Shown here: piece by piece, positions 1 to 64,000 of the stretch
Layout of the letters: every line of letters begins with the position of its first letter
How positions within the stretch are numbered: position 1 is the stretch's first letter
Assembly (NCBI GenBank): GCA_030390025.1
Contig: CM059431.1
Location: 154,134,001-154,198,000, forward strand
Origin: Squalus acanthias
Lineage: Eukaryota
Length of the DNA: 64,000 nucleotides
Reading direction: 5' to 3'
Translations under genes and position numbers: made by a program
Notes under the pieces: model-generated
Seen by the model: only the letters and a program-made list of their open reading frames with translations
Database searches by the model: none
What the model was told of the DNA's origin: nothing

Positions 1-163
1 CTTGGCGAAAATCCTGGCACTCCCCCCCAATAGCACTGTGGGAGTACCGTAACCTCGTGGACTTCAGCTGTTCCATAAAGCGCGTAACCACCACATTCTC
101 AAGGGCAATTAGTGATGGTCAATAAATCCTGGCCTTGCCAGCGACGCCCATATCCCTTAAATG
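1..163 (+). mobile_element. 3' end of a CR1-group (Zenon/Daphne-like) LINE
   Basis: Same 3' tail (ccaccacattctcaagggcaattag...aataaat..tggccttgccagcgacgcccatatccc) as the RT-bearing copies ending at about 42770 (+) and starting at 5607 and 10941 (-). Confidence 0.8.
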
Positions 164-267
164 TATAATATATAAGTTATATATATATTTATATTTATAT
201 TGAAGCGCATGTCCAGAAAATTAACCTATAATTGTTCCGGAACATTATCTGAGATTTCAGGTTTTAT

Positions 268-526
268 TTCACCGTGTATCAGGATCCTCCAGATGTATAT
301 GGTGTTTCACAGTGTATAAGGATATGACAGGTGATTATGGGGTTTCAACTTACATCCGGATCTTGCAAGGTTTGTATGTGGTTTCACAATATATTGAAAT
401 AGGCCAGGTGCGTGTGAGCTTTCAAAGCCTAGCAGTATCATGCCAGGAATGTATGGGGTTTCATTTTTGCCGGGATTCTATCAGCTATCTACGGGCTGAT
501 CAGTGTATAAGAATCCTACCAGGTGT
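268..526. repeat. Degenerate ~39-bp minisatellite, left part
   Basis: Recurrent unit gtttcacagtgtatcaggatcctgccaggtgtgtatggg; the same unit resumes at 4634. Confidence 0.85.
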
Positions 527-3500
527 CATAGATTCGAATGGCAAAGAAGGAGGTTATTCGGTCCTTCGAGTCCGTGCCGGCTCTCTGTAGAGCAATCCAG
601 TCTTTCCCATTCCTCCTCTCCATCATCATAGCTCTGAAAGTTTATTTCCCTAAATTCCCTATCCAGTCTCCTCTTGAAAACATTGAGTGTCTCCGCTTCC
701 ACCACTCCCGTTGGCAGCGAGTTCCAGGTCATCACCACTCGCTGCGTAAAAAAGTTTTTACTCACGTCCCCACTGTATCTCTTGCGTAGAACATCAACTC
801 TGTGTTCCCTAGTCCTTGTACCATCAACTAATGTGAACAGCCTTAACCCGTCTAGCCTATCCAAAACCGTCATAATCTTGTACACCTCTATCAAATCACG
901 CCTCTACCACCTTTGCTCTAACGAAAACAAATCCTGCTTCTCCAACATGCCCCTGTAGCTAAGATCCCCCATCCGCTGAACCATTCTGGTAAATCTCCTC
1001 TGCATCCTCTCAAGGGCCTTCACATGTTCCTAAAGTGTGGTGACCTGAACTGGCGCGAACTACTCCAGTTCTGGCCTAACCAGCGCTTCATAAAAGTTCA
1101 GTACAACTTCTCTACTTTTGTACTCAATACCTCCATTTTTGAAGCTCACGTTTCCATATGTTTTGCTAACCATTCTCTCAAGATTTCCTGCCACCATCAG
1201 GGAAATTTGCACATTAACTCCCAGGACCCTCTGTCCCTGCACAATCTGCAAAACTGTGCCATTAAATGTATATTTCTTCTCCCTGTTCCTTCTGCCAAAA
1301 TGCATCGCCTCACACTTCTCTGTATTAAATTCCATCTGCCACTTGTCTGTCCATTCTGCTAGCCTCTCTATGTCCTGTTGCAGTCATTGTTTGCCACACA
1401 CTCACATTTGGTGTCATCGGCAAAAATAGAACTTCTACTCAGTATTCCAATATCCAGGTCATTTATACATATCATAAAACGCTGTGGCCCCAGCAGTGAC
1501 CCTCAGGGAGCAATACAGTCTACCAACCTCCAGTCTGAAAATCTTCCATTTACCACAACTCGCTGTTTTCTGTCCGTAAGCCAGCTCATTATCCAAGCTG
1601 CCACCCACCAAATCCATGAGCCTCATTTTGTTAACCAGTCTTATATGTGGTACTTTGTCAAAAGTCTTCCGAAAATCCTACTGGACAACATCCATTGCAT
1701 TCCCTTCATCAAATCTCTTAGTTAATTCTTCAAAAATTTCAATTACATTAGTCAAATGCGAAATGCCTTTTACAAATCCGTATTGCATCCCCTTAATTAG
1801 CTTAAACCTCTCCAAGTGCCCGTGAATTTTTTGCTTGATGATTGCTTAGAAAACTTTACCCACCACTGATGTTCAACTAACGGGCCTGTAGTTACTAGCA
1901 TTGTACTTACACCCTATCATTGAACAATGGTGTCAAATTTGCCACTTTCCAACCCTGAGGCCCTACCCCCCATCTAGGTCAGTGTGGGAAATTATGGCAA
2001 GCCATTCCGCTATCTCCTCCCCCAATTCCCTTAGCAACCTGGGATTCAATCCATCTGGACCAGGCGACTCGTCCCCTCTAAGCATACCCACCCTTTTCTA
2101 CAACAAGATGTTTACTAATTTTCACCCCTACCATTACTTCTAACTTTTCCACTTCTACTGATATTTTATCAGCATCCATCTCCTTAGTAAACATCGATAC
2201 AAAGTACTCATTCAGTATTCTAGCCTCGCTCTGCGCCTCCAGGCATATATCACCGTCTTTGTCTCGAATAGGCCCCACCCCGGATCTTACCACCCACTTA
2301 CTGTTTATATGCTGGTAGAAGACTTGTGGGTTCCCTTTTATGTTAACCGCCATATTACTCTCACATTGTGTCTTTGCCCATCTTATTTTCATTTCACTTC
2401 CCCTCTCAACTTATTGTATTTTGTCTTGTCCTCCCTTGAAGAATTCACCTGACATGCATCAAACACCTTCTTTTATAGTTTTATAATCTGCTCTATCTCC
2501 CCAGTCATCCAACGAGCTCTTGCTTTGGTTCCCTTACCATTCCCTCTTGTTGGAATGTACCTAGACCGTACTTGGAACCTTTCCTCCTTTAAGATCACCT
2601 ATTGCTCCGTTACTGATTTCACTGTAAGTCTTTGGTTCCATTTTACACTGGTCAGATCTTTACACATCCCATTGAAGTTAGCCCTATTCCAGTTTAGACA
2701 TTACACTCTGGATTGTTCTTTGCTCCTCTCCTTTACTAATCTAAATCTGATGATAGGATGATCACTCGCACCCAAGTGTTCTCCCAAAGTCACTTTTTCG
2801 ACCTGGCCTGCCTCTTTCCCCATCACCAGATCCAGCAATGCCTCCTTCCTGGTGGGTCCAAGAACATATTGGTGGAGGAAATTTTTCTGAACACATTCAA
2901 GAAATTCCTCCCCCTCCTTTCCGTTTACCCTAGTATTATCCCAATCGATGGCACTTTGAAACTAATAGTAAGATTGGGCAGAATCAACATTGATTCATGA
3001 AAGGAAAATAATGTTTGACAAATCTATTGGAGTTCTTTGAGGATTTAACTAGTGCAGTAGACAAAGGGAAACCGGTAGATGTGGTGTATTTGGATTTTCA
3101 GAAGGCCTTCGATAAGGTCCCACCCAAGAGGTTGGTGAACAAAATTAGGGCACATGGAATTGGGGGTAATATACAAGCATTGACTGAGAATTGGTTAACA
3201 GAAAGATAACAAAAGTAGGGATAAACGGGTCCTTTTCAGGATGGCAGGTTTTGACTAGTGGGGCACCGCAAGGATCGGTGCTCGGGCCCCAGCTATTCAC
3301 AATCTATATCAATGATTTGGATGAGGGAACTAAATGTAACATTTCCAAATGTGTTGATGATTCAAAGCTAGGTCGCAGTGTCTGTTGTGAAGCGAATGTG
3401 AAGAGGTTTCACGGGTATCTCGACCAGCTCAGTGAGTGTGCGAAAACTTGGCGGATGCATTATAACGTGGACAAATGTGAAGCTATCCACTTTGGTAGAA

Positions 3501-4633
3501 AAACAGAAAGGCAGAGTATTTCCTAAATGGTGAAAGATTGGGAAATGCAGATGATCATAGGGACCTGGGTGTCATTGTAAATGAGTCACTGAAAGTGAAT
3601 GTGCAGGTGCAGCAAGCTATCAGGAAAGCAAATGGTATGCTGGCCTTCATTACAAGAGGATTTGAGTACAGGAGTAAAGAATCCTACTCCAATTAGATAG
3701 GGCCTTGGTGAGACAACAACTGGAGTACTGTGTACAGTTTTAGTCTCCTTACTTAAGGAAGGATAGGCTTGCCATAGAGGGAGTACAACGAAGGTTCACG
3801 AGATTGATTCCTGGAATGGCAGCTCTGTCGTATAAGAAGAGATTGAGTAAACTAGGACTGTATTCTGTTGAATTCAGAAGAATGAAAGGGGATCTCATTG
3901 AAGCATACACAATTATTACAGGGCTTGATAGTGTGGATGCTGGGAGAAGGTTTCCCTTGGCTGGGGAGCCTAGCACCAGGGGCCACAGCCTCAGGATAAA
4001 GGGGAGGCCATTCAGGACTGAGATGATAAGAAATTTCTTCACACAGAGTGTGGTGAATCTTTGGAATTCTCTACCCCAGAGGGCTGTGGGGGCTCAGTCA
4101 TTGGGTATATGCAAAACAGAAGTCGATAGATTTCTGACTAGTAAAGGCATCAAGTGATATGGCGATATTGCCGGTGAATGGAATTTAGGCAGAAGATCAG
4201 CCATGATCTCATTGAATGGCTGAGCAGACTGGAAGGGCCGAATGACCTTCTCCTGCTCCTTTTCTTATGTTCTTGTGATATTTGGGTAACTTATTCCCCC
4301 AATATCACCCCTCGATAGCTCTTGCATATCTCTGCGATGTCCCTGCAATTTTGCTCCTCTACCACCTCTCACTATTTCGAGTCCTATAGAATAACCATAA
4401 TAGTTTGATCTTACGCTTTTTGCTCCTCAACTCTAACCAAATCGATTCTGTCCTTGTGCCCTCAAGAACATTCTTCCTTTCCAACAGTAACATTACTTGC
4501 TCAATCAGTACTGCCACCCCACCTCCCATTTTTCCTTCCTTATCTTTCCTGAACACATTTTACACTTGAATATTAAGTGCCCTGTCCTAACCGTTTTAAG
4601 CCACGTTTCCATTATTGCCACAACATCATATTG
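527..4633 (-). mobile_element. Decayed 5'-truncated CR1 LINE (ORF2 endonuclease + RT), split by a nested CR1
   Basis: Minus-strand ORF pieces: FFTQRVVMTWNSLP (526-894), FNTEKCEAMHFGR (1060-1335), ILNEYFVSMFT (2078-2392), and endonuclease GGGVAVLI...ESIWLEL (4359-4556). CR1 3' tail at 527. Confidence 0.92.
2950..4276 (+). mobile_element. 5'-truncated CR1 LINE nested in the opposite orientation
   Basis: RT motifs [23 protein letters not shown] and VDDSKL; 3' tail ending tcttatgttcttgt. GAT at 2947-2949 and 4277-4279 flanks it, and the host CR1 reads through when it is removed. Confidence 0.92.
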
Positions 4634-5606
4634 TTACCCAGGATTTCAGATAGTAACGGGAATATGAGAAATATATCTGAGGTTTTAAAGTATATCCTGT
4701 CCTGCCATATTTTTAAGGATTGTCCAGTATATCGGGAATCCTGGCAGGTTTGCTTTTGATTCCACAGTATACAGGGATCGTGCCATGTGTGTCTGTGGTT
4801 TCAAAATGTATCCGGATCCTACCAGGTGTCTACGCGGTTTCACGGTATATTGGGTTATTGTTAGGTATATATGGGTGATCAAAGTGCATCAGGATTCTGC
4901 CAGGTGTGTCCGGGGTTTCACAGGGTATCAGGATAATTACAAGCGTTTATGTGTTTTCAAAGTACATCAGGATCCTGCAAGGCGTATATGCTGTTTCACT
5001 CTGTATCGGAATATGCCTGATGCGTCTGGGCATTCAAAGCCTATCAGGATCCTGCCAGGAATGTTTGTGGTTTTACCTTTTGTCGGGATCGTATCAGGTA
5101 TCTACAGGATGAACAGTGTATCAGGATCTTGCCAGTTCTAGATCGGGTTGCAGATTCTAACTGGAATCTGTAAAATATGTCTGGTGTTTTAAAGTATATC
5201 ATGACCCTGCCATATGTTCAAGAGGTTTTGCAGTATTATCGGGAATCCTGCCACGTGTGTATTTTGTTCCACAGTGTATCCGGATCCTTCCAGGTGTGTA
5301 TGCGGTTTCATTGTATATCAGGATCCTGCCAGGTGTGTATGGGATTTCTATGTAGCAGGATCTTGCCAGGTGTGTATGGGGTTTCACAGTGTATCAGGAT
5401 CCTGTCAACTGTATATGGGGTTTCGCAGTTTATCACGATCCTGTCAGATGTATATGAGTTTTCACAGTGCATCATGATCCTGCCCGGTGTAAATGGGGTT
5501 TCGAATTGTATCAGGATCCTGTCAGGTGAGTATGGTGTGTCACAGTGTATTGGGATTTGTCAGGAATGTGTGGGGTTACAGAGTTTATCAGGATCCTGCC
5601 AGGTAT
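4634..5606. repeat. Degenerate ~39-bp minisatellite, right part
   Basis: Many tandem copies of gtatcaggatcctgccaggtgtgtatggggtttcacagt; the most regular copies are at 5270-5606. Confidence 0.92.
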
Positions 5607-6545
5607 GATTTTTTTGTTCGTTTTATGAGATGTGGTCATCGTAGGCAAGGACAGCATTTATTGCCCATCCCTAAATGCCCTGAGAAGGTGGTCCTGAATC
5701 GCGTACTTGAATCGCTGCAGTCAGTGTGATGAAGGTACTCCCACAGTGCTGTTAGGTAGGGAATTCCAAGATTTTGACTCAGCGACGATGAAGGATCGGC
5801 GATATAATTCAAAACCAGAATGGTGTGCGACTTGCAGGGGAACTTGTGTGGTTGTGTTCCCATGCACCTGCCTTTGTCCTTCTTGGTGGAAGAGGTCACG
5901 GGTTTCGGAGTTGCTGCCGAAGAAGCCTTGGCGTGTTGCTGCCGTGCATCTTGTAGATGATACACACTGCAGCCACGGTACGCCGTTGGTGGAGGGAGTG
6001 AATGTTTATTATGGTGACTGGGATGCCAATCAAGCGCGCTGCTTTGTCCTGGACGGTGTCGAGCTTCTTGAGTGTTGTTGTAACTGCATTCATCCAGGCA
6101 AGTGGAGACTCTTCCATCACACTCCTTAATTGTACCTTGTCGATGGTGGAAAGGCTTTGAGGAGTCAGGAGGTGAGACACCAGCCGCACAATATCTAGAC
6201 TCTGATCTGCGCTTGCAGCCATTGTATTTATGTGGCTGATGCGGTTAACTTTCTGGTCAATGGTGACCCCATGGATATTGATGGTGGGGGATTCGGCGAT
6301 CGTAATGGCGTTGAATGTGACGGGCGGTTGATAGACTATCGCTTGTTGGAGATAGTCATTGCCTGGCACTTCTGTGGCGCGAATGTTACCTGCCACTTAT
6401 CAGCCCAAGCCTGAACGTCGTCCAGGTCTTGTTGCATGTGGGCATGGACTGCTTCATTATCTGAGGAGCTGTGAAAGGGGCTGAACACTGTGCATTCATC
6501 AGCGAACATCCCCATTTCTGAACTTATGTTGGAGGGAAGGTCATC
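5607..6545 (-). mobile_element. 5'-truncated Zenon/Daphne-like CR1-group LINE (copy A)
   Basis: ORF pieces FADECTVF...WADKWQVTFAPQKCQAM and SLHQRRTVAAVCIIYKMH; A-rich 3' tail at 5607. Confidence 0.85.
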
Positions 6546-8500
6546 TGCTGCATTACCCCTGTGTACTCTCTCTGTTCCCTCTTCAAATAATTCAAGGAGG
6601 CTGGTCAAGAAAACTTTCCCGGTTGAAATCCATGTTGACTATGCATTAATAATTTTTTATTTCCAGATATTTTTCTATTTTCTCTTGTAGTACGGATTCC
6701 ATTATTTTTCTTACTGTTGATTTTAAGCTGACCGGTTTATAGTTTCCTAGATATGTTCTATCTCCCTTCTTAAATATAGATAGAACTTTAGCCATCCGCG
6801 AGTCCTCTGGCAGGACACCTTTTTCGAACGAATTATTTAATACGTGTGCATTGCCTCTTCCCAATTTTCTTATACAATGCACGGATTCTACCTCAATATA
6901 GCTCCCAGGAAGATATTTGTGTTAAAACGTCTCTTTCCTCCTTTGATGCGCTCCTTAAAACCTACCTCTTTGAAGAAGCTTTTGTTCACCTGTCCTAATA
7001 TCTCCTTATGTGGCTCGTTGCCACATTTTGTTTGATAACGCTCCTGTGAAGAGCCTTGGGACGTTTTACTACGTTAAAAATGCTATAGAAATGCAAGTGT
7101 TTTGTTCTCCTAGCGCTGACCAGTAACCCTTTACTGATTCTGGCGTTCACAAATATTATTTTCTCTCATCAAAATGTTATGACCAGGACATTTTCTCTTC
7201 GTGCAGTGAAATCCCAGGCCCTGTTCTATAGGTACTAAATCTCATCTCTCATGCTTCTGACTTTCCAAATGTCTTTGTATAGATTTGTACATTTAAAGGC
7301 ACAACAGTCAATTCTAAAACCAATTCTTTGGAATGTTGACACTTTTTTTTTACATTTTTTTTTACATTTTTTTAACGCCAAGTGACTTCATCTCTCACTA
7401 TCGGAAAAAACTTCCTTTTTCCTGCGAATAATTTTTCACTATTTCACAAATATTCTGCTTCAGCTCTTACTGTTTTATTAATTCTGTTCTCTAGTCTCAG
7501 AAGCGGATAATTCTCACCCTACAGTCATATTAGTTGATACGCTTCCCACTGCTCCATTCACCTATTCTGTGAAACCGTTGTTATTGGTGGGTTCAGATCG
7601 CGGCCGTCTATCCTCTTCTCCATGAACTCACTCTATTGACCCAACAACGTGAACACTTCCCTCCTACTCCAGCCATGTAGCCCCACATTGACCTGCCTCA
7701 TATTTCTCTCAATAATCGATCCAGTGCAAAACAATGCAGAGATCACAACCTTGAGGCCTGATCATTCGTCTACTGCCTCAGTCTCAATATTCCCTCAATA
7801 AACGTATTTTTGTCCGTGTTCCTGATTCCGACAATGGGTAATATCTGCTCTCCTTTCCTTCCCAAAGATGTTCGCACCTGTTCTAGGATGTTCTTCCCTC
7901 TGGAACAGGCAGGCATCTTACCATTCGCAACCTGCTCAGGGCTGCTGACGAGTCTGTCTATTGCCCTGAAAAAAGAATCTCCCAACACTATTGATCTCCT
8001 TTGCCGGTGCCCCACCTGTCTCTCACCCCACTCGGCGTGACCTCCTGCTCACTGGCACCACACTGTTGCTGAGGAAGACCCTCCTCTGAGTCACTGCCTC
8101 TATCCACCTTAAGTCCCCAATGCCAGGTATCTATTGGACAGTTCCAGTACGAAGGGGTCCCACCACCTGTGACGGTGATGCCCCTTTAGATGGTCACTAC
8201 TTTCCCTCTTTCTACTCATCCCCTGTCCTGTTCCCTCTTCCTCTGTGAGTTGCAGGTTCTTGCACGGGATCTGGAACCTTTGTCAGGACAGAAATTAGAT
8301 GTTAAAGTATTTTCTAAATCTACCTGTGACCTTGCTCCAGCTCAGGATCCTGGAAAAATCGTTTCCCCTGTTTGGAGCTTCAGCCATGGTGCTGATAGGC
8401 GTTCCCAGATTCCGACGCACTGTAATAAATATAATATTAACAGGAAAGTTAGATGGAAATTTTAAATGAGAAGGAGAACGCTGCCTTATTAAACATGATA
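6546..8500 (-). mobile_element. Ancient, internally deleted CR1 (RT fragment + SGNH-esterase-like ORF1 remnant), copy A
   Basis: IFKKGDRTYLGNYKPVSL (6646-6882); ORF1-like IVLGDSFFRAID (7770-8015) and LSNRY (~8125-8140). Confidence 0.75.
6925..7105 (+). mobile_element. L2-type 3' tail fragment inside the old CR1 (paralogues ~12260-12430, 26620-26805, 35025-35205)
   Basis: ctccttaaaacctacctctttga...cctgtgaagagccttgggacgttttactacgttaaa...gctatagaaatgcaagt, matching the L2 3' ends at ~21180 and ~43080. Confidence 0.8.
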
Positions 8501-8599
8501 TCAAGTCCCTCCTCCCCCATCAGAGCACCAGCTGTTAGCTCCGGGATCGAACATTACCCTAGATTTACGACAAGCACTCCTCATCAGGTGTGACAGCTG

Positions 8600-10550
8600 C
8601 CAAGTGAAAACCAGTGAGTCCCGCTGATCTTGCCTGAGCATGTTGGCTGGCGCTGCGGACCCGAAACGTTCACTTCTATTTACACTTTTTCTTCCCTTTT
8701 TCTTTTCTCTCTATTCTTCCCTGGTCTCTCTCTCCTGTCATTATGCATCCTTTCATCTCTCCTCTCTCGGATACACTGCCCATTCAAATCAATACACCAA
8801 ACCTTCATTACTCTTCGACCTTCCTACTCTCCTGCGGCTGTCCCAGGCTTGACACGCTTTTGGATAAGTCTAAAGATTCCCTCTGTGCCTTTCTTGGCAT
8901 CCTCCGAAGGGCCCACCATGGCAGTCCTGTTTGCCTCCTCACGAGCAGAAACCCCAACTGTATCATCGTACTCTCTCGGCGAACTTCCCGCCCAGCCCGT
9001 CCGCTGGGGGCTAATCTTGTCAATCTCCTTCCCGTCCAACTCACACCACCCCCCATCCCCCTCAGCGCTGACACTTTGGACGCTGAAAGTGGGATAGCCA
9101 TCACCCAATCTCTCCACATCTCCCTCCCGAATGTCCATTCTCTTGCGAACAAGGTCCTTGACATCCATGAATTTATCGTGGATGATTGCATCAACATCAT
9201 TGCCCAGACAGAGTGTTGGCTGAGGGGTAATGACGCCTTACACGTGAAGGAAGCCTCCCCGGCTGGCTATACATTCCACCACTTGCCCAGCCGAGACTGC
9301 GGTGGTGGCAGTGAGTATCTCATCAATAAATAACATATTGGTCTGTCCCCCTACTCCTCCGCCACTTTCTCCTCCTTGGAGCATCTCGCCTTATTCCATA
9401 ACACACAGCTCATTTAAAATGCTCGTTCTCTATCGCACACCGAAGTACCATTATAATTTTATCACCATGATAACTTCGCTGCTTTCCTCCCTCAGCATCT
9501 GCACCGAGCGACTTCTCATCCTTGATGATTTCAACCGTCATCTCAATTAATCATGCTATTTCTCCTCTGAGTTTAGTGCCTTGTTACCTCTCTTAATCTC
9601 TCCCACAATGTAAACTTCCAAGCCCATATTCACGCCCCCCCCCTCAGACATTATCATCTCTCGTGGCCTCGCTACACCCATCGTGTCAATCGCAGTTAAC
9701 GCTGTCTCTGACCATTTCCTTCTATCACTCTCCAACTACATCACCATTCACCCCAACTCTACTTCAATCTGTTTCCTGCACTGGAAAATAACCTCTCTCC
9801 CAACTCTTTACAACTGCACTTAATAAAACCCAACTACCAGCCTTTGGCCCTCCATTCACCAGATCAATTCTACAGCTACCGTTCTGCTCAACCAAAAGCT
9901 CACCACCACCTACGCTGCTGTAGTCCCTATTTAATCAGTTACACTGTCTCAACCTGGTTGTTCCAACTGGTACGGCTGTCATCTTCGCTCCATAAGTCCA
10001 AAGAACGCAGACTTGAACTGATATGGTCGACAAATGTTTGAGCCATTCAACGCCAGATCTGGCAGGACCACTTACGGCATTATCGGGTCCTGCTCTCGTC
10101 TGCCAAAATTGCTCAATATTCTGGAATCATTCTGAAATGCAAAGCTAAACCCCGGCTTCTATTCTCCACTGCATAAGCAACTTCAGGGTTGGCCGCTCCA
10201 CACTTCTCCAATGCCTTTGCATCGTCGTTCAACTGGTTGGGACTGCATTCGCCTGTTTCCAATCTTATCGATCGTAGCCAGAGACACACCTGCAATGGCT
10301 TTTCTTCCCGCTCACGCATCGTTACCTTGTTGTCCCCCAAGAATATAGCCTTGTTCCCATCCTATTAATCATCTACATGCTGCCCCTTGACGACATCATC
10401 GGAAAACACAGCGTCACGTTCCACATGTACGCTGGTGACACCCAGCTCTACCTCAGCACCACTTCTCTCAAACCCTCCAAGGTCTAACAATTGTCAGACT
10501 GCTTGGCCGACATCCAGATCCGGCTGCGCAGACATTTTCGCCAGTTAAAT
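8600..10550 (+). mobile_element. L2 LINE, copy A (internally deleted, 3' part lost at the A/B breakpoint)
   Basis: Endonuclease NVHSLANKVLDIHEFIVDDCINIIAQTECWL; RT YAGDTQLY near 10430. Confidence 0.85.
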
Positions 10551-10648
10551 TTTCGCCACTTCCACCATCAAAGGAAATATTGCCTATCTCCTTGAACCTT
10601 CAGCCTTCGCGAGTTTCCCCCAGTTACCCCTCTATCTCTCCTTCACTG

Positions 10649-10811
10649 CAAGGTTGCCACTTAGCTGCAAGACCGCGCAGCTAATTGGAGAAACCACGCT
10701 GGTCACTTACCGTCTTTTCTATGGCTGATTTGGCACATGCGCGAAATTGTGAATGGGCAACGCAGTTCGTTAAATGGAGCCGCACCCAAAAAAATAATAG
10801 GGGGAACATTG
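10649..10811. mobile_element. Possible short degenerate DNA-transposon (hAT-like MITE) remnant; paralogue ~24562-24722
   Basis: Imperfect terminal inversion caaggttgcc...ggggaacattg around a GC-rich core; no clear TSD. Confidence 0.35.
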
Positions 10812-10940
10812 CTATTTGACTTCTTATTGCTTAACTGTGCACATAATGATTACATAGAATTACAAATATACAGCACAAAAAACGGCTATTTGATTCAACC
10901 AGTCCATTTATGCTCCACTCGATCGTCCTCCCATCCTTCC

Positions 10941-11877
10941 TTTTTTTTATTAGTTTATGGGACGTGGGCGTCGCTGTGAAGGCTAGCATTTACTGCTCAT
11001 TCCTAATTGCCCTTGGGAAGATGGTGGTTAGTCGCCTTCTTGAACTGCTGCAGTCCGTGTGGTTAAGGTAGTCCCATAGTGCTGTTAGGTAGGGAGTTCC
11101 AGGATTTTAACTCAGCGACGTTGAAGGATCGGCGATATACTTCAGGATGGTGTGTGACTTGGAGGGGAACTTGGTGGTGGCGGTGTTCCCATACTCCTGC
11201 AGCCCTTGTCCTTCTAGGTGGAAGAGGTCGCGCGTTTGTGAGCTGCTGCCGAAGAAGACTTGGCGAGTTGCTGCAGTGCATTTGTAGATGCTACTCACTG
11301 CAGCCACGGTGCGCCGGTGCTGGAGGGAGAGAATGTTTAAGATGGTGGATGGGGTGCCCATCCAGCGGGCTGTTTTGTACTGGATGGTATCGAGCTTCTT
11401 GAGTGTTGTTGGAGCTGCACTCATCCAAGCAATTGGAGACTATTCCATCATACTCCTTCCTTGTGCCTTGTAGATGGTGGAAAGTCTTTGGGGAGTCAGG
11501 GGGTGAGACACTCGCCACAGAATAACCAACCTCTGACCTGCTCTTGTTGCCACAGTGTTTATGTGGTTGGTCAAGTTAGGTTTGTGGTAAATGGTGACCC
11601 CCCAGGATGTTATTGACGGGGGATTCGGAATGGTAATGCCGTTGAATGTCAAGGGACGGTGGTTAGACTGTCGCTTTTTTGAGATAGTCATTGCCTGGCA
11701 CTTCTGTGGTGCGAATGTTACCTGCCACTTATCAGCCCAATCCTGAATGTCGTCCAGGGCGCTTTGCGTACGGGCATGTACTGTTTCATTATCTGAGGCA
11801 TTGTGATGGCGCTGAACACTATGCAGTCATCAGCGAAAATCCCCACTTCTGACCTTATTATGGATGGAAGATCATCT
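10941..11877 (-). mobile_element. 5'-truncated Zenon/Daphne-like LINE (copy B), preceded by a CR1 3' end at ~10850-10940
   Basis: GIFADDCIVF and LQHRRTVAAV motifs; T-run (A tail) at 10941; same right junction as copy A. Confidence 0.85.
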
Positions 11878-13780
11878 CCTATATTAGCCCTGTCTACTCT
11901 CCCTGTTCCCTCTTCAAAAAATTCAATGAAGCTGGTCAAGCAAGAGTTTCCCGCTTGAAATCCATGTTGACTTATCATTCTTATATTTTTTGTTTTCTAG
12001 ATGTTTTTCTATATTCTCTTTTAGTACGGATTCCATTATGTTTCCAACTACTGATGTTAAGCTGACTGCTTTATAGTATTCAAGATTTTTTCTATCTCCC
12101 TTCTTAAATATAGATAGAACGTTAGACATCCGCCAATCCTCTGGCATGACACCATTTTCGAACGAATTAATCAATACGTGTAATAGTGCCTCTTCCCTAT
12201 TTTCTTTTAACATGCACGGATTCTATCTTAGTATAGCTCCAAAGGACATCCTTGTGTTCAAAACATCTCTTTCCTCCTTAAAACTTATCTCTTTGAAGAA
12301 GCTTTTGTTCTCCTGTCCTAATATCTCCTTATGTGGCTCGGTGTCACATTTTGTTTGATAACGCTCCGGTGAAGAGCCTTAGGACGTTTTACTGCGTTAA
12401 AGCTGCTATAGAAATGCAAGTGTTTTGTTGTTCTCCTAGCGCTGTCCTGGAACCCTTTATTAATTCCGGCGTCCACATTATGTTGCTCTCTCCTTAAAAT
12501 TTTATGACCAGTAACATTATCTCTGAGTACAGTGAAACCCCAGGCCCTGTTCTATAGATACCAAATCACATCTCTCATGCTTCTGACTTTCCAAATGTCT
12601 TTGGAATGATTTGTTCATTTAAAGGCCCGACAGTCAATCCTAAGTCCAATTCTATGGAATGCTGACCCTTTTTTATTATGCATTTTTTTTTACACGACTA
12701 GAAAATAACCTTCCTTTTTCCTGCTAATAATTTTTCACTATTTTATAAATATTCTGTTTCAGCTCCAAAAGTTTCATTAATTCCGCTCTGTAGCCTCAGA
12801 AGCGAATAATCCCCAACCTACAGTCATTCAGTTGAGACCCTTCCCACTTCTGTGAAATCATTGTGATTTGTGGGCTCTGATCGCTGCTTTCGATTCCCTT
12901 CACCCCGAATTAACTTTAGTGCCCCAACAACGTGAACTATTCCCTCCTGCTCCATCCAAGCAGCTCCACATTGACCTGCCCCGTATTTCCCTCATTAAGC
13001 GGCCCAAAGCAAAACAATCCAGAGATAACCACCTTGCGGCTTTGTCATTAGTTTAGTGCCTCAGTCTCAATATTTCCTCTATTATCCTATTTCTATCCGT
13101 GGTACTGATTTCGAACATGGGTAATGTCTGCTCTCCTTTCCTTCCCAGAGATGTTCCCACCTGTCCCAGCATGTTCTTTCTTCTGGCTCCAGGGAGGCAT
13201 CTTACCATTCGACAACTGCTCAGGGCTGCAGACGAGTTGGTCTATGCCCCTGACTAAAGAATCTCCCACCACTAATGATCTCCTTGTCCTGTGCCCCACC
13301 TGCCTCTCACCCCATTCGGCGTGGCCTCTTGCTCCCTGCTACCACACATTTTCTCAGAAAGACCCTCCTCTGAGTCAGTGTCTCTATCCACCTTACAGTC
13401 CCCAATAGCAGGCATCTATTTGACTGTTCCAGTACGCAGCGGCTTCCTCCACCTGCGACTGCAGCGTTCCTATAGATGATCACTCACTTCCCGCTTTGTA
13501 CTAAGTCCCTGTATTGTTTCCTCTTCCTGTACGAATACACGTTCTGGCACGACGTCTGTACCGTGTCAGGACAGAAATTATATTTTAAAGTATTTTCTGT
13601 ACCTACCTGTGTCCATTCTCATTCCTTTTGAAGATAATGCATCTTCTCCCCTGTTTGGATCTTCAGCCATGGTGGTGGCAGGCGTTCCCAGATTCAGATG
13701 CTCTGTAATATTTTATTAACAGGATGGCTAAACGGAAATAATAAAATGAGAAGGTGAACGCTGCCTTGTGACACATGATA
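11878..13780 (-). mobile_element. Ancient CR1 remnant, copy B
   Basis: PEDWRMSNVLSIFKKGDR (11923-12213) and LVVGDSLVRGID (13093-13299). Confidence 0.75.
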
Positions 13781-13879
13781 TCAAGTCCCTTTTCCCAACA
13801 GAACAACAGCTGTTTGCTCCGAGATCGAGCATTTCCCGAGTATTACGAACAACACTCCACATCAGGTGTGACACAGACA

Positions 13880-16800
13880 GCTGCCCAGTGAAAATCAAAG
13901 ATTCCCGCTATTATTGCTTGTGCATGTTGTCTGGGCCTTCGAACACGAACCTTTCAATTCTATTTCCACTTTTTTCTCCCCTTTTCCTTCTCTCTTTATC
14001 CCTCCCTGATCGCTTTCTCCTGTCATTATGCCTCCTTTCATCTCTGCTCTCTCGAATACACTGCCCTTCCAAATCACTGCACCAACAATTCATTACTCTT
14101 CGAACGTCCTACAGCAGAAGCAGCAGCGGCGACTGTGCGGATCTGGGAGGAGCGGCGAGGCGGCAGCGGCGGTACCAACTCAGCACCGGCAGAATTTTCA
14201 AAGAGTGACATCAGAAGTTAAAAGAGACGTCGGCACAAGGGGTGGGAGCTGATTGTTGGGTATCTGGTTAGTGTTTATACTTTGCTTTCTTAAAGTTGTT
14301 AAGTTTATCTAGCAAGTTTAGTAAATAGTCTGTTAATTAGATGTATGGCAGGGCAGCTCACACCCGTTGACTGCACATCCTGTGCCATGGGGGAAGTCCT
14401 GGAAACCTCCCTTGGTCTGGACGACCACGTGTGCTGGAAGTGTCGCCAGCTGCAGCAGCTCGAGCTCCGGGTTACGGAGCTTGAGCGGCGGCTGCAGTCA
14501 CTGCTGTGCATCCGCGAGGCTGAGAGCTACGTGGATAACACGTTTGGGGAGGTGGTCAACCCGCAGGTTAAGCGTGTGCAGGCAGAAAGGGAATGAGTGA
14601 TCCGTCAGACAGAAGAAGAGAACCAGGCAGGTAGTGCAGGAGTTCCCTCAGTCTATTTTGCTCACCAACCAGTATTTGGTGCTGCGTCCTGGTGAGGGCG
14701 ATGGTTCCTCTGGGGAATGCAGCCAAAACCAAGTCCACAGCATCAAGGGAGGCTCAACTGCACGGTGGGGGAGTGGGGGTGGTGGTGGTGGAGAGGAGAG
14801 CAGACGGATAGCAATAGTGATCGGGGATTCAATAGTTAGGCGAGGAGATAGGCGTTTCTGCGGCCGCAGGCGTGACTCCAGGAAGGTATGTTGCCTCCCT
14901 GTTTCCAGGGTCAGGAATGTCACTGAACGGCTGCAGTGCATTCTGAGGGAGGGAGGGTGAACAGCCAGAGGTCGTATTCCATATCGGTACCAACGTCATA
15001 GGTAGGAAGAGGGATGAGATCATGCAGGCAGAGTTTAGGAAAAAGGTCAAAAAGCAGGACCGCAAAGGTAGTAATTCCGGATTACTACCAGTGCCACGTT
15101 CTAGTGAGTACAGAAATGGGAAGAAAGATCAGATGAATGCGTGGCTGGAGAGATGGTGTAGGAGGGAACGTTTTAGATTCCTAAGGAATTGGAACCGTTT
15201 CTGGGGCGGGTGGGAAATGTACAAGCCAGACGGGTTTCACCTCAACGCGAACGGGACCAATATCCTCCCGGGAGGGTTTACTAGTGCTGTTGGGAAGGTT
15301 TAAAACTCGCTTGCCAGGGAGATGGGAACCTAGGAATAGAGTCAATAGGGAGGGAAGAAAAACTGGAAAAGGAAAACTAAAACGTAGAAATAAATTGGAA
15401 GGACTGAGGAATCAAGAGCTAGATGGTAGTTTAACCAGGACATTTGCCTGTACTAAATGGTATATACTTCAATGCAAGGAGTATAGCTAACACGGCAGAT
15501 GAGCTGAGGGAACAGGTACATACTTGGGTCTATGATATTAAAGCTATTGCAGAGTCGTGGCTGAAATAGGGGCAGGTATGACAGCTCAAAATTCCTGTTT
15601 ACAGGATTTTCAGACGGCATAGATAGGGAGTTAAAAAGGAATGGGGGTCGCGGTATTAATTAGAGATACTATTACAGCTGTGAGGAGGGATGATATGTTG
15701 GAGGGATCATCAAAAGAGGCCATATGGGTCGAATTGAAAAACAAAACAGGGCCGATCACACTGCTGGGAGTGTACAACAGACCCCCAAACAGTGAGAGGG
15801 AGATAGAAGAACAAATAGGTAAACACATTTCTGAGAAGTGCAAAAACTATAGGGCAGTAATAGGAGGGGATTTCAACTACCCCAATATTAAGTGGGATAA
15901 AATTAGTGTGAATGGTATAGAGGGTACGGAATTCCTAAAATGCAGCCAGGAGAACTTTTTTAGCCAGTATCTAGCAAGCCCAACATGGGAGGGGGCGGTT
16001 CTGGAATTAGTTTTAGGGAATGAAGCTAGGCAGGTAGAAGGCGTATCCGTGGGGGAGCATTTTGGTGCTAGTGTCCATAATTCAGTTGTTTTTACGTTAG
16101 TTATGGAAAAGGTCAAGGATAGATCAGGAATAAAAATTCTAAATTGGGGAAAACAAATTTTGCTAAGCTCAGAGGGGACTTAGCCATAGTGGACTGGAAA
16201 CAGCTACTTGAAGGTAAATCTGTGGCAGAGCAGTGGGAGGCATTTATGCAGGAGCTCCGGAGGATTCAGACCAAAGATGTGCCCTTAAAGAAAAAAGGTG
16301 GGACTAGCAAATCTAGAGCACCCTGGATGTGTAGGGACATACAGGGGAGGATGAAGAAAAAAAGGGATACGTATGACAGATACCGAGCTCTAAATATTCC
16401 AGAATCTTTGGAGAAGTACAGAAAGTGCAGCGGCGCAATTAGAAAGCTTATTAGGAAAACAAAGAGAGATCACGAAAAATTCTTGGCAAGTAAAATCAAG
16501 TAAAATTCAAAGATGTTTTATAAATATATTAAGAGTAAGAGGATAACTAAATAAAGTATAGGGCCAATTAGAGATCATGGGCGTAATTTGTGTCTGTAGG
16601 TGGGAGAAGTCGGTCGGGTTCTTAATTAATACTTTGCGTCTGTTTTGACAAAGGATAGTGGCGAAGCAGACATTGCTATCGGGGGGAGGAGTGTGAAATA
16701 TTAGATGAAATAAACATAGAGAGAGGAAGTATTAAGGGGTTTAGCAGCTTTAAAATTGGATAAATCCCCAGGCCCGGATGAAATGTATCCCACGCTCTTA

Positions 16801-19800
16801 AGCGAAGCAAAAGAGGAAATAGCACAGGCCCTGACAATCATTTTCCAAACCTATCTGGCATCAGGTGCAGTGCCGGAGGACTGGAGGACTGCTAATGTGG
16901 TACCCTTGTATGAAAAGGGACAAAAGGAAAGACCGAATAATTACAGGCCAGTCAGACTAACCTCGGTGGTGGGAAAATTATTGGAAAGAATTCTGAAGGA
17001 CTGGAGAAATTTTCCTTTAGAAAGTCATGGATTACACAAGGATAGTCAGAACGGATTTGTTAAGGGTATGTCGTGTCTGATAAACTTGATTGACTTTTTT
17101 GAGGAGGTATCAAGGAGGGTAGATGAGGGTAGTGCGTTTGATGTATTGTATATGGACTTTACCAAGGCTTTTGATAAGGTTCCACATGGCAGACTGGTCA
17201 CGAAGTTAGAAGCCCATGGGATCAAGGGCAAACTGTCAAGTTAGATTCAAAACTTTCTCGGAGGCAGGAAGCAGAGGGTAATGGTTGATGGGTGTCTTTG
17301 TTACTGGAAGGCTGTTTCCAGTTGGGTTCCACAGGGCTCAGTACTTGGTCCCTTGCTTTTTGTAGTATATATCAATGATCTAGACTTTAATATAGGGGTA
17401 TGATTAAGATGATGCTAAATCGGTTGTGTGGTTGATACTGAAGAAGGAAGCTGTAGAATGCAGGAAGATATCAATAAATTGGTCAGGTGGTCAGAACAGT
17501 GGCAAATGGAATTCAATCCGGAGAATTGTGAGGTAATGCATTTGGGGAGGGCAAAAAAGGAAAGGGAATACACATTAAATGTTAGGACACTGAGTAGTTT
17601 AGAGGAACAAAGGGACCTTGGAGTGCATATCCACAGATTCCCTGAAGGTAGCAGGCCAAGCAGATAAGATGTTTAAGAATGCATACGGAATGCTTGTCTT
17701 TAATAGTCGTGGCATAGAATATAAGAGCAGGGGTGTTATGCTTCAACTGTATAAAACACTAGTTAGCCCTCAGCTAGAGTACTGCGTGCAGTTCTGGTCA
17801 GCACATTACAGGAAAGTTGTGATTGCACTAGAGAGGGTACAGAGGAGATTTGCAAAGATTTTGCCGGGAGTAGAGAATCTTAGCTATGAGGAAAGACTGG
17901 ATAGGCTGGGCTTGTTTTCCTTGGAACAGAGGAGGCTGAGGGGAGACCTTATTTGAGGTGTAAAAAATTATGAGGGGCCTAGATAAAGTGGATTGAAAGG
18001 ACCTATTTCCCTTAGCGGAGGGGTCAAAAACCAGGAAGCACAGATTTAAAGTAATTGTTTGAAGTTTTACAGGGGATGTGAGAGGAAATTTCTTCAACTA
18101 GAGGGTTGTTGTGGTCTGGAACTCACTGCCTGAAAGGGTGGCAGAGGCAGAAACACTAACCACATTTAAAATGTACTTGGATGTGCACTTGTGACGCTCT
18201 ACTCTGCAGGGCTACGGAGCAAGAGCTGGGAAGTGGGATTAGGCTGGATACCGCTTTGTCGGCCTGCGCGGTCACGATGGGCCGAAATGGCCTCCTTCCT
18301 TGCTGTAACTTTCTATGATTCTATGACTCTCTCCTGCTGCCGGCTCAGGTTGACTCCCTCTTCGATAAGCCTACAGCTTCCCTCTGTGCCTCTCTTGGCA
18401 TACTCCGAAAGGCCCACCGTGGCACTCCTTGCTGCCTCCTCACGAGCAGCAACCCCAACTGTATTATCCTACTTTTTCGCCGAACTTCCAGCTCAGCCAT
18501 TCGTTGGGGGCAAATCTTGTCAATCTCATCCCCGTTCAACTCACCCCTCATAGCGCTGACTCTGTGGACGCTGGCTGTAGGTTAGACATCACTGAACCTC
18601 TCCGCATCTCCCTCCAGAATGTCCATTTCCTTGCGAACAAGGTCCTTGACATCCATAAGCTTATCGTGGTGATTACATCAACATCATGGCCCTGACGGAA
18701 ACTTGGATGAGGGGTGATGACACCTTACCCTTAAATGAAGCCTCCCCACCTGACTTCCACCACTTGCCCCGCACCAGACAGCCATGGCGGCAGTGTGCCT
18801 CTCATCACCAAATCACACCTAGGTCTGTCCCCCTCGACTTTGCCATCTCTCGTGGCCTCACTACTCCCATTGTGCCAATCGCAGATAAAGCTATCTCAGA
18901 CCATTTACTTCTAACGCTCTTCATGCAAATCCCCTTTCACCCCCAAACCCACCTCATTCTGTTTTTGACTCTGGAGGAAAAACACTCCCCCAACTCTCTT
19001 ACAACTGCACTTAGGAAATTCCAACTGTCCAGCCTTTGGCCCTCCATTCAACATGACTTTTCTGCAAATACCGATCTGCTCTACCAAACGCTCACCCAAC
19101 CCTTCGATGCCGTATTCCCCTTTAAAATAATTACTCTATCTCACCCTGGCTGTTCTAAGTGGTACGGCGCTCACCTGAGTCCAGGAGACGCAGACTTGAT
19201 TTGAAATGGCGGGCAACTGGTTTAGTCATTCGCCGCCAGATCTGGCTGAAGCACATGAAGCATTATCGGGTACTCCTCTCGCCTGCCAAAATTGCTGACT
19301 ATTCCAGAATCATTCTGGAATGCAAAGCTAAATCTCGGCTTCTATTCTCCACTGCTAAACATCGTCTTAAACCTCTATCCCTTGTCTCCTCCACCCTCAA
19401 CTCCAACAAGTCCGAGGAACTCATGAACTTCTTTGTTTCTAAGATTAAGACCATACGATCAGCTGCCTCTGCTACTTCTCTTTCTTCCCCTAGCCCACCG
19501 GGCCAAACTTCTCCTCAGGCGCCCCCCTGCCCCAGTCCTGAACAGTTCTTTTCCGCAGTTTCTCTCTGTTCTCCCCTTCTGTTCTCTCCGCGCTCATCTT
19601 GCTCCAGAGACCCAGTTCCTGCTCCCTCGTCCCTATTCCACCAAACTATTGAACACCCAACTTCCTTTTCTGCATCTCATATTAGCTGACATTGTTAACG
19701 GTTCTCTCTCCTCAGATACTGTCCCCTTCTCCTTCAAATCTGCCGTCAGCGCCACTCTAATAAAAAACAGCTACCTTGACTCCTCCGTTTTGTAAAGTGT

Positions 19801-21177
19801 CGAACCATCTACAAACTCCCTTTCTACTCCAAAGTCCTTGAACATGTTGTCGCCTCACAATTCCATTCCCATCTTTCCAGGAACTTCATGCTTGAATCCC
19901 TCCAATCAGGTTTCCGCCCCTGCCACAGTACCGAAACGTCTCTCATGACAGTCACAAATGGCATCCTTTGCGACTGGGACAAAGACAAACTATCCCTCCT
20001 TATCGACTTCTCAGCAGCCTTTGACATGGTTGACCACTCCACACTCCTCCCACGCCTTCCCACCGTCGTCCAGCTGGGTGGGACTGCACTGGTTCCATTC
20101 TTATCTATCGTAGCCAGAGAATCACTTGCAATGGCTTCTATTCCCACTCCCGCATCGTTACTTCTGTTTTCCCCCAAGAATCTACCCTTGGCCCCCTGCT
20201 ATTTATCATCTACATGCTGCCCCTTGACGACATCATGGGAACACACAGCGTCAGTTTCCACATATATGGTGACGACACTCAGCTCTACCTCATCTCCACC
20301 ACTCTCGACCCCTCCACTGTCTCTAAATTGTCAGACTTCTTGTCCAAATTTAAGTTCCGGATGATCAGAAATTTTCTCCAGTTAAATATTGGATAACTTT
20401 TTGTTCCCCACCACTGACTCCATCCCTCTCCCTAACATCTGTCTGAGGCTGAACCACACTGTTCACAACCTTGAATTTAGCTTTCGAACGCATATCTGCG
20501 GCATAACTAAGACTGCCGATTTCCACTTCCGCAACATCTCCCGTCTCCACCCCTGCCTCAGCTCATCAGCTGCTGAAACCCTCATCCATGCCTTAGATAT
20601 CTCTAGACTTGACTATTCCAACGCACTCCTGGCTGGCCTCACACGTTCTACCCTACGTAAAGTTGAGGTTATCAAAATCTCGGGTGCCCGTGTCCTAACT
20701 CACATCAAGTCCCGTTCACCCATCAACGCTCTGCTCGCTGACCTACATTGGATCTCGATCAAGTAACGCCTCCATTTAAAAATGTTCATCCTTGTTTTCC
20801 ATGGCCTTTCCCGGCCCTACCTCGAATCTCTTCCAGCACCAACCCCACCCACCCCCACCCCGCGAGATAAACGCACTCCTATAGTTCTGCCCTCTTGAGT
20901 ATCGCTGATTATAATCGCTCAAGCATTGGTGACCGTGCCTTCAGTTGCCCAGGCCCTAAGCTCTGAAATTCTCACCCTAAACCTCTCCATCTCTCTACTT
21001 ATTTTCCTCCTTTATACAGCTCCTTAAAACCTACCTCTTTGATTAAGCTTTTTCTCATCTGCCCTAATTTCTCCTTATGTGGCTCAGTATTAGTTGTTTT
21101 CCTCATAATACTCCTGTGAAGCGCATTGGGACATTTTTCTACGTTAGAAGCGCTATATAAATACATGTGGTTTTGTT
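13880..21177 (+). mobile_element. Near-full-length decayed L2 LINE, copy B, interrupted at 14113-18326
   Basis: MALTETW, LQSGFRPCHSTET, DFSAAFDMVDH, YGDDTQLY, SRLDYSNALL; L2 3' tail at ~21000-21177. Confidence 0.9.
14113..18326 (+). mobile_element. Full-length decayed CR1 LINE (5' UTR, ORF1 Zn-finger/coiled-coil/esterase, ORF2 APE-RT)
   Basis: GC-rich 5' UTR. ORF1 from ATG 14345: CTSC..CWKC, a Leu-zipper, IVIGDSIVR and DGFHLN. ORF2: GVYNRPP, GDFNYP, KSPGPD, DFTKAFDKVPH. Ends in ttctatgattctatga. Absent at the homologous site in copies A, C and D. Many stops and frameshifts. Confidence 0.95.
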
Positions 21178-21384
21178 GATCTCCACAATCGAGTTGTCAG
21201 ATGGGCTTTCGTCGGCCGAGACTCCAGACTGGGAGCGTCCATTGTTGAGATTATCTCTCTCAGTACAGGCAAAAATCAGCCTTATTCCTGAGGTAGAGAA
21301 TATTCTGCAGGGAAATATGGAGCGGGTGATCATTGATTAATTAAATCATCCTTCACTTGGTGTTACACAGTCTGGTGGTATAAT

Positions 21385-21890
21385 ATTACAATTATTCATA
21401 GACTTTTGTTAAACATTTTGGATTTGCTGAGTTTTGACATTAAATTCCGGTACGTTATGAATATGATATCTATCCAAAAATCAATATGTATCTGGGTGAG
21501 ATCCCTCTGGTCTCTATGGGCATTGTCCGTCCTTTCATGGAGTGTGTCCTGGTGGTGCTTATGTTTGAATATATTGACCATATCTCTCATGGTGTCAGCA
21601 CCTGACTATTGAGCACTGTAGGAGGTAAGGACATTTAAAGCTGTTCCATTAATATTGACATTAATGTATAATGTGTTGTATCATGTAACTTTAAACATGG
21701 ATGTGATGCACAACATTTATATGTGGAATATCTTTAGGGTTCTGACAATCTCAGAAATGGCCATAAATATACAAGTGGCAGATTTGGCAGCTGTTTTACA
21801 ATGAATATTCTCCACTTGTGCGTGTGTCTCGCTGTGTGTGTCCACACACGTGCGTGCAATCAAACTCTCAGCCGCGTCCTTTCCTTTCCC
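21385..21890 (-). pseudogene. Orphan copy of a putative terminal exon + 3' UTR (copy B)
   Basis: Homologous to 43290-43793. The acceptor CAG is changed to CTG, with an in-phase TAG 3 nt downstream. Frame GKGKDAAESL...IFHI* is open to 21717. The poly(A) signal is changed to AATAAT. Confidence 0.45.
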
Positions 21891-21924
21891 TACAGTGGAA
21901 ATGTAAAAGCGATTCAATCTCGGA

Positions 21925-22357
21925 GCAGTAATCAGAAGGAGGAGTAGCCCAAAAGGTTGATCAAAATAGTCGCTTTTGGAGCATCTTAAAACGAGGTGAG
22001 GCAGCTGGAGATGTTTTGGTGAGGATTTTCTGAGCAGAGAACCGGGACAGCCAAATGCACAGCCGCCATAGATGGGCTGAGGAGAGGATGAAATGCACTG
22101 GAGGCCAGAGCCGGAGGAACAGAGAGATCTTGGTGGTACGCGCTTGTAGGGCTGGAGGAATTTACAGAGTCAGGGAGCAACAAGAACATGAAGGGATTTA
22201 AATGAGTATGCGAATTTAAATTTGTAGATCCTGGGGTACCGGGAGCCAATGTACGCTCGCAAGGACAGATATGGTTGGTGAGCAGCATTTTGGAACCACC
22301 AAACTTTTTAGAGGGTTAATGGAGCAATGTCGAGAGAGCACTGTAAAATGAGTTTAT
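21925..22357 (-). mobile_element. L2 3' fragment (shorter paralogue of 33170-34330)
   Basis: Reverse complement of the L2 tail; colinear with 33170-33615. Confidence 0.75.
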
Positions 22358-22867
22358 AGTCCCTGTACCATTAAACCACAAATGAGACTTGTGTATTTCA
22401 GAGGAGAGAGTTTGAACAAAGAGATGTGCCCAGTTTAACAAATGGGTGATGATCTTTCAGAAAACATTGCACGTGCCCTGGCTGGGCGACTGAAATCTTC
22501 CAGTTCCAACGGAGGGGTTTGCTTGTTGCAGGTTACAGAATTAGAGCAAAGCTTCCGATATTCTCCTTTTACAAAACTGCTTCAGGAAATGTAGCGTCGT
22601 CGCTTCCCTTTTGTTAATACAGAGCATTACATAGAATATACAACTCAGAAACAGTCCATTCGTCTCAACTGATCCATGCCTGTGTTTATACTCCGCATGA
22701 AATTCCTCCCATCCCTCTTCATCTAACCCGATCAGCATAAACCTCGAATTCCTTTCTCCCTGTTAATTATCGAGCTTACCAGTAAATATATATTTCCTTT
22801 GCAGTGAGGCTCTGTAAACTTAAACTTGCCCCCTCTTCGACCAAGTTGACGAGCACTTGTTGATCTG

Positions 22868-23400
22868 TCCCACTGACCCAGCCCCGCCCCCACTGAGTAA
22901 ACCGCGCTCCGACTCCCCTACTTAACCAGCCCAACATTGTCACCCCACTGACTCAGCCCCGATACCGTCACTGACCCCGCCCCGACACCCTCACTGGCCC
23001 AGCCTCGACATCCTCACTGACACAGCCGAACACCGACAACCCACTGACCGAGCTCAAAACCGACAATGCACTGACCGAGCCCAACACCGAAACCCCACTG
23101 ACCCAGCACTACACCGACACCCCACTGAACCATCCCAATACCGACATCCACACTGACACAGACCTACACCGACACGCCACTGACCCAGCTCAGCACCGAC
23201 ATGCTCACTGACCCAACAACGACACCCAACTGACCCAGACAAATACAGACACCCCACTTACCCAGCCCTACACCGACAAACCACTGACCCAGCCCAACAC
23301 CGAAACCCCACGCATAGTGCCCAAAACCCACACCCCACTCACCAAACCCGAAACTGTCATCACCCAGCCCGACACTGACAACCCAAGGACCCAGCCCCAA
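22868..23400. repeat. ~20-bp C/A-rich minisatellite
   Basis: Tandem ccactgacccagccccgacacc variants; shorter paralogue at 34863-35008. Confidence 0.9.
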
Positions 23401-23616
23401 CGCAAAGTATGGCACTGCAACGTGTCCGTCACAAGAGGGCTGCAGAGTACCCGACTGAGCCCACTGGATGGCACTGTAGCTCGCCTGGCAGAAGTTTGCG
23501 GACAAGCTGAATGTGCTGTAAAGCATCTGCTGGATCGGGGTACGAATTCCGAATCAGATGGCGTACAGCGAAGATCCTGGCTTATCGGGTTGATGAGGCA
23601 AGATTACAGTCTCCGC

Positions 23617-24030
23617 AACAACAGCTTTCATTTACTAGCGTATTTAACGTAATAAGATATTCCAAGGAACTTCGCAGGAGCGTTATCAAACAAAATTTGT
23701 ACCCGAGCCACATATTAGGACAGGTGACCAAAAGCCTGTTCAAAGAGTTAGTTTTTAAGCCGCTCATTTAAGGAGAGAGAGGGAATTCCAGAATTTAGGG
23801 CAGTAGAAGGCATGGCCACCAATGGCGGAGAGATTAAATATGGGGGTGGGCTAGAGGCCAAAATTAGAGGGCCGCAGATATATCAAGAGCTTAGGGTTGG
23901 AGGAGGTGAGAGAGCTAGGGAGTGTCGAGTCCATGGAGGGATTTGAAAAAAAGGATGAGAAATTTTAAAACAGGTTTTTGCCGGATCGGATGCCAATGTA
24001 GGCCAGAAACCACACGGGTAATGGGTGCTT
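23617..24030 (-). mobile_element. L2 3' fragment
   Basis: aacaacagctttcatttactagcg...tttaacgta...ccaagg..cttc.cagga is the reverse complement of the L2 tail. Confidence 0.7.
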
Positions 24031-25726
24031 TCTCTATCAGATCTATAAAGACACGTTTCAGTAAAGCTGCTTCAAATTCGGAAACTACAACTTGTCTAAA
24101 GCTAATCTGTTGCAGCCTCCCCTATATCTTTAAATGCTCACTGATTCAACCTGGAATTACAGATTTGAATAGCTTGCTCACAAATAACAGACTAATTGGT
24201 CTCCAGTTAGCCTGTCTGACCCACATTTCCCATTTTAACAGAGACATTGTTTGGGCTCTTTCAGTCCACCTGTATATTTCTGATATTATATGAGAATTGA
24301 AAAATTGTGGTCAGAGTCCCTTTTATTTCCCCTCTTATTTCCTTTAGCAGACTGGGGAGCATTATCTCTTGGGCCAGTGACTTATCTACCTGGGCTATTT
24401 TTCTCAGGTCCAAATCCTTCTCTAAAGTGATCTCTAACTATGGACGCACATCCTCCTCCTTATATCAACATTTTCAATTCTACCATCAAAGGAAATATTT
24501 TTTTCTGCCCAAACCACCCCCACGAGTTTCCCCCTGCTCCCCCTCTATCTCACCTCCACTGCAACTGTCCCGCTATGCTGCACGACCGCGCAGCTATCTG
24601 TGGATCCCGCACAGGCCGCTTACCGGGTTTTCCATGGTAGATTTGGCATGCGTGAAATTGTGAATGGGCCCCGCAGCTCGATAAAAGGAGCAGCATCCAA
24701 AAATAAATAGGGGGGAACATTGCTATTTCCCTTCTAATTGCTTAATCCTTTACATATGCATATATGGCTGATATAGAATTCCAAATATACAGCACAGAAA
24801 CAGGCAATGAGGCCCAACCAGTCCACTTATGCTCCACTCGAGCCTCCTTCCAACCTTCCTCATCTAACGATCAGAATATCCCTCTATTCTCTTCTCCCTC
24901 ATAGGCTTATCAAGACTCCCCTTAACTGTATCTATACTATTCACTTCAAACACTCCCTGTTGTAGCGCGTTCCACATTCTCACCACTCTCTGAGTAAAGA
25001 TGTGTCTGCTGAATTCCCTATTTGCTTTCTTGGTGACTATCTTATATTGAAGGCCTTTAGATTTACTCTTCCCCACAAGTGGAAACACTCTGTCTAATGT
25101 ATCAAAAGCATTCAAAGGTTTAAAGACTTATATTAGATCACCCATCAACCCTTTGTTTTCAGGAGAAAGGAGACCCAGCCTGTTCAATCTTTGCAGATAG
25201 GTATAACCTCGCAGTTTTGGTATCATCCTTGTAAATCTTTTTTGCACCTACTACAATGTATTTATATGCTTCTTCTATCACATGGCGACCCGTACTCCAA
25301 GTGTGGTCTAAGCAAGGTTCTGTACACGTTTAGCATATCGTCTCTACTTTTCTATTCTATTCATCTACAGATGCTTGGTTTGGTTTTGTTATGGTCTTAT
25401 TGACCTGCGTCGTAACTTTTAATGATTTGTGTATTTGTACTCCGAGATCCTTTTGCTCCTCTACTCTTAATACATTCTTTTTTTCAACGTAATATGTGAC
25501 CTCCCTACTTTTCTTACCAAAATGTAATATATCACACGTATCTATGTTGAAATTCATTTGCCAATTATATGCCCATTCTGCAAGATTATTCATGTCTTCC
25601 TGTAATTTATTGCAGTCATCCTCAGTATTGACTTTCCCTCCCAATTTTGTGTCATCCACAAATTTAGAAAATGTGTTTTGGATTCCAAAGTCTAAATCGT
25701 TAAAGTAAAATTTGAACCGCAGTGGT

Positions 25727-26033
25727 CACAGAATCACCACAGTGCAGATAGAGGCCATTCCGGCCCATCGAGCCACCACCGACACATATCCCACCCTATG
25801 CCCGTAGCCCCACGTATTTTATCCCCCCTAACAATAAGGGTCAATTTATCATAACCAAATCAACCTAACCCGCACATCTTTGGACTGTGGGAGGAACCCG
25901 GAGCACCCGGAGGAAACCCACGTCGACACGGGAGAATGGGCAAACTCCACACAGACAGTCACCCGCGGCCGGATTCGAACCCGGGTCCCTGGCGCTGTGA
26001 GGCAACAGTGCTAACCACAATGCCACCGTCTTG
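25727..26033 (-). mobile_element. tRNA-derived V-SINE (HE1-like)
   Basis: Minus strand: A box TGGCATTGTGG (~26014-26024), B box GGTTCGAATCC (25971-25981), V-domain gtgggtttcctccgggtgctccgg.ttcctcccacagtccaaaga, and a CR1-like tail gatgggccggaatggcct...gattctgtga. The host CR1 resumes on both sides. Confidence 0.9.
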
Positions 26034-28125
26034 TCCCAGCACCCATCGTTGTGGAACACCACTGTCCACCTTCTGCCACTCTCAATAATTACCTTTTACC
26101 CCTACTGTCTGATTTCGGTCTTGCAGCCACCTCGCTTTTGATTCTGCATCCCACGATTCCTCATCCTCTCACCGTATTCATTAATTTAATTTGTGGTGCC
26201 TTATCAAAGGCCTTTCAGAAACCTAGATATATTACATCTGCTACATTACCCATGTCTACTCTGCCTGTTCCCTCTTCAAAGAATTCAATAAAACTCTTCC
26301 AGCAAGACACTCCCGTTTGAAATCCTTGTTGACGGTTCATTATTATATGTTTGGTTTCTAGATGTTTTTCTATTTTCTCTTTAATTACGGATTGCATTAT
26401 TTTTCCTACTACTGATGTAAACTGACTGGTGAATAGTTTCCCAGATATGTTATATCTCCCTTCTTGAATATAGATAGAAAGTTAGCCGTCTGCTGGTCCT
26501 CAGGCATGACAACTTTTTCGAACGAATTATTCAATACGTGCAATAGTGCCTCTTCCTAATTTTCTTTTAAAATTCACGAATTCTATCTTAATATAGCTCA
26601 CAGGAACATCCATGTGTTCAAAACATCTCTCTCCTCCTTTGAGACGCTCCTTAAAACCTACCTCTTTGAAGAAGATTATGTTCACCTGTCCCAATATTTC
26701 CTTATTTAGCGTGGTGTCACTTTTTGTTTGATAACGCTCCTGTGAAGCGCATTGGGAAACTTTATTATGTTAAAGATGGTATAGAAATGCAAGTGTTTTG
26801 TTGTTGTCCTAGCGCTGTACTGGAACCCTTTATTAAATCCAGTGTACAAAATTATTTTTCTCTCTCCTCAAATTGTTATGACCCGGAACATGTCTCTGAG
26901 TCCAGTGATATCCAGGCCCTGTCCTATCGATACTAAATCACATATTTCATGATTGTGTCTTCCCAAATGTCATTGGAATGATTTGTACATTTACAGGCAC
27001 AAATGCCTATCCTGAATTCAAATTTTTGGAATGTTAACCCTTTTTTATTCTACATCTTTTTAACACCAAGTCACTTTATCTCTGCATACTTGAAAACAAC
27101 CTTCCCTTTTCCTGCAAATAATTTTTCACTATTTCATATATATTCTGATTCAGCTCCAACATTTTTATTACTTCCGCTCTGTAGTCTCAGAAACGGATAT
27201 TTCTCACGCTACATTCATATCAGTTGATACACTTCCCAGTGCTCAGTTCACCTACTCTGTAAAACCATTGTTGTTGGTGGGTTCAGATCGCGGCCGTCCG
27301 TTGCCTTCTCCCAGAACTCACTATAGTGCGCGATGAACGTGAATCCTTCCCTCCTGCTCCAGTCAAGCAGCCCCACATTGACCTGCCTCATATTTTCCTC
27401 ACTAATCGACCCAGTGCAAAACAATCCAGAGATCACCAACTTGAGGCCTTCTCTATAGACTAGTGCCTCAGTCTCAATATTCCATCAATAAACGTATTTC
27501 TCTCCTTGTTACTGATATGACCATGGGTAATTTCTGCTCTCCTTTCCTTGGCAGAGATATTCCTACCTGTTCCAGGATGATCTTCTCCCTGTCACCAGGG
27601 AGGCATATTACCATTTAGCACCTGCTCAGGGCTGTAGACGTGTCTATTGCCCTTAGCATACAATCTCCCACCTCGATTGATCTCCTTTGCCTGTGCCCCT
27701 CCTGATGCTCACCCTACTCAGGAAGGCCTCCTGCTCTCGGGTACCTCACTGTTGCTCAAGGAAGACCCTCCTCTGAGTCACTGCCTCTATCCACCATACA
27801 GTCTCCAATACCAGGTATCTATTGGACAGTTCCAGTACTCGGGGGCTCCCTCCACCTGTGACTGCGATGTCTCTCCAGATGGTAACTAACATCGCTCTTT
27901 CTACTCAGCTTCTTTCTTCTTCCCTCGTCCTGTGCGCGCTGTAGTTTCTTGCACGAGATCTGGACACATTGTGGGGACAGAAATGTATTTTAAAGTATTT
28001 TGTGAACCTACCTGTGTCCATTCTAATTATTGTTGAAGATGTTGGATCTTCTTCCCTGTTTGGACCTTCAGTCATGGCAATGACTGGCGTTCCCAGTTGC
28101 TGATGCACTGTAATTTATATATAAT

Positions 28126-28864
28126 GGGCCGAAAATTGATCCCGGGACGCGAGAGTACGCACTGCGTACTCTCGCGTATTCCCACTCCAATTGCCGGTTT
28201 TCTGCATGCCCTGCGCATGCGCTGAAAACCGGCAATTGCTCTTCCGAAAAGGGGGCGGGGCCTGGCTGCATCGCGTGCGCGCTACAGGCTGCGCGCACGC
28301 TGTGCACTTCATGCTTTGGACGCGCAGGTAAGCAGGGAAGATTTTGGAAATGTAAAAAGGAGTAAGACCCGCTTTTAAGAAGGTAAGTAGTGAATAAAGT
28401 ATTTTTTTGATTTTTTTTTACAGGTATATCTTTTTTATAGACTTTAAAGACAGGTAAGTTTATTTTTATAACTTTTTAAAAGATTTTAAATTTTTTCAAA
28501 AATTTAATTTTTTATTTAAAATGGTTAATTTAATTAACTATACTTATTTTATTAATGTGATGGGCTTTTTTTAAATTTAATTGAGGTTTAGCTGTTATTT
28601 TGGGGGGGTGTAAGATTCATAAGTCTCACAGCCATGCTGTCAGACTTATGAATGGAAGATGGTGTGCTGCCATTGGCTCTAACTGAGTCACGTGATCCCA
28701 CAGCTCGCACGAATTAACTACGCCGCTGGGATACGCAAGCCCAGCACAGCTGATGTCTGGAACATCAATTTCGTGCGAGCTGGATCAGAAAAAGCATAAG
28801 CGAGGTGAGACAACGCGGGAAAGGCTTACCCCCGCGGGAACAGAGCGAGATCAATTTCTGGGCC
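28126..28864. mobile_element. Non-autonomous DNA transposon (PIF/Harbinger-like MITE)
   Basis: TIRs GGGCCGAAAATTGATC / GATCAATTTCTGGGCC; AAT duplicated at 28123-28125 and 28865-28867; empty site in copies A (~8430) and B (~13710). Confidence 0.88.
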
Positions 28865-29039
28865 AATATTAATAGGTTGGTTAGATGGAAATATTTCTAT
28901 GAGAATGAGAACGCTGCCTTGTTAATAATGATATCAACTCCCTCCTCCCCCGTCAGTAAACCAGCTGTTAGCTCAGGGATCGAGCATTTCCCGAGTGTTA
29001 CGATCAACTCTCCTCATCAGGTGTGACACAGACAGCTGC

Positions 29040-32000
29040 GCTGTGAAAACCAGTGAGTCCCACTGATCTTGCGTCAGCATGTTGACAGGCGCTGCGAACA
29101 TGATCTGTTCACTTCTATTTCCACTTTGTTCTTCATTTACTTTTCTCTATATCCATCCCTTGTCGCTGACTCCTGTCATCATGCCTCCTTTCATTTCACC
29201 TCTCTCGGATACACAGACCCTCGAAATCACTACACCAACCGTTAATTACTCTTCGACCTTCCTGTTCTCCTGCTAACGTCACAGGGTTGACACTCTGTTG
29301 GATAAGACTACAGCTTCCCTCTGCACCTAGCTTCGCATCCTCCGAACGGCCCACAGTGGCACTCGTTGCTGCCTCTTCATGAGCAGTAACCCCAACTGTA
29401 TTATCTTTCGCCAATCTTGCCGCCCAGCTCGCCCGCTGGGGGCTAATCTTGTCAATCACCTTCCCGTCCAACCCACCCCTGCCACCGCTGAACCTGTGGA
29501 TGCTGGGAGTGGGTTAGCCATCACTGAATCTCTCCCCATCTCCAACCAGAATATCCATTCTCCTGTGAACAATATCCTTGCCATCCATAAGCTTATTGTG
29601 GATCATTGCATTGACATCATGGCCCGACGGAAACTTGGCTGTGTGCTGATGACACCTTACACTTAAATGAATCCTCCCCGCCTGGCTATACCTTCCTACC
29701 CTTGTACCGCCCAGACTGCCGTGAATGCGGTTTGGCTCTCATCAACAAATCACACCTTGGTCTGTCCCGCGACTCCTCCAATAATTTCTACTTCTTGAGT
29801 AGCTCATCTTATTCCACAACTCTCATCTCACATTTAAAATTCTCGTTCTCTATCCCCCACCCAAGTACTAATATAATGTTATCACCGAGATCACTTCGCT
29901 GCTTTCCTCCCTCAGCATCTGCACCGAGCGACTTATCACCCTCGGCGATTTCAACCTCTGTCTCAATTCATCATGCTCTCTCTCCTCTGATTTCACTGCC
30001 CCGCTAACTCCTTTAATCTTTTCCTCCAATTAAACTCCCCAACCCTGTTCATGGCCACTCCCTCGTCCTTGCCGTCCCTCGTGTCCTCGCTACACCCAGC
30101 GAGTGAATCGCAAATAAAGCCATCTCTGACCATTTCCTTCTATCGCTCTCTATCCACATCTCCCTTCCCCCTCCCAACATTACTTCATTCTGTTTCCGAC
30201 CCTGGTAAAAACTCTCTCCCAACTCCCTTACAACAGCACTTACGAAATCCCAACTGAACAGCTATTGACAATCCATTCACCACAACATTTCTGCAGCTAC
30301 CGATCTGCTCAGCCACACCCTCATCATGACACACAATGCTCTAGTCCCTTTGAAAACAATTACACTGTCTAACACTGGATGTTTCAACTGGCACGGCTTT
30401 CATCTTCACTCCCGTAAGTCCGAGAGATGCAGACTTGTACGGATATGGCGGACAACTGATTCACACATTCATAGCCTGATCTGGCTGGACCACATAAAGC
30501 ATTTTCAGATCCTACTCTCGTCTGCCAAAATTGCTCACTTTTCCAGAATCCTTCTGGAATGCAAAGCTAAACCCTGGCTTCTATTCTGCACTGCTAACCA
30601 GCTTCTAAACCCCTATCCCCTGTGTTATCCATGCTAACCTCCAACAACAAGTGCGAGCAGCTAAGGAGCATCTTTAGATCTAAGATTGAGAACATACGAT
30701 CAGTTGCCTCTGCCATTTCTATTCCTTTCCCTAACCCAGCGGGCCAAACTTCCCCGAATGCTTCCCCCTGCCCCAGCGCTGTAGTTGCATCTTTCTCCAA
30801 CTTCTCTCCGATCTGCCCTCGTGTCCACTCCGCGCTCGTCTTGTTCATGAGACCAACTTCCTGCTGCCTCGACACTATCCCCACCAAACTGCTGATCACC
30901 CAACTTCCTTTTCTGGCTACTTTGTTAGCTGACATTGTTAACGGTTCTCTCTCCTCAGGAACTGACGCCATCTCCTTCGAATCTGCCGTCATTACCACTC
31001 TCCTCATAAAAAACAACCCTTGACTCCTTCGTACTTGCAAACTATCGGCCCATCTCCAACCTCCCATTCCGCTCCAAAGTCGTTGAACATGTTGTCGCTG
31101 CCAAATCCAGTCCCATTTGTCCGGGTGCTCCATGCTTGAAACCCTCCATTCGGATTTCCATCTCTGCCACGGTACTGAAACGGTTCTCATTAAAGTCACA
31201 AATGACATCCTTTGTCACTGCAACAAAGACAAACTATCCCTTCCTCGTCCTTCTAGACTTATCAGCAGCTTTTGACACGGTTAACCACTACACACTCCTC
31301 CAGAACCTTTCAACCTTCGTCCAGCTGGGTAGGACTGCACTCGGCTGGATGCATTCTTATCTATCGCAGCCGGTGAATCACCTGCAATGGCTTCTCTTCC
31401 CACTGACAGATCGTTATCTCTGGTGTTCCCCAATAATCGATACTTGGGGCCCCTGCTTTTTCTCATCAACATGCTGCCCCTTGACGACATCATCGGAAAG
31501 CACAGCGTCAGTTTCCATAGATACGCTGATGACACCTAGCACTAAAGCACCACAACTTCTCTCGACCCCTGCATGGTCTCTAAATTATTAGACTGCTAGT
31601 CCGACATCCAGTTCTGGATTTGCAGTAAATTTCTAGAGTTCAATATTGGGTAGAAATTGTTTTCTTTCCACACTATTACTACATCCGTCTCCCTAACATG
31701 TGTCTGAGGCAGAAACACACTGTTCGCAATCTTGGTGTTATATTTGACCCTAAAATGTAATGTAAAACACATATCCGCGGCATAACCAGTACTGCCTACT
31801 TCGACCTCCGTAACATCGCCCGTCTCCAACAATGCCTCAGCTCATCTACTGCTAAACCCTCATCCATGCCTTTGTTATATCTAGACTTGATTATTCCAAT
31901 GCTCTCCTGGCTGGCCTCCCACATTCTACCCTACGGAAACTTGAGGTCATCCAAAACTCGGGTGCCCGTGTCCTAAATCACACCAAGTCCCGTTCACCCA

Positions 32001-32437
32001 TCATCCCTGTGCTGGCTGACCTAGACTGGCTCTCGTTTAAGCAAAGCCTCGATTTCAAATATCTCGGCATTGTTTTCAATTTCCTCCACGGCCTCGACCC
32101 TCCCTACCAGTAATCTCTTCCAACACCACCCCTCGAGCTATCAGCGATCCTCTAATTCTGCCCTCTTGAGCACCCCTGATTAGAATCGCTCAAACATTGG
32201 TTGCCGTGGCTTCAGTTGTCCAGGCCCTGAGCTCTGTAATTCACTCCCATAACCTCTCTGTCTCTCTAACTCTCTTTCCTCCTTTAAGTCGCTCCTCAAA
32301 ACCTACCTCTTGATACAAACCTGCCACAATTTCTCCTTAGGTGGCTGGGTGTCACATTTAATTTTTTATACTATTCCTATGAAGCGCATTGGGAAATTTT
32401 AGTACTTTAGAAGAGCGATATGATTGCATGTTTTTTG
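29040..32437 (+). mobile_element. Near-full-length decayed L2 LINE, copy C (uninterrupted)
   Basis: IHKLIVDHCIDIMA, PTSCCLDTIPTKLL, LLDLSAAFDTVNH; L2 tail ending ~32437. Confidence 0.9.
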
Positions 32438-32639
32438 TTGATCTCCACAACCGAGATCCTGAGAAGCTGCCGTCGTCCGAGACTTCGTACTGGGAGCGCC
32501 TGTTGGTCAGCTTTATTCACAAGCCGAAACCATCCTTATTCCTGAGTTAGGTAATATTCTGCAGACAATTATGGAGCGACTGATCATTGATGAATTAAAT
32601 GATCCTTCAGCCGGTTTTACACAGCCTGGCCGTATAATA

Positions 32640-33145
32640 TTACATTTATTCACAGATTGTTGTTTAATATTTTGGATTTGCTGTGTTTTGATATTTAATT
32701 CCTGTACTTTATGAAACTAAATAAACAATTTATAGCTTTGTGTGATTTCTCCGGTCTCTATTGGCAATGACATTGTCCGTGTATTCATGGAGTGTGTCCT
32801 GGTTGGTGCTTGTGTTTGAATATTTTGGCCATATCTCTCATGGTGTCAGCACCTGACTAATGAACGCTGTAGGAGGTGAGAAAATTGAACGCTGTTCCAC
32901 AAATATTAACACTAATGTATAATGTTATGAATTATGTAATTTTAAACAGGAATGTGATGCACATCATTTGTCTGTGGAATATCTTTAGGGATCTGACAAT
33001 CTCAGAACTGGCCATGAATATACAAGTGGTAGATTTGCCTGCTGTTTTACAATCACAATTCTTCACTTGAGCGCGTGTCTCGCGCTGTGTGTGTCCACAC
33101 ACGTGCGTCCAATCAAATTCTAAGTCGAGTCTTTTTCATTCCCCA
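32640..33145 (-). pseudogene. Orphan copy of a putative terminal exon + 3' UTR (copy C)
   Basis: Acceptor ttttacatttccgcag (AG at 33147-33146) is intact, but there is an early TAG in frame; AATAAA on the minus strand at 32645-32650. Confidence 0.45.
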
Positions 33146-33169
33146 CTGCGGAAATGTAAAAGCGATTCA

Positions 33170-34330
33170 GTCTCGAATCAGTAATGAGAAGGAGGAGTGG
33201 ACCAAAAAGTTTATCAAATAATTCACTTTTGGAACATCTTAAAAGGATGGGAGGAAGTTGGAGAGGTTAAGGTGGGGAATTTCAGAACAGAGAACAGGGA
33301 CAGCCAAAGGTACATACGCCATAGATGGGCTAAGGGGAGGATGAAATACACTCGAGCCCAGAGCCGGAGGAACAGAGACATCTTGGTGTTGGGGGCTGGT
33401 ACGGTTGTTGGAGTTCACAGAGAGAGGGAGGAACAAGACCATGAAGTGATTTAAACGAGGATGAGAAATTTTATTTGGAGGTGCTGGGGGACTGGGAGCC
33501 AATGTGGGTTCTCAAGGACAGGGGTGATCGGTGAGCAGCATTTTGAATCCATCCAAGTTTACGAAGGGTGAAAGGAGCAAAGCCGAACAAGTGAGCATTG
33601 AAAAATCGAGTCTACAGGAAATAAAAGCATTGATGAGGATTTCAGCAGAAGAATGGCTGAAGCAACGATAAAGATGGGCGATGTTACGAAGGTGGAAGTA
33701 GGCGGTCTTTGTGATGGATAAATTATTGTGTCGGAAGCTCAGCTTGGCTTCATATAGAACGCTGAGGTTGTAAACAGTCTGATTCAAAACGAGACACTGC
33801 CTGGGATGGGGATGGGATCACTGACAAGGGAAGAAAATTTGCGGCGGGGATCGAAGACAATGCATACATATGAAAGCTGAAGACTTTCCTTTGGATAATG
33901 TCTCCAAGTGCAGCACGTAGATGAGGAATTGTAAAGGGCGAGGGGGGAGCTATGGGGGACTACTGTGTTAACAGTGCGGGAGAAGGAAAATAAACTGTTG
34001 ATGGAGATTATCTGGCTACGACTGGATGGGTAAAAGTGGAACCAAGTGAGGGCAGTCGCACTGAGCTGGACAACGGAGGGGAGGCGTTGGAGGATGTTGT
34101 GCTCAGCCGTGTCCAAGACTGCAGAGATCGAGAAAAATGAGGGGGGAATAATTTACCAAGGTCACAGTCATAGATCGTTTCATTTGTGACTTTCATTATT
34201 GTAATTTCAGTGCTGTGGCAGGAGCGAAAACACGATTGGAGAGATTCAAACATAAGGTTGTGAGAAAGATGGGCAGAGATTCGGAAGGCGACAAAACATT
34301 GTTGGGAAAGGGAGGCTGGAGATGGAGATA
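33170..34330 (-). mobile_element. L2 3' fragment
   Basis: FESLQSCFRSCHSTE (34008-34253) and KTAYFHLRNIA (33512-33787). Confidence 0.85.
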
Positions 34331-34862
34331 AACAAGTCTAACTCTTCACCCACGTGTTGAACTGGGCACATCTCTTTGATCAAGCTCCCTCTTCTGAAAT
34401 ACACAAGTCTCATTTGTGGTTTAATGGTACAGGGACTGACCAACACATTTCACTTTCTTAAAACATTCCAGGTGCTCTGGCTGGGTGACTGGAATCTCCC
34501 AGTTCCACAGGAATGGTTTTCTTGTCGCAGGGTTAGAGCAAAGCTCCCGCTATTCTCCTTTTACAAAACGGCTTCAGAAAATGCAGCGCCGTCACTTCCC
34601 TTTTTTTAATACAAAGAATTACATAGAATGTACAGCTCAGAAACGGTCCGTTCGTCACAACTGGTCCATTCCTGCGTTTATACTCCACATGAACGTCCTA
34701 CCATCCCTCTTCATCTAACCCTATCAGCTGAATCTTCCAATACCTTTCTGGCTCTTGTTTATCTGGATTAACTTTAAACATCTTTTATTTGCATTGAGAC
34801 TCTGTAAACTGGAGCTTGCCCTCTCACCGTCCCTGTACAGCTGACGTGCTGTTGTTAATCCG

Positions 34863-35008
34863 TCCCACTGTCCCAACCCCGCACCGACCCAGCACCCCTC
34901 CACTGACCCAACAACGACACCCTCACTGACCCACACCGACACCTTCACTGACCCAGATCCGAAACCTGACTGATTCACCCCGACACCCTCACTGACCCAG
35001 CTCCGACA
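34863..35008. repeat. ~20-bp minisatellite at the C/D junction
   Basis: ctcactgacccagctccgacac variants, joined directly to acatccttatgttcaaaaca (homologue of ~26606). Confidence 0.8.
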
Positions 35009-35963
35009 CATCCTTATGTTCAAAACATTTCTCTCCTCCTTTGAGACGCTGTTTGAATCCTACCTCTTTGAAGAAGCTTTTGGTCACCTGTCCAAATAGC
35101 TCCTTTTGTGGCTCGGTGTCACATTTTGTTTGATAACGCTCCATTGAAGCGCCTTGGGACATTTTACTACGTTAAATCTGCTATAGTTATGCAAGTGTTT
35201 TGTTGTTCTCCTAGCGCTGTCCTGGAACCCTTTATTAATTATCTCTCCTCAAAATGGAATGTTGATCTTGTTTTATTTAACATTTTTTTACACCAATCAC
35301 ATCACTTCTCACTACTCGAAAACAACCTTCCTTTTTCCTGCTAATAATTTTTAACTATTTCATAAATATTATGTTTCAGCCCTACAATTTCGTTAATTCC
35401 GCTCTCTAGACTCAGAAGCGGAAAATTCACACCCTACAGTCATATCAGTTCATACCGGTCCCACTGCTCCATTCAACTGTTCTGTAAAACCATTCTTGTT
35501 GGTGGGTTCATATAGCGGCGGTCCATTCCCTTGACCCCGAACTCACTCTAGTGCCCCAAAAACGTGAACCCTTCCCTCTTGCGCCAGCCAAGCAGCCACA
35601 CTTGAACATGCCTCATATGTCCCTTATTAAGCAACCCAGTGCAAATCCATCCGGAGATCACCACCTTGAGACTTTGGGCTGGATTTTGATACTGGGGCGG
35701 GTTGGGGTCGTGTCATCGGCATTTCGTGTTATTCACCCGTCTGCAATTGGATGTGGAAGATTGAAGCAATTTTTACTTAATTGGGCAATTGAGTTCCAGC
35801 ATGTGGGAACCCATGAACCAATTAGTGGTTTCAGTCTGAAAGTCGCCTCTGATGATGTCATCATTGTTGCTGCATTGAAGGCTTTGAGACACTGCTTGGC
35901 CTCAGACACTGCCTAGTCTTTGCTGTGAGAGGACCTGCATGCAAAATGAGCAGCAGCTCAGAC

Positions 35964-35994
<31 letters not shown>

Positions 35995-37040
35995 TTGCAA
36001 CCAAGTCCTCCCAGGCAGTCTCTGAAGACATTCAATGAAGCAGCATCAGAGGCGAATTTCAGACCTAATACTACTACGACCTTCATCACATCTCCGTTGT
36101 AATAGTGGACCTGCAGCTTATAGTCAGCTATCCACATGTGCTCCCGGCAGGTTTCAATGGCCTGTTCCACATCAGGCGTACTTCACGTCGGAAAAGGGTT
36201 AAACTAGCTAAAACGTTTCAAAATGGCATTACAGAGCCAAATTAGGGCTTGTTAAGGGCTTTAATGGCCTATCCCGCCTCTTGGAGGCGGGACCGAGTCG
36301 TGAACCCCCTACCGATTTTGCCAAAATTGCTTGGAGGCTTGTTGGAGGCGGGATGGGGTTGGGTCCCCCGAATCTACAACTTTAACTCCCCACACGCCTC
36401 CAAACCCGACTCCACGGGTCATTGAAAATCCAGCCCTTTGTCTTTAGTCTATTGCCTCAGTCTCAATATTCCCTCTATAAATGTATTTGTATCCGTGGTA
36501 CTGATTCGGACCACGGGTAATTTCTGCTCTCCTTTCCTTCCCAGAGCTGTTCCCACCTGTCCCAGGATGTTCTTCCCTCAAGCACCATGGAGGCAACTTA
36601 CCATTTAGGACCAGCTCAGGGCTGCAGAGATGTCTGTCTATTCCTCTGATTATAGAATCTCCCACCACTATTGATTACCTTTTCCTGTGCCCCACCTGCC
36701 TCTCAACCCACTCGGGGTGGCCTCCTGCTCCCTGGTACCACACTGTTGCTCAGGAAGACCCTCACCTGAGAAACAGTCTCTATACACCTTACAGTCCCCA
36801 ATACATGGTATCTATTGGACAGTTCCAACATGCAGGAGCACCCACCAATTGTGACTGCGATGCCCCTCTAGAGGTTCACTAAGTTCGCTCTTTCTACTCA
36901 GGCACTGCCTTCTTCCCCCGTCCTGTGCACGCTGTAATTTCTTGTACGAGATCTGGACACTTTGTCGGGACAGAAATTGTATTTTAAAGTAATTTTTGAA
37001 CCTACCTGTGTCCATTCTAATTCTTGTTGAAGATCAACAC
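35008..37040 (-). mobile_element. Ancient CR1 ORF1 remnant, copy D
   Basis: VGDSIIRGID (36444-36668); colinear with 7100-8350. Confidence 0.75.
35676..36436. mobile_element. PIF/Harbinger-like MITE containing a (GA)n tract
   Basis: Perfect 12-bp TIRs GGGCTGGATTTT / AAAATCCAGCCC; TTT on both sides; empty site gcggctttgtcattag in copy B (~13040). Confidence 0.88.
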
Positions 37041-39220
37041 GCCACATCAGGTGTGACACAGACAGCTGCCTAGTAAGATTCAGTGAGTTCCGTTGATCCT
37101 GCGTGTGCATGTTGGCTGGCGCTGCGGACCCGAACCGTTCAATTCTATTTATACTTTTTTCCCCCTTTTTCCTTTTCTCTCTATCCCTCCTTGATCGCTC
37201 TCTCCTATCATTATGCCTCCTTTCATCTCTCCTCTATCGGATACACTGCCCTTCCAAATCCATACAAGAAACCTTCATTACTTTTCCACCTTCCTACTCT
37301 CCTGCTGCCGTTCCAGGCTTGACTCCCTGTTATATAAATCTATACCTTCCCTTGTACCTCTCTTGGCATCCTCCGAAAGGCCCACTGTGGCACTAGTAGC
37401 TGCCTCCACAGGAGCAGCAAACCCAACTGTATTATTCTACTCTTTCCCCGACCTTCTCGCCCAGCCCTCCCACTGGGGGCTAACCTTGCCAATCTCCTCC
37501 CCGTTCAACTCACCACTCCCAGCGCTGACCCTGCAGACATTGGCAGTGGTTTAGATATCACTGAACCTATCTGCATCTCCTTCCAGAATGTCCATTTTCT
37601 TGCGAACAAGGTCCTTGCCATCCATGAGCTTATCGTGGATGACTGCATCGACATCATGGCCCTGACGGAAACTTGGCTGAGGGATGATGACGCCTTACCC
37701 TTAAATGAACCCTCCCCATCTGGCTATACCTTCCACCACTTGCCCAGCCCAGACAGCCATGGTGGCAGTGTGGCTCTCATTACCAAATCACACCTTGGTC
37801 TTTCCCAAGATTCCCCCGCCACTTTCTCCTCCTTTGAGCATCTCACATTATTCCACAACTCTCACCTCATTTCAAATTCTCGTTCTCTATCGCCCACCCA
37901 AGTACTATTATAATTTCATCAGCGAGTTGGCTTCACTCGTTTTCTCCCTCAGCATCTGCACCGAGCGACTACACATTCTCGGTAATTTCAAACTCCATCT
38001 CAATTCATCATGCTCTCTCTTCTCTGAGTTCACTGCCCTGCTACTTCCCTTAATCTCGTCCTCCATGCAGACTCCCCGAACCCATATTCACGGCCACCCC
38101 CTCGACTTTACCATCTCTCGTGGCCTCGCTACTCCCATCATGTCAGTCGCAGATAAAGCCATCTCTGAACAATTCCTTTTCTCATTCTCCATCCACATCC
38201 CCCTTCTCCCCGAACCCTACTTCATTCTGTTTCCTCCCCTGGAAAATAAACTCTCTCCCAACTCTCTTACAACTGCACTTACGAAATTTCAACTGTCCAG
38301 TCTTTGGCCCTCAATTCACAACAACATATCTGCAGCTACCGATCTGCTCATCTACGCCATCACCACCACCGACGGTGCTGTAGTCCCTGTTAAATAAATT
38401 CATATTTCAAAATCTCACTCTGGCTGTTCAATATCGTATGGCGCTCATCTTCGCTCCCTTATGTCCAAGAGACGCAGACTTGAACGGTTTAGCAATTCGC
38501 AGCCAGATCTAACTGGACCGCATCAAGCAGTATTGGGTCGTGCTCTTGTCCGCCAAAATTGCTCAATACTCCAGAATTATTCTGGAATGTAAAGCTAAAC
38601 CCCGGCTTCTATTCTCCTCTGCTAACCAGCTTCTTAAACCGCTTTCCCCTGTCTCCTCCACCCTCACCTCCAATAACAAATGCGATGAGATCATAATTTT
38701 TTTGTCTCGAAAATTGAGATCATACGATCCGCGTCCTCTGCCAATTCTCTTCCTTCCCCTAGCCCACTGGCCAAACTTTCCCTAAGTCTCCCACCTACCC
38801 TGGCTCTGAACTCGCATCTTCATCCAGTTTCTCCCCAATGTCCGTTCCTGACATCTCCGGGCTCATCTTGTCCATGAGACCCACTTCCTGCTCCTTCGAC
38901 CCCATTCCAACCAAACTGCTAACCATCCAACTTCCTCTTCTGGCTACTTTGTCAGCTGAGAATGTTAACGTTTCTCAATCATCAGATACTGTAGCTCTCT
39001 CCTTCAAATCTGCCATCATCACCACTCTCCTCAAATAAACAACACTTGATTCCTCCGTACTTGAAAACTATCGCCCCATTTACAAATTCCTTCCTGCTAA
39101 AAAGTCCTTTGCCATTTTTGTCACCTTCCCAATCTATGCCCATCTTTCCTGGAAATCCATGTTTGAAGCCCTCCAATCAGGTTTTCGCCCCTGTCACAGT
39201 ACCGAAACGGCTTTCCTCAA

Positions 39221-39411
39221 TGCGGAGATGCCGGTGTTGGACTGGGGTGGACAAAAATGAGAAGTCGCACAACACCAGTATATAGTCCAACAGTTTTATT
39301 TGAAATCAGGAGCTTTCGGAGCGCTGCTCCTTCCTCAGGTACCTCCGAAATCTCGTGATTACAAATAAAACTGTTGAACTATAACCTGGTGTTGTGCGAC
39401 TTCTCATTTTT
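39221..39411. mobile_element. Short palindromic Penelope-derived element with a hammerhead core
   Basis: Inverted arms match 57728-57792. Degenerate 12-bp TSD ggctttcctcaa (39209-39220) / ggctctcatcaa (39412-39423). Minus strand reads CTGAGGA-A-GGAGC-agc-GCTCC-GAAA-GC-TC. Confidence 0.85.
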
Positions 39412-40348
39412 GGCTCTCATCAAAGTCACAAATGACATCCTTTGTAACTGCGACAAAGACAAACTATCCCTCCTCTTCCTTCTCGACTTCTCAGCAGCCT
39501 TTGACACGGTTGACCACTCCACACTCCTCCAACGCCTTTCCACCATCGTCAAGCTGGATGGGACTGCACTCGCTTCGTTCCATTCTTAACTATCGTAGTC
39601 AGAGAATCACCAGCAATGGCTTCCCTTCCCGCTCATGCATCGTTATATCTGGTGTTCCCCAAGAATCTATACTTGCCCCCCTGCTATTTCTCATCTACAT
39701 GCTGCGCCTTGACGATATCATCGGAAACACAGCGTCAATTTCCACATGTATGCTGACGACAGCTACCTCTAGCTCACCACTACTTCTCTCGACCCCTCCA
39801 CGGTCTCTAAATTGTCAGACTGCTTGTCCGACATCCAGTTCTGGATGCGCAGATATTTTCTCCAGTTAAATATTGGGAAGACATTGTTTTCGTGCCCCGC
39901 CACCGACTCCACCCCACTCCCTAACATCTGTCTGTGGCTGTACCACACTGCTCGCAAACTTAGAGTCATATTTGACACTGAAATGAGCCTCTGACCACAT
40001 ATGCACGGCATAACTAAGACCGCCTATTTCCAACCCCGTAACATAGCCCGTCTCCGCCACTGCATCAGCGCATCTGCTGCTGAAACACTCAGCCAGGATT
40101 TGTTAACTCTAGCCTTGACTTTTCCAAAACACTCCTCTCTGGCGTCCCAGTTTGATCTTACATAACCTAGAGGTCACCATACCTCGAGTTCCAGTGTCCT
40201 AACTCGCACCAAGTCCCATTCACCCATCACCCTTGTGCTCGCTGAACTACATAGGATCCCGGTTAAGCAACGCCTCGATATAAAAATTGCCCGCCTTCTT
40301 TCAATTCTCTCCATGGCCTCGCCCCTCCATACCTCTAATCTCTTCCAG

Positions 40349-42770
40349 ATAAAGGCTATGGGGTAGAAATTAGGTCGCGCCCCATTCGGGGCGCAAATAT
40401 CGTCCGGACGCAAATATTAGCGCCTGGCGCTAATTATCGGCACTGACAGGAAACTTCACTTTTACCGCCCCGGGAGGTGAGTGGAGCGCTAAAGCAGGCG
40501 CTGCACACCTCTCTTAAGGTGCAAAGGCCTAGCAGTGAGGCGCTAACTCGGAGCGCTGGCGAAGCTCATGTAATGTCAGTCAGCAATGGAACACACACAC
40601 AATGGCACGGGCCAGTTCTTAAAGGGGATGGTTAATCTTGCTTTCCATCCACATCCTGTTCATTGCTGCCTTGAATCTCGGCCTGGAGAGACTTGCACAT
40701 CAAATGTTCTGGAAAGATCAATGGAGAGCACCAGGCAAAGAGCTCAGAGTGCAGCTCCCATGGTCTCTGCTAAATCGATACAAGGAATGGCAAATCAAAA
40801 TGAACCTGCAAAGTGCTGCTCAGTACCCAAAACTCCTTCACACAACGTTGAATCTCTCCAGAAGTCTCTCCCTCTCTCTCTCACAATGCGTAGTTCAAAA
40901 ATGCCACCAACAATAAAAGACAGGAAGAGGCCCCCTTTAATTAGCGCCCCCCCCAGCCCCGCAGCGATTGATAGCGTTCCAGTCTTCTGGTCGTTGGAAG
41001 CGCCAGGCGGTAAGGCAGGGGGCGCCACTCAATTTCCGCTACGGGGCGCCCCAAGGGCGTTGCACCATGGAATGACGTCACAATCTGCGCGCGCAGGTGG
41101 TCGCAGCGGTAAGTTTTAGCGCCGCCGCACAATCTCAAGTTAAGTTCTCGAGCGGCGCAAACATCGCTGCGCAAGGGCGTTAGCGGCTTTGCGCCCCATT
41201 AGCGCCCTCTTAAGGCGCTAACGGGAGGCGCAACCAAGTGAATTTTTACCCCTATGTGTCCTGACAACGTCCCGGCTCTCGTGCTGAATCCTTGTGCTCC
41301 AGAACGAGACGCAACTCAAGCCAAGCTGTTCCAGTACAGCTACAACACTGGTATCTATCCGACTGAAAATGTGCCCAGGTATGTCCTGTCCACAAAAAGC
41401 AGGAAAAATCCAACCCGGCCAATTACTGCCCCATCAGTATACTCTCAATCGTCAGCAAAGTGATGGAAGGTTTCATCGACAGTGCTATCAAGCGGCACTT
41501 ACTCACCAATAACCTGCTCACTGATGCTCAGTTTGGATTCCGCCAAGACCACTCGGCTCCCGACCTCATTAAAGCCTTGGTCCAAACATGGACAAAGGAG
41601 TTGAATTCCAGAGGAGAGGAGAGAGTAACTGCCCTTGACATCAAGGCAGCAATGCCCGAGTGTGGCATCAAGGAGCCCTAGTAAATGTGAAGTCAATGGG
41701 AATCGGGGGGGAAACGCTCCACTGCCTGGAGACAAGCCCAGCACAGAGGAAAATGTCTGTGGTGGCTGAAGGTCAATTATTACAGCCCCAGGACATCGCT
41801 GCAGGAGTTCCTCAGGGCAGAGGCTAAGGCCCAACCATCTTCAGCTGCTTCATCAATGACCTTCCCTCCAAGTTAAGGTCAGAAATGGGCTATTCGCTGA
41901 TGACTGCACAGTGTTCAGCGCCATTCACAACGCCTCAGACAATGAAGCAGTCCATGCCTGCATGCAATAAGACCTGGACGACGTCCAGGCTTGGGCTGAT
42001 AATGGCATGTAACATTCGCGCCACAGAAGTGCCAGGCAATGACTACCTCCATCAAGCGAGAAACTAACCACCCCCCCCTTGACATTCAACGGCATTACCA
42101 TCGCCGAATTCCACACCATCAACAACCTGGGGGTCACCGTTGAGCTTAACTGGACAAGCCACATAAATACTGTGGCAAAAAGAGCAGGTCAGAGGCTTGG
42201 TATTCTGCGGCGAGTGTCTCACCTCCTGAATCCCCAAATCCCTTCTACATCCTACAAGCCAAAAGTTAGGAGTGTGATGGAAAAATCTGCACTTGTTTGG
42301 ATGAGTGATGCTCCAACAACACTCAAGAAGCTCCACACCATCCAGAACAAAGCAGCCCGCTTTATTGGAACCCCATCCACCACCTTAAACATTCACTCCC
42401 TCCGCCATAGGCGTACCGTGGCTGCAGTGTGTACCATCTACAAGATGCACTGCAGCAACTCGCCAAAATTACATTTGCAGCACATCACAAACACTCGACC
42501 TCTACCACCTAGAAGGACAAGGGCAGCAGGCGCATGGGAACACCACCACCTCCAACTTCCCCTCCAATCAAACACCATCCTGACTTAACAGTATATCGAC
42601 GATACTTCATCGTCGCTGGGTCAACATCCTGGAACTGCTAAAATAAACACACAGATTACAGCGGTTCAACAAGGCAGCTCACCACTACCAGCGCCTCAAA
42701 GGTAATTAGGAATGGGCAGAAAATGCTAGCCTTCCCAGCGAAGCCCACATCCCATAAACGAATAAAAGAA
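40349..42770 (+). mobile_element. 5'-truncated Zenon/Daphne-like LINE inserted in L2 copy D
   Basis: QFGFRQDHSAPD, ALDIKAA and SLRHRRTVAAVCTIYKMH; tail aataaaagaa; the L2 resumes at gcccaccctccgagata. Confidence 0.88.
40360..41252. mobile_element. PIF/Harbinger-like MITE nested in the Zenon-like LINE
   Basis: TIRs GGGGTAGAAATT / AATTTTTACCCC; TAT at 40357-40359 and 41253-41255; GC-rich subterminal agcgcc repeats. Confidence 0.88.
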
Positions 42771-43289
42771 GCCCACCCTCCGAGATAAATGCGCTCCTAT
42801 AATTCTGCCCTCTTGAGCATCCCTAATTATAATCGCTCAACAATTGGTGGCCGTGCCTTCAGTTGCCCAGGCCCAAAGCTCAGGAATTCCCGCTCTAAAC
42901 ATCTCCGCCTCTCTACCTCTCTTTCCTCCCTTAAGTCTCTCCTTCAAACCAACCTCTTTGAACAAGGTTTTAGTCATCTGCCATAATGAGGCTCGGTGTC
43001 AAATTTTGTCTTATTATACTCCTTTGAAGCGCATTGGGACCCTTTACTACGTTCCAAGCGCTATGTAAATGCACGTTGTTATGTTGATCTCCACAACCGA
43101 GTTCCAGATGGGCTCCCGTCGGTCGGGATTCCGCACTTTGAGTGCCCGTTGGTATGCTTTACTCACAGTGCACGCCAAAACCAGCCTTATTCCTCAGGTA
43201 GAGAATATTCTGCAGGCAAATATGGAGCGGGTGATCATTGGTGAATTAAATGATCCTTTACTTGATTTTACAGTCTGGCGGTATACTTT

Positions 43290-45077
43290 TATATTTATTC
43301 TCCGATTATTTTTAATATTTTGAATTTGCTGAGTTTTGCGATGAAATTCTGGTAGTTTATGACTCTAATATCTATCGACACGCAATATATGTGATCCCTC
43401 TGCTCTCTATGAGCAGTGACAGTGTCCGTGTGTTCATGGAGATGTGTCCTGATTGGTGCTTCTATTTGAATGTATTGACCATATCTCTCCTGGTGTCAGC
43501 ACCTGACCAATGAGCACTGTGGGAGGTGAGGACATGTTCCACTGTTCTACTAATATTAACACTAATGAATAATGTTATGAATCATGTAACTTTAAACAGT
43601 GAGATGATGCACAGCATTGATTACTGGAATATATTTAGGGGTCTCACAATCTCAGATTTGGCCAAAAATATATAAGTGGTAGATTTGCCTGCTGTTTTAC
43701 AATCACAATTCTCCACGTGTGTGTGTCTCGCTGTGTGTGTGCCCACACAAGTGTGTTCAATTACACTCTCAGACACGTCCTTTCCTTTCCCCACTGCGGA
43801 AATGTAGTTTCTCTCTCGGATATGTAATTTCTCCAAAATATATTTAAAGTTATATTCCGGAATTAATTTAGAACTAAGTTTGAGACCTTGTAAATCTCAG
43901 TTATCTGCTGTTTGATACCAAGTATAATAAACAATTAAGTCACATAAGTCACAGCAACAACTTGCATTTCCACAGCTTGAGTGGAGCATAAACTTCGGCA
44001 TGGACTGGTTGGGCGGAATGGTCAGTTTATTTGCCGTCTATCCTATGTAATCCTATGTAATTCACATTATGCTCTCCATGCATTCTCCCCGCCGACAACG
44101 ATGCTTCCTCTTGACCTTGGTCACTTAACGGCATCCTGCTGTGACTTACCTGGAATTGATTTATCAGATAATGCAAGTGTTCTCTTCCCTTTATTTGCAG
44201 GGATGCTGCATTAGCAGTTTACGGGGCGGCCGACTCGATACCGATTTATTGATGAATTTACATGCATGTATTTCCCTTAAATCCAAGATGAAGCCGGTGC
44301 TCAAAAATACAAAACACACCATTGAACAGCGAAAGGAAACGGTGATCGGTTAACAAGTGTTTTGGAAATATTGTGAACTCAATTGCAATCGCAATAAACT
44401 TAATGGATATAATTACACCGAATACTTAGGAAATTAATTTAGGAAAATCGTTTGTGATATCAATAGAAAATAATCACACAGTCATCAATAAATTAGCCAA
44501 TACATGACTGTAACTGCTATAATTTAACAACTGAATGTAACTGACTTTAAAACTCAAAGGGATTGGCGGGGGCCGTGTCGGAGAAAGGCGTGAGAGGTAG
44601 CTCTATTAATAAAGTCAAAAACTCATCATCAACAACTTGCATTTGTATGGCGTCTTTAACGTTGAAAATAAATATTCCAAGCCGCCTAAAGAAATTTTAA
44701 TGAGGCAAGAACGCACACATCCCGGCTACCGAGAGAGATAATGCGGGTTAACGAGAATTTAGATAAAGTGCGACAAAAAAGTGCATTTTTGAGCATACGT
44801 TTTCGGAGTGTCAGGAGATGTAGAGTTGGCGAATTTAGGCAGAGAATAATGAACTGCGTGGTATCTTTCTTTTTATCCACCAGAAATGCAACTGGTTATT
44901 TCACTATTTGTATTTCCTGCATCATTACTGTCAGCAGTGAAATCTTACCGCGATTTTACCGGTTTGGCCAACAACACGTCACCAGAATTCCTAATGCTCC
45001 CACCAGTGTTCCAACTGAGACTGAAACCGTGACGAATATCTTGCAATGTTCGTCGATTATTGCAGTATCGTCAATCA
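43290..45077 (-). pseudogene. 3' part of an unidentified type-I membrane-protein gene: TM exon 45077-44949, 39-nt exon 44188-44150, terminal exon from 43793 (stop 43621)
   Basis: AG/GT-bounded phase-1 exons splice to IDDTAIIDEHCK-IFVTVSVSVGTLVGALGILVTCCW-PNR*NRG-KRTLALSDKSIP-VGKGKDVSES...STTYIFL...IFQ*. Donors are G|GTAAGA and G|GTAAGT; AATAAA at 43299-43294; in-frame TAA at 44958-44956. Confidence 0.6.
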
Positions 45078-45184
45078 CTGTAATTATAGAATATGTTTGA
45101 GCTGTTGCCTTTCAAGTATTCATTGACATTCCAAATAATCTCAAATAATTCTAAAAGCTGCTGACATGTTATTTCATAACTCTC

Positions 45185-47255
45185 AGAGAAAGAAAGACGA
45201 TAAGAGAAGTATGAACGTTCCGTGACTAACCAAGGAAGTAAAGGAAGTTATCGACTTGAAAATAAAAGCAAATAATGTTGCGAAGAACAGTGGATGCCCA
45301 GAGGATCGGGACATTTGTAAAAAACAGTAAAGGATGACTAAAAAAATGATAAACAGAGAGAAGATAGCCTATGAGAGGAAGCTAGCAAGAAATATAAAAG
45401 CAGACAGTAAGAACTTCTACAGGTATATAAAAAGGAAAAGATTAGCTAAAATAAACGTTGGCCCCTTATAGGAAGAGTCTGGGGAATTAATAATGGAAAA
45501 CATATAAATAGTGGAGACTTTGAACAAATATTTTGTACCGGTCTTCACGGTAGAAGACACCACAAGCATCCCAATAATGGATAATCAGGGGACAATTGGG
45601 GAACTTCAAACAATCACTATCATTAGAGGGAAAGTACTAGACACATTCATGGGACTAAAGGTGGACAAGTCCCCTGGACCCGATTGCCCGAATCCTAGAG
45701 TCTTAAAAGAGGTGATTGCAGAGATAGTGAATGCATTGATTGTAATCCACCAAAATTTCGTGGATTCTGGAGAGGTCCCTGCGGACAGGAAAACCGCAAA
45801 TGTAATGCCCCGATTTAAGAAAGGAAGGAGACAGAAAGCAGCCAACTATCGACCAGTTAGCCTAAAATCTGTAATTGTTAAAATGCTTGAGTCCATCTTT
45901 AAGGAAATGCTAGCAGGACATTTAGAAAATCATAATATAGTCAACCAGAGTAGGCATGGTTTTATGAAATGGAAATCATTTTTGACAAATTGCTGGAGTA
46001 CTTTGAGGATGTACCGAGCAGGGTGGTTAAAAGGGAACCAATAGATGTGCATTTGGATTTGCAGAAGGCATTCGATAAGGTGCTACATAAAAAGGTTACC
46101 ATACAAGATAAGAGCTCACGGGGTGGGTGATAATATATTAGCATGAATAGAGGATTGGCTAAAAAACAGAAACCAGAGAGTCGGGATAAAAGTGTTACTT
46201 TCAGGTTGGCAAACTGTAACTAGTGTGGTGCCGCAGGGATCAGTGCTGGGGCCTCAACTATTTACAAACTATATTAATGACTTGGATGAAAGGACTGAGT
46301 GTAATGTAACCAAATTTTCCTGATAATACAAAGATTGGTGGGAAAGCAAGTTGTGTGGAGGAGTCAAAGAATCTCCAAAAGAGTAGAGATAGGCTAAGTG
46401 AGTGGACAGGAATATGGCAGATGGAGTATAATGTGGGAAAATGCGAGGTTATCCACTTTGGTAGGAAAAATTAAAAAAAAATATTATTTAAATGGGGAGA
46501 GATTAAAAATGCTGAGGTACAGAGGGATCTGGGGGATATGTATGCATGAATCATAATAAAGTTAGCATGTAGGAGCAGCACATAATCAGGAAGGACAATT
46601 GAGTGCTGGACTTTATTGCAAAGGGAATGGAGTATAAATGTAAGGATGTCCTTTTACAGCCGTACAAGGCGTTAGTGAGACCACACCTGGAGTACTGTGC
46701 ACAGTTTTGGTCTCCTTATTTAAGGAAGGATATACTTGCATTGGAAGCAATTCAGAGAAGGTTCAAGATGTTGATTCCGGAGAGGAAAGGGATCTCTCAT
46801 GAAGAAAGGTTGAGCAGGTTATGCCTTTACTCGTTGGAGTTTAGAAGAATGAGAGGTGATCTTATTGAAACATATAAAAATTCTGAAGGGGCTAGACAGG
46901 TTAGATGAAGATAGGATCTTTCCCCTCGTGGGGGAATCTAGAACTAGGGGGCATAATTTCATAATAAGGGGGCACTCATTTAAAACGGAAATGAGGAGGA
47001 ATTTCTTCTCTCAAAGGATCGTGAATCTTTGGAATTCTCTTCCCCAGAGAGCTGTGGCGGCTGGGTCATTAAATATATTTAAGGTGGAGATAGAGAGATT
47101 TTTGAATGGTAAGGGAGTCAAGGGTTATGGGGAGCGAGCAGGGAAGTGGAGTTGATGCCAAGATCAGATCAGCCATGTTCTTATTGAATGGCGCTGCAGG
47201 CTCGAGGGGCCAAATGAGTTACTCCTGCTCCTACGCCTTGTGTTCTTATGTTATG
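45185..47255 (+). mobile_element. 5'-truncated CR1 LINE (RT half)
   Basis: LNKYFVPVFTVED, KSPGPD, NYRPVSL, RPHLEYCAQFWSP, FFSQRIVNLWNSLP; tail tcttatgttatgttc. Confidence 0.93.
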
Positions 47256-49157
47256 TTCTTCCTTTTATCGTTTGTCTACCTCATTATTCAGTTTACATTT
47301 TGATATCCTCTGCTGTTTTCACCGTTATTCTTTGTCAGGTGAGCTTAACTTTGTGCATTTCTGCACTTTGCCTGAATAACGTGCATATAAAGTATGGCCA
47401 AGAGATTTATCAGAGAAGAATGTGTGCCACGGTTGGGTTGACTGTGCACTGGGTGATCTTCTGTTCGTTCACCAAATGACCGCGACATATAACACTGGAC
47501 AACCTGTAATATATTCAAGTCTATACATGTTCCGACACCGCCATTTAGTCCTGCTTCTGGGCATGGACTCGTTACGATTTTCCGATTCTAATGCTAATCG
47601 GAACAAATTGACTGTTGAAGTTGCTCACTTTTGCAACCAGGTGGCGATGCTTAGCTCCAGAAGCTGCTTTTTCCCAATTGATGGGCCAAATTTATCGGTG
47701 GGTATGACGGCGTACACTGAGAGTACACCGTCATACCGCCTTTGAAAATGACCACAAGTTTGCGTTTTCCACATGCGCTTCAATAGGCGCTAAATACCGA
47801 ACATGGGATGCCTTGACAGATGATTTGCACCAACAGGAAATACTCATACTGGAATATTGTTGGGCCAATTGCCCACTAACTGCCTGGCAATTGCGTGTGA
47901 AAATTTTACAGTTAGTGTAAGCAGGTGCAGTAGCCTGTTTCACTGTGAAAGGGATCCATTTCTGTTGAATATTGAGAACAATCAGCGGATATAGATGCAA
48001 GCAATACAACTTTAACCCTAAAACGTGCACAATATTCAAATTGTTCCTTGAGTTTAAATAAAATTGAAGTGATACTGTTGCCAGAATACCACCCACAGAA
48101 ACAAACAACATGTACCGAACACATACCACTTGAAATAACCGAAGAATTAAAGGGATTTGTTTTACAGCAGAGAAGTAGGCTGAATGTGTTCGCTCCACCG
48201 ATTTCACAGTGCCTCTGAAATAATTGTTAATCGTTCAGGTATCACTTTACAATAAAATGCATGTCCCTAGTGGCAACATTTAGAAATATTAATAATAATA
48301 TAAAATATGACAGTTATTATTTAAAATGATCAATGTTTTCTGCACTCCAAATGTATGATCAAGACCTGGGCATCTGACAAATATAATTTATACTTCCTCC
48401 AAATGTATGAAATAAAATCATTTTGCTATTTCATTATTTTATTAAATATATTTAAAGCTGCCCCACAGTTGTTGTGCTAGGGTCATAGTGTATAGTAAAT
48501 CAAAATGAGCATTGCCAAAGCCTTTCTGTGCTGCTGAATCCCAATCCATCGTAAAGTTACTGCGACATTTTAATATTTGTTTTCACTAATGGACATTTGA
48601 CAGGATATTAAATGCTAGTCTTAACAGAAGAAATTTTTTTTTCCTGATTTACATAAACTATTTACACATCCGGAATTTGAAAGCCGGGATGGTGAAGTAC
48701 AGCACAAGCAATTCTTTGGGCTGGCAAAAAACTCTGCAACGCTCTTCAATGTTCCTCAGAGCAAATAAGAAAAGGAACAAGATTCTTAGTATGAAATATA
48801 AAAAAAATAAAGTTTAATAAAAAGCCCAAGTGATAGAAACTGTAATAACCACAATAGAAGTTTGACCAGATAAACTATCTATTTCAATTTAGTAAATATT
48901 TAAATTATTATTACCCCCTGACGGTCAAAGGACGAGAATGTTTCCATTGACCACAAATTAGCATTTGTTTCATTCAAGTGGAAATCAGATGCCAAAATAT
49001 TATTGGTATTTTGTTACATAATCGTACTAAAATGCTGATATATGAATTAAGTCCAAGTAGCAGTTTAATTAAAAGTTTTTAATATATAATTTCAATGAAA
49101 GGGAATGCAGAAATTTTCTGTGGGTGTGGCTTAGATGTGACAAATTTTGTGGGCGTG

Positions 49158-52100
49158 TCATAGAGTCATAGAGTCGTAGAGTTATACAGCACAGAAAGAC
49201 GAACTACGGCACATCGTGTCTGCGCCGGCCATCAAGCCCTATCTATTCTAATCCCATTTTCCAGGACTTGGTCCGTAGCCTTGTATGCTATGGCGTTTCA
49301 AGTGCTCATCTAAATGCTACCTGAATGTTGTGAGGCTTCCTGACTCTGCCACTCATTAAGGCAGTGAGTTCCAGATTCCAACCACCCTCTGGGTGAAAAG
49401 GTTTTTCCTCAAATCCTCTCTAAACCTCCTGCCCCTTACTTTGAAACTCAATCTGGTCCCCACTCAGCCTTCTCTGCTATAAGGAATACAAACCCAGCCT
49501 GTTCATTCTCCTTTCATAGCTGAAGCGTTCAAGCCCAGGTAACATCCTGCTGAATGTCCTCTGCACCCTCCACAATGCAATCACATCCTTCCTATAGTGT
49601 GTCTACCAGAATTACACACAGTATTCCAGCAGTGGCCTAACTAGCGTTTTGTACAGCTCCATCATAACCTCCCTGCTTTTATATTCTATGCCTTGGGTAA
49701 TGAAGGCAAGTATCCCATATGCATTTTTAACAACCTTATCTACCTGTCCTGCTGGCTTCAGTGATCTATGTACATGCATACCAATGTCCGGATGTTGCTC
49801 TGTCCTTCCTAGGGTCTTACCATTCATTGTGTATTCCCTTGCATTGTTAGTCCTCCCAAAATACATCATCTCACACTTTTCAGGGTTAAATTCCATTTGC
49901 CATTTTTCTGCCCATCTAACCAACCCATCTGTATCGTCCTGCAGCCTAAGGCTTCTCTCCTCGCTATTTCCCACCCCACCAATTTTCGTGTAATCTCCCA
50001 ACTTACTGATCATACCTCCTACATTCATATCTAAATCATTAATGTACACTACAAACAGCAAAGGACCAAGCTCCGATCCCTGCGGTACACCACTGGACAC
50101 AGGCTTTCAGTCACATAAACAACCTTCAACCATCACCCTCTGCCTACTGCCACTAAGCCAATTTTGGATCCAATGTGCCAAATTGCCCTGGATCCCATCG
50201 GCTCTTAACTTCTTGACCAGTCTCCCACGCGGGACATTGACAAAAGCCTTAATGAATTCCATGAAGACCACATCAACTGCACTACCCTCATTCACACACC
50301 TAATCACCCCCTCGAAAAATTAAATCAAATTTGTTAGACATGATCTCCCCTGACAAAGCCATGTTGACATTATTTGATTAATCCTTGCCTCTCCAAGTGG
50401 AGACTATTTCTATTCCTCAGAATTTTTTCCAATAATTTCCCTACCACTGATGTTAGTACCACTGGCCTGTAATACCCTGGTTAATTCCTACTACCTTTCT
50501 TGAATAATTTTACCACGTTAGCTGCTCTACAGTCCTCTGGCAACACCCCTGTATACAGAGAGGTTCTGAATATTTGTGTCAGAGCCCCTGCAATCTTCTT
50601 CCTTGCCTCACTCAACAGCCTGGGATACATATCGTCTGTGCCTGGTGATTTATCCACTTGTCAGCCCCATAAAACCGCAAGTACCTCTTCTCTCTCAATA
50701 CTAATTTGTTCAAGTATATCACAAACCCCCTGCCTGATTTATATGCCGGCATCATCCTTCTCCATATTGAACACAGATGCAAAATATTAATTTAAAAACT
50801 CATCCACATCTTCCTGCTCTACACACAGATTGCCACTTTGGTCCCTAATGTGCCCAACTCTTTCCCTGGTTATTCTCTTGCCTTTAACATACTTATAAAA
50901 CACATTGGGATTTTCTGTTATTTTGTCTGACAGTGTTTTTTCATGTCCCCTCTTCGCTCTCCTGATGTCTTCCTTAAGTACCCCCCTGCACTTTCTATAC
51001 TCCTCTAGGGCTTCCATTGTTTTTAGTCCTTAGCATCTGCCAAAATCATCACTTTTATCCCTAATCCATTCTTGTATACCCTTTGAAATCCAGGGTTCCC
51101 TGGGCGTGTTGGTCCCAGCCTTGACCTTTATGGGAACATATTGGCGTTCTACTCTCTTTATTTCCTTTCGAATGTCGTTAGTGGCCATGATGCTGAGATG
51201 CCGGTGTTGGACTGGGGTGGACACAAGTGAGAATCGCTCAACACCAGGTTATAGTCCAACAGTTTCATTTGAAATCACAAGCTTTCCGAACTGCTGCCCC
51301 TTCGTCAGGTGAAGGAGCAGCAACTCCAAACGCTTGAGATTTCAAATAAAACTGACGAACTATACCCTGTTGTTGTGCGACTTCTCACTTATTTCCTTTC
51401 TGAAAGACACCCACTGCTCTGATGTGGATTTTCCTACAAATAGCTGATCCCAGTTCACTTTGGCCAAATCCTGCCTTATCATATTTAAATCGGCATTCCC
51501 ACCAATTTTGAACCTTTATTTCCGTTCCATCTTTGTCCTTTTCCATAACTACCTTAAATCTCTCCGAATTATAGTCACTGTCACCAAAATTCTCTCCCTC
51601 TGACACTTCTACCACTTGCCCGGCTACATTCCCTAGAATTAGTTCCAGTACCGCCCCCTCTCTTGTAGGACTTTCTACATGCTGGCTCAAGAAGCTCTCC
51701 TGGATGCAGTTTAAGAATACCGCACCCTCTAAGACTTTCAAACTTGACTATCCCAGTTAATGTTGGGGAAGTTGAAATCCTCTACTATTATTACCCTATT
51801 ATTTCTACACTTCTCCGAGATTTGCCTACATATCTGTTCCTCTATCTCCCCCTGACTGATGGGGGCCTATAGTACACACCCAGCAAAGTGCTTGCCGCCT
51901 TTTTGTTTTTAAGTTCTACCCATGTGGCCTCATTCGATTAACCTGCTAAGATATCATCCCTCCTTACAGCAGTAATTGGCTCCTTGATTAAGATTGCGAC
52001 ACCCCATCCTCTTTTACATCACCCTCTTTCTCCACTGAAGCTTCTATTCCCCGGATTATTGAGCTGGCAGTCCTGACGCTCCCTCAACCATGTCTCTGTG

Positions 52101-52400
52101 ATAGCACTAATATCATACTCCCATCTTTTCTTCAACACCTTCAATTCATCTGCCTTACTCGCAAGACTCCTTGCATTCAAATAAATGCCATCCAGCCATG
52201 CCATATTCCTTTGTGCCATTAAACTTTTGCTCTGCCTTCCAGGCTGATTTCTTTTTTTCCACTATATTTGGCTCCAGTCCATATCCCATTCCTCTGCAAG
52301 TTAGTTTAACAACGCTCCCACCATTCCCCCCCCCACCCCCAACAGTACTTGCAAACCTCCCCGCAATGATGTTGGTCCAATTCCGGTCCAGGTGTAACCC
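49158..52400 (-). mobile_element. Decayed CR1 LINE (end of ORF1 plus whole ORF2)
   Basis: YLNARSL...AITETWL (52019-52219), PTREGAVLELILGN, SGVPQGSELGP (49612-50100); tail (catagagt)n at 49158. Confidence 0.93.
51170..51388. mobile_element. Second short palindromic Penelope-derived element
   Basis: Same architecture as 39221-39411. 12-bp TSD ttatttcctttc at 51158-51169 and 51389-51400. Minus strand reads TCAC-CTGACGA-A-GGGGC...GAAA-GC-TT-GTGA. Confidence 0.85.
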
Positions 52401-52439
52401 GTCCCGTGTCTTTCAGGTGCAACCGGTCCCCGTGTCTTT

Positions 52440-52616
52440 CATTATGCATAGGCTGTACGCTGCGGTGCTGGCCTTCGAGACGTAATATGCTGCGAACACT
52501 TTTGGATTGTCGAATAGAAATTATACATGTGAGGCCTCGCACAAGGTGAGTTCGTAATCTTTTCCGGGGTCGGCAGCGCAGCTGCGGAGTACGGTGCCGA
52601 CTGCAACTTTTGGGCC
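52440..52616. mobile_element. Truncated right end of a MITE related to 58378-59104
   Basis: ggtgagttcgtaatctttt...caacttttgggcc resembles ggtaagttcgtagatttt at ~59035 and the TIR type at 28864. Confidence 0.45.
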
Positions 52617-53085
52617 AATAAATGCTTCTATAACAGCAGTGATGTACTTTAACGGATATTCGCTTGCCCCTGATTTCCCGTGGGAGACCTACTATTTCTA
52701 ATTAACGTTTCTGTATAAAATTACTTCCTGAAGTAAATGAATCATTGAAACAAAAACCTGAAATAACCGAAAGTGGTTCTGAAATAGGCAATTTAAATGA
52801 AGGAACCTCAGTGACACTTAAAATTGGTATCGTCTTTTAAAGGTAGAGTTAGCAATCACTCGTGGCATTAGATATTTGAATTTAACTATACATTGTTATT
52901 TTGTGATTAGTTGTCCATTATATTTAAATCGTGGCTTTAAGCTGAATTTTACTGAAATGTTCAGATGTCTTATAAATTGTCAAACAATCAATATCCCCAT
53001 TATATAGGAATCGAAATCCTTACATCAAGTATACGAATTGAAACGTAATTCCAACAAATAATGCCAATCCTGGCAACAGCAGAGT

Positions 53086-53700
53086 TTAACATCTTGTAAT
53101 GGGGTTGGAATTAGTTTCCGATTCGCTGGGGCCTGAAGACGATCAAAAATATACTCCCGATACATTCTGTAAAATAAAGAATTAATTTTAGAAGTATGAA
53201 CCAGAGATCCAACATTTTGCCGCGTCCAGTACTAATTGAGATTTCTCATTGTTGGTTAGTGCCAGAAACAAAACACAGTAAGTAGCAGCTTTTGCAATCA
53301 GAGAAAGCATTAGGACTTTACCAATGGCGTGATTACCCTGACCTTCTGTTCACTCTCCGGCATCTTTCTCACGACCTTAATCAATCTATTTGGCATTTGC
53401 ACCTCCCATCCAATCAGCGCCGTGCTTGCACCTCCCAGCCAATCAACGCCATCTCCATTCACATTTCGCTCTCCATCTTTCCCGTATCGTACTCTGTTTC
53501 ATCCAGGATCTGCCTACATCCTTTTATGCTAATTCTGCCTCCACATGCTTCACTAACTCCTTATAATTAACATTAATTTCATTCTTCCCACTTTTCTCCC
53601 CGCCGACACCGATAATCCCTCCTGACGATGCTCACTTAACCTTGATCCTGCTTTGATTTACCTGAACTTAATTTATTAGAATATAAAAGTGATCCCTTCG
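53086..53700 (-). pseudogene. Paralogous gene fragment: 39-nt exon 53700-53662 and candidate terminal exon 53132-53086
   Basis: 53590-53857 is homologous to 44080-44353. Same aataaAG acceptor, same exon length, open phase-1 frame KGSLLYSNKLSS, donor G|GTAAAT. A downstream acceptor tttttgatcgtcttcAG gives GPSESETNSNPITRC*. Confidence 0.45.
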
Positions 53701-55663
53701 CTTTATTGGTAGGGATGTTACGTTCGCAGTTTACGGGGCCGGCCGACTGGATAAATATCGATTTAATGCATTTATTTCCCTTAACTACACGATCAAGCGG
53801 ACAATGAAAAATGCAAAACGCACCATTGAACAGCGAAAGGAAACGGTGAGAGGGTTAGGAAGCAAGATTGCGAATCCAGCTTCAACCTATTCCATAACAT
53901 GAAGGGTTAGACACTCGAAATTGCTTCCCAATTTTCCCACCGATCTCTTGCGATAACGAACCCCCTCGTGGTCTTCTCATGGTTGGTGAACTGCGCTAGC
54001 AGAATCCATAGAGCTAAACGGGCTGTTGCGTGGCGGCGACAAACCTCTCGATTGGGAGTCCAATATTGGCCGTTTTACACTATCGCTAAAAGTTAAATTT
54101 ACTCCCAATACTTAGAGCAGGAATTATCTCGTTACTACAAATCCACACGAAATGTTGAAATATGACTTCAGAGACCTCGTCATTTTGAATGCGCAGTTTG
54201 ATAGAATTCCAAAGCTACAGCAACATTGCAGAATTCACGCAAAGGGTCGGTAACCCCACAGCTTCGGTTTCCGGCTTCACTAAACCCGCGCAGTAGGATC
54301 CACCATTATAAACTAAAGAATATTAATATTTTTTCCTATGCTCGACTTTGCTGAAATAGCGCGCGAGTGGAACTGATTGCTTCGCTCTTTCAATGAGCCG
54401 GTGCTGTTACGATGGACAGAAAGACCCTCATCTGTGCTGTAGGTTTCTCCGATCCATCCATTTATTTAACGTTACCTTTTCAAACGAAAGCTCACAGTTT
54501 CACGCTGGCAAAGCGGTCGCTGGGTATTGTAAGCAGTGCAGTTATGGAAGTGAACTATAAACATCTAGAGAAGGAAATATTATCGACAATCACGTTGCTA
54601 TTATTTTATTTATCAGTTTCGAGGAATAATTCTGTGCGCGATGAAAAGCGTTAGGTTAAAGATGCAAGGTACCATACAACGGATACATCGAAGTTATCCC
54701 CACATGCTCACATGTTCCCAAAGCTAAATCCAAGGATATGATTTTAGTATTCGAAAGTGTCGTAAAATTCGCGATATCGAATTATCGGCCCATTGTACAC
54801 ATTGCCCGATTAAAGTTAAGGGAAGTGAAAATTGGGCGGCTGTATAATGGGTGGCTAAACTAAAGTTACTCACATTTGTCTGTGTTTGACTGTATATTCT
54901 AATCGTAGATTAAATTGAATTGGCGGCACTGTTAACCATAAAACCACAATGGATTTAGTGGGTTATTAATTGAAGTGGTTTTCACTTTCATCCCGATTCT
55001 CCGGTTCCCTGCTCAAGTGGTGGGGCCTCGAAGCAAAATTGTTAATGCGGTTAACAGGGACATTTCACTCATTACCGGACACTTTCGTGCAAGAAGAACG
55101 AAAAATAAGTCGTTGTGTTATTCTCTGACATGAAGAATACCGTGCAATTCCCTGAAATGCATTCCAAGTATTTTCACACAAAATAAACAAGTATACAACG
55201 TACAGCTGGCACGATATAGAATTGTACAATGTGCAGCCATCACAATAAAGGCACACTAGGAGCAGGCGCACAAATGTACAGGCGTACAATGCATGGGCAG
55301 ACAACGTACAGTCACAAACACGCAGGTGTACAATGCAATGACACACGCTGTACAGGGGAATAGTGTAAATGCACACATTCTATAAGAGCACAATGTACAG
55401 GTGCATAATTCCCAGATACAAAACGTTAAAGTGCTGAATGCACAGGCAAACAACGTACAACTGCATAATGTATAAGCACATAATATACAGGGGGACCATG
55501 TTCAAGCGCTCAATGTGCAGGCAAACAATGTACTTGTGCTTAATTTAGAAGCACTGAAAGTACAGGTGCACCATGTTCAAGCACACAATATACAGGGAAA
55601 CAATGTACTAGTGCCTAATGTACAAGTATAGAGTGTACAGGTACACAATGTTTAAGTGCACAA

Positions 55664-57792
55664 CCTGGAACACTACAGACAGTTACCCGCAGATCCGACC
55701 AAAGAACACACCCGCCAACTCAATAGACTGATCAAGAGCTTCGATCCAGACCTTCAAAGCATCCTATGCGCTCTCATCCCACGTACTTCCCGCGTGGGAG
55801 ACTTCTACTGCCTCCCAAAGATACACAAAGCCAACACAACCGGACGTCCTATCGTATCAGACAACGGAACCCTGTGTGAGAACCTCTTTGGATACGTCGA
55901 GGGCATCCTGAAACCCATCGTACAGGGAACCCACAGCTTCTGCCGCGACACCACAGACTTCTTACAGAAACTCAGCACCCACGGATCAGTTGAACCAGGA
56001 AAACTCCTCGCCACGATGGACGTATCGGCACTCTACACCAGTATCCCCCACGATGACGGCATCGCTGCGACAGCCTCAGTACTCAACACCAACAACAGCC
56101 AATCTCCAGACGCCATCCTACAACTCATCCGCTTCATCCTTGAACACAATGTTTCAACCCTTCGACAACCATTTTTTTACCCAAACACACGGAACAGCAA
56201 AGGGGACCAAATTCGCACCCCAATACGCCAACATCTTCATGCACAAGTTCGAGCAAGACTTCTTCGCTGCACAGGACCTCCAGCCAACGCTGTTCACCAG
56301 ATACATGGACGACATTTTCTTCCTTTGGACCCATGGCGAAGGATCACTGATAAGACTACACGATAACATAAACAAGTTCCATCCCACCATCAAACTCACC
56401 ATGGACTACTCCTCAGAATCGGTTTCATTCCTGGACACACGAATCTCCATCAAAGACGGACACCTCAGCACTTCACTCTACCGCAAGCCCACGGAAAACC
56501 TCACGAAGCACCACTTCTCCAGCTGCCACCCTAACCACGTTAAAGAAGCCATCCCCTATGGACAAGCCCTGCGAATACACAGGATCTGCTGAGACGAGGA
56601 GGAACGCGATGGACACCTACGGCCGCTGAAAAACGCCCTCGTAAGAACGGGATATGACGCTCGACTAATCGATCGACAGTTCCGAAGGGCCACTGCGAAA
56701 AATCGCATAGACCTCCTCAGAAGGCAAACACGGGACACGATCAACAGGGTACCCTAAGTCGTCCAGTACTTCCCCGGAGCGGATAAACTACGGCATGTTC
56801 TTCGCAGCCTTCAACATGTCATCGATGACGACGATCACCTCACTAAGTCCATCCCCACGCCTCCACTACTTGCCTTCAAACAGCTGCCTAACCTCACAAG
56901 TACCATGGTTCGCAGCAAATTACCCAGCTTTCAGGATATCAGCGACCACGACACCACACAACCTTGCCACGGCAACCTCTGCAAGAAATGCCAGATCATC
57001 AACACAGATACCATCATCACACGTGAGGACACTACCCACCAGGTACATGGCACATACTCATGTGACTCGGCCAACGTTGTCTACCTCATACGTTGCAGGA
57101 AAGAATGCACCACGGCATGGTACATCGGCGAGACCATGCAGACACTGATACAACGTATGACTGGACACCGCGCAACAATCGCCAGGCAGGATTGTTACCT
57201 CCCAGTCGGGGAACACTTCAGCAGTCAAGGACATTCAGCCTCGGATCTGCGGGTAAACGTTCTCCAAGGCGGCCTTAGAAACACACGACAACGCAAAATC
57301 ATCGAGCAGAAACTAATAGCCAAGTTCCACACTCATGAGGACGGCCTCAACCGGGATCTTGGGTTTATGTCACGATACATGACGTAGAGTCATCCAGACT
57401 CGAGTCGTCCATGGCTTGTTCACAGATGTGATTCCCAGTAAAAAAGTAAAATTTTTAAAGTTTATCGTTTTCCATACCGACTGCAGCTTTTTACACATTA
57501 GACCCCCTGTAACTCCACCTCATTCTCTCAGTTGTATCTTGCTATGTCTTTGATGTGGTGCCTTCCTGGCTGACCTGATTGCCTTTTGTCACACCTCGGC
57601 AGATAAACAGTCAGGATGATTAAATGTAGTCGTTTTCCATTGTAAGTTACATATGCATTGTTCTCCATCTATATATGCTTTGTCGATTCTGTATTTCTTC
57701 ACTTCACCTGACGAAGGAGCTCCGAAAGCTCCGAAAGCTTGTGATTTCAAATAAAACTGTTGGACTATAACCTGGTGTTGTGCGACTTCTCA
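55664..57792 (+). mobile_element. 5'-truncated Penelope-like retroelement (RT + Cys linker + GIY-YIG; probably Neptune-type)
   Basis: LPKIHK..GRPIVS, MDVSALYTSIPH, GTAKGTKFAP.YANIFM, RYMDDIF, linker PCHGNLCKKC, NVVYLIRC...WYIGET...RMTGH. 13-bp TSD TTTAAGTGCACAA (55651-55663, 57793-57805). Frameshift near 56155 and internal stops. Confidence 0.95.
57704..57744 (+). ncRNA. Minimal type-I hammerhead ribozyme motif in the Penelope 3' repeat
   Basis: Stem I TCAC/GTGA, core CTGACGA (plus one extra A), stem II GGAGC/GCTCC, GAAA, palindromic AGCT stem III, cleavage triplet CUU. Confidence 0.75.
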
Positions 57793-57989
57793 TTTAAGTG
57801 CACAATGTACAGGCGCCCACAGTACCGCAACAAACAACTAAATGTTTCAACCCATGCAGACACAAATAAATAAATCATACAGAATCACACTTTCTCTCCA
57901 TCGCAATCAAATTTATTGGCCCACTGAGTTTAGAGGAGATTTGATAATGATAACTATTGTTGTCACTTCTGGCGCATGTCAATGAGTAC

Positions 57990-58350
57990 ATTGAATTGCA
58001 TAGATGTTACTGCACAACAAGAAGCTACTCGATCCAACTGTTCCATGCCAAAATTTATGTTCCACACGATCGTCCTTCCATCCCTCTTCATCTAACCCAA
58101 TCAGCATAACCTTCTTTCCTTCTATTCCATTCTCCCACATATGTATATCTAGCTTCCTCTAAAATGCATGTATGCTATTTGTCTGAACTGCACCTTGTGG
58201 TCGCCCATTCCACATTCTAGCCAGCCTCAGGGTAAATAAGTTACACCTGAATTCCTTATTGGATATATTGTTGACCGTCTTATACTTATGAGCCCGAGTT
58301 TTGGCCTCGCCACAAATGGAAACATGTTCTCTACGTCTACCCTTTCAAAT
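57990..58350 (-). mobile_element. CR1 3' fragment
   Basis: Reverse complement of a CR1 tail (ccctcttcatctaaccc.atcagcata; ttccacattctagcca..ctc.gggtaaa). Confidence 0.75.
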
Positions 58351-58377
58351 TTGTATTGGAGAAACAATCGTGACACT

Positions 58378-59104
58378 GGGCCGTATATTCCGATCCATAC
58401 TGGTTTGTACGCGTGGTGTACACACCCGTAGGGACATCGGAAATACCGGCTTCAGGTATACGAAGCGGATGTGCTGAAAACCGGCATTTCCGATCTGTCA
58501 AGAATGCTCTTGACAGATCGGACGCCTGCCCTGTAGAAGGGCCTCTGCGGGTGGAGAATTCCGCTTTCTGGAGAACCTCCACCCGCTGAAAACCCTTAGA
58601 ATTCTCACGCTTGATGAAAGCAGGCATAAGGCCTGCTTTTACCAGCACAAGAGTTGGGAAAAGTAAAAAGAAATTTCTCTCATTTATAAATTAAAAATAC
58701 TTTTAAAAAAGGTTTATTATTAGCCCCTTAAAAAAATTTAATTATTTTTTTCAAAAAATTAAATTTTATATTAAAATATTTAATTTATTTTAATTTCAAC
58801 TCCATTTAAAAATGTGATGATGGAAAGAAAAACATTTAACATTTTACAATGTTTTTGGTGTGATCTCCATTCATATATTTGACAATGTCTATCTGTCTAT
58901 CTGAAGATTCCCTTCTCCTAATGGCACCCCATGTGCCACGTGATCCCAGGGACCCTTGTGAACCGCATGCGCCTCTGGGATACGTGGGCCTTGCGCATTT
59001 CGAGTTTGGAGAGCACCAGGATCGGTAGCCTCAGGTAAGTTCGTAGATTTTTCCAGATCGGAGGCCTCCGCACGCAGGAACCCTACGAATGGAAAATACG
59101 GGTC
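58378..59104. mobile_element. PIF/Harbinger-like MITE related to 28126-28864
   Basis: Imperfect TIRs GGGCCGTATATTCC / GGAAAATACGGGTC; ACT at 58375-58377 and 59105-59107; shares gctgaaaaccggc, cacgtgatccca and gggatacg with the 28-kb copy. Confidence 0.8.
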
Positions 59105-59437
59105 ACTGTCTCTGAAACGACATTCGCCAAGATACTTTTGCATATATATCATAGAATAATTGAATTGTAGAGCACTTTAATTTTGTATTACTACAAACAA
59201 TAATAATAATGACAATAAGCAAATTACCAACTAGGAAAGTTGAACTGGAAAACAAATCTTGACAAACAAAGAGATAGCATTTCTTTGGAAAAATATAAAC
59301 ATGTGATTAATAGAGTTCAGGAGGAAAATATTCCGGTAAAAAAAGAGCTTGCGAATAATGAGGCACAATTGATCAGTAAGGAGTTAAGGATAAAACCGTA
59401 GCTAAAGAAAAAGTTAAACACTAAGTACATCGACAAT

Positions 59438-60600
59438 GGCCCTGAATATTCGATCGGAGGCTTCCTGCGATCGGATATCTCTGACTGGAAAAAAATTACG
59501 AACTTACCGGCTGGTTCCGCAGATCCCGAGGCTTTCGATCCGGGGCCTCTGCTCTTCGAAAATGCGTCGAGATACAGGTATCCCAAGGGCGCATCCGCCC
59601 CTGGAGCCACGCGAGCCAGGCTAACCAATGAATCAAGGGAATCCCCCTTCATACTTCATGTACGGACAGAACTGGCAAAAGTATAAATGGGGATCACATT
59701 TAAAAACACACTAAAACATTTTTTTAAATGTAAAATACGTTGTATATTTTAAATTAATTAGAATTGCTATTTAATTAAATATTTTAAACACAAATTAAAT
59801 TTTTGGAAAAAAATAATTCAATGTTTTTACGGGGCTAAATATGATCCGGATTTTCCGATTCAAACGGGTGCATACTAGGTGTTTACGCGCCCGTACGTAC
59901 CGCCGAAGTGCCGGTTTCAGGCAAGCGAAGCACTTGCGTTGAAGCCCGGCACTTGCGATCTGTCAAGAAATCTCTGGAAAGATTATCCGCATGCCCAAGA
60001 AAAGTGCCTCCGCGGGTGGAGAGTTGCATCTTTTTGAAAAACTTCCAGCCGCAGAAAGCCGTCAAATTCTTACGCTTGCTTAAAGCTTTTACCAGCGTAA
60101 GAGTTTTAAATCATAGAAAAATAAAATTGTATCACTAAGTGATCAATTAAAGATACTCTTATGAAAGGTAAGTGTATTGGGCCAGATTTTGCGACCACTG
60201 CGTGTGCGTACGAGGTATGTATGCGCTCGAAGGCTCGCGCAAATTCCATGCTTAGGTATGCGAGGCGCATGCGTTAAAACCCGGAACGTGCCATCTCTGA
60301 AGAAGCTACTCGTCAGATTATCCGCATCCCCGGTGGAATTGCCTCTGCGGGTGGAGAGTTGCGATATTTGCCCAACTTCCGCCCGCTGAATGCCCGTGAA
60401 ATACTTACTCTTGGTAAAAGCAGGCATAAGGCTTTTACTAGCATGAGAGTGTTAAAAATTAGAATGTTTTTTACATTAATTTATATATTAAAAACCCTGT
60501 CCAATAAAGCGAGTTTATTTTTTGGCCCGTTAAAACATAAAAGTTTTTTTCAAAACTTTGAATATGTTTTTAAATATTGTTATTCACAACTTTTTGTTCA
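59438..60600. mobile_element. Three further partial copies of the same MITE family (~59438-59840 inverted; ~59845-60130; ~60179-60600)
   Basis: Repeated gcctc.gcgggtggaga and gcttttac.agc blocks; 59438-59620 is the reverse complement of 58940-59104. Confidence 0.75.
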
Positions 60601-61252
60601 ACTGCACCACTGACACCGTATGCTGGATATTCACTTCGTCTTACATTTTAATTTGCATCGCCGTGGAGATTCCTTGGTTGTTATTAATTCGTTTTGTTAA
60701 TAAATTCTGAATAAAGCACAGCGTGCTCCAAAATTACATTAGATGAACTCGACCTGTTCTGGAACCGACAAGTTCAGACTGAAGTGGAACCTCTGAATTC
60801 CGTTCAAAATATATTTATAAATCCCCCGTGAATTATTTTCCCCTTTGCATTATAATCTTTGTTGTCTGATAAATTAGACCGTTTTTTGTAAATCTATTTG
60901 TACAAATGTCCGAATCCTTCAAATAAATTGTCTGTATCCTAATTATATAGTTATCAGGAATCATAATTAAAGTTTATGATCTGAAACAGCAATATCAAAA
61001 GTAATGGCAGGACTAACATCAGCGGGTAGAAGTTCGTCATAATGTGATGCCATTGAAGTACGGAGGGGTTGGTGGAACTCTGCCACTGACGCACAATATT
61101 CAAGCGCGCAATAACATTCACAAAAAATAACATAAAGAATCACGCTCTCCCTAACGTACAATCCTAGATATCGGCCCATTGAGTTAAAGCTCATTTGCAG
61201 AGACTTCCTAATGTTGAATATTGTTGTTACTTCTGGCAGATGACAATCATGT

Positions 61253-61675
61253 GTTAGCCGTGACTCAGTTAGTAGCGCTCTCTTCTTAGTCAGAAGGCTC
61301 GAAAGCACAAACATATAGGCTGACACTCCAGTGCTGCACTGCCAGAATGCCGTTGGTCGGATGAGATCTTAAACGGAGACCCCGTTTGCTCTCTCGTGCG
61401 GACGAAAAAGACCCCATGGAACTATTTCAAAGAAGAGCTGGGGAGTTATCCCCTGTGTCCAGATCAATATTCATCCCTCAATGAATATCCCAAAATAAAA
61501 CAGATAATCTGGTCATTATCACATTGCTATTTGCCCGAGCTTGCTGTGCGCAATTGGCTGCCGCGTTTCCAACATTACAATAGTGACCACACTTCAAAAT
61601 TACTTCATTGGCTCTAAAGCGCTTTGCAACGCCCTGAGGTCGTGAACGACGCTATATAAATGCAAGTTTTTCTTT
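61253..61675 (+). mobile_element. DeuSINE (SacSINE1-like)
   Basis: tRNA-like head gccgtgactcagttagtagc, Deu-domain blocks (ggctgacactccagtgc; ggatgagatcttaaac; cttgctgtgcgcaattggctgccgcgtttcc), and L2-type tail gctatataaatgcaagt. Confidence 0.85.
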
Positions 61676-61749
61676 AATATTTGTTTTCAATGGAATGTTT
61701 AGCTGTTCCCTTCTTGATAAATCGCAGATCGCAGGACCCCAGGTTAAGG

Positions 61750-62280
61750 CCATAGAATTATATAATCTTACAGCACATTTGGAGGCCATTCGGCCCATTG
61801 TGCCTGTGTCGGCTCATTGAAAGAGCTGTCCAATTTAATCCACAACCCAGCGTTTCTCCTCATAACCCTGAAAATTGCCTATTGAAAATTCCTATGGAAT
61901 CTGATTCCACTCGACTTTCAGGTAATGCTTTCATAACTACCCTCTGTGTGAAAATATTGCTGCTCACTTTCCCTCAAGTTCTTTTGGCAATTAGTTCAAA
62001 TCTATGACATCTGGTTACCGAGCCATTTTCCAGAGAAAACCTTTCTCCCTACTTACTCCATTCAAACCCCTCATAATGTTGACTACCTTGATTAGAATTC
62101 CCTTAACCTTCTCTGCTCCAAGGCGAACAACCCCAGCATCTCTAATATCTCCACATAACTGAAGTCAATCATCCCTGGTATCATCCTGTTAAACCCAATC
62201 TGTACCCTCTCCAGGGACTTGTCATCCTTCCAAAATTGTGGTGCCCTGAATTGTATACAATACTCCAGCTGAGCCTCCTG
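61750..62280 (-). mobile_element. CR1 3' fragment
   Basis: QLEYCIQFRAPQF...GLFALEQRRLR; tail catagaa...ggaggccattcggccc. Confidence 0.85.
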
Positions 62281-63344
62281 CGGATCTCTAATATTGACCT
62301 GATTGTATGTACTAAAAATGTTGAAATGAATCAAAATTAGGTGTTGTGGTCTGTGCTGCTGGTGAAAACGCATCGACCGCTCACAAAAGGCAAGTGGTAT
62401 CATTCCACATAATCGCATGGGATTGCATGTTGGGATTTTGATTACAAGTCCAGTTGTTATGTTCATTTTGGCTTTAAATTAATGTGAAAAACAAGTATTA
62501 GATGTGAGGAGAATTATAGTGCCATGGTATAAAAATGTAATGTAAAGTCAGTTTAAGTTACATTGGACAGTGAATACTCCAATAACCTAAATTGGCTCGC
62601 GGTCCACAAAATCCACAAATTTATCTTGCTCCTGCTTAAATCAAGTCATTCACCAGCCCCTCCCACTCTCTGTAACTCAGTGTTTTGCTGAGTCTGGCCT
62701 CTCGTGTTTTACATAGAATTACATAGAATATATCGCACAAGAAAAGGCCATTTAGCACAACGTCGCTGTGCTGGTGTTTATACTTCACATGAACAACCTA
62801 CCATTCTATCTACCTCTGTCACACGTTAAGCATACATTCAATTACCTTTTCTACCGTCCAGTTTCCTTTTCAAAGCTTCTAATCTATTTTTGCCTTACCA
62901 TTGACTGTTGATTATTGTATCATCTCAGCCCCATGCTCCATAATTTCCTCCCTAAAACTCGTCACCTCCTTCTCCTCCTTCCGTAAACCCACCTTTTTCA
63001 ATAAACCTGTTGTCATCCACCCCTCCTAATAGCTCCTTTTTTACGCAATGTCAACTTTTTCTGATTATGACTTTGTGATGTGCCTTGGGACATTTTTCTA
63101 TATTAAAGATATCATATCAATGCAAGCTATTATTTGAAAGGTTGTACATTTGATCAGCCTGCATGATAGTCATATTAGCAGAGTCATATCTGTTAACAGA
63201 TATCACAGACTCCTCTATAATCATGCTTTTGTATGTATGGTCCATTCAGCAAGGCAGTCCCACATGAATTCGGACAGAATGGTATTTAGTCGGAGTTGGA
63301 AAACCTGGTAAATCGTAATGTTGACACTTCTACCCCTGAGGTCA

Positions 63345-64000
63345 TATTATGATACAGCACAGAGGAGGCCATTCCACCCATCCTCCCTGTGCCGGATCGA
63401 TGGTGGAGCTTTCCAATTAGTCCCACACCCCTGCTCTTTCCTGTATTATTCATTCAAGTATGCATCAAATTCCCTTTTGAAAGTTACTATTTTATTTGCT
63501 TCGACCACCCTTTCAGACAGTGCATTCCAGAACACGAAAACTCGCTACGTAAATAAATATTCCCTCAAGTCGCCTCTGGTTCTTTTGCCAGTTACATTAA
63601 ATCTGTGTCTACTGGTAACAAAACATTAAGCTACTGGAAACGATGTATCCTTAGTTAGTCCATCAGAACCGTTTATTTCTTTTGAACACCGCTATCAAAT
63701 CCCCTATCAAACTTCTCTGCTCTAAGGAGATCAACCCCAGCTTTTCCATTCTCTCCACGTTAATGATGTTCCTCATTTCTAGTGCCATACTAGTAAATCT
63801 CTTCTGCACCTATTAAAGGCCTTGACATCCTACCTAGAGTGAGGTGCCTGGAATTGAACACAATACTCCAGCTGCCGCAGGGACCGCGTTTTATAAAGGT
63901 TTATCATAACTTCCTTGGTTGTGTACTATATGCCTATATTAGTAAAGCCAAGGTTACCATATGGTTTTTAGCTGCCATCTTTAAAGATGTGTTTACATAC
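63345..64000 (-). mobile_element. CR1 3' fragment running off the window
   Basis: Tail tacagcacagaggaggccattc; acacaatactccagctg (QLEYCV on the minus strand). Confidence 0.85.

Follow-up and report, generated by a model that had tools for sequence, protein, structure and literature searches.

A candidate transmembrane exon, possibly a gene relic, in a duplicated and retrotransposon-rich region of the Squalus acanthias genome

The 64,000-nucleotide stretch of Squalus acanthias DNA analyzed here (hereafter, the window) carries on its minus strand a 129-nt exon-like piece, at 44949–45077, which we tentatively read as the stranded transmembrane exon of a dead single-pass membrane-protein gene. 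An earlier note on this DNA had proposed that this piece and two others at 43290–45077 form the 3′ end of a receptor-like gene, a pseudogene or tail-less member of a possibly immune receptor cluster. Together the three pieces do not amount to the 3′ end of a functional signalling receptor, and the locus most likely makes no protein.

The helix-like exon candidate

The layout described in the earlier note was borne out. On the minus strand lie a 129-nt piece (45077–44949), a 39-nt piece (44188–44150), and an open stretch that runs from an acceptor at 43793 to a stop ending at 43621. The first two have AG and GT ends, and all three are phase 1 throughout and join in frame, their splicing being predicted from the sequence. 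An in-frame TAA (44958–44956) stands three residues past a CCW in the 129-nt piece, and before it lies a second donor, CCG/GTAAAA (1.6 bits), use of which would put the 39-nt exon in the frame EENTCII-stop. An AATAAA at 43299 starts 322 nt past the last stop. Splice scores come from a rough matrix of general splice-site frequencies and are ranked against the window's 8243 AG sites and 6883 GT sites. None of the three pieces has a reverse-transcriptase or other significant Pfam match.

Around them the region is pieced together from partial duplicates, similar in age, and retrotransposon fragments. Across the window, duplication at about 80% identity affects many blocks unrelated to one another, and retrotransposon fragments abound, with reverse-transcriptase matches (Pfam) at 41.4, 45.5–46.3, 49.6–50.3, and 55.9–56.6 kb and elements that, by their likeness in sequence, we take to be CR1, L2, SINE, and Penelope.

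The 129-nt piece encodes a 24-residue uncharged stretch followed by basic residues, including an Arg four residues past the CC, that is, a single hydrophobic helix (best Kyte–Doolittle mean 2.16, over 21 uncharged residues) with a basic inner side. Both of its ends, taken at the candidate splice sites, are phase 1; a phase-1 helix exon is a feature of type-I Ig-superfamily proteins. The donor scores 4.2 bits, in the top 1.4% of GT sites, and the acceptor 0.3 bits, in the top 11% of AG sites. GC content is 0.46 in the exon, compared with 0.34 upstream and 0.41 downstream, and the ratio of observed to expected CpG is 1.38 in the exon and 1.09 in the first intron, compared with a window value of 0.61 and with 0.42 in the last piece. 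Neither strand of the window contains another such helix exon, and no second copy of this one was found within its 64 kb. Antisense to the exon, a plus-strand open frame of 136 codons (44690–45097) ends in a Thr-rich and then a hydrophobic segment and has no Pfam match.

Hydrophobic stretches of this kind occur at the chance rate: those of 21 uncharged residues with hydropathy of at least 2.0 number two in the window, against a mean of 1.4 over 400 local shuffles. A helix exon with equally good splice sites and phase-1 ends arose in 1 of 400 shuffles, one of the same quality in any phase in 10 of 400, and one with looser donors in 43 of 400; the thresholds were set post hoc at the observed scores, so these null rates flatter the exon. 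Support for an exon origin is real but modest, and the helix exon is the only piece that beats chance.

A less probable explanation, which nonetheless deserves serious weight, is coincidence: the locus was never a gene, and an open stretch of hydrophobic codons in unique, CpG-rich non-coding DNA is flanked by an AG and a GT through chance alone. The chance rate of helix-like stretches is what this predicts, downstream pieces are easily added to such a stretch (40% and 64/547 in the counts given below), the last piece and 44083–45200 differ in CpG content, and the searches described here gave the helix exon no homologue, domain, or second copy. Moreover, because 185 windows of the genome were surveyed, an event with a rate of 0.25–2.5% is expected somewhere. 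Coincidence sits poorly with the finding that phase-1 ends and these scores came together in only one shuffle of 400, and with the donor of the 39-nt piece, considered below.

We prefer the stranded exon because the helix exon is beyond easy chance (1/400, 10/400), is followed by basic residues, and has a high GC content, while decay is indicated by the TAA, the weak acceptors of the first two pieces, dN/dS values near 1, and a poorly kept 39-nt piece. The 129-nt piece would once have coded for the helix of a single-pass protein and then been severed from its gene, which would have been broken up by duplication, insertion, and deletion, its remains drifting without selection. Of these processes, the region shows partial duplication (about 80% identity), the insertion of retrotransposons, and, in the downstream pieces, neutral drift. 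Pseudogene fragments in segmental duplications appear as isolated exon-like pieces among partial duplicates of ∼80% identity, with a neutral pattern and retrotransposon fragments at the breakpoints, and these are the features seen at the locus. We infer the relic, and its status as a fragment, from shape alone, because the searches described here returned no parent gene and no homologue that ties the helix exon to a real gene. Two observations count against it: CpG depletion is seen in neither the helix exon nor the first intron, a poor fit to an old methylated gene end, and a long decay is hard to square with a helix that still lacks charged residues. Were the piece such a relic, it would be of little consequence, a further gene fragment among duplicates and retrotransposons.

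The 39-nt piece and the proposed last exon

The 39-nt exon candidate (44150–44188, minus strand) joins a perfect donor, CAG/GTAAGT, to a weak, purine-rich acceptor. At 8.8 bits the donor is the best on the minus strand of 43–64 kb. The acceptor scores −3.1 bits, which 32% of the window's 8243 AG sites equal, and ten better-scoring acceptor sites lie between the helix donor and this exon. As an exon, then, the piece claimed in the earlier note has the right ends, phase, and frame; its donor is perfect and its acceptor poor. A mini-exon with a donor as good was absent from all 192 test stretches, and the presence of the best donor of a 21-kb region 800 bp downstream of the helix exon, on the same strand and on a frame-symmetric piece, argues against coincidence.

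The piece sits in a block of about 265 bp (block A, 44083–44345, minus strand) with a second copy on the same strand at 53594–53849 (block D); 204 of 254 aligned bases are identical (about 80%), and beyond about 265 bp the flanks show no homology (z −0.2, −1.1). Block D has its own 39-nt AG/GT piece, at 53700–53662, in phase 1 and open. Length, both splice dinucleotides, and the open frame are kept in both copies, and no coding conservation is seen between them: the 39-nt pieces have 28 of 39 bases and 4 of 12 residues in common, whereas their flanks are better kept (122/148 and 54/67 bases). Either a small tail exon that has decayed or an unrelated donor could account for the 39-nt piece. On the minus strand around block D, an exon-like piece (54564–54476) lies 775 nt upstream of the 39-nt piece and a strong acceptor (53166, 6.0 bits) 495 nt downstream; the comparable spacings at block A are 760 nt on the helix-exon side and 356 nt on the last-piece side. 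We rejected D as a paralogous gene with 54564–54476 as its helix exon (DNA z 0.0; protein score 18, reached by 38% of windows).

Alternatively, blocks A and D might be two copies of a promoter, possibly interferon-responsive, whose short first exon ends at the perfect donor, the helix piece upstream being unrelated. We regard this as improbable; it is compatible with either a relic or a chance origin of the helix exon. Both blocks carry a GAAA-N-GAAAC motif (at 44331 and 53835, two of the six matches in the whole window), which we take to be ISRE-like and which lies inside the best-kept 29-bp run, and block A has a GC box. A promoter would also suit the pairing of strong donor and poor acceptor in both copies, the 6.0-bit acceptor at 53166 after D's donor, and a CpG observed/expected ratio of 1.03 over 44083–45200 and 52520–55050, since cold-blooded vertebrates also have their promoters marked by non-methylated islands (PMC3583005). 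It is weakened by conservation that is not significantly patchy (longest run p 0.06; runs of at least 8 p 0.68), by CpG retention of 8/20 between A and D against 149/438 in six other ∼80% pairs (p 0.63), and by the lack of known-family coding sequence after either copy.

The proposed last exon (43621–43793, minus strand; 56 open codons past an acceptor in the top 4.4% of the window's AG sites) is multi-copy DNA that evolves neutrally and has a usable acceptor. It belongs to a duplicated block of ∼1 kb, of which copy A (42772–43806) includes the proposed exon, the AATAAA at 43299, and a presumably SINE-like tail. Copy B (20854–21905) is 79% identical to A; copy C (32126–33158) is 78% identical, its proposed frame interrupted by a stop and a 2-nt frameshift. 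The AATAAA is retained in copy C and missing in copy B. Similarity between A and the other two ends at 43806, 13 bases into the intron, and upstream of the block B and C have a LINE-like piece and other DNA in common that are absent from A; the LINE 3′-end-like piece before copy B on the minus strand is, we assume, L2. No helix or 39-nt exon was found near B or C. Since these copies hold the last piece only, and the helix exon is single-copy in the window, the receptor cluster of the earlier note does not emerge from them.

Across the three copies the last exon gives dN/dS values of 1.34, 0.92, and 1.12 (55–56 codons, proposed frame), neutral pairwise rates that do not alone exclude constraint on branch A because B and C are clearly dead. 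Variable columns are distributed flatly over codon positions (10/13/12), and identity per 60 nt is no higher in the exon (0.75–0.92) than beyond the stop and the AATAAA (0.62–0.92). Neither purifying selection nor codon periodicity is seen among the copies. Of the earlier 'pseudogene or tail-less member', the pseudogene survives as the single likeliest reading, whereas the signalling tail shows no coding constraint. Last exons of this kind also come easily: of the 192 test stretches, 40% contain 50 open codons behind an acceptor of at least 2.5 bits. Plus-strand coding in the last block was considered and rejected; one frame gives dN/dS of 0.46–0.48, but the codon pattern is flat and there are stops.

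TTYIFL, in the same piece, had been called an ITIM/ITSM-like motif, a label that its residues do not bear out. The consensus is (S/I/V/L)xYxx(I/V/L) for ITIM and TxYxx(V/I) for ITSM, as given in PMC12151841; TTYIFL has T at −2 where the ITIM needs S/I/V/L, has L at +3 where the ITSM needs V/I, and lies behind the in-frame TAA. The tyrosine is indeed replaced by Cys in copies B and C, and the Cys letter at 43673 is also found in five contigs from three sequencing runs (X1–X3), so Tyr is a minority state and not a kept motif. The Cys letter is not listed for one X3 contig (depth 2.4) that spans the tyrosine position. Loose ITIM/ITSM-like motifs occur in 64 of 547 open 56-residue stretches (12%); because both these and chance last exons (40%) are common, models of this kind need splice or homology evidence. 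The full model of the earlier note, an inhibitory receptor with a tyrosine motif in which the TAA would be put down to sequencing error or to a null allele of recent origin, draws on the phase-1 pieces, a frame open except for the TAA, and that single X3 contig. The departure from both consensuses, the Cys in B, C, and five contigs, and a tail free of constraint make it very unlikely.

X1–X3 are contig-level runs of one study, chosen by species label and with the RNA type guessed, and were aligned to the window at 80% likeness. On the last block their contigs show 80–99% likeness (none reaches 99%) and fall in pieces between 43085 and 43753 that flank the AATAAA; among the listed pieces none bridges the AATAAA, and one covers intron DNA (43814–43971). 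Compared with B and C, 25 contig differences match B's letter, 19 C's, and 8 neither, as counted over 33 of the 40 listed rows (116 in total), with 5 rows in a SINE-like piece and 2 minority rows left out. Differences equal to neither copy suggest that further copies of the block probably lie outside the window. The contigs have no joints and no cover on the helix-exon and 39-nt-exon bins, which weighs neither for nor against expression. High-copy repeat pieces in the proposed introns (43975–44060, 44590–44668, and from 45206) attract hundreds of contigs, with summed depths of 500–18000.

Search for an ectodomain and for relatives

Pfam searches of 133 open frames above 43 kb, 228 frames of the lower non-LINE zones, and 9 read-through frames found no receptor domain, of the Ig type or otherwise, and a motif scan of six frames found no Ig domain within the window; the credible Pfam matches are reverse-transcriptase fragments only. 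An exon scan of 45200–63900 gave three candidates ending in phase 1, two in a reverse-transcriptase fragment and one in a repeated element. Inside the window, then, the 19 kb upstream yielded no ectodomain exon, and the ectodomain could lie beyond the window's end. Among nine ATG-to-donor candidates for a leader, found in six unique zones, one ends in phase 1, and its start is not hydrophobic.

Word-seeded searches, which covered longer proteins only, returned no homologue at E ≤ 10 among 10 candidates for the last exon, and none among 24 for the helix exon or 102 for the A/B/C alignment. The helix exon had no match at E ≤ 0.001 among 1.84 billion protein representatives, none in the PDB, and nothing at ≥0.9 in the atlas. 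Rfam gave two matches on 42700–55100, both far below cut-off, and metagenome pattern scans gave either no match or, in all, 65 that extend over no more than 29 bases. A literature search found no description of the locus or of a matching shark family, which says little when there is no family name to search with. Several candidate identities were set aside. A K1 glycoprotein match of the helix peptide (Pfam) is noise, at E 0.024 and 15 bits against a cut-off of 27; a viral envelope end was sought through 114 pattern matches in viral contigs, none of them confirmed, and no LTR-like ends were visible by eye; and a GPR139-like cassette gave no 7TM match, four short motifs yielding scattered matches only. 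With no ectodomain exon, homologue, or consensus tyrosine motif, nothing within the window supports the label 'immune'.

These results bear on whether the locus could encode a live, tail-less membrane protein, with an ectodomain more than 19 kb upstream, the TAA as its natural stop, and the downstream pieces as untranslated exons. We consider this unlikely, and equally doubtful the role that such a protein would have, that of a non-signalling adhesion or decoy receptor. The helix is clean and the donors are strong, the downstream pieces would be expected to be neutral if untranslated, and the stop lies 46–49 nt from the last junction, inside the zone of 50–55 nt that escapes nonsense-mediated decay (PMC1854916). 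The acceptors of the first two pieces are weak, however, and neither an ectodomain or leader exon in 19 kb nor a protein relative was found; this lowers the probability of a live gene without excluding it, because the queries were short and introns can exceed 19 kb. We give as little credence to its extension, in which the locus would be an unannotated shark receptor, a tail-less decoy with an 8-residue alternative tail via the second donor, and part of a fast-evolving family near the genome's NLR cluster. A live gene would be a sign of an unannotated receptor family in a cartilaginous fish, and it would carry the stop-in-helix route to non-signalling paralogues, known from the CEACAMs of mammals, back to a far older lineage.

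A precedent for a live gene of this form is provided by horse CEACAM45, 53, and 54, paralogues of CEACAM1 with a stop in the transmembrane exon, the transcripts of CEACAM45 keeping the tail exons as non-coding sequence (PMC5856374). The likeness is one of layout only: a stop in the transmembrane exon (here the TAA at 44958–44956), small untranslated tail exons, and a duplicated region. The horse genes have Ig domains, cDNAs, and similarity to CEACAM1 (PMC5856374), whereas here we found no CEACAM match, N-domain or other Ig exon, or protein similarity, with short queries of low power. CEA homologues have been reported from a skate EST (PMC4079198); these make the CEACAM comparison possible but supply no link. 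PD-1 and other ITIM/ITSM Ig-superfamily receptors, known from sharks to humans, likewise have a single helix and tail exons with a tyrosine, but their motifs are conserved and fit the consensus in the account given in PMC12151841, whereas TTYIFL fits neither, is Cys elsewhere, and stands behind a stop. A living version of the locus would function as tail-less CEACAM paralogues do; on the comparisons made here, it belongs neither to the CEACAM family nor to any ITIM/ITSM family.

Other features of the window

Among six duplicate pairs of ∼80% identity, transversions exceed transitions (1096 and 815, pooled), possibly through alignment error; neutral vertebrate DNA usually shows more transitions than transversions. 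Examples of such pairs are 5609–8827/10942–14112, 6542–8433/26235–28121, 8433–10184/28865–30605, and 43085–43806/21184–21905. An older duplicated family of unique DNA, on the minus strand at 52604–53261, 60587–61223, and 57861–57983, has about 62% identity and scores 125 against a shuffle maximum of 52. At its 61-kb copy, an acceptor at 61232 is followed by 87 open codons (60970–61230) that contain SHYDEL, a true match to the ITIM consensus; this 87-residue frame has no Pfam match and no usable atlas match.

CpG observed/expected reaches 1.0–1.3 in the AT-rich stretches 44083–45200, 52520–55050, and 59000–61000, compared with a window median of 0.62; these stretches are possibly non-methylated islands or young insertions. 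A frameshifted retroelement on the plus strand (55656–57384), with a reverse-transcriptase match at E 1.5e-05 and a C-terminal part that is presumably Penelope-like, is probably young because it is CpG-rich. Related AT-rich and CpG-rich elements at 58377–60580 and 28100–28760 have internal direct repeats and an inverted pair (58711–58896/59662–59847), and are possibly a family of non-autonomous DNA transposons. Tandem arrays of 27-bp and 22–23-bp units (22941–23343, 34896–35009) lie 1–2 kb upstream of copies B and C on the minus strand, and decayed arrays of 39-bp and 75-bp units occur at 4763–5604 and 55442–55663.
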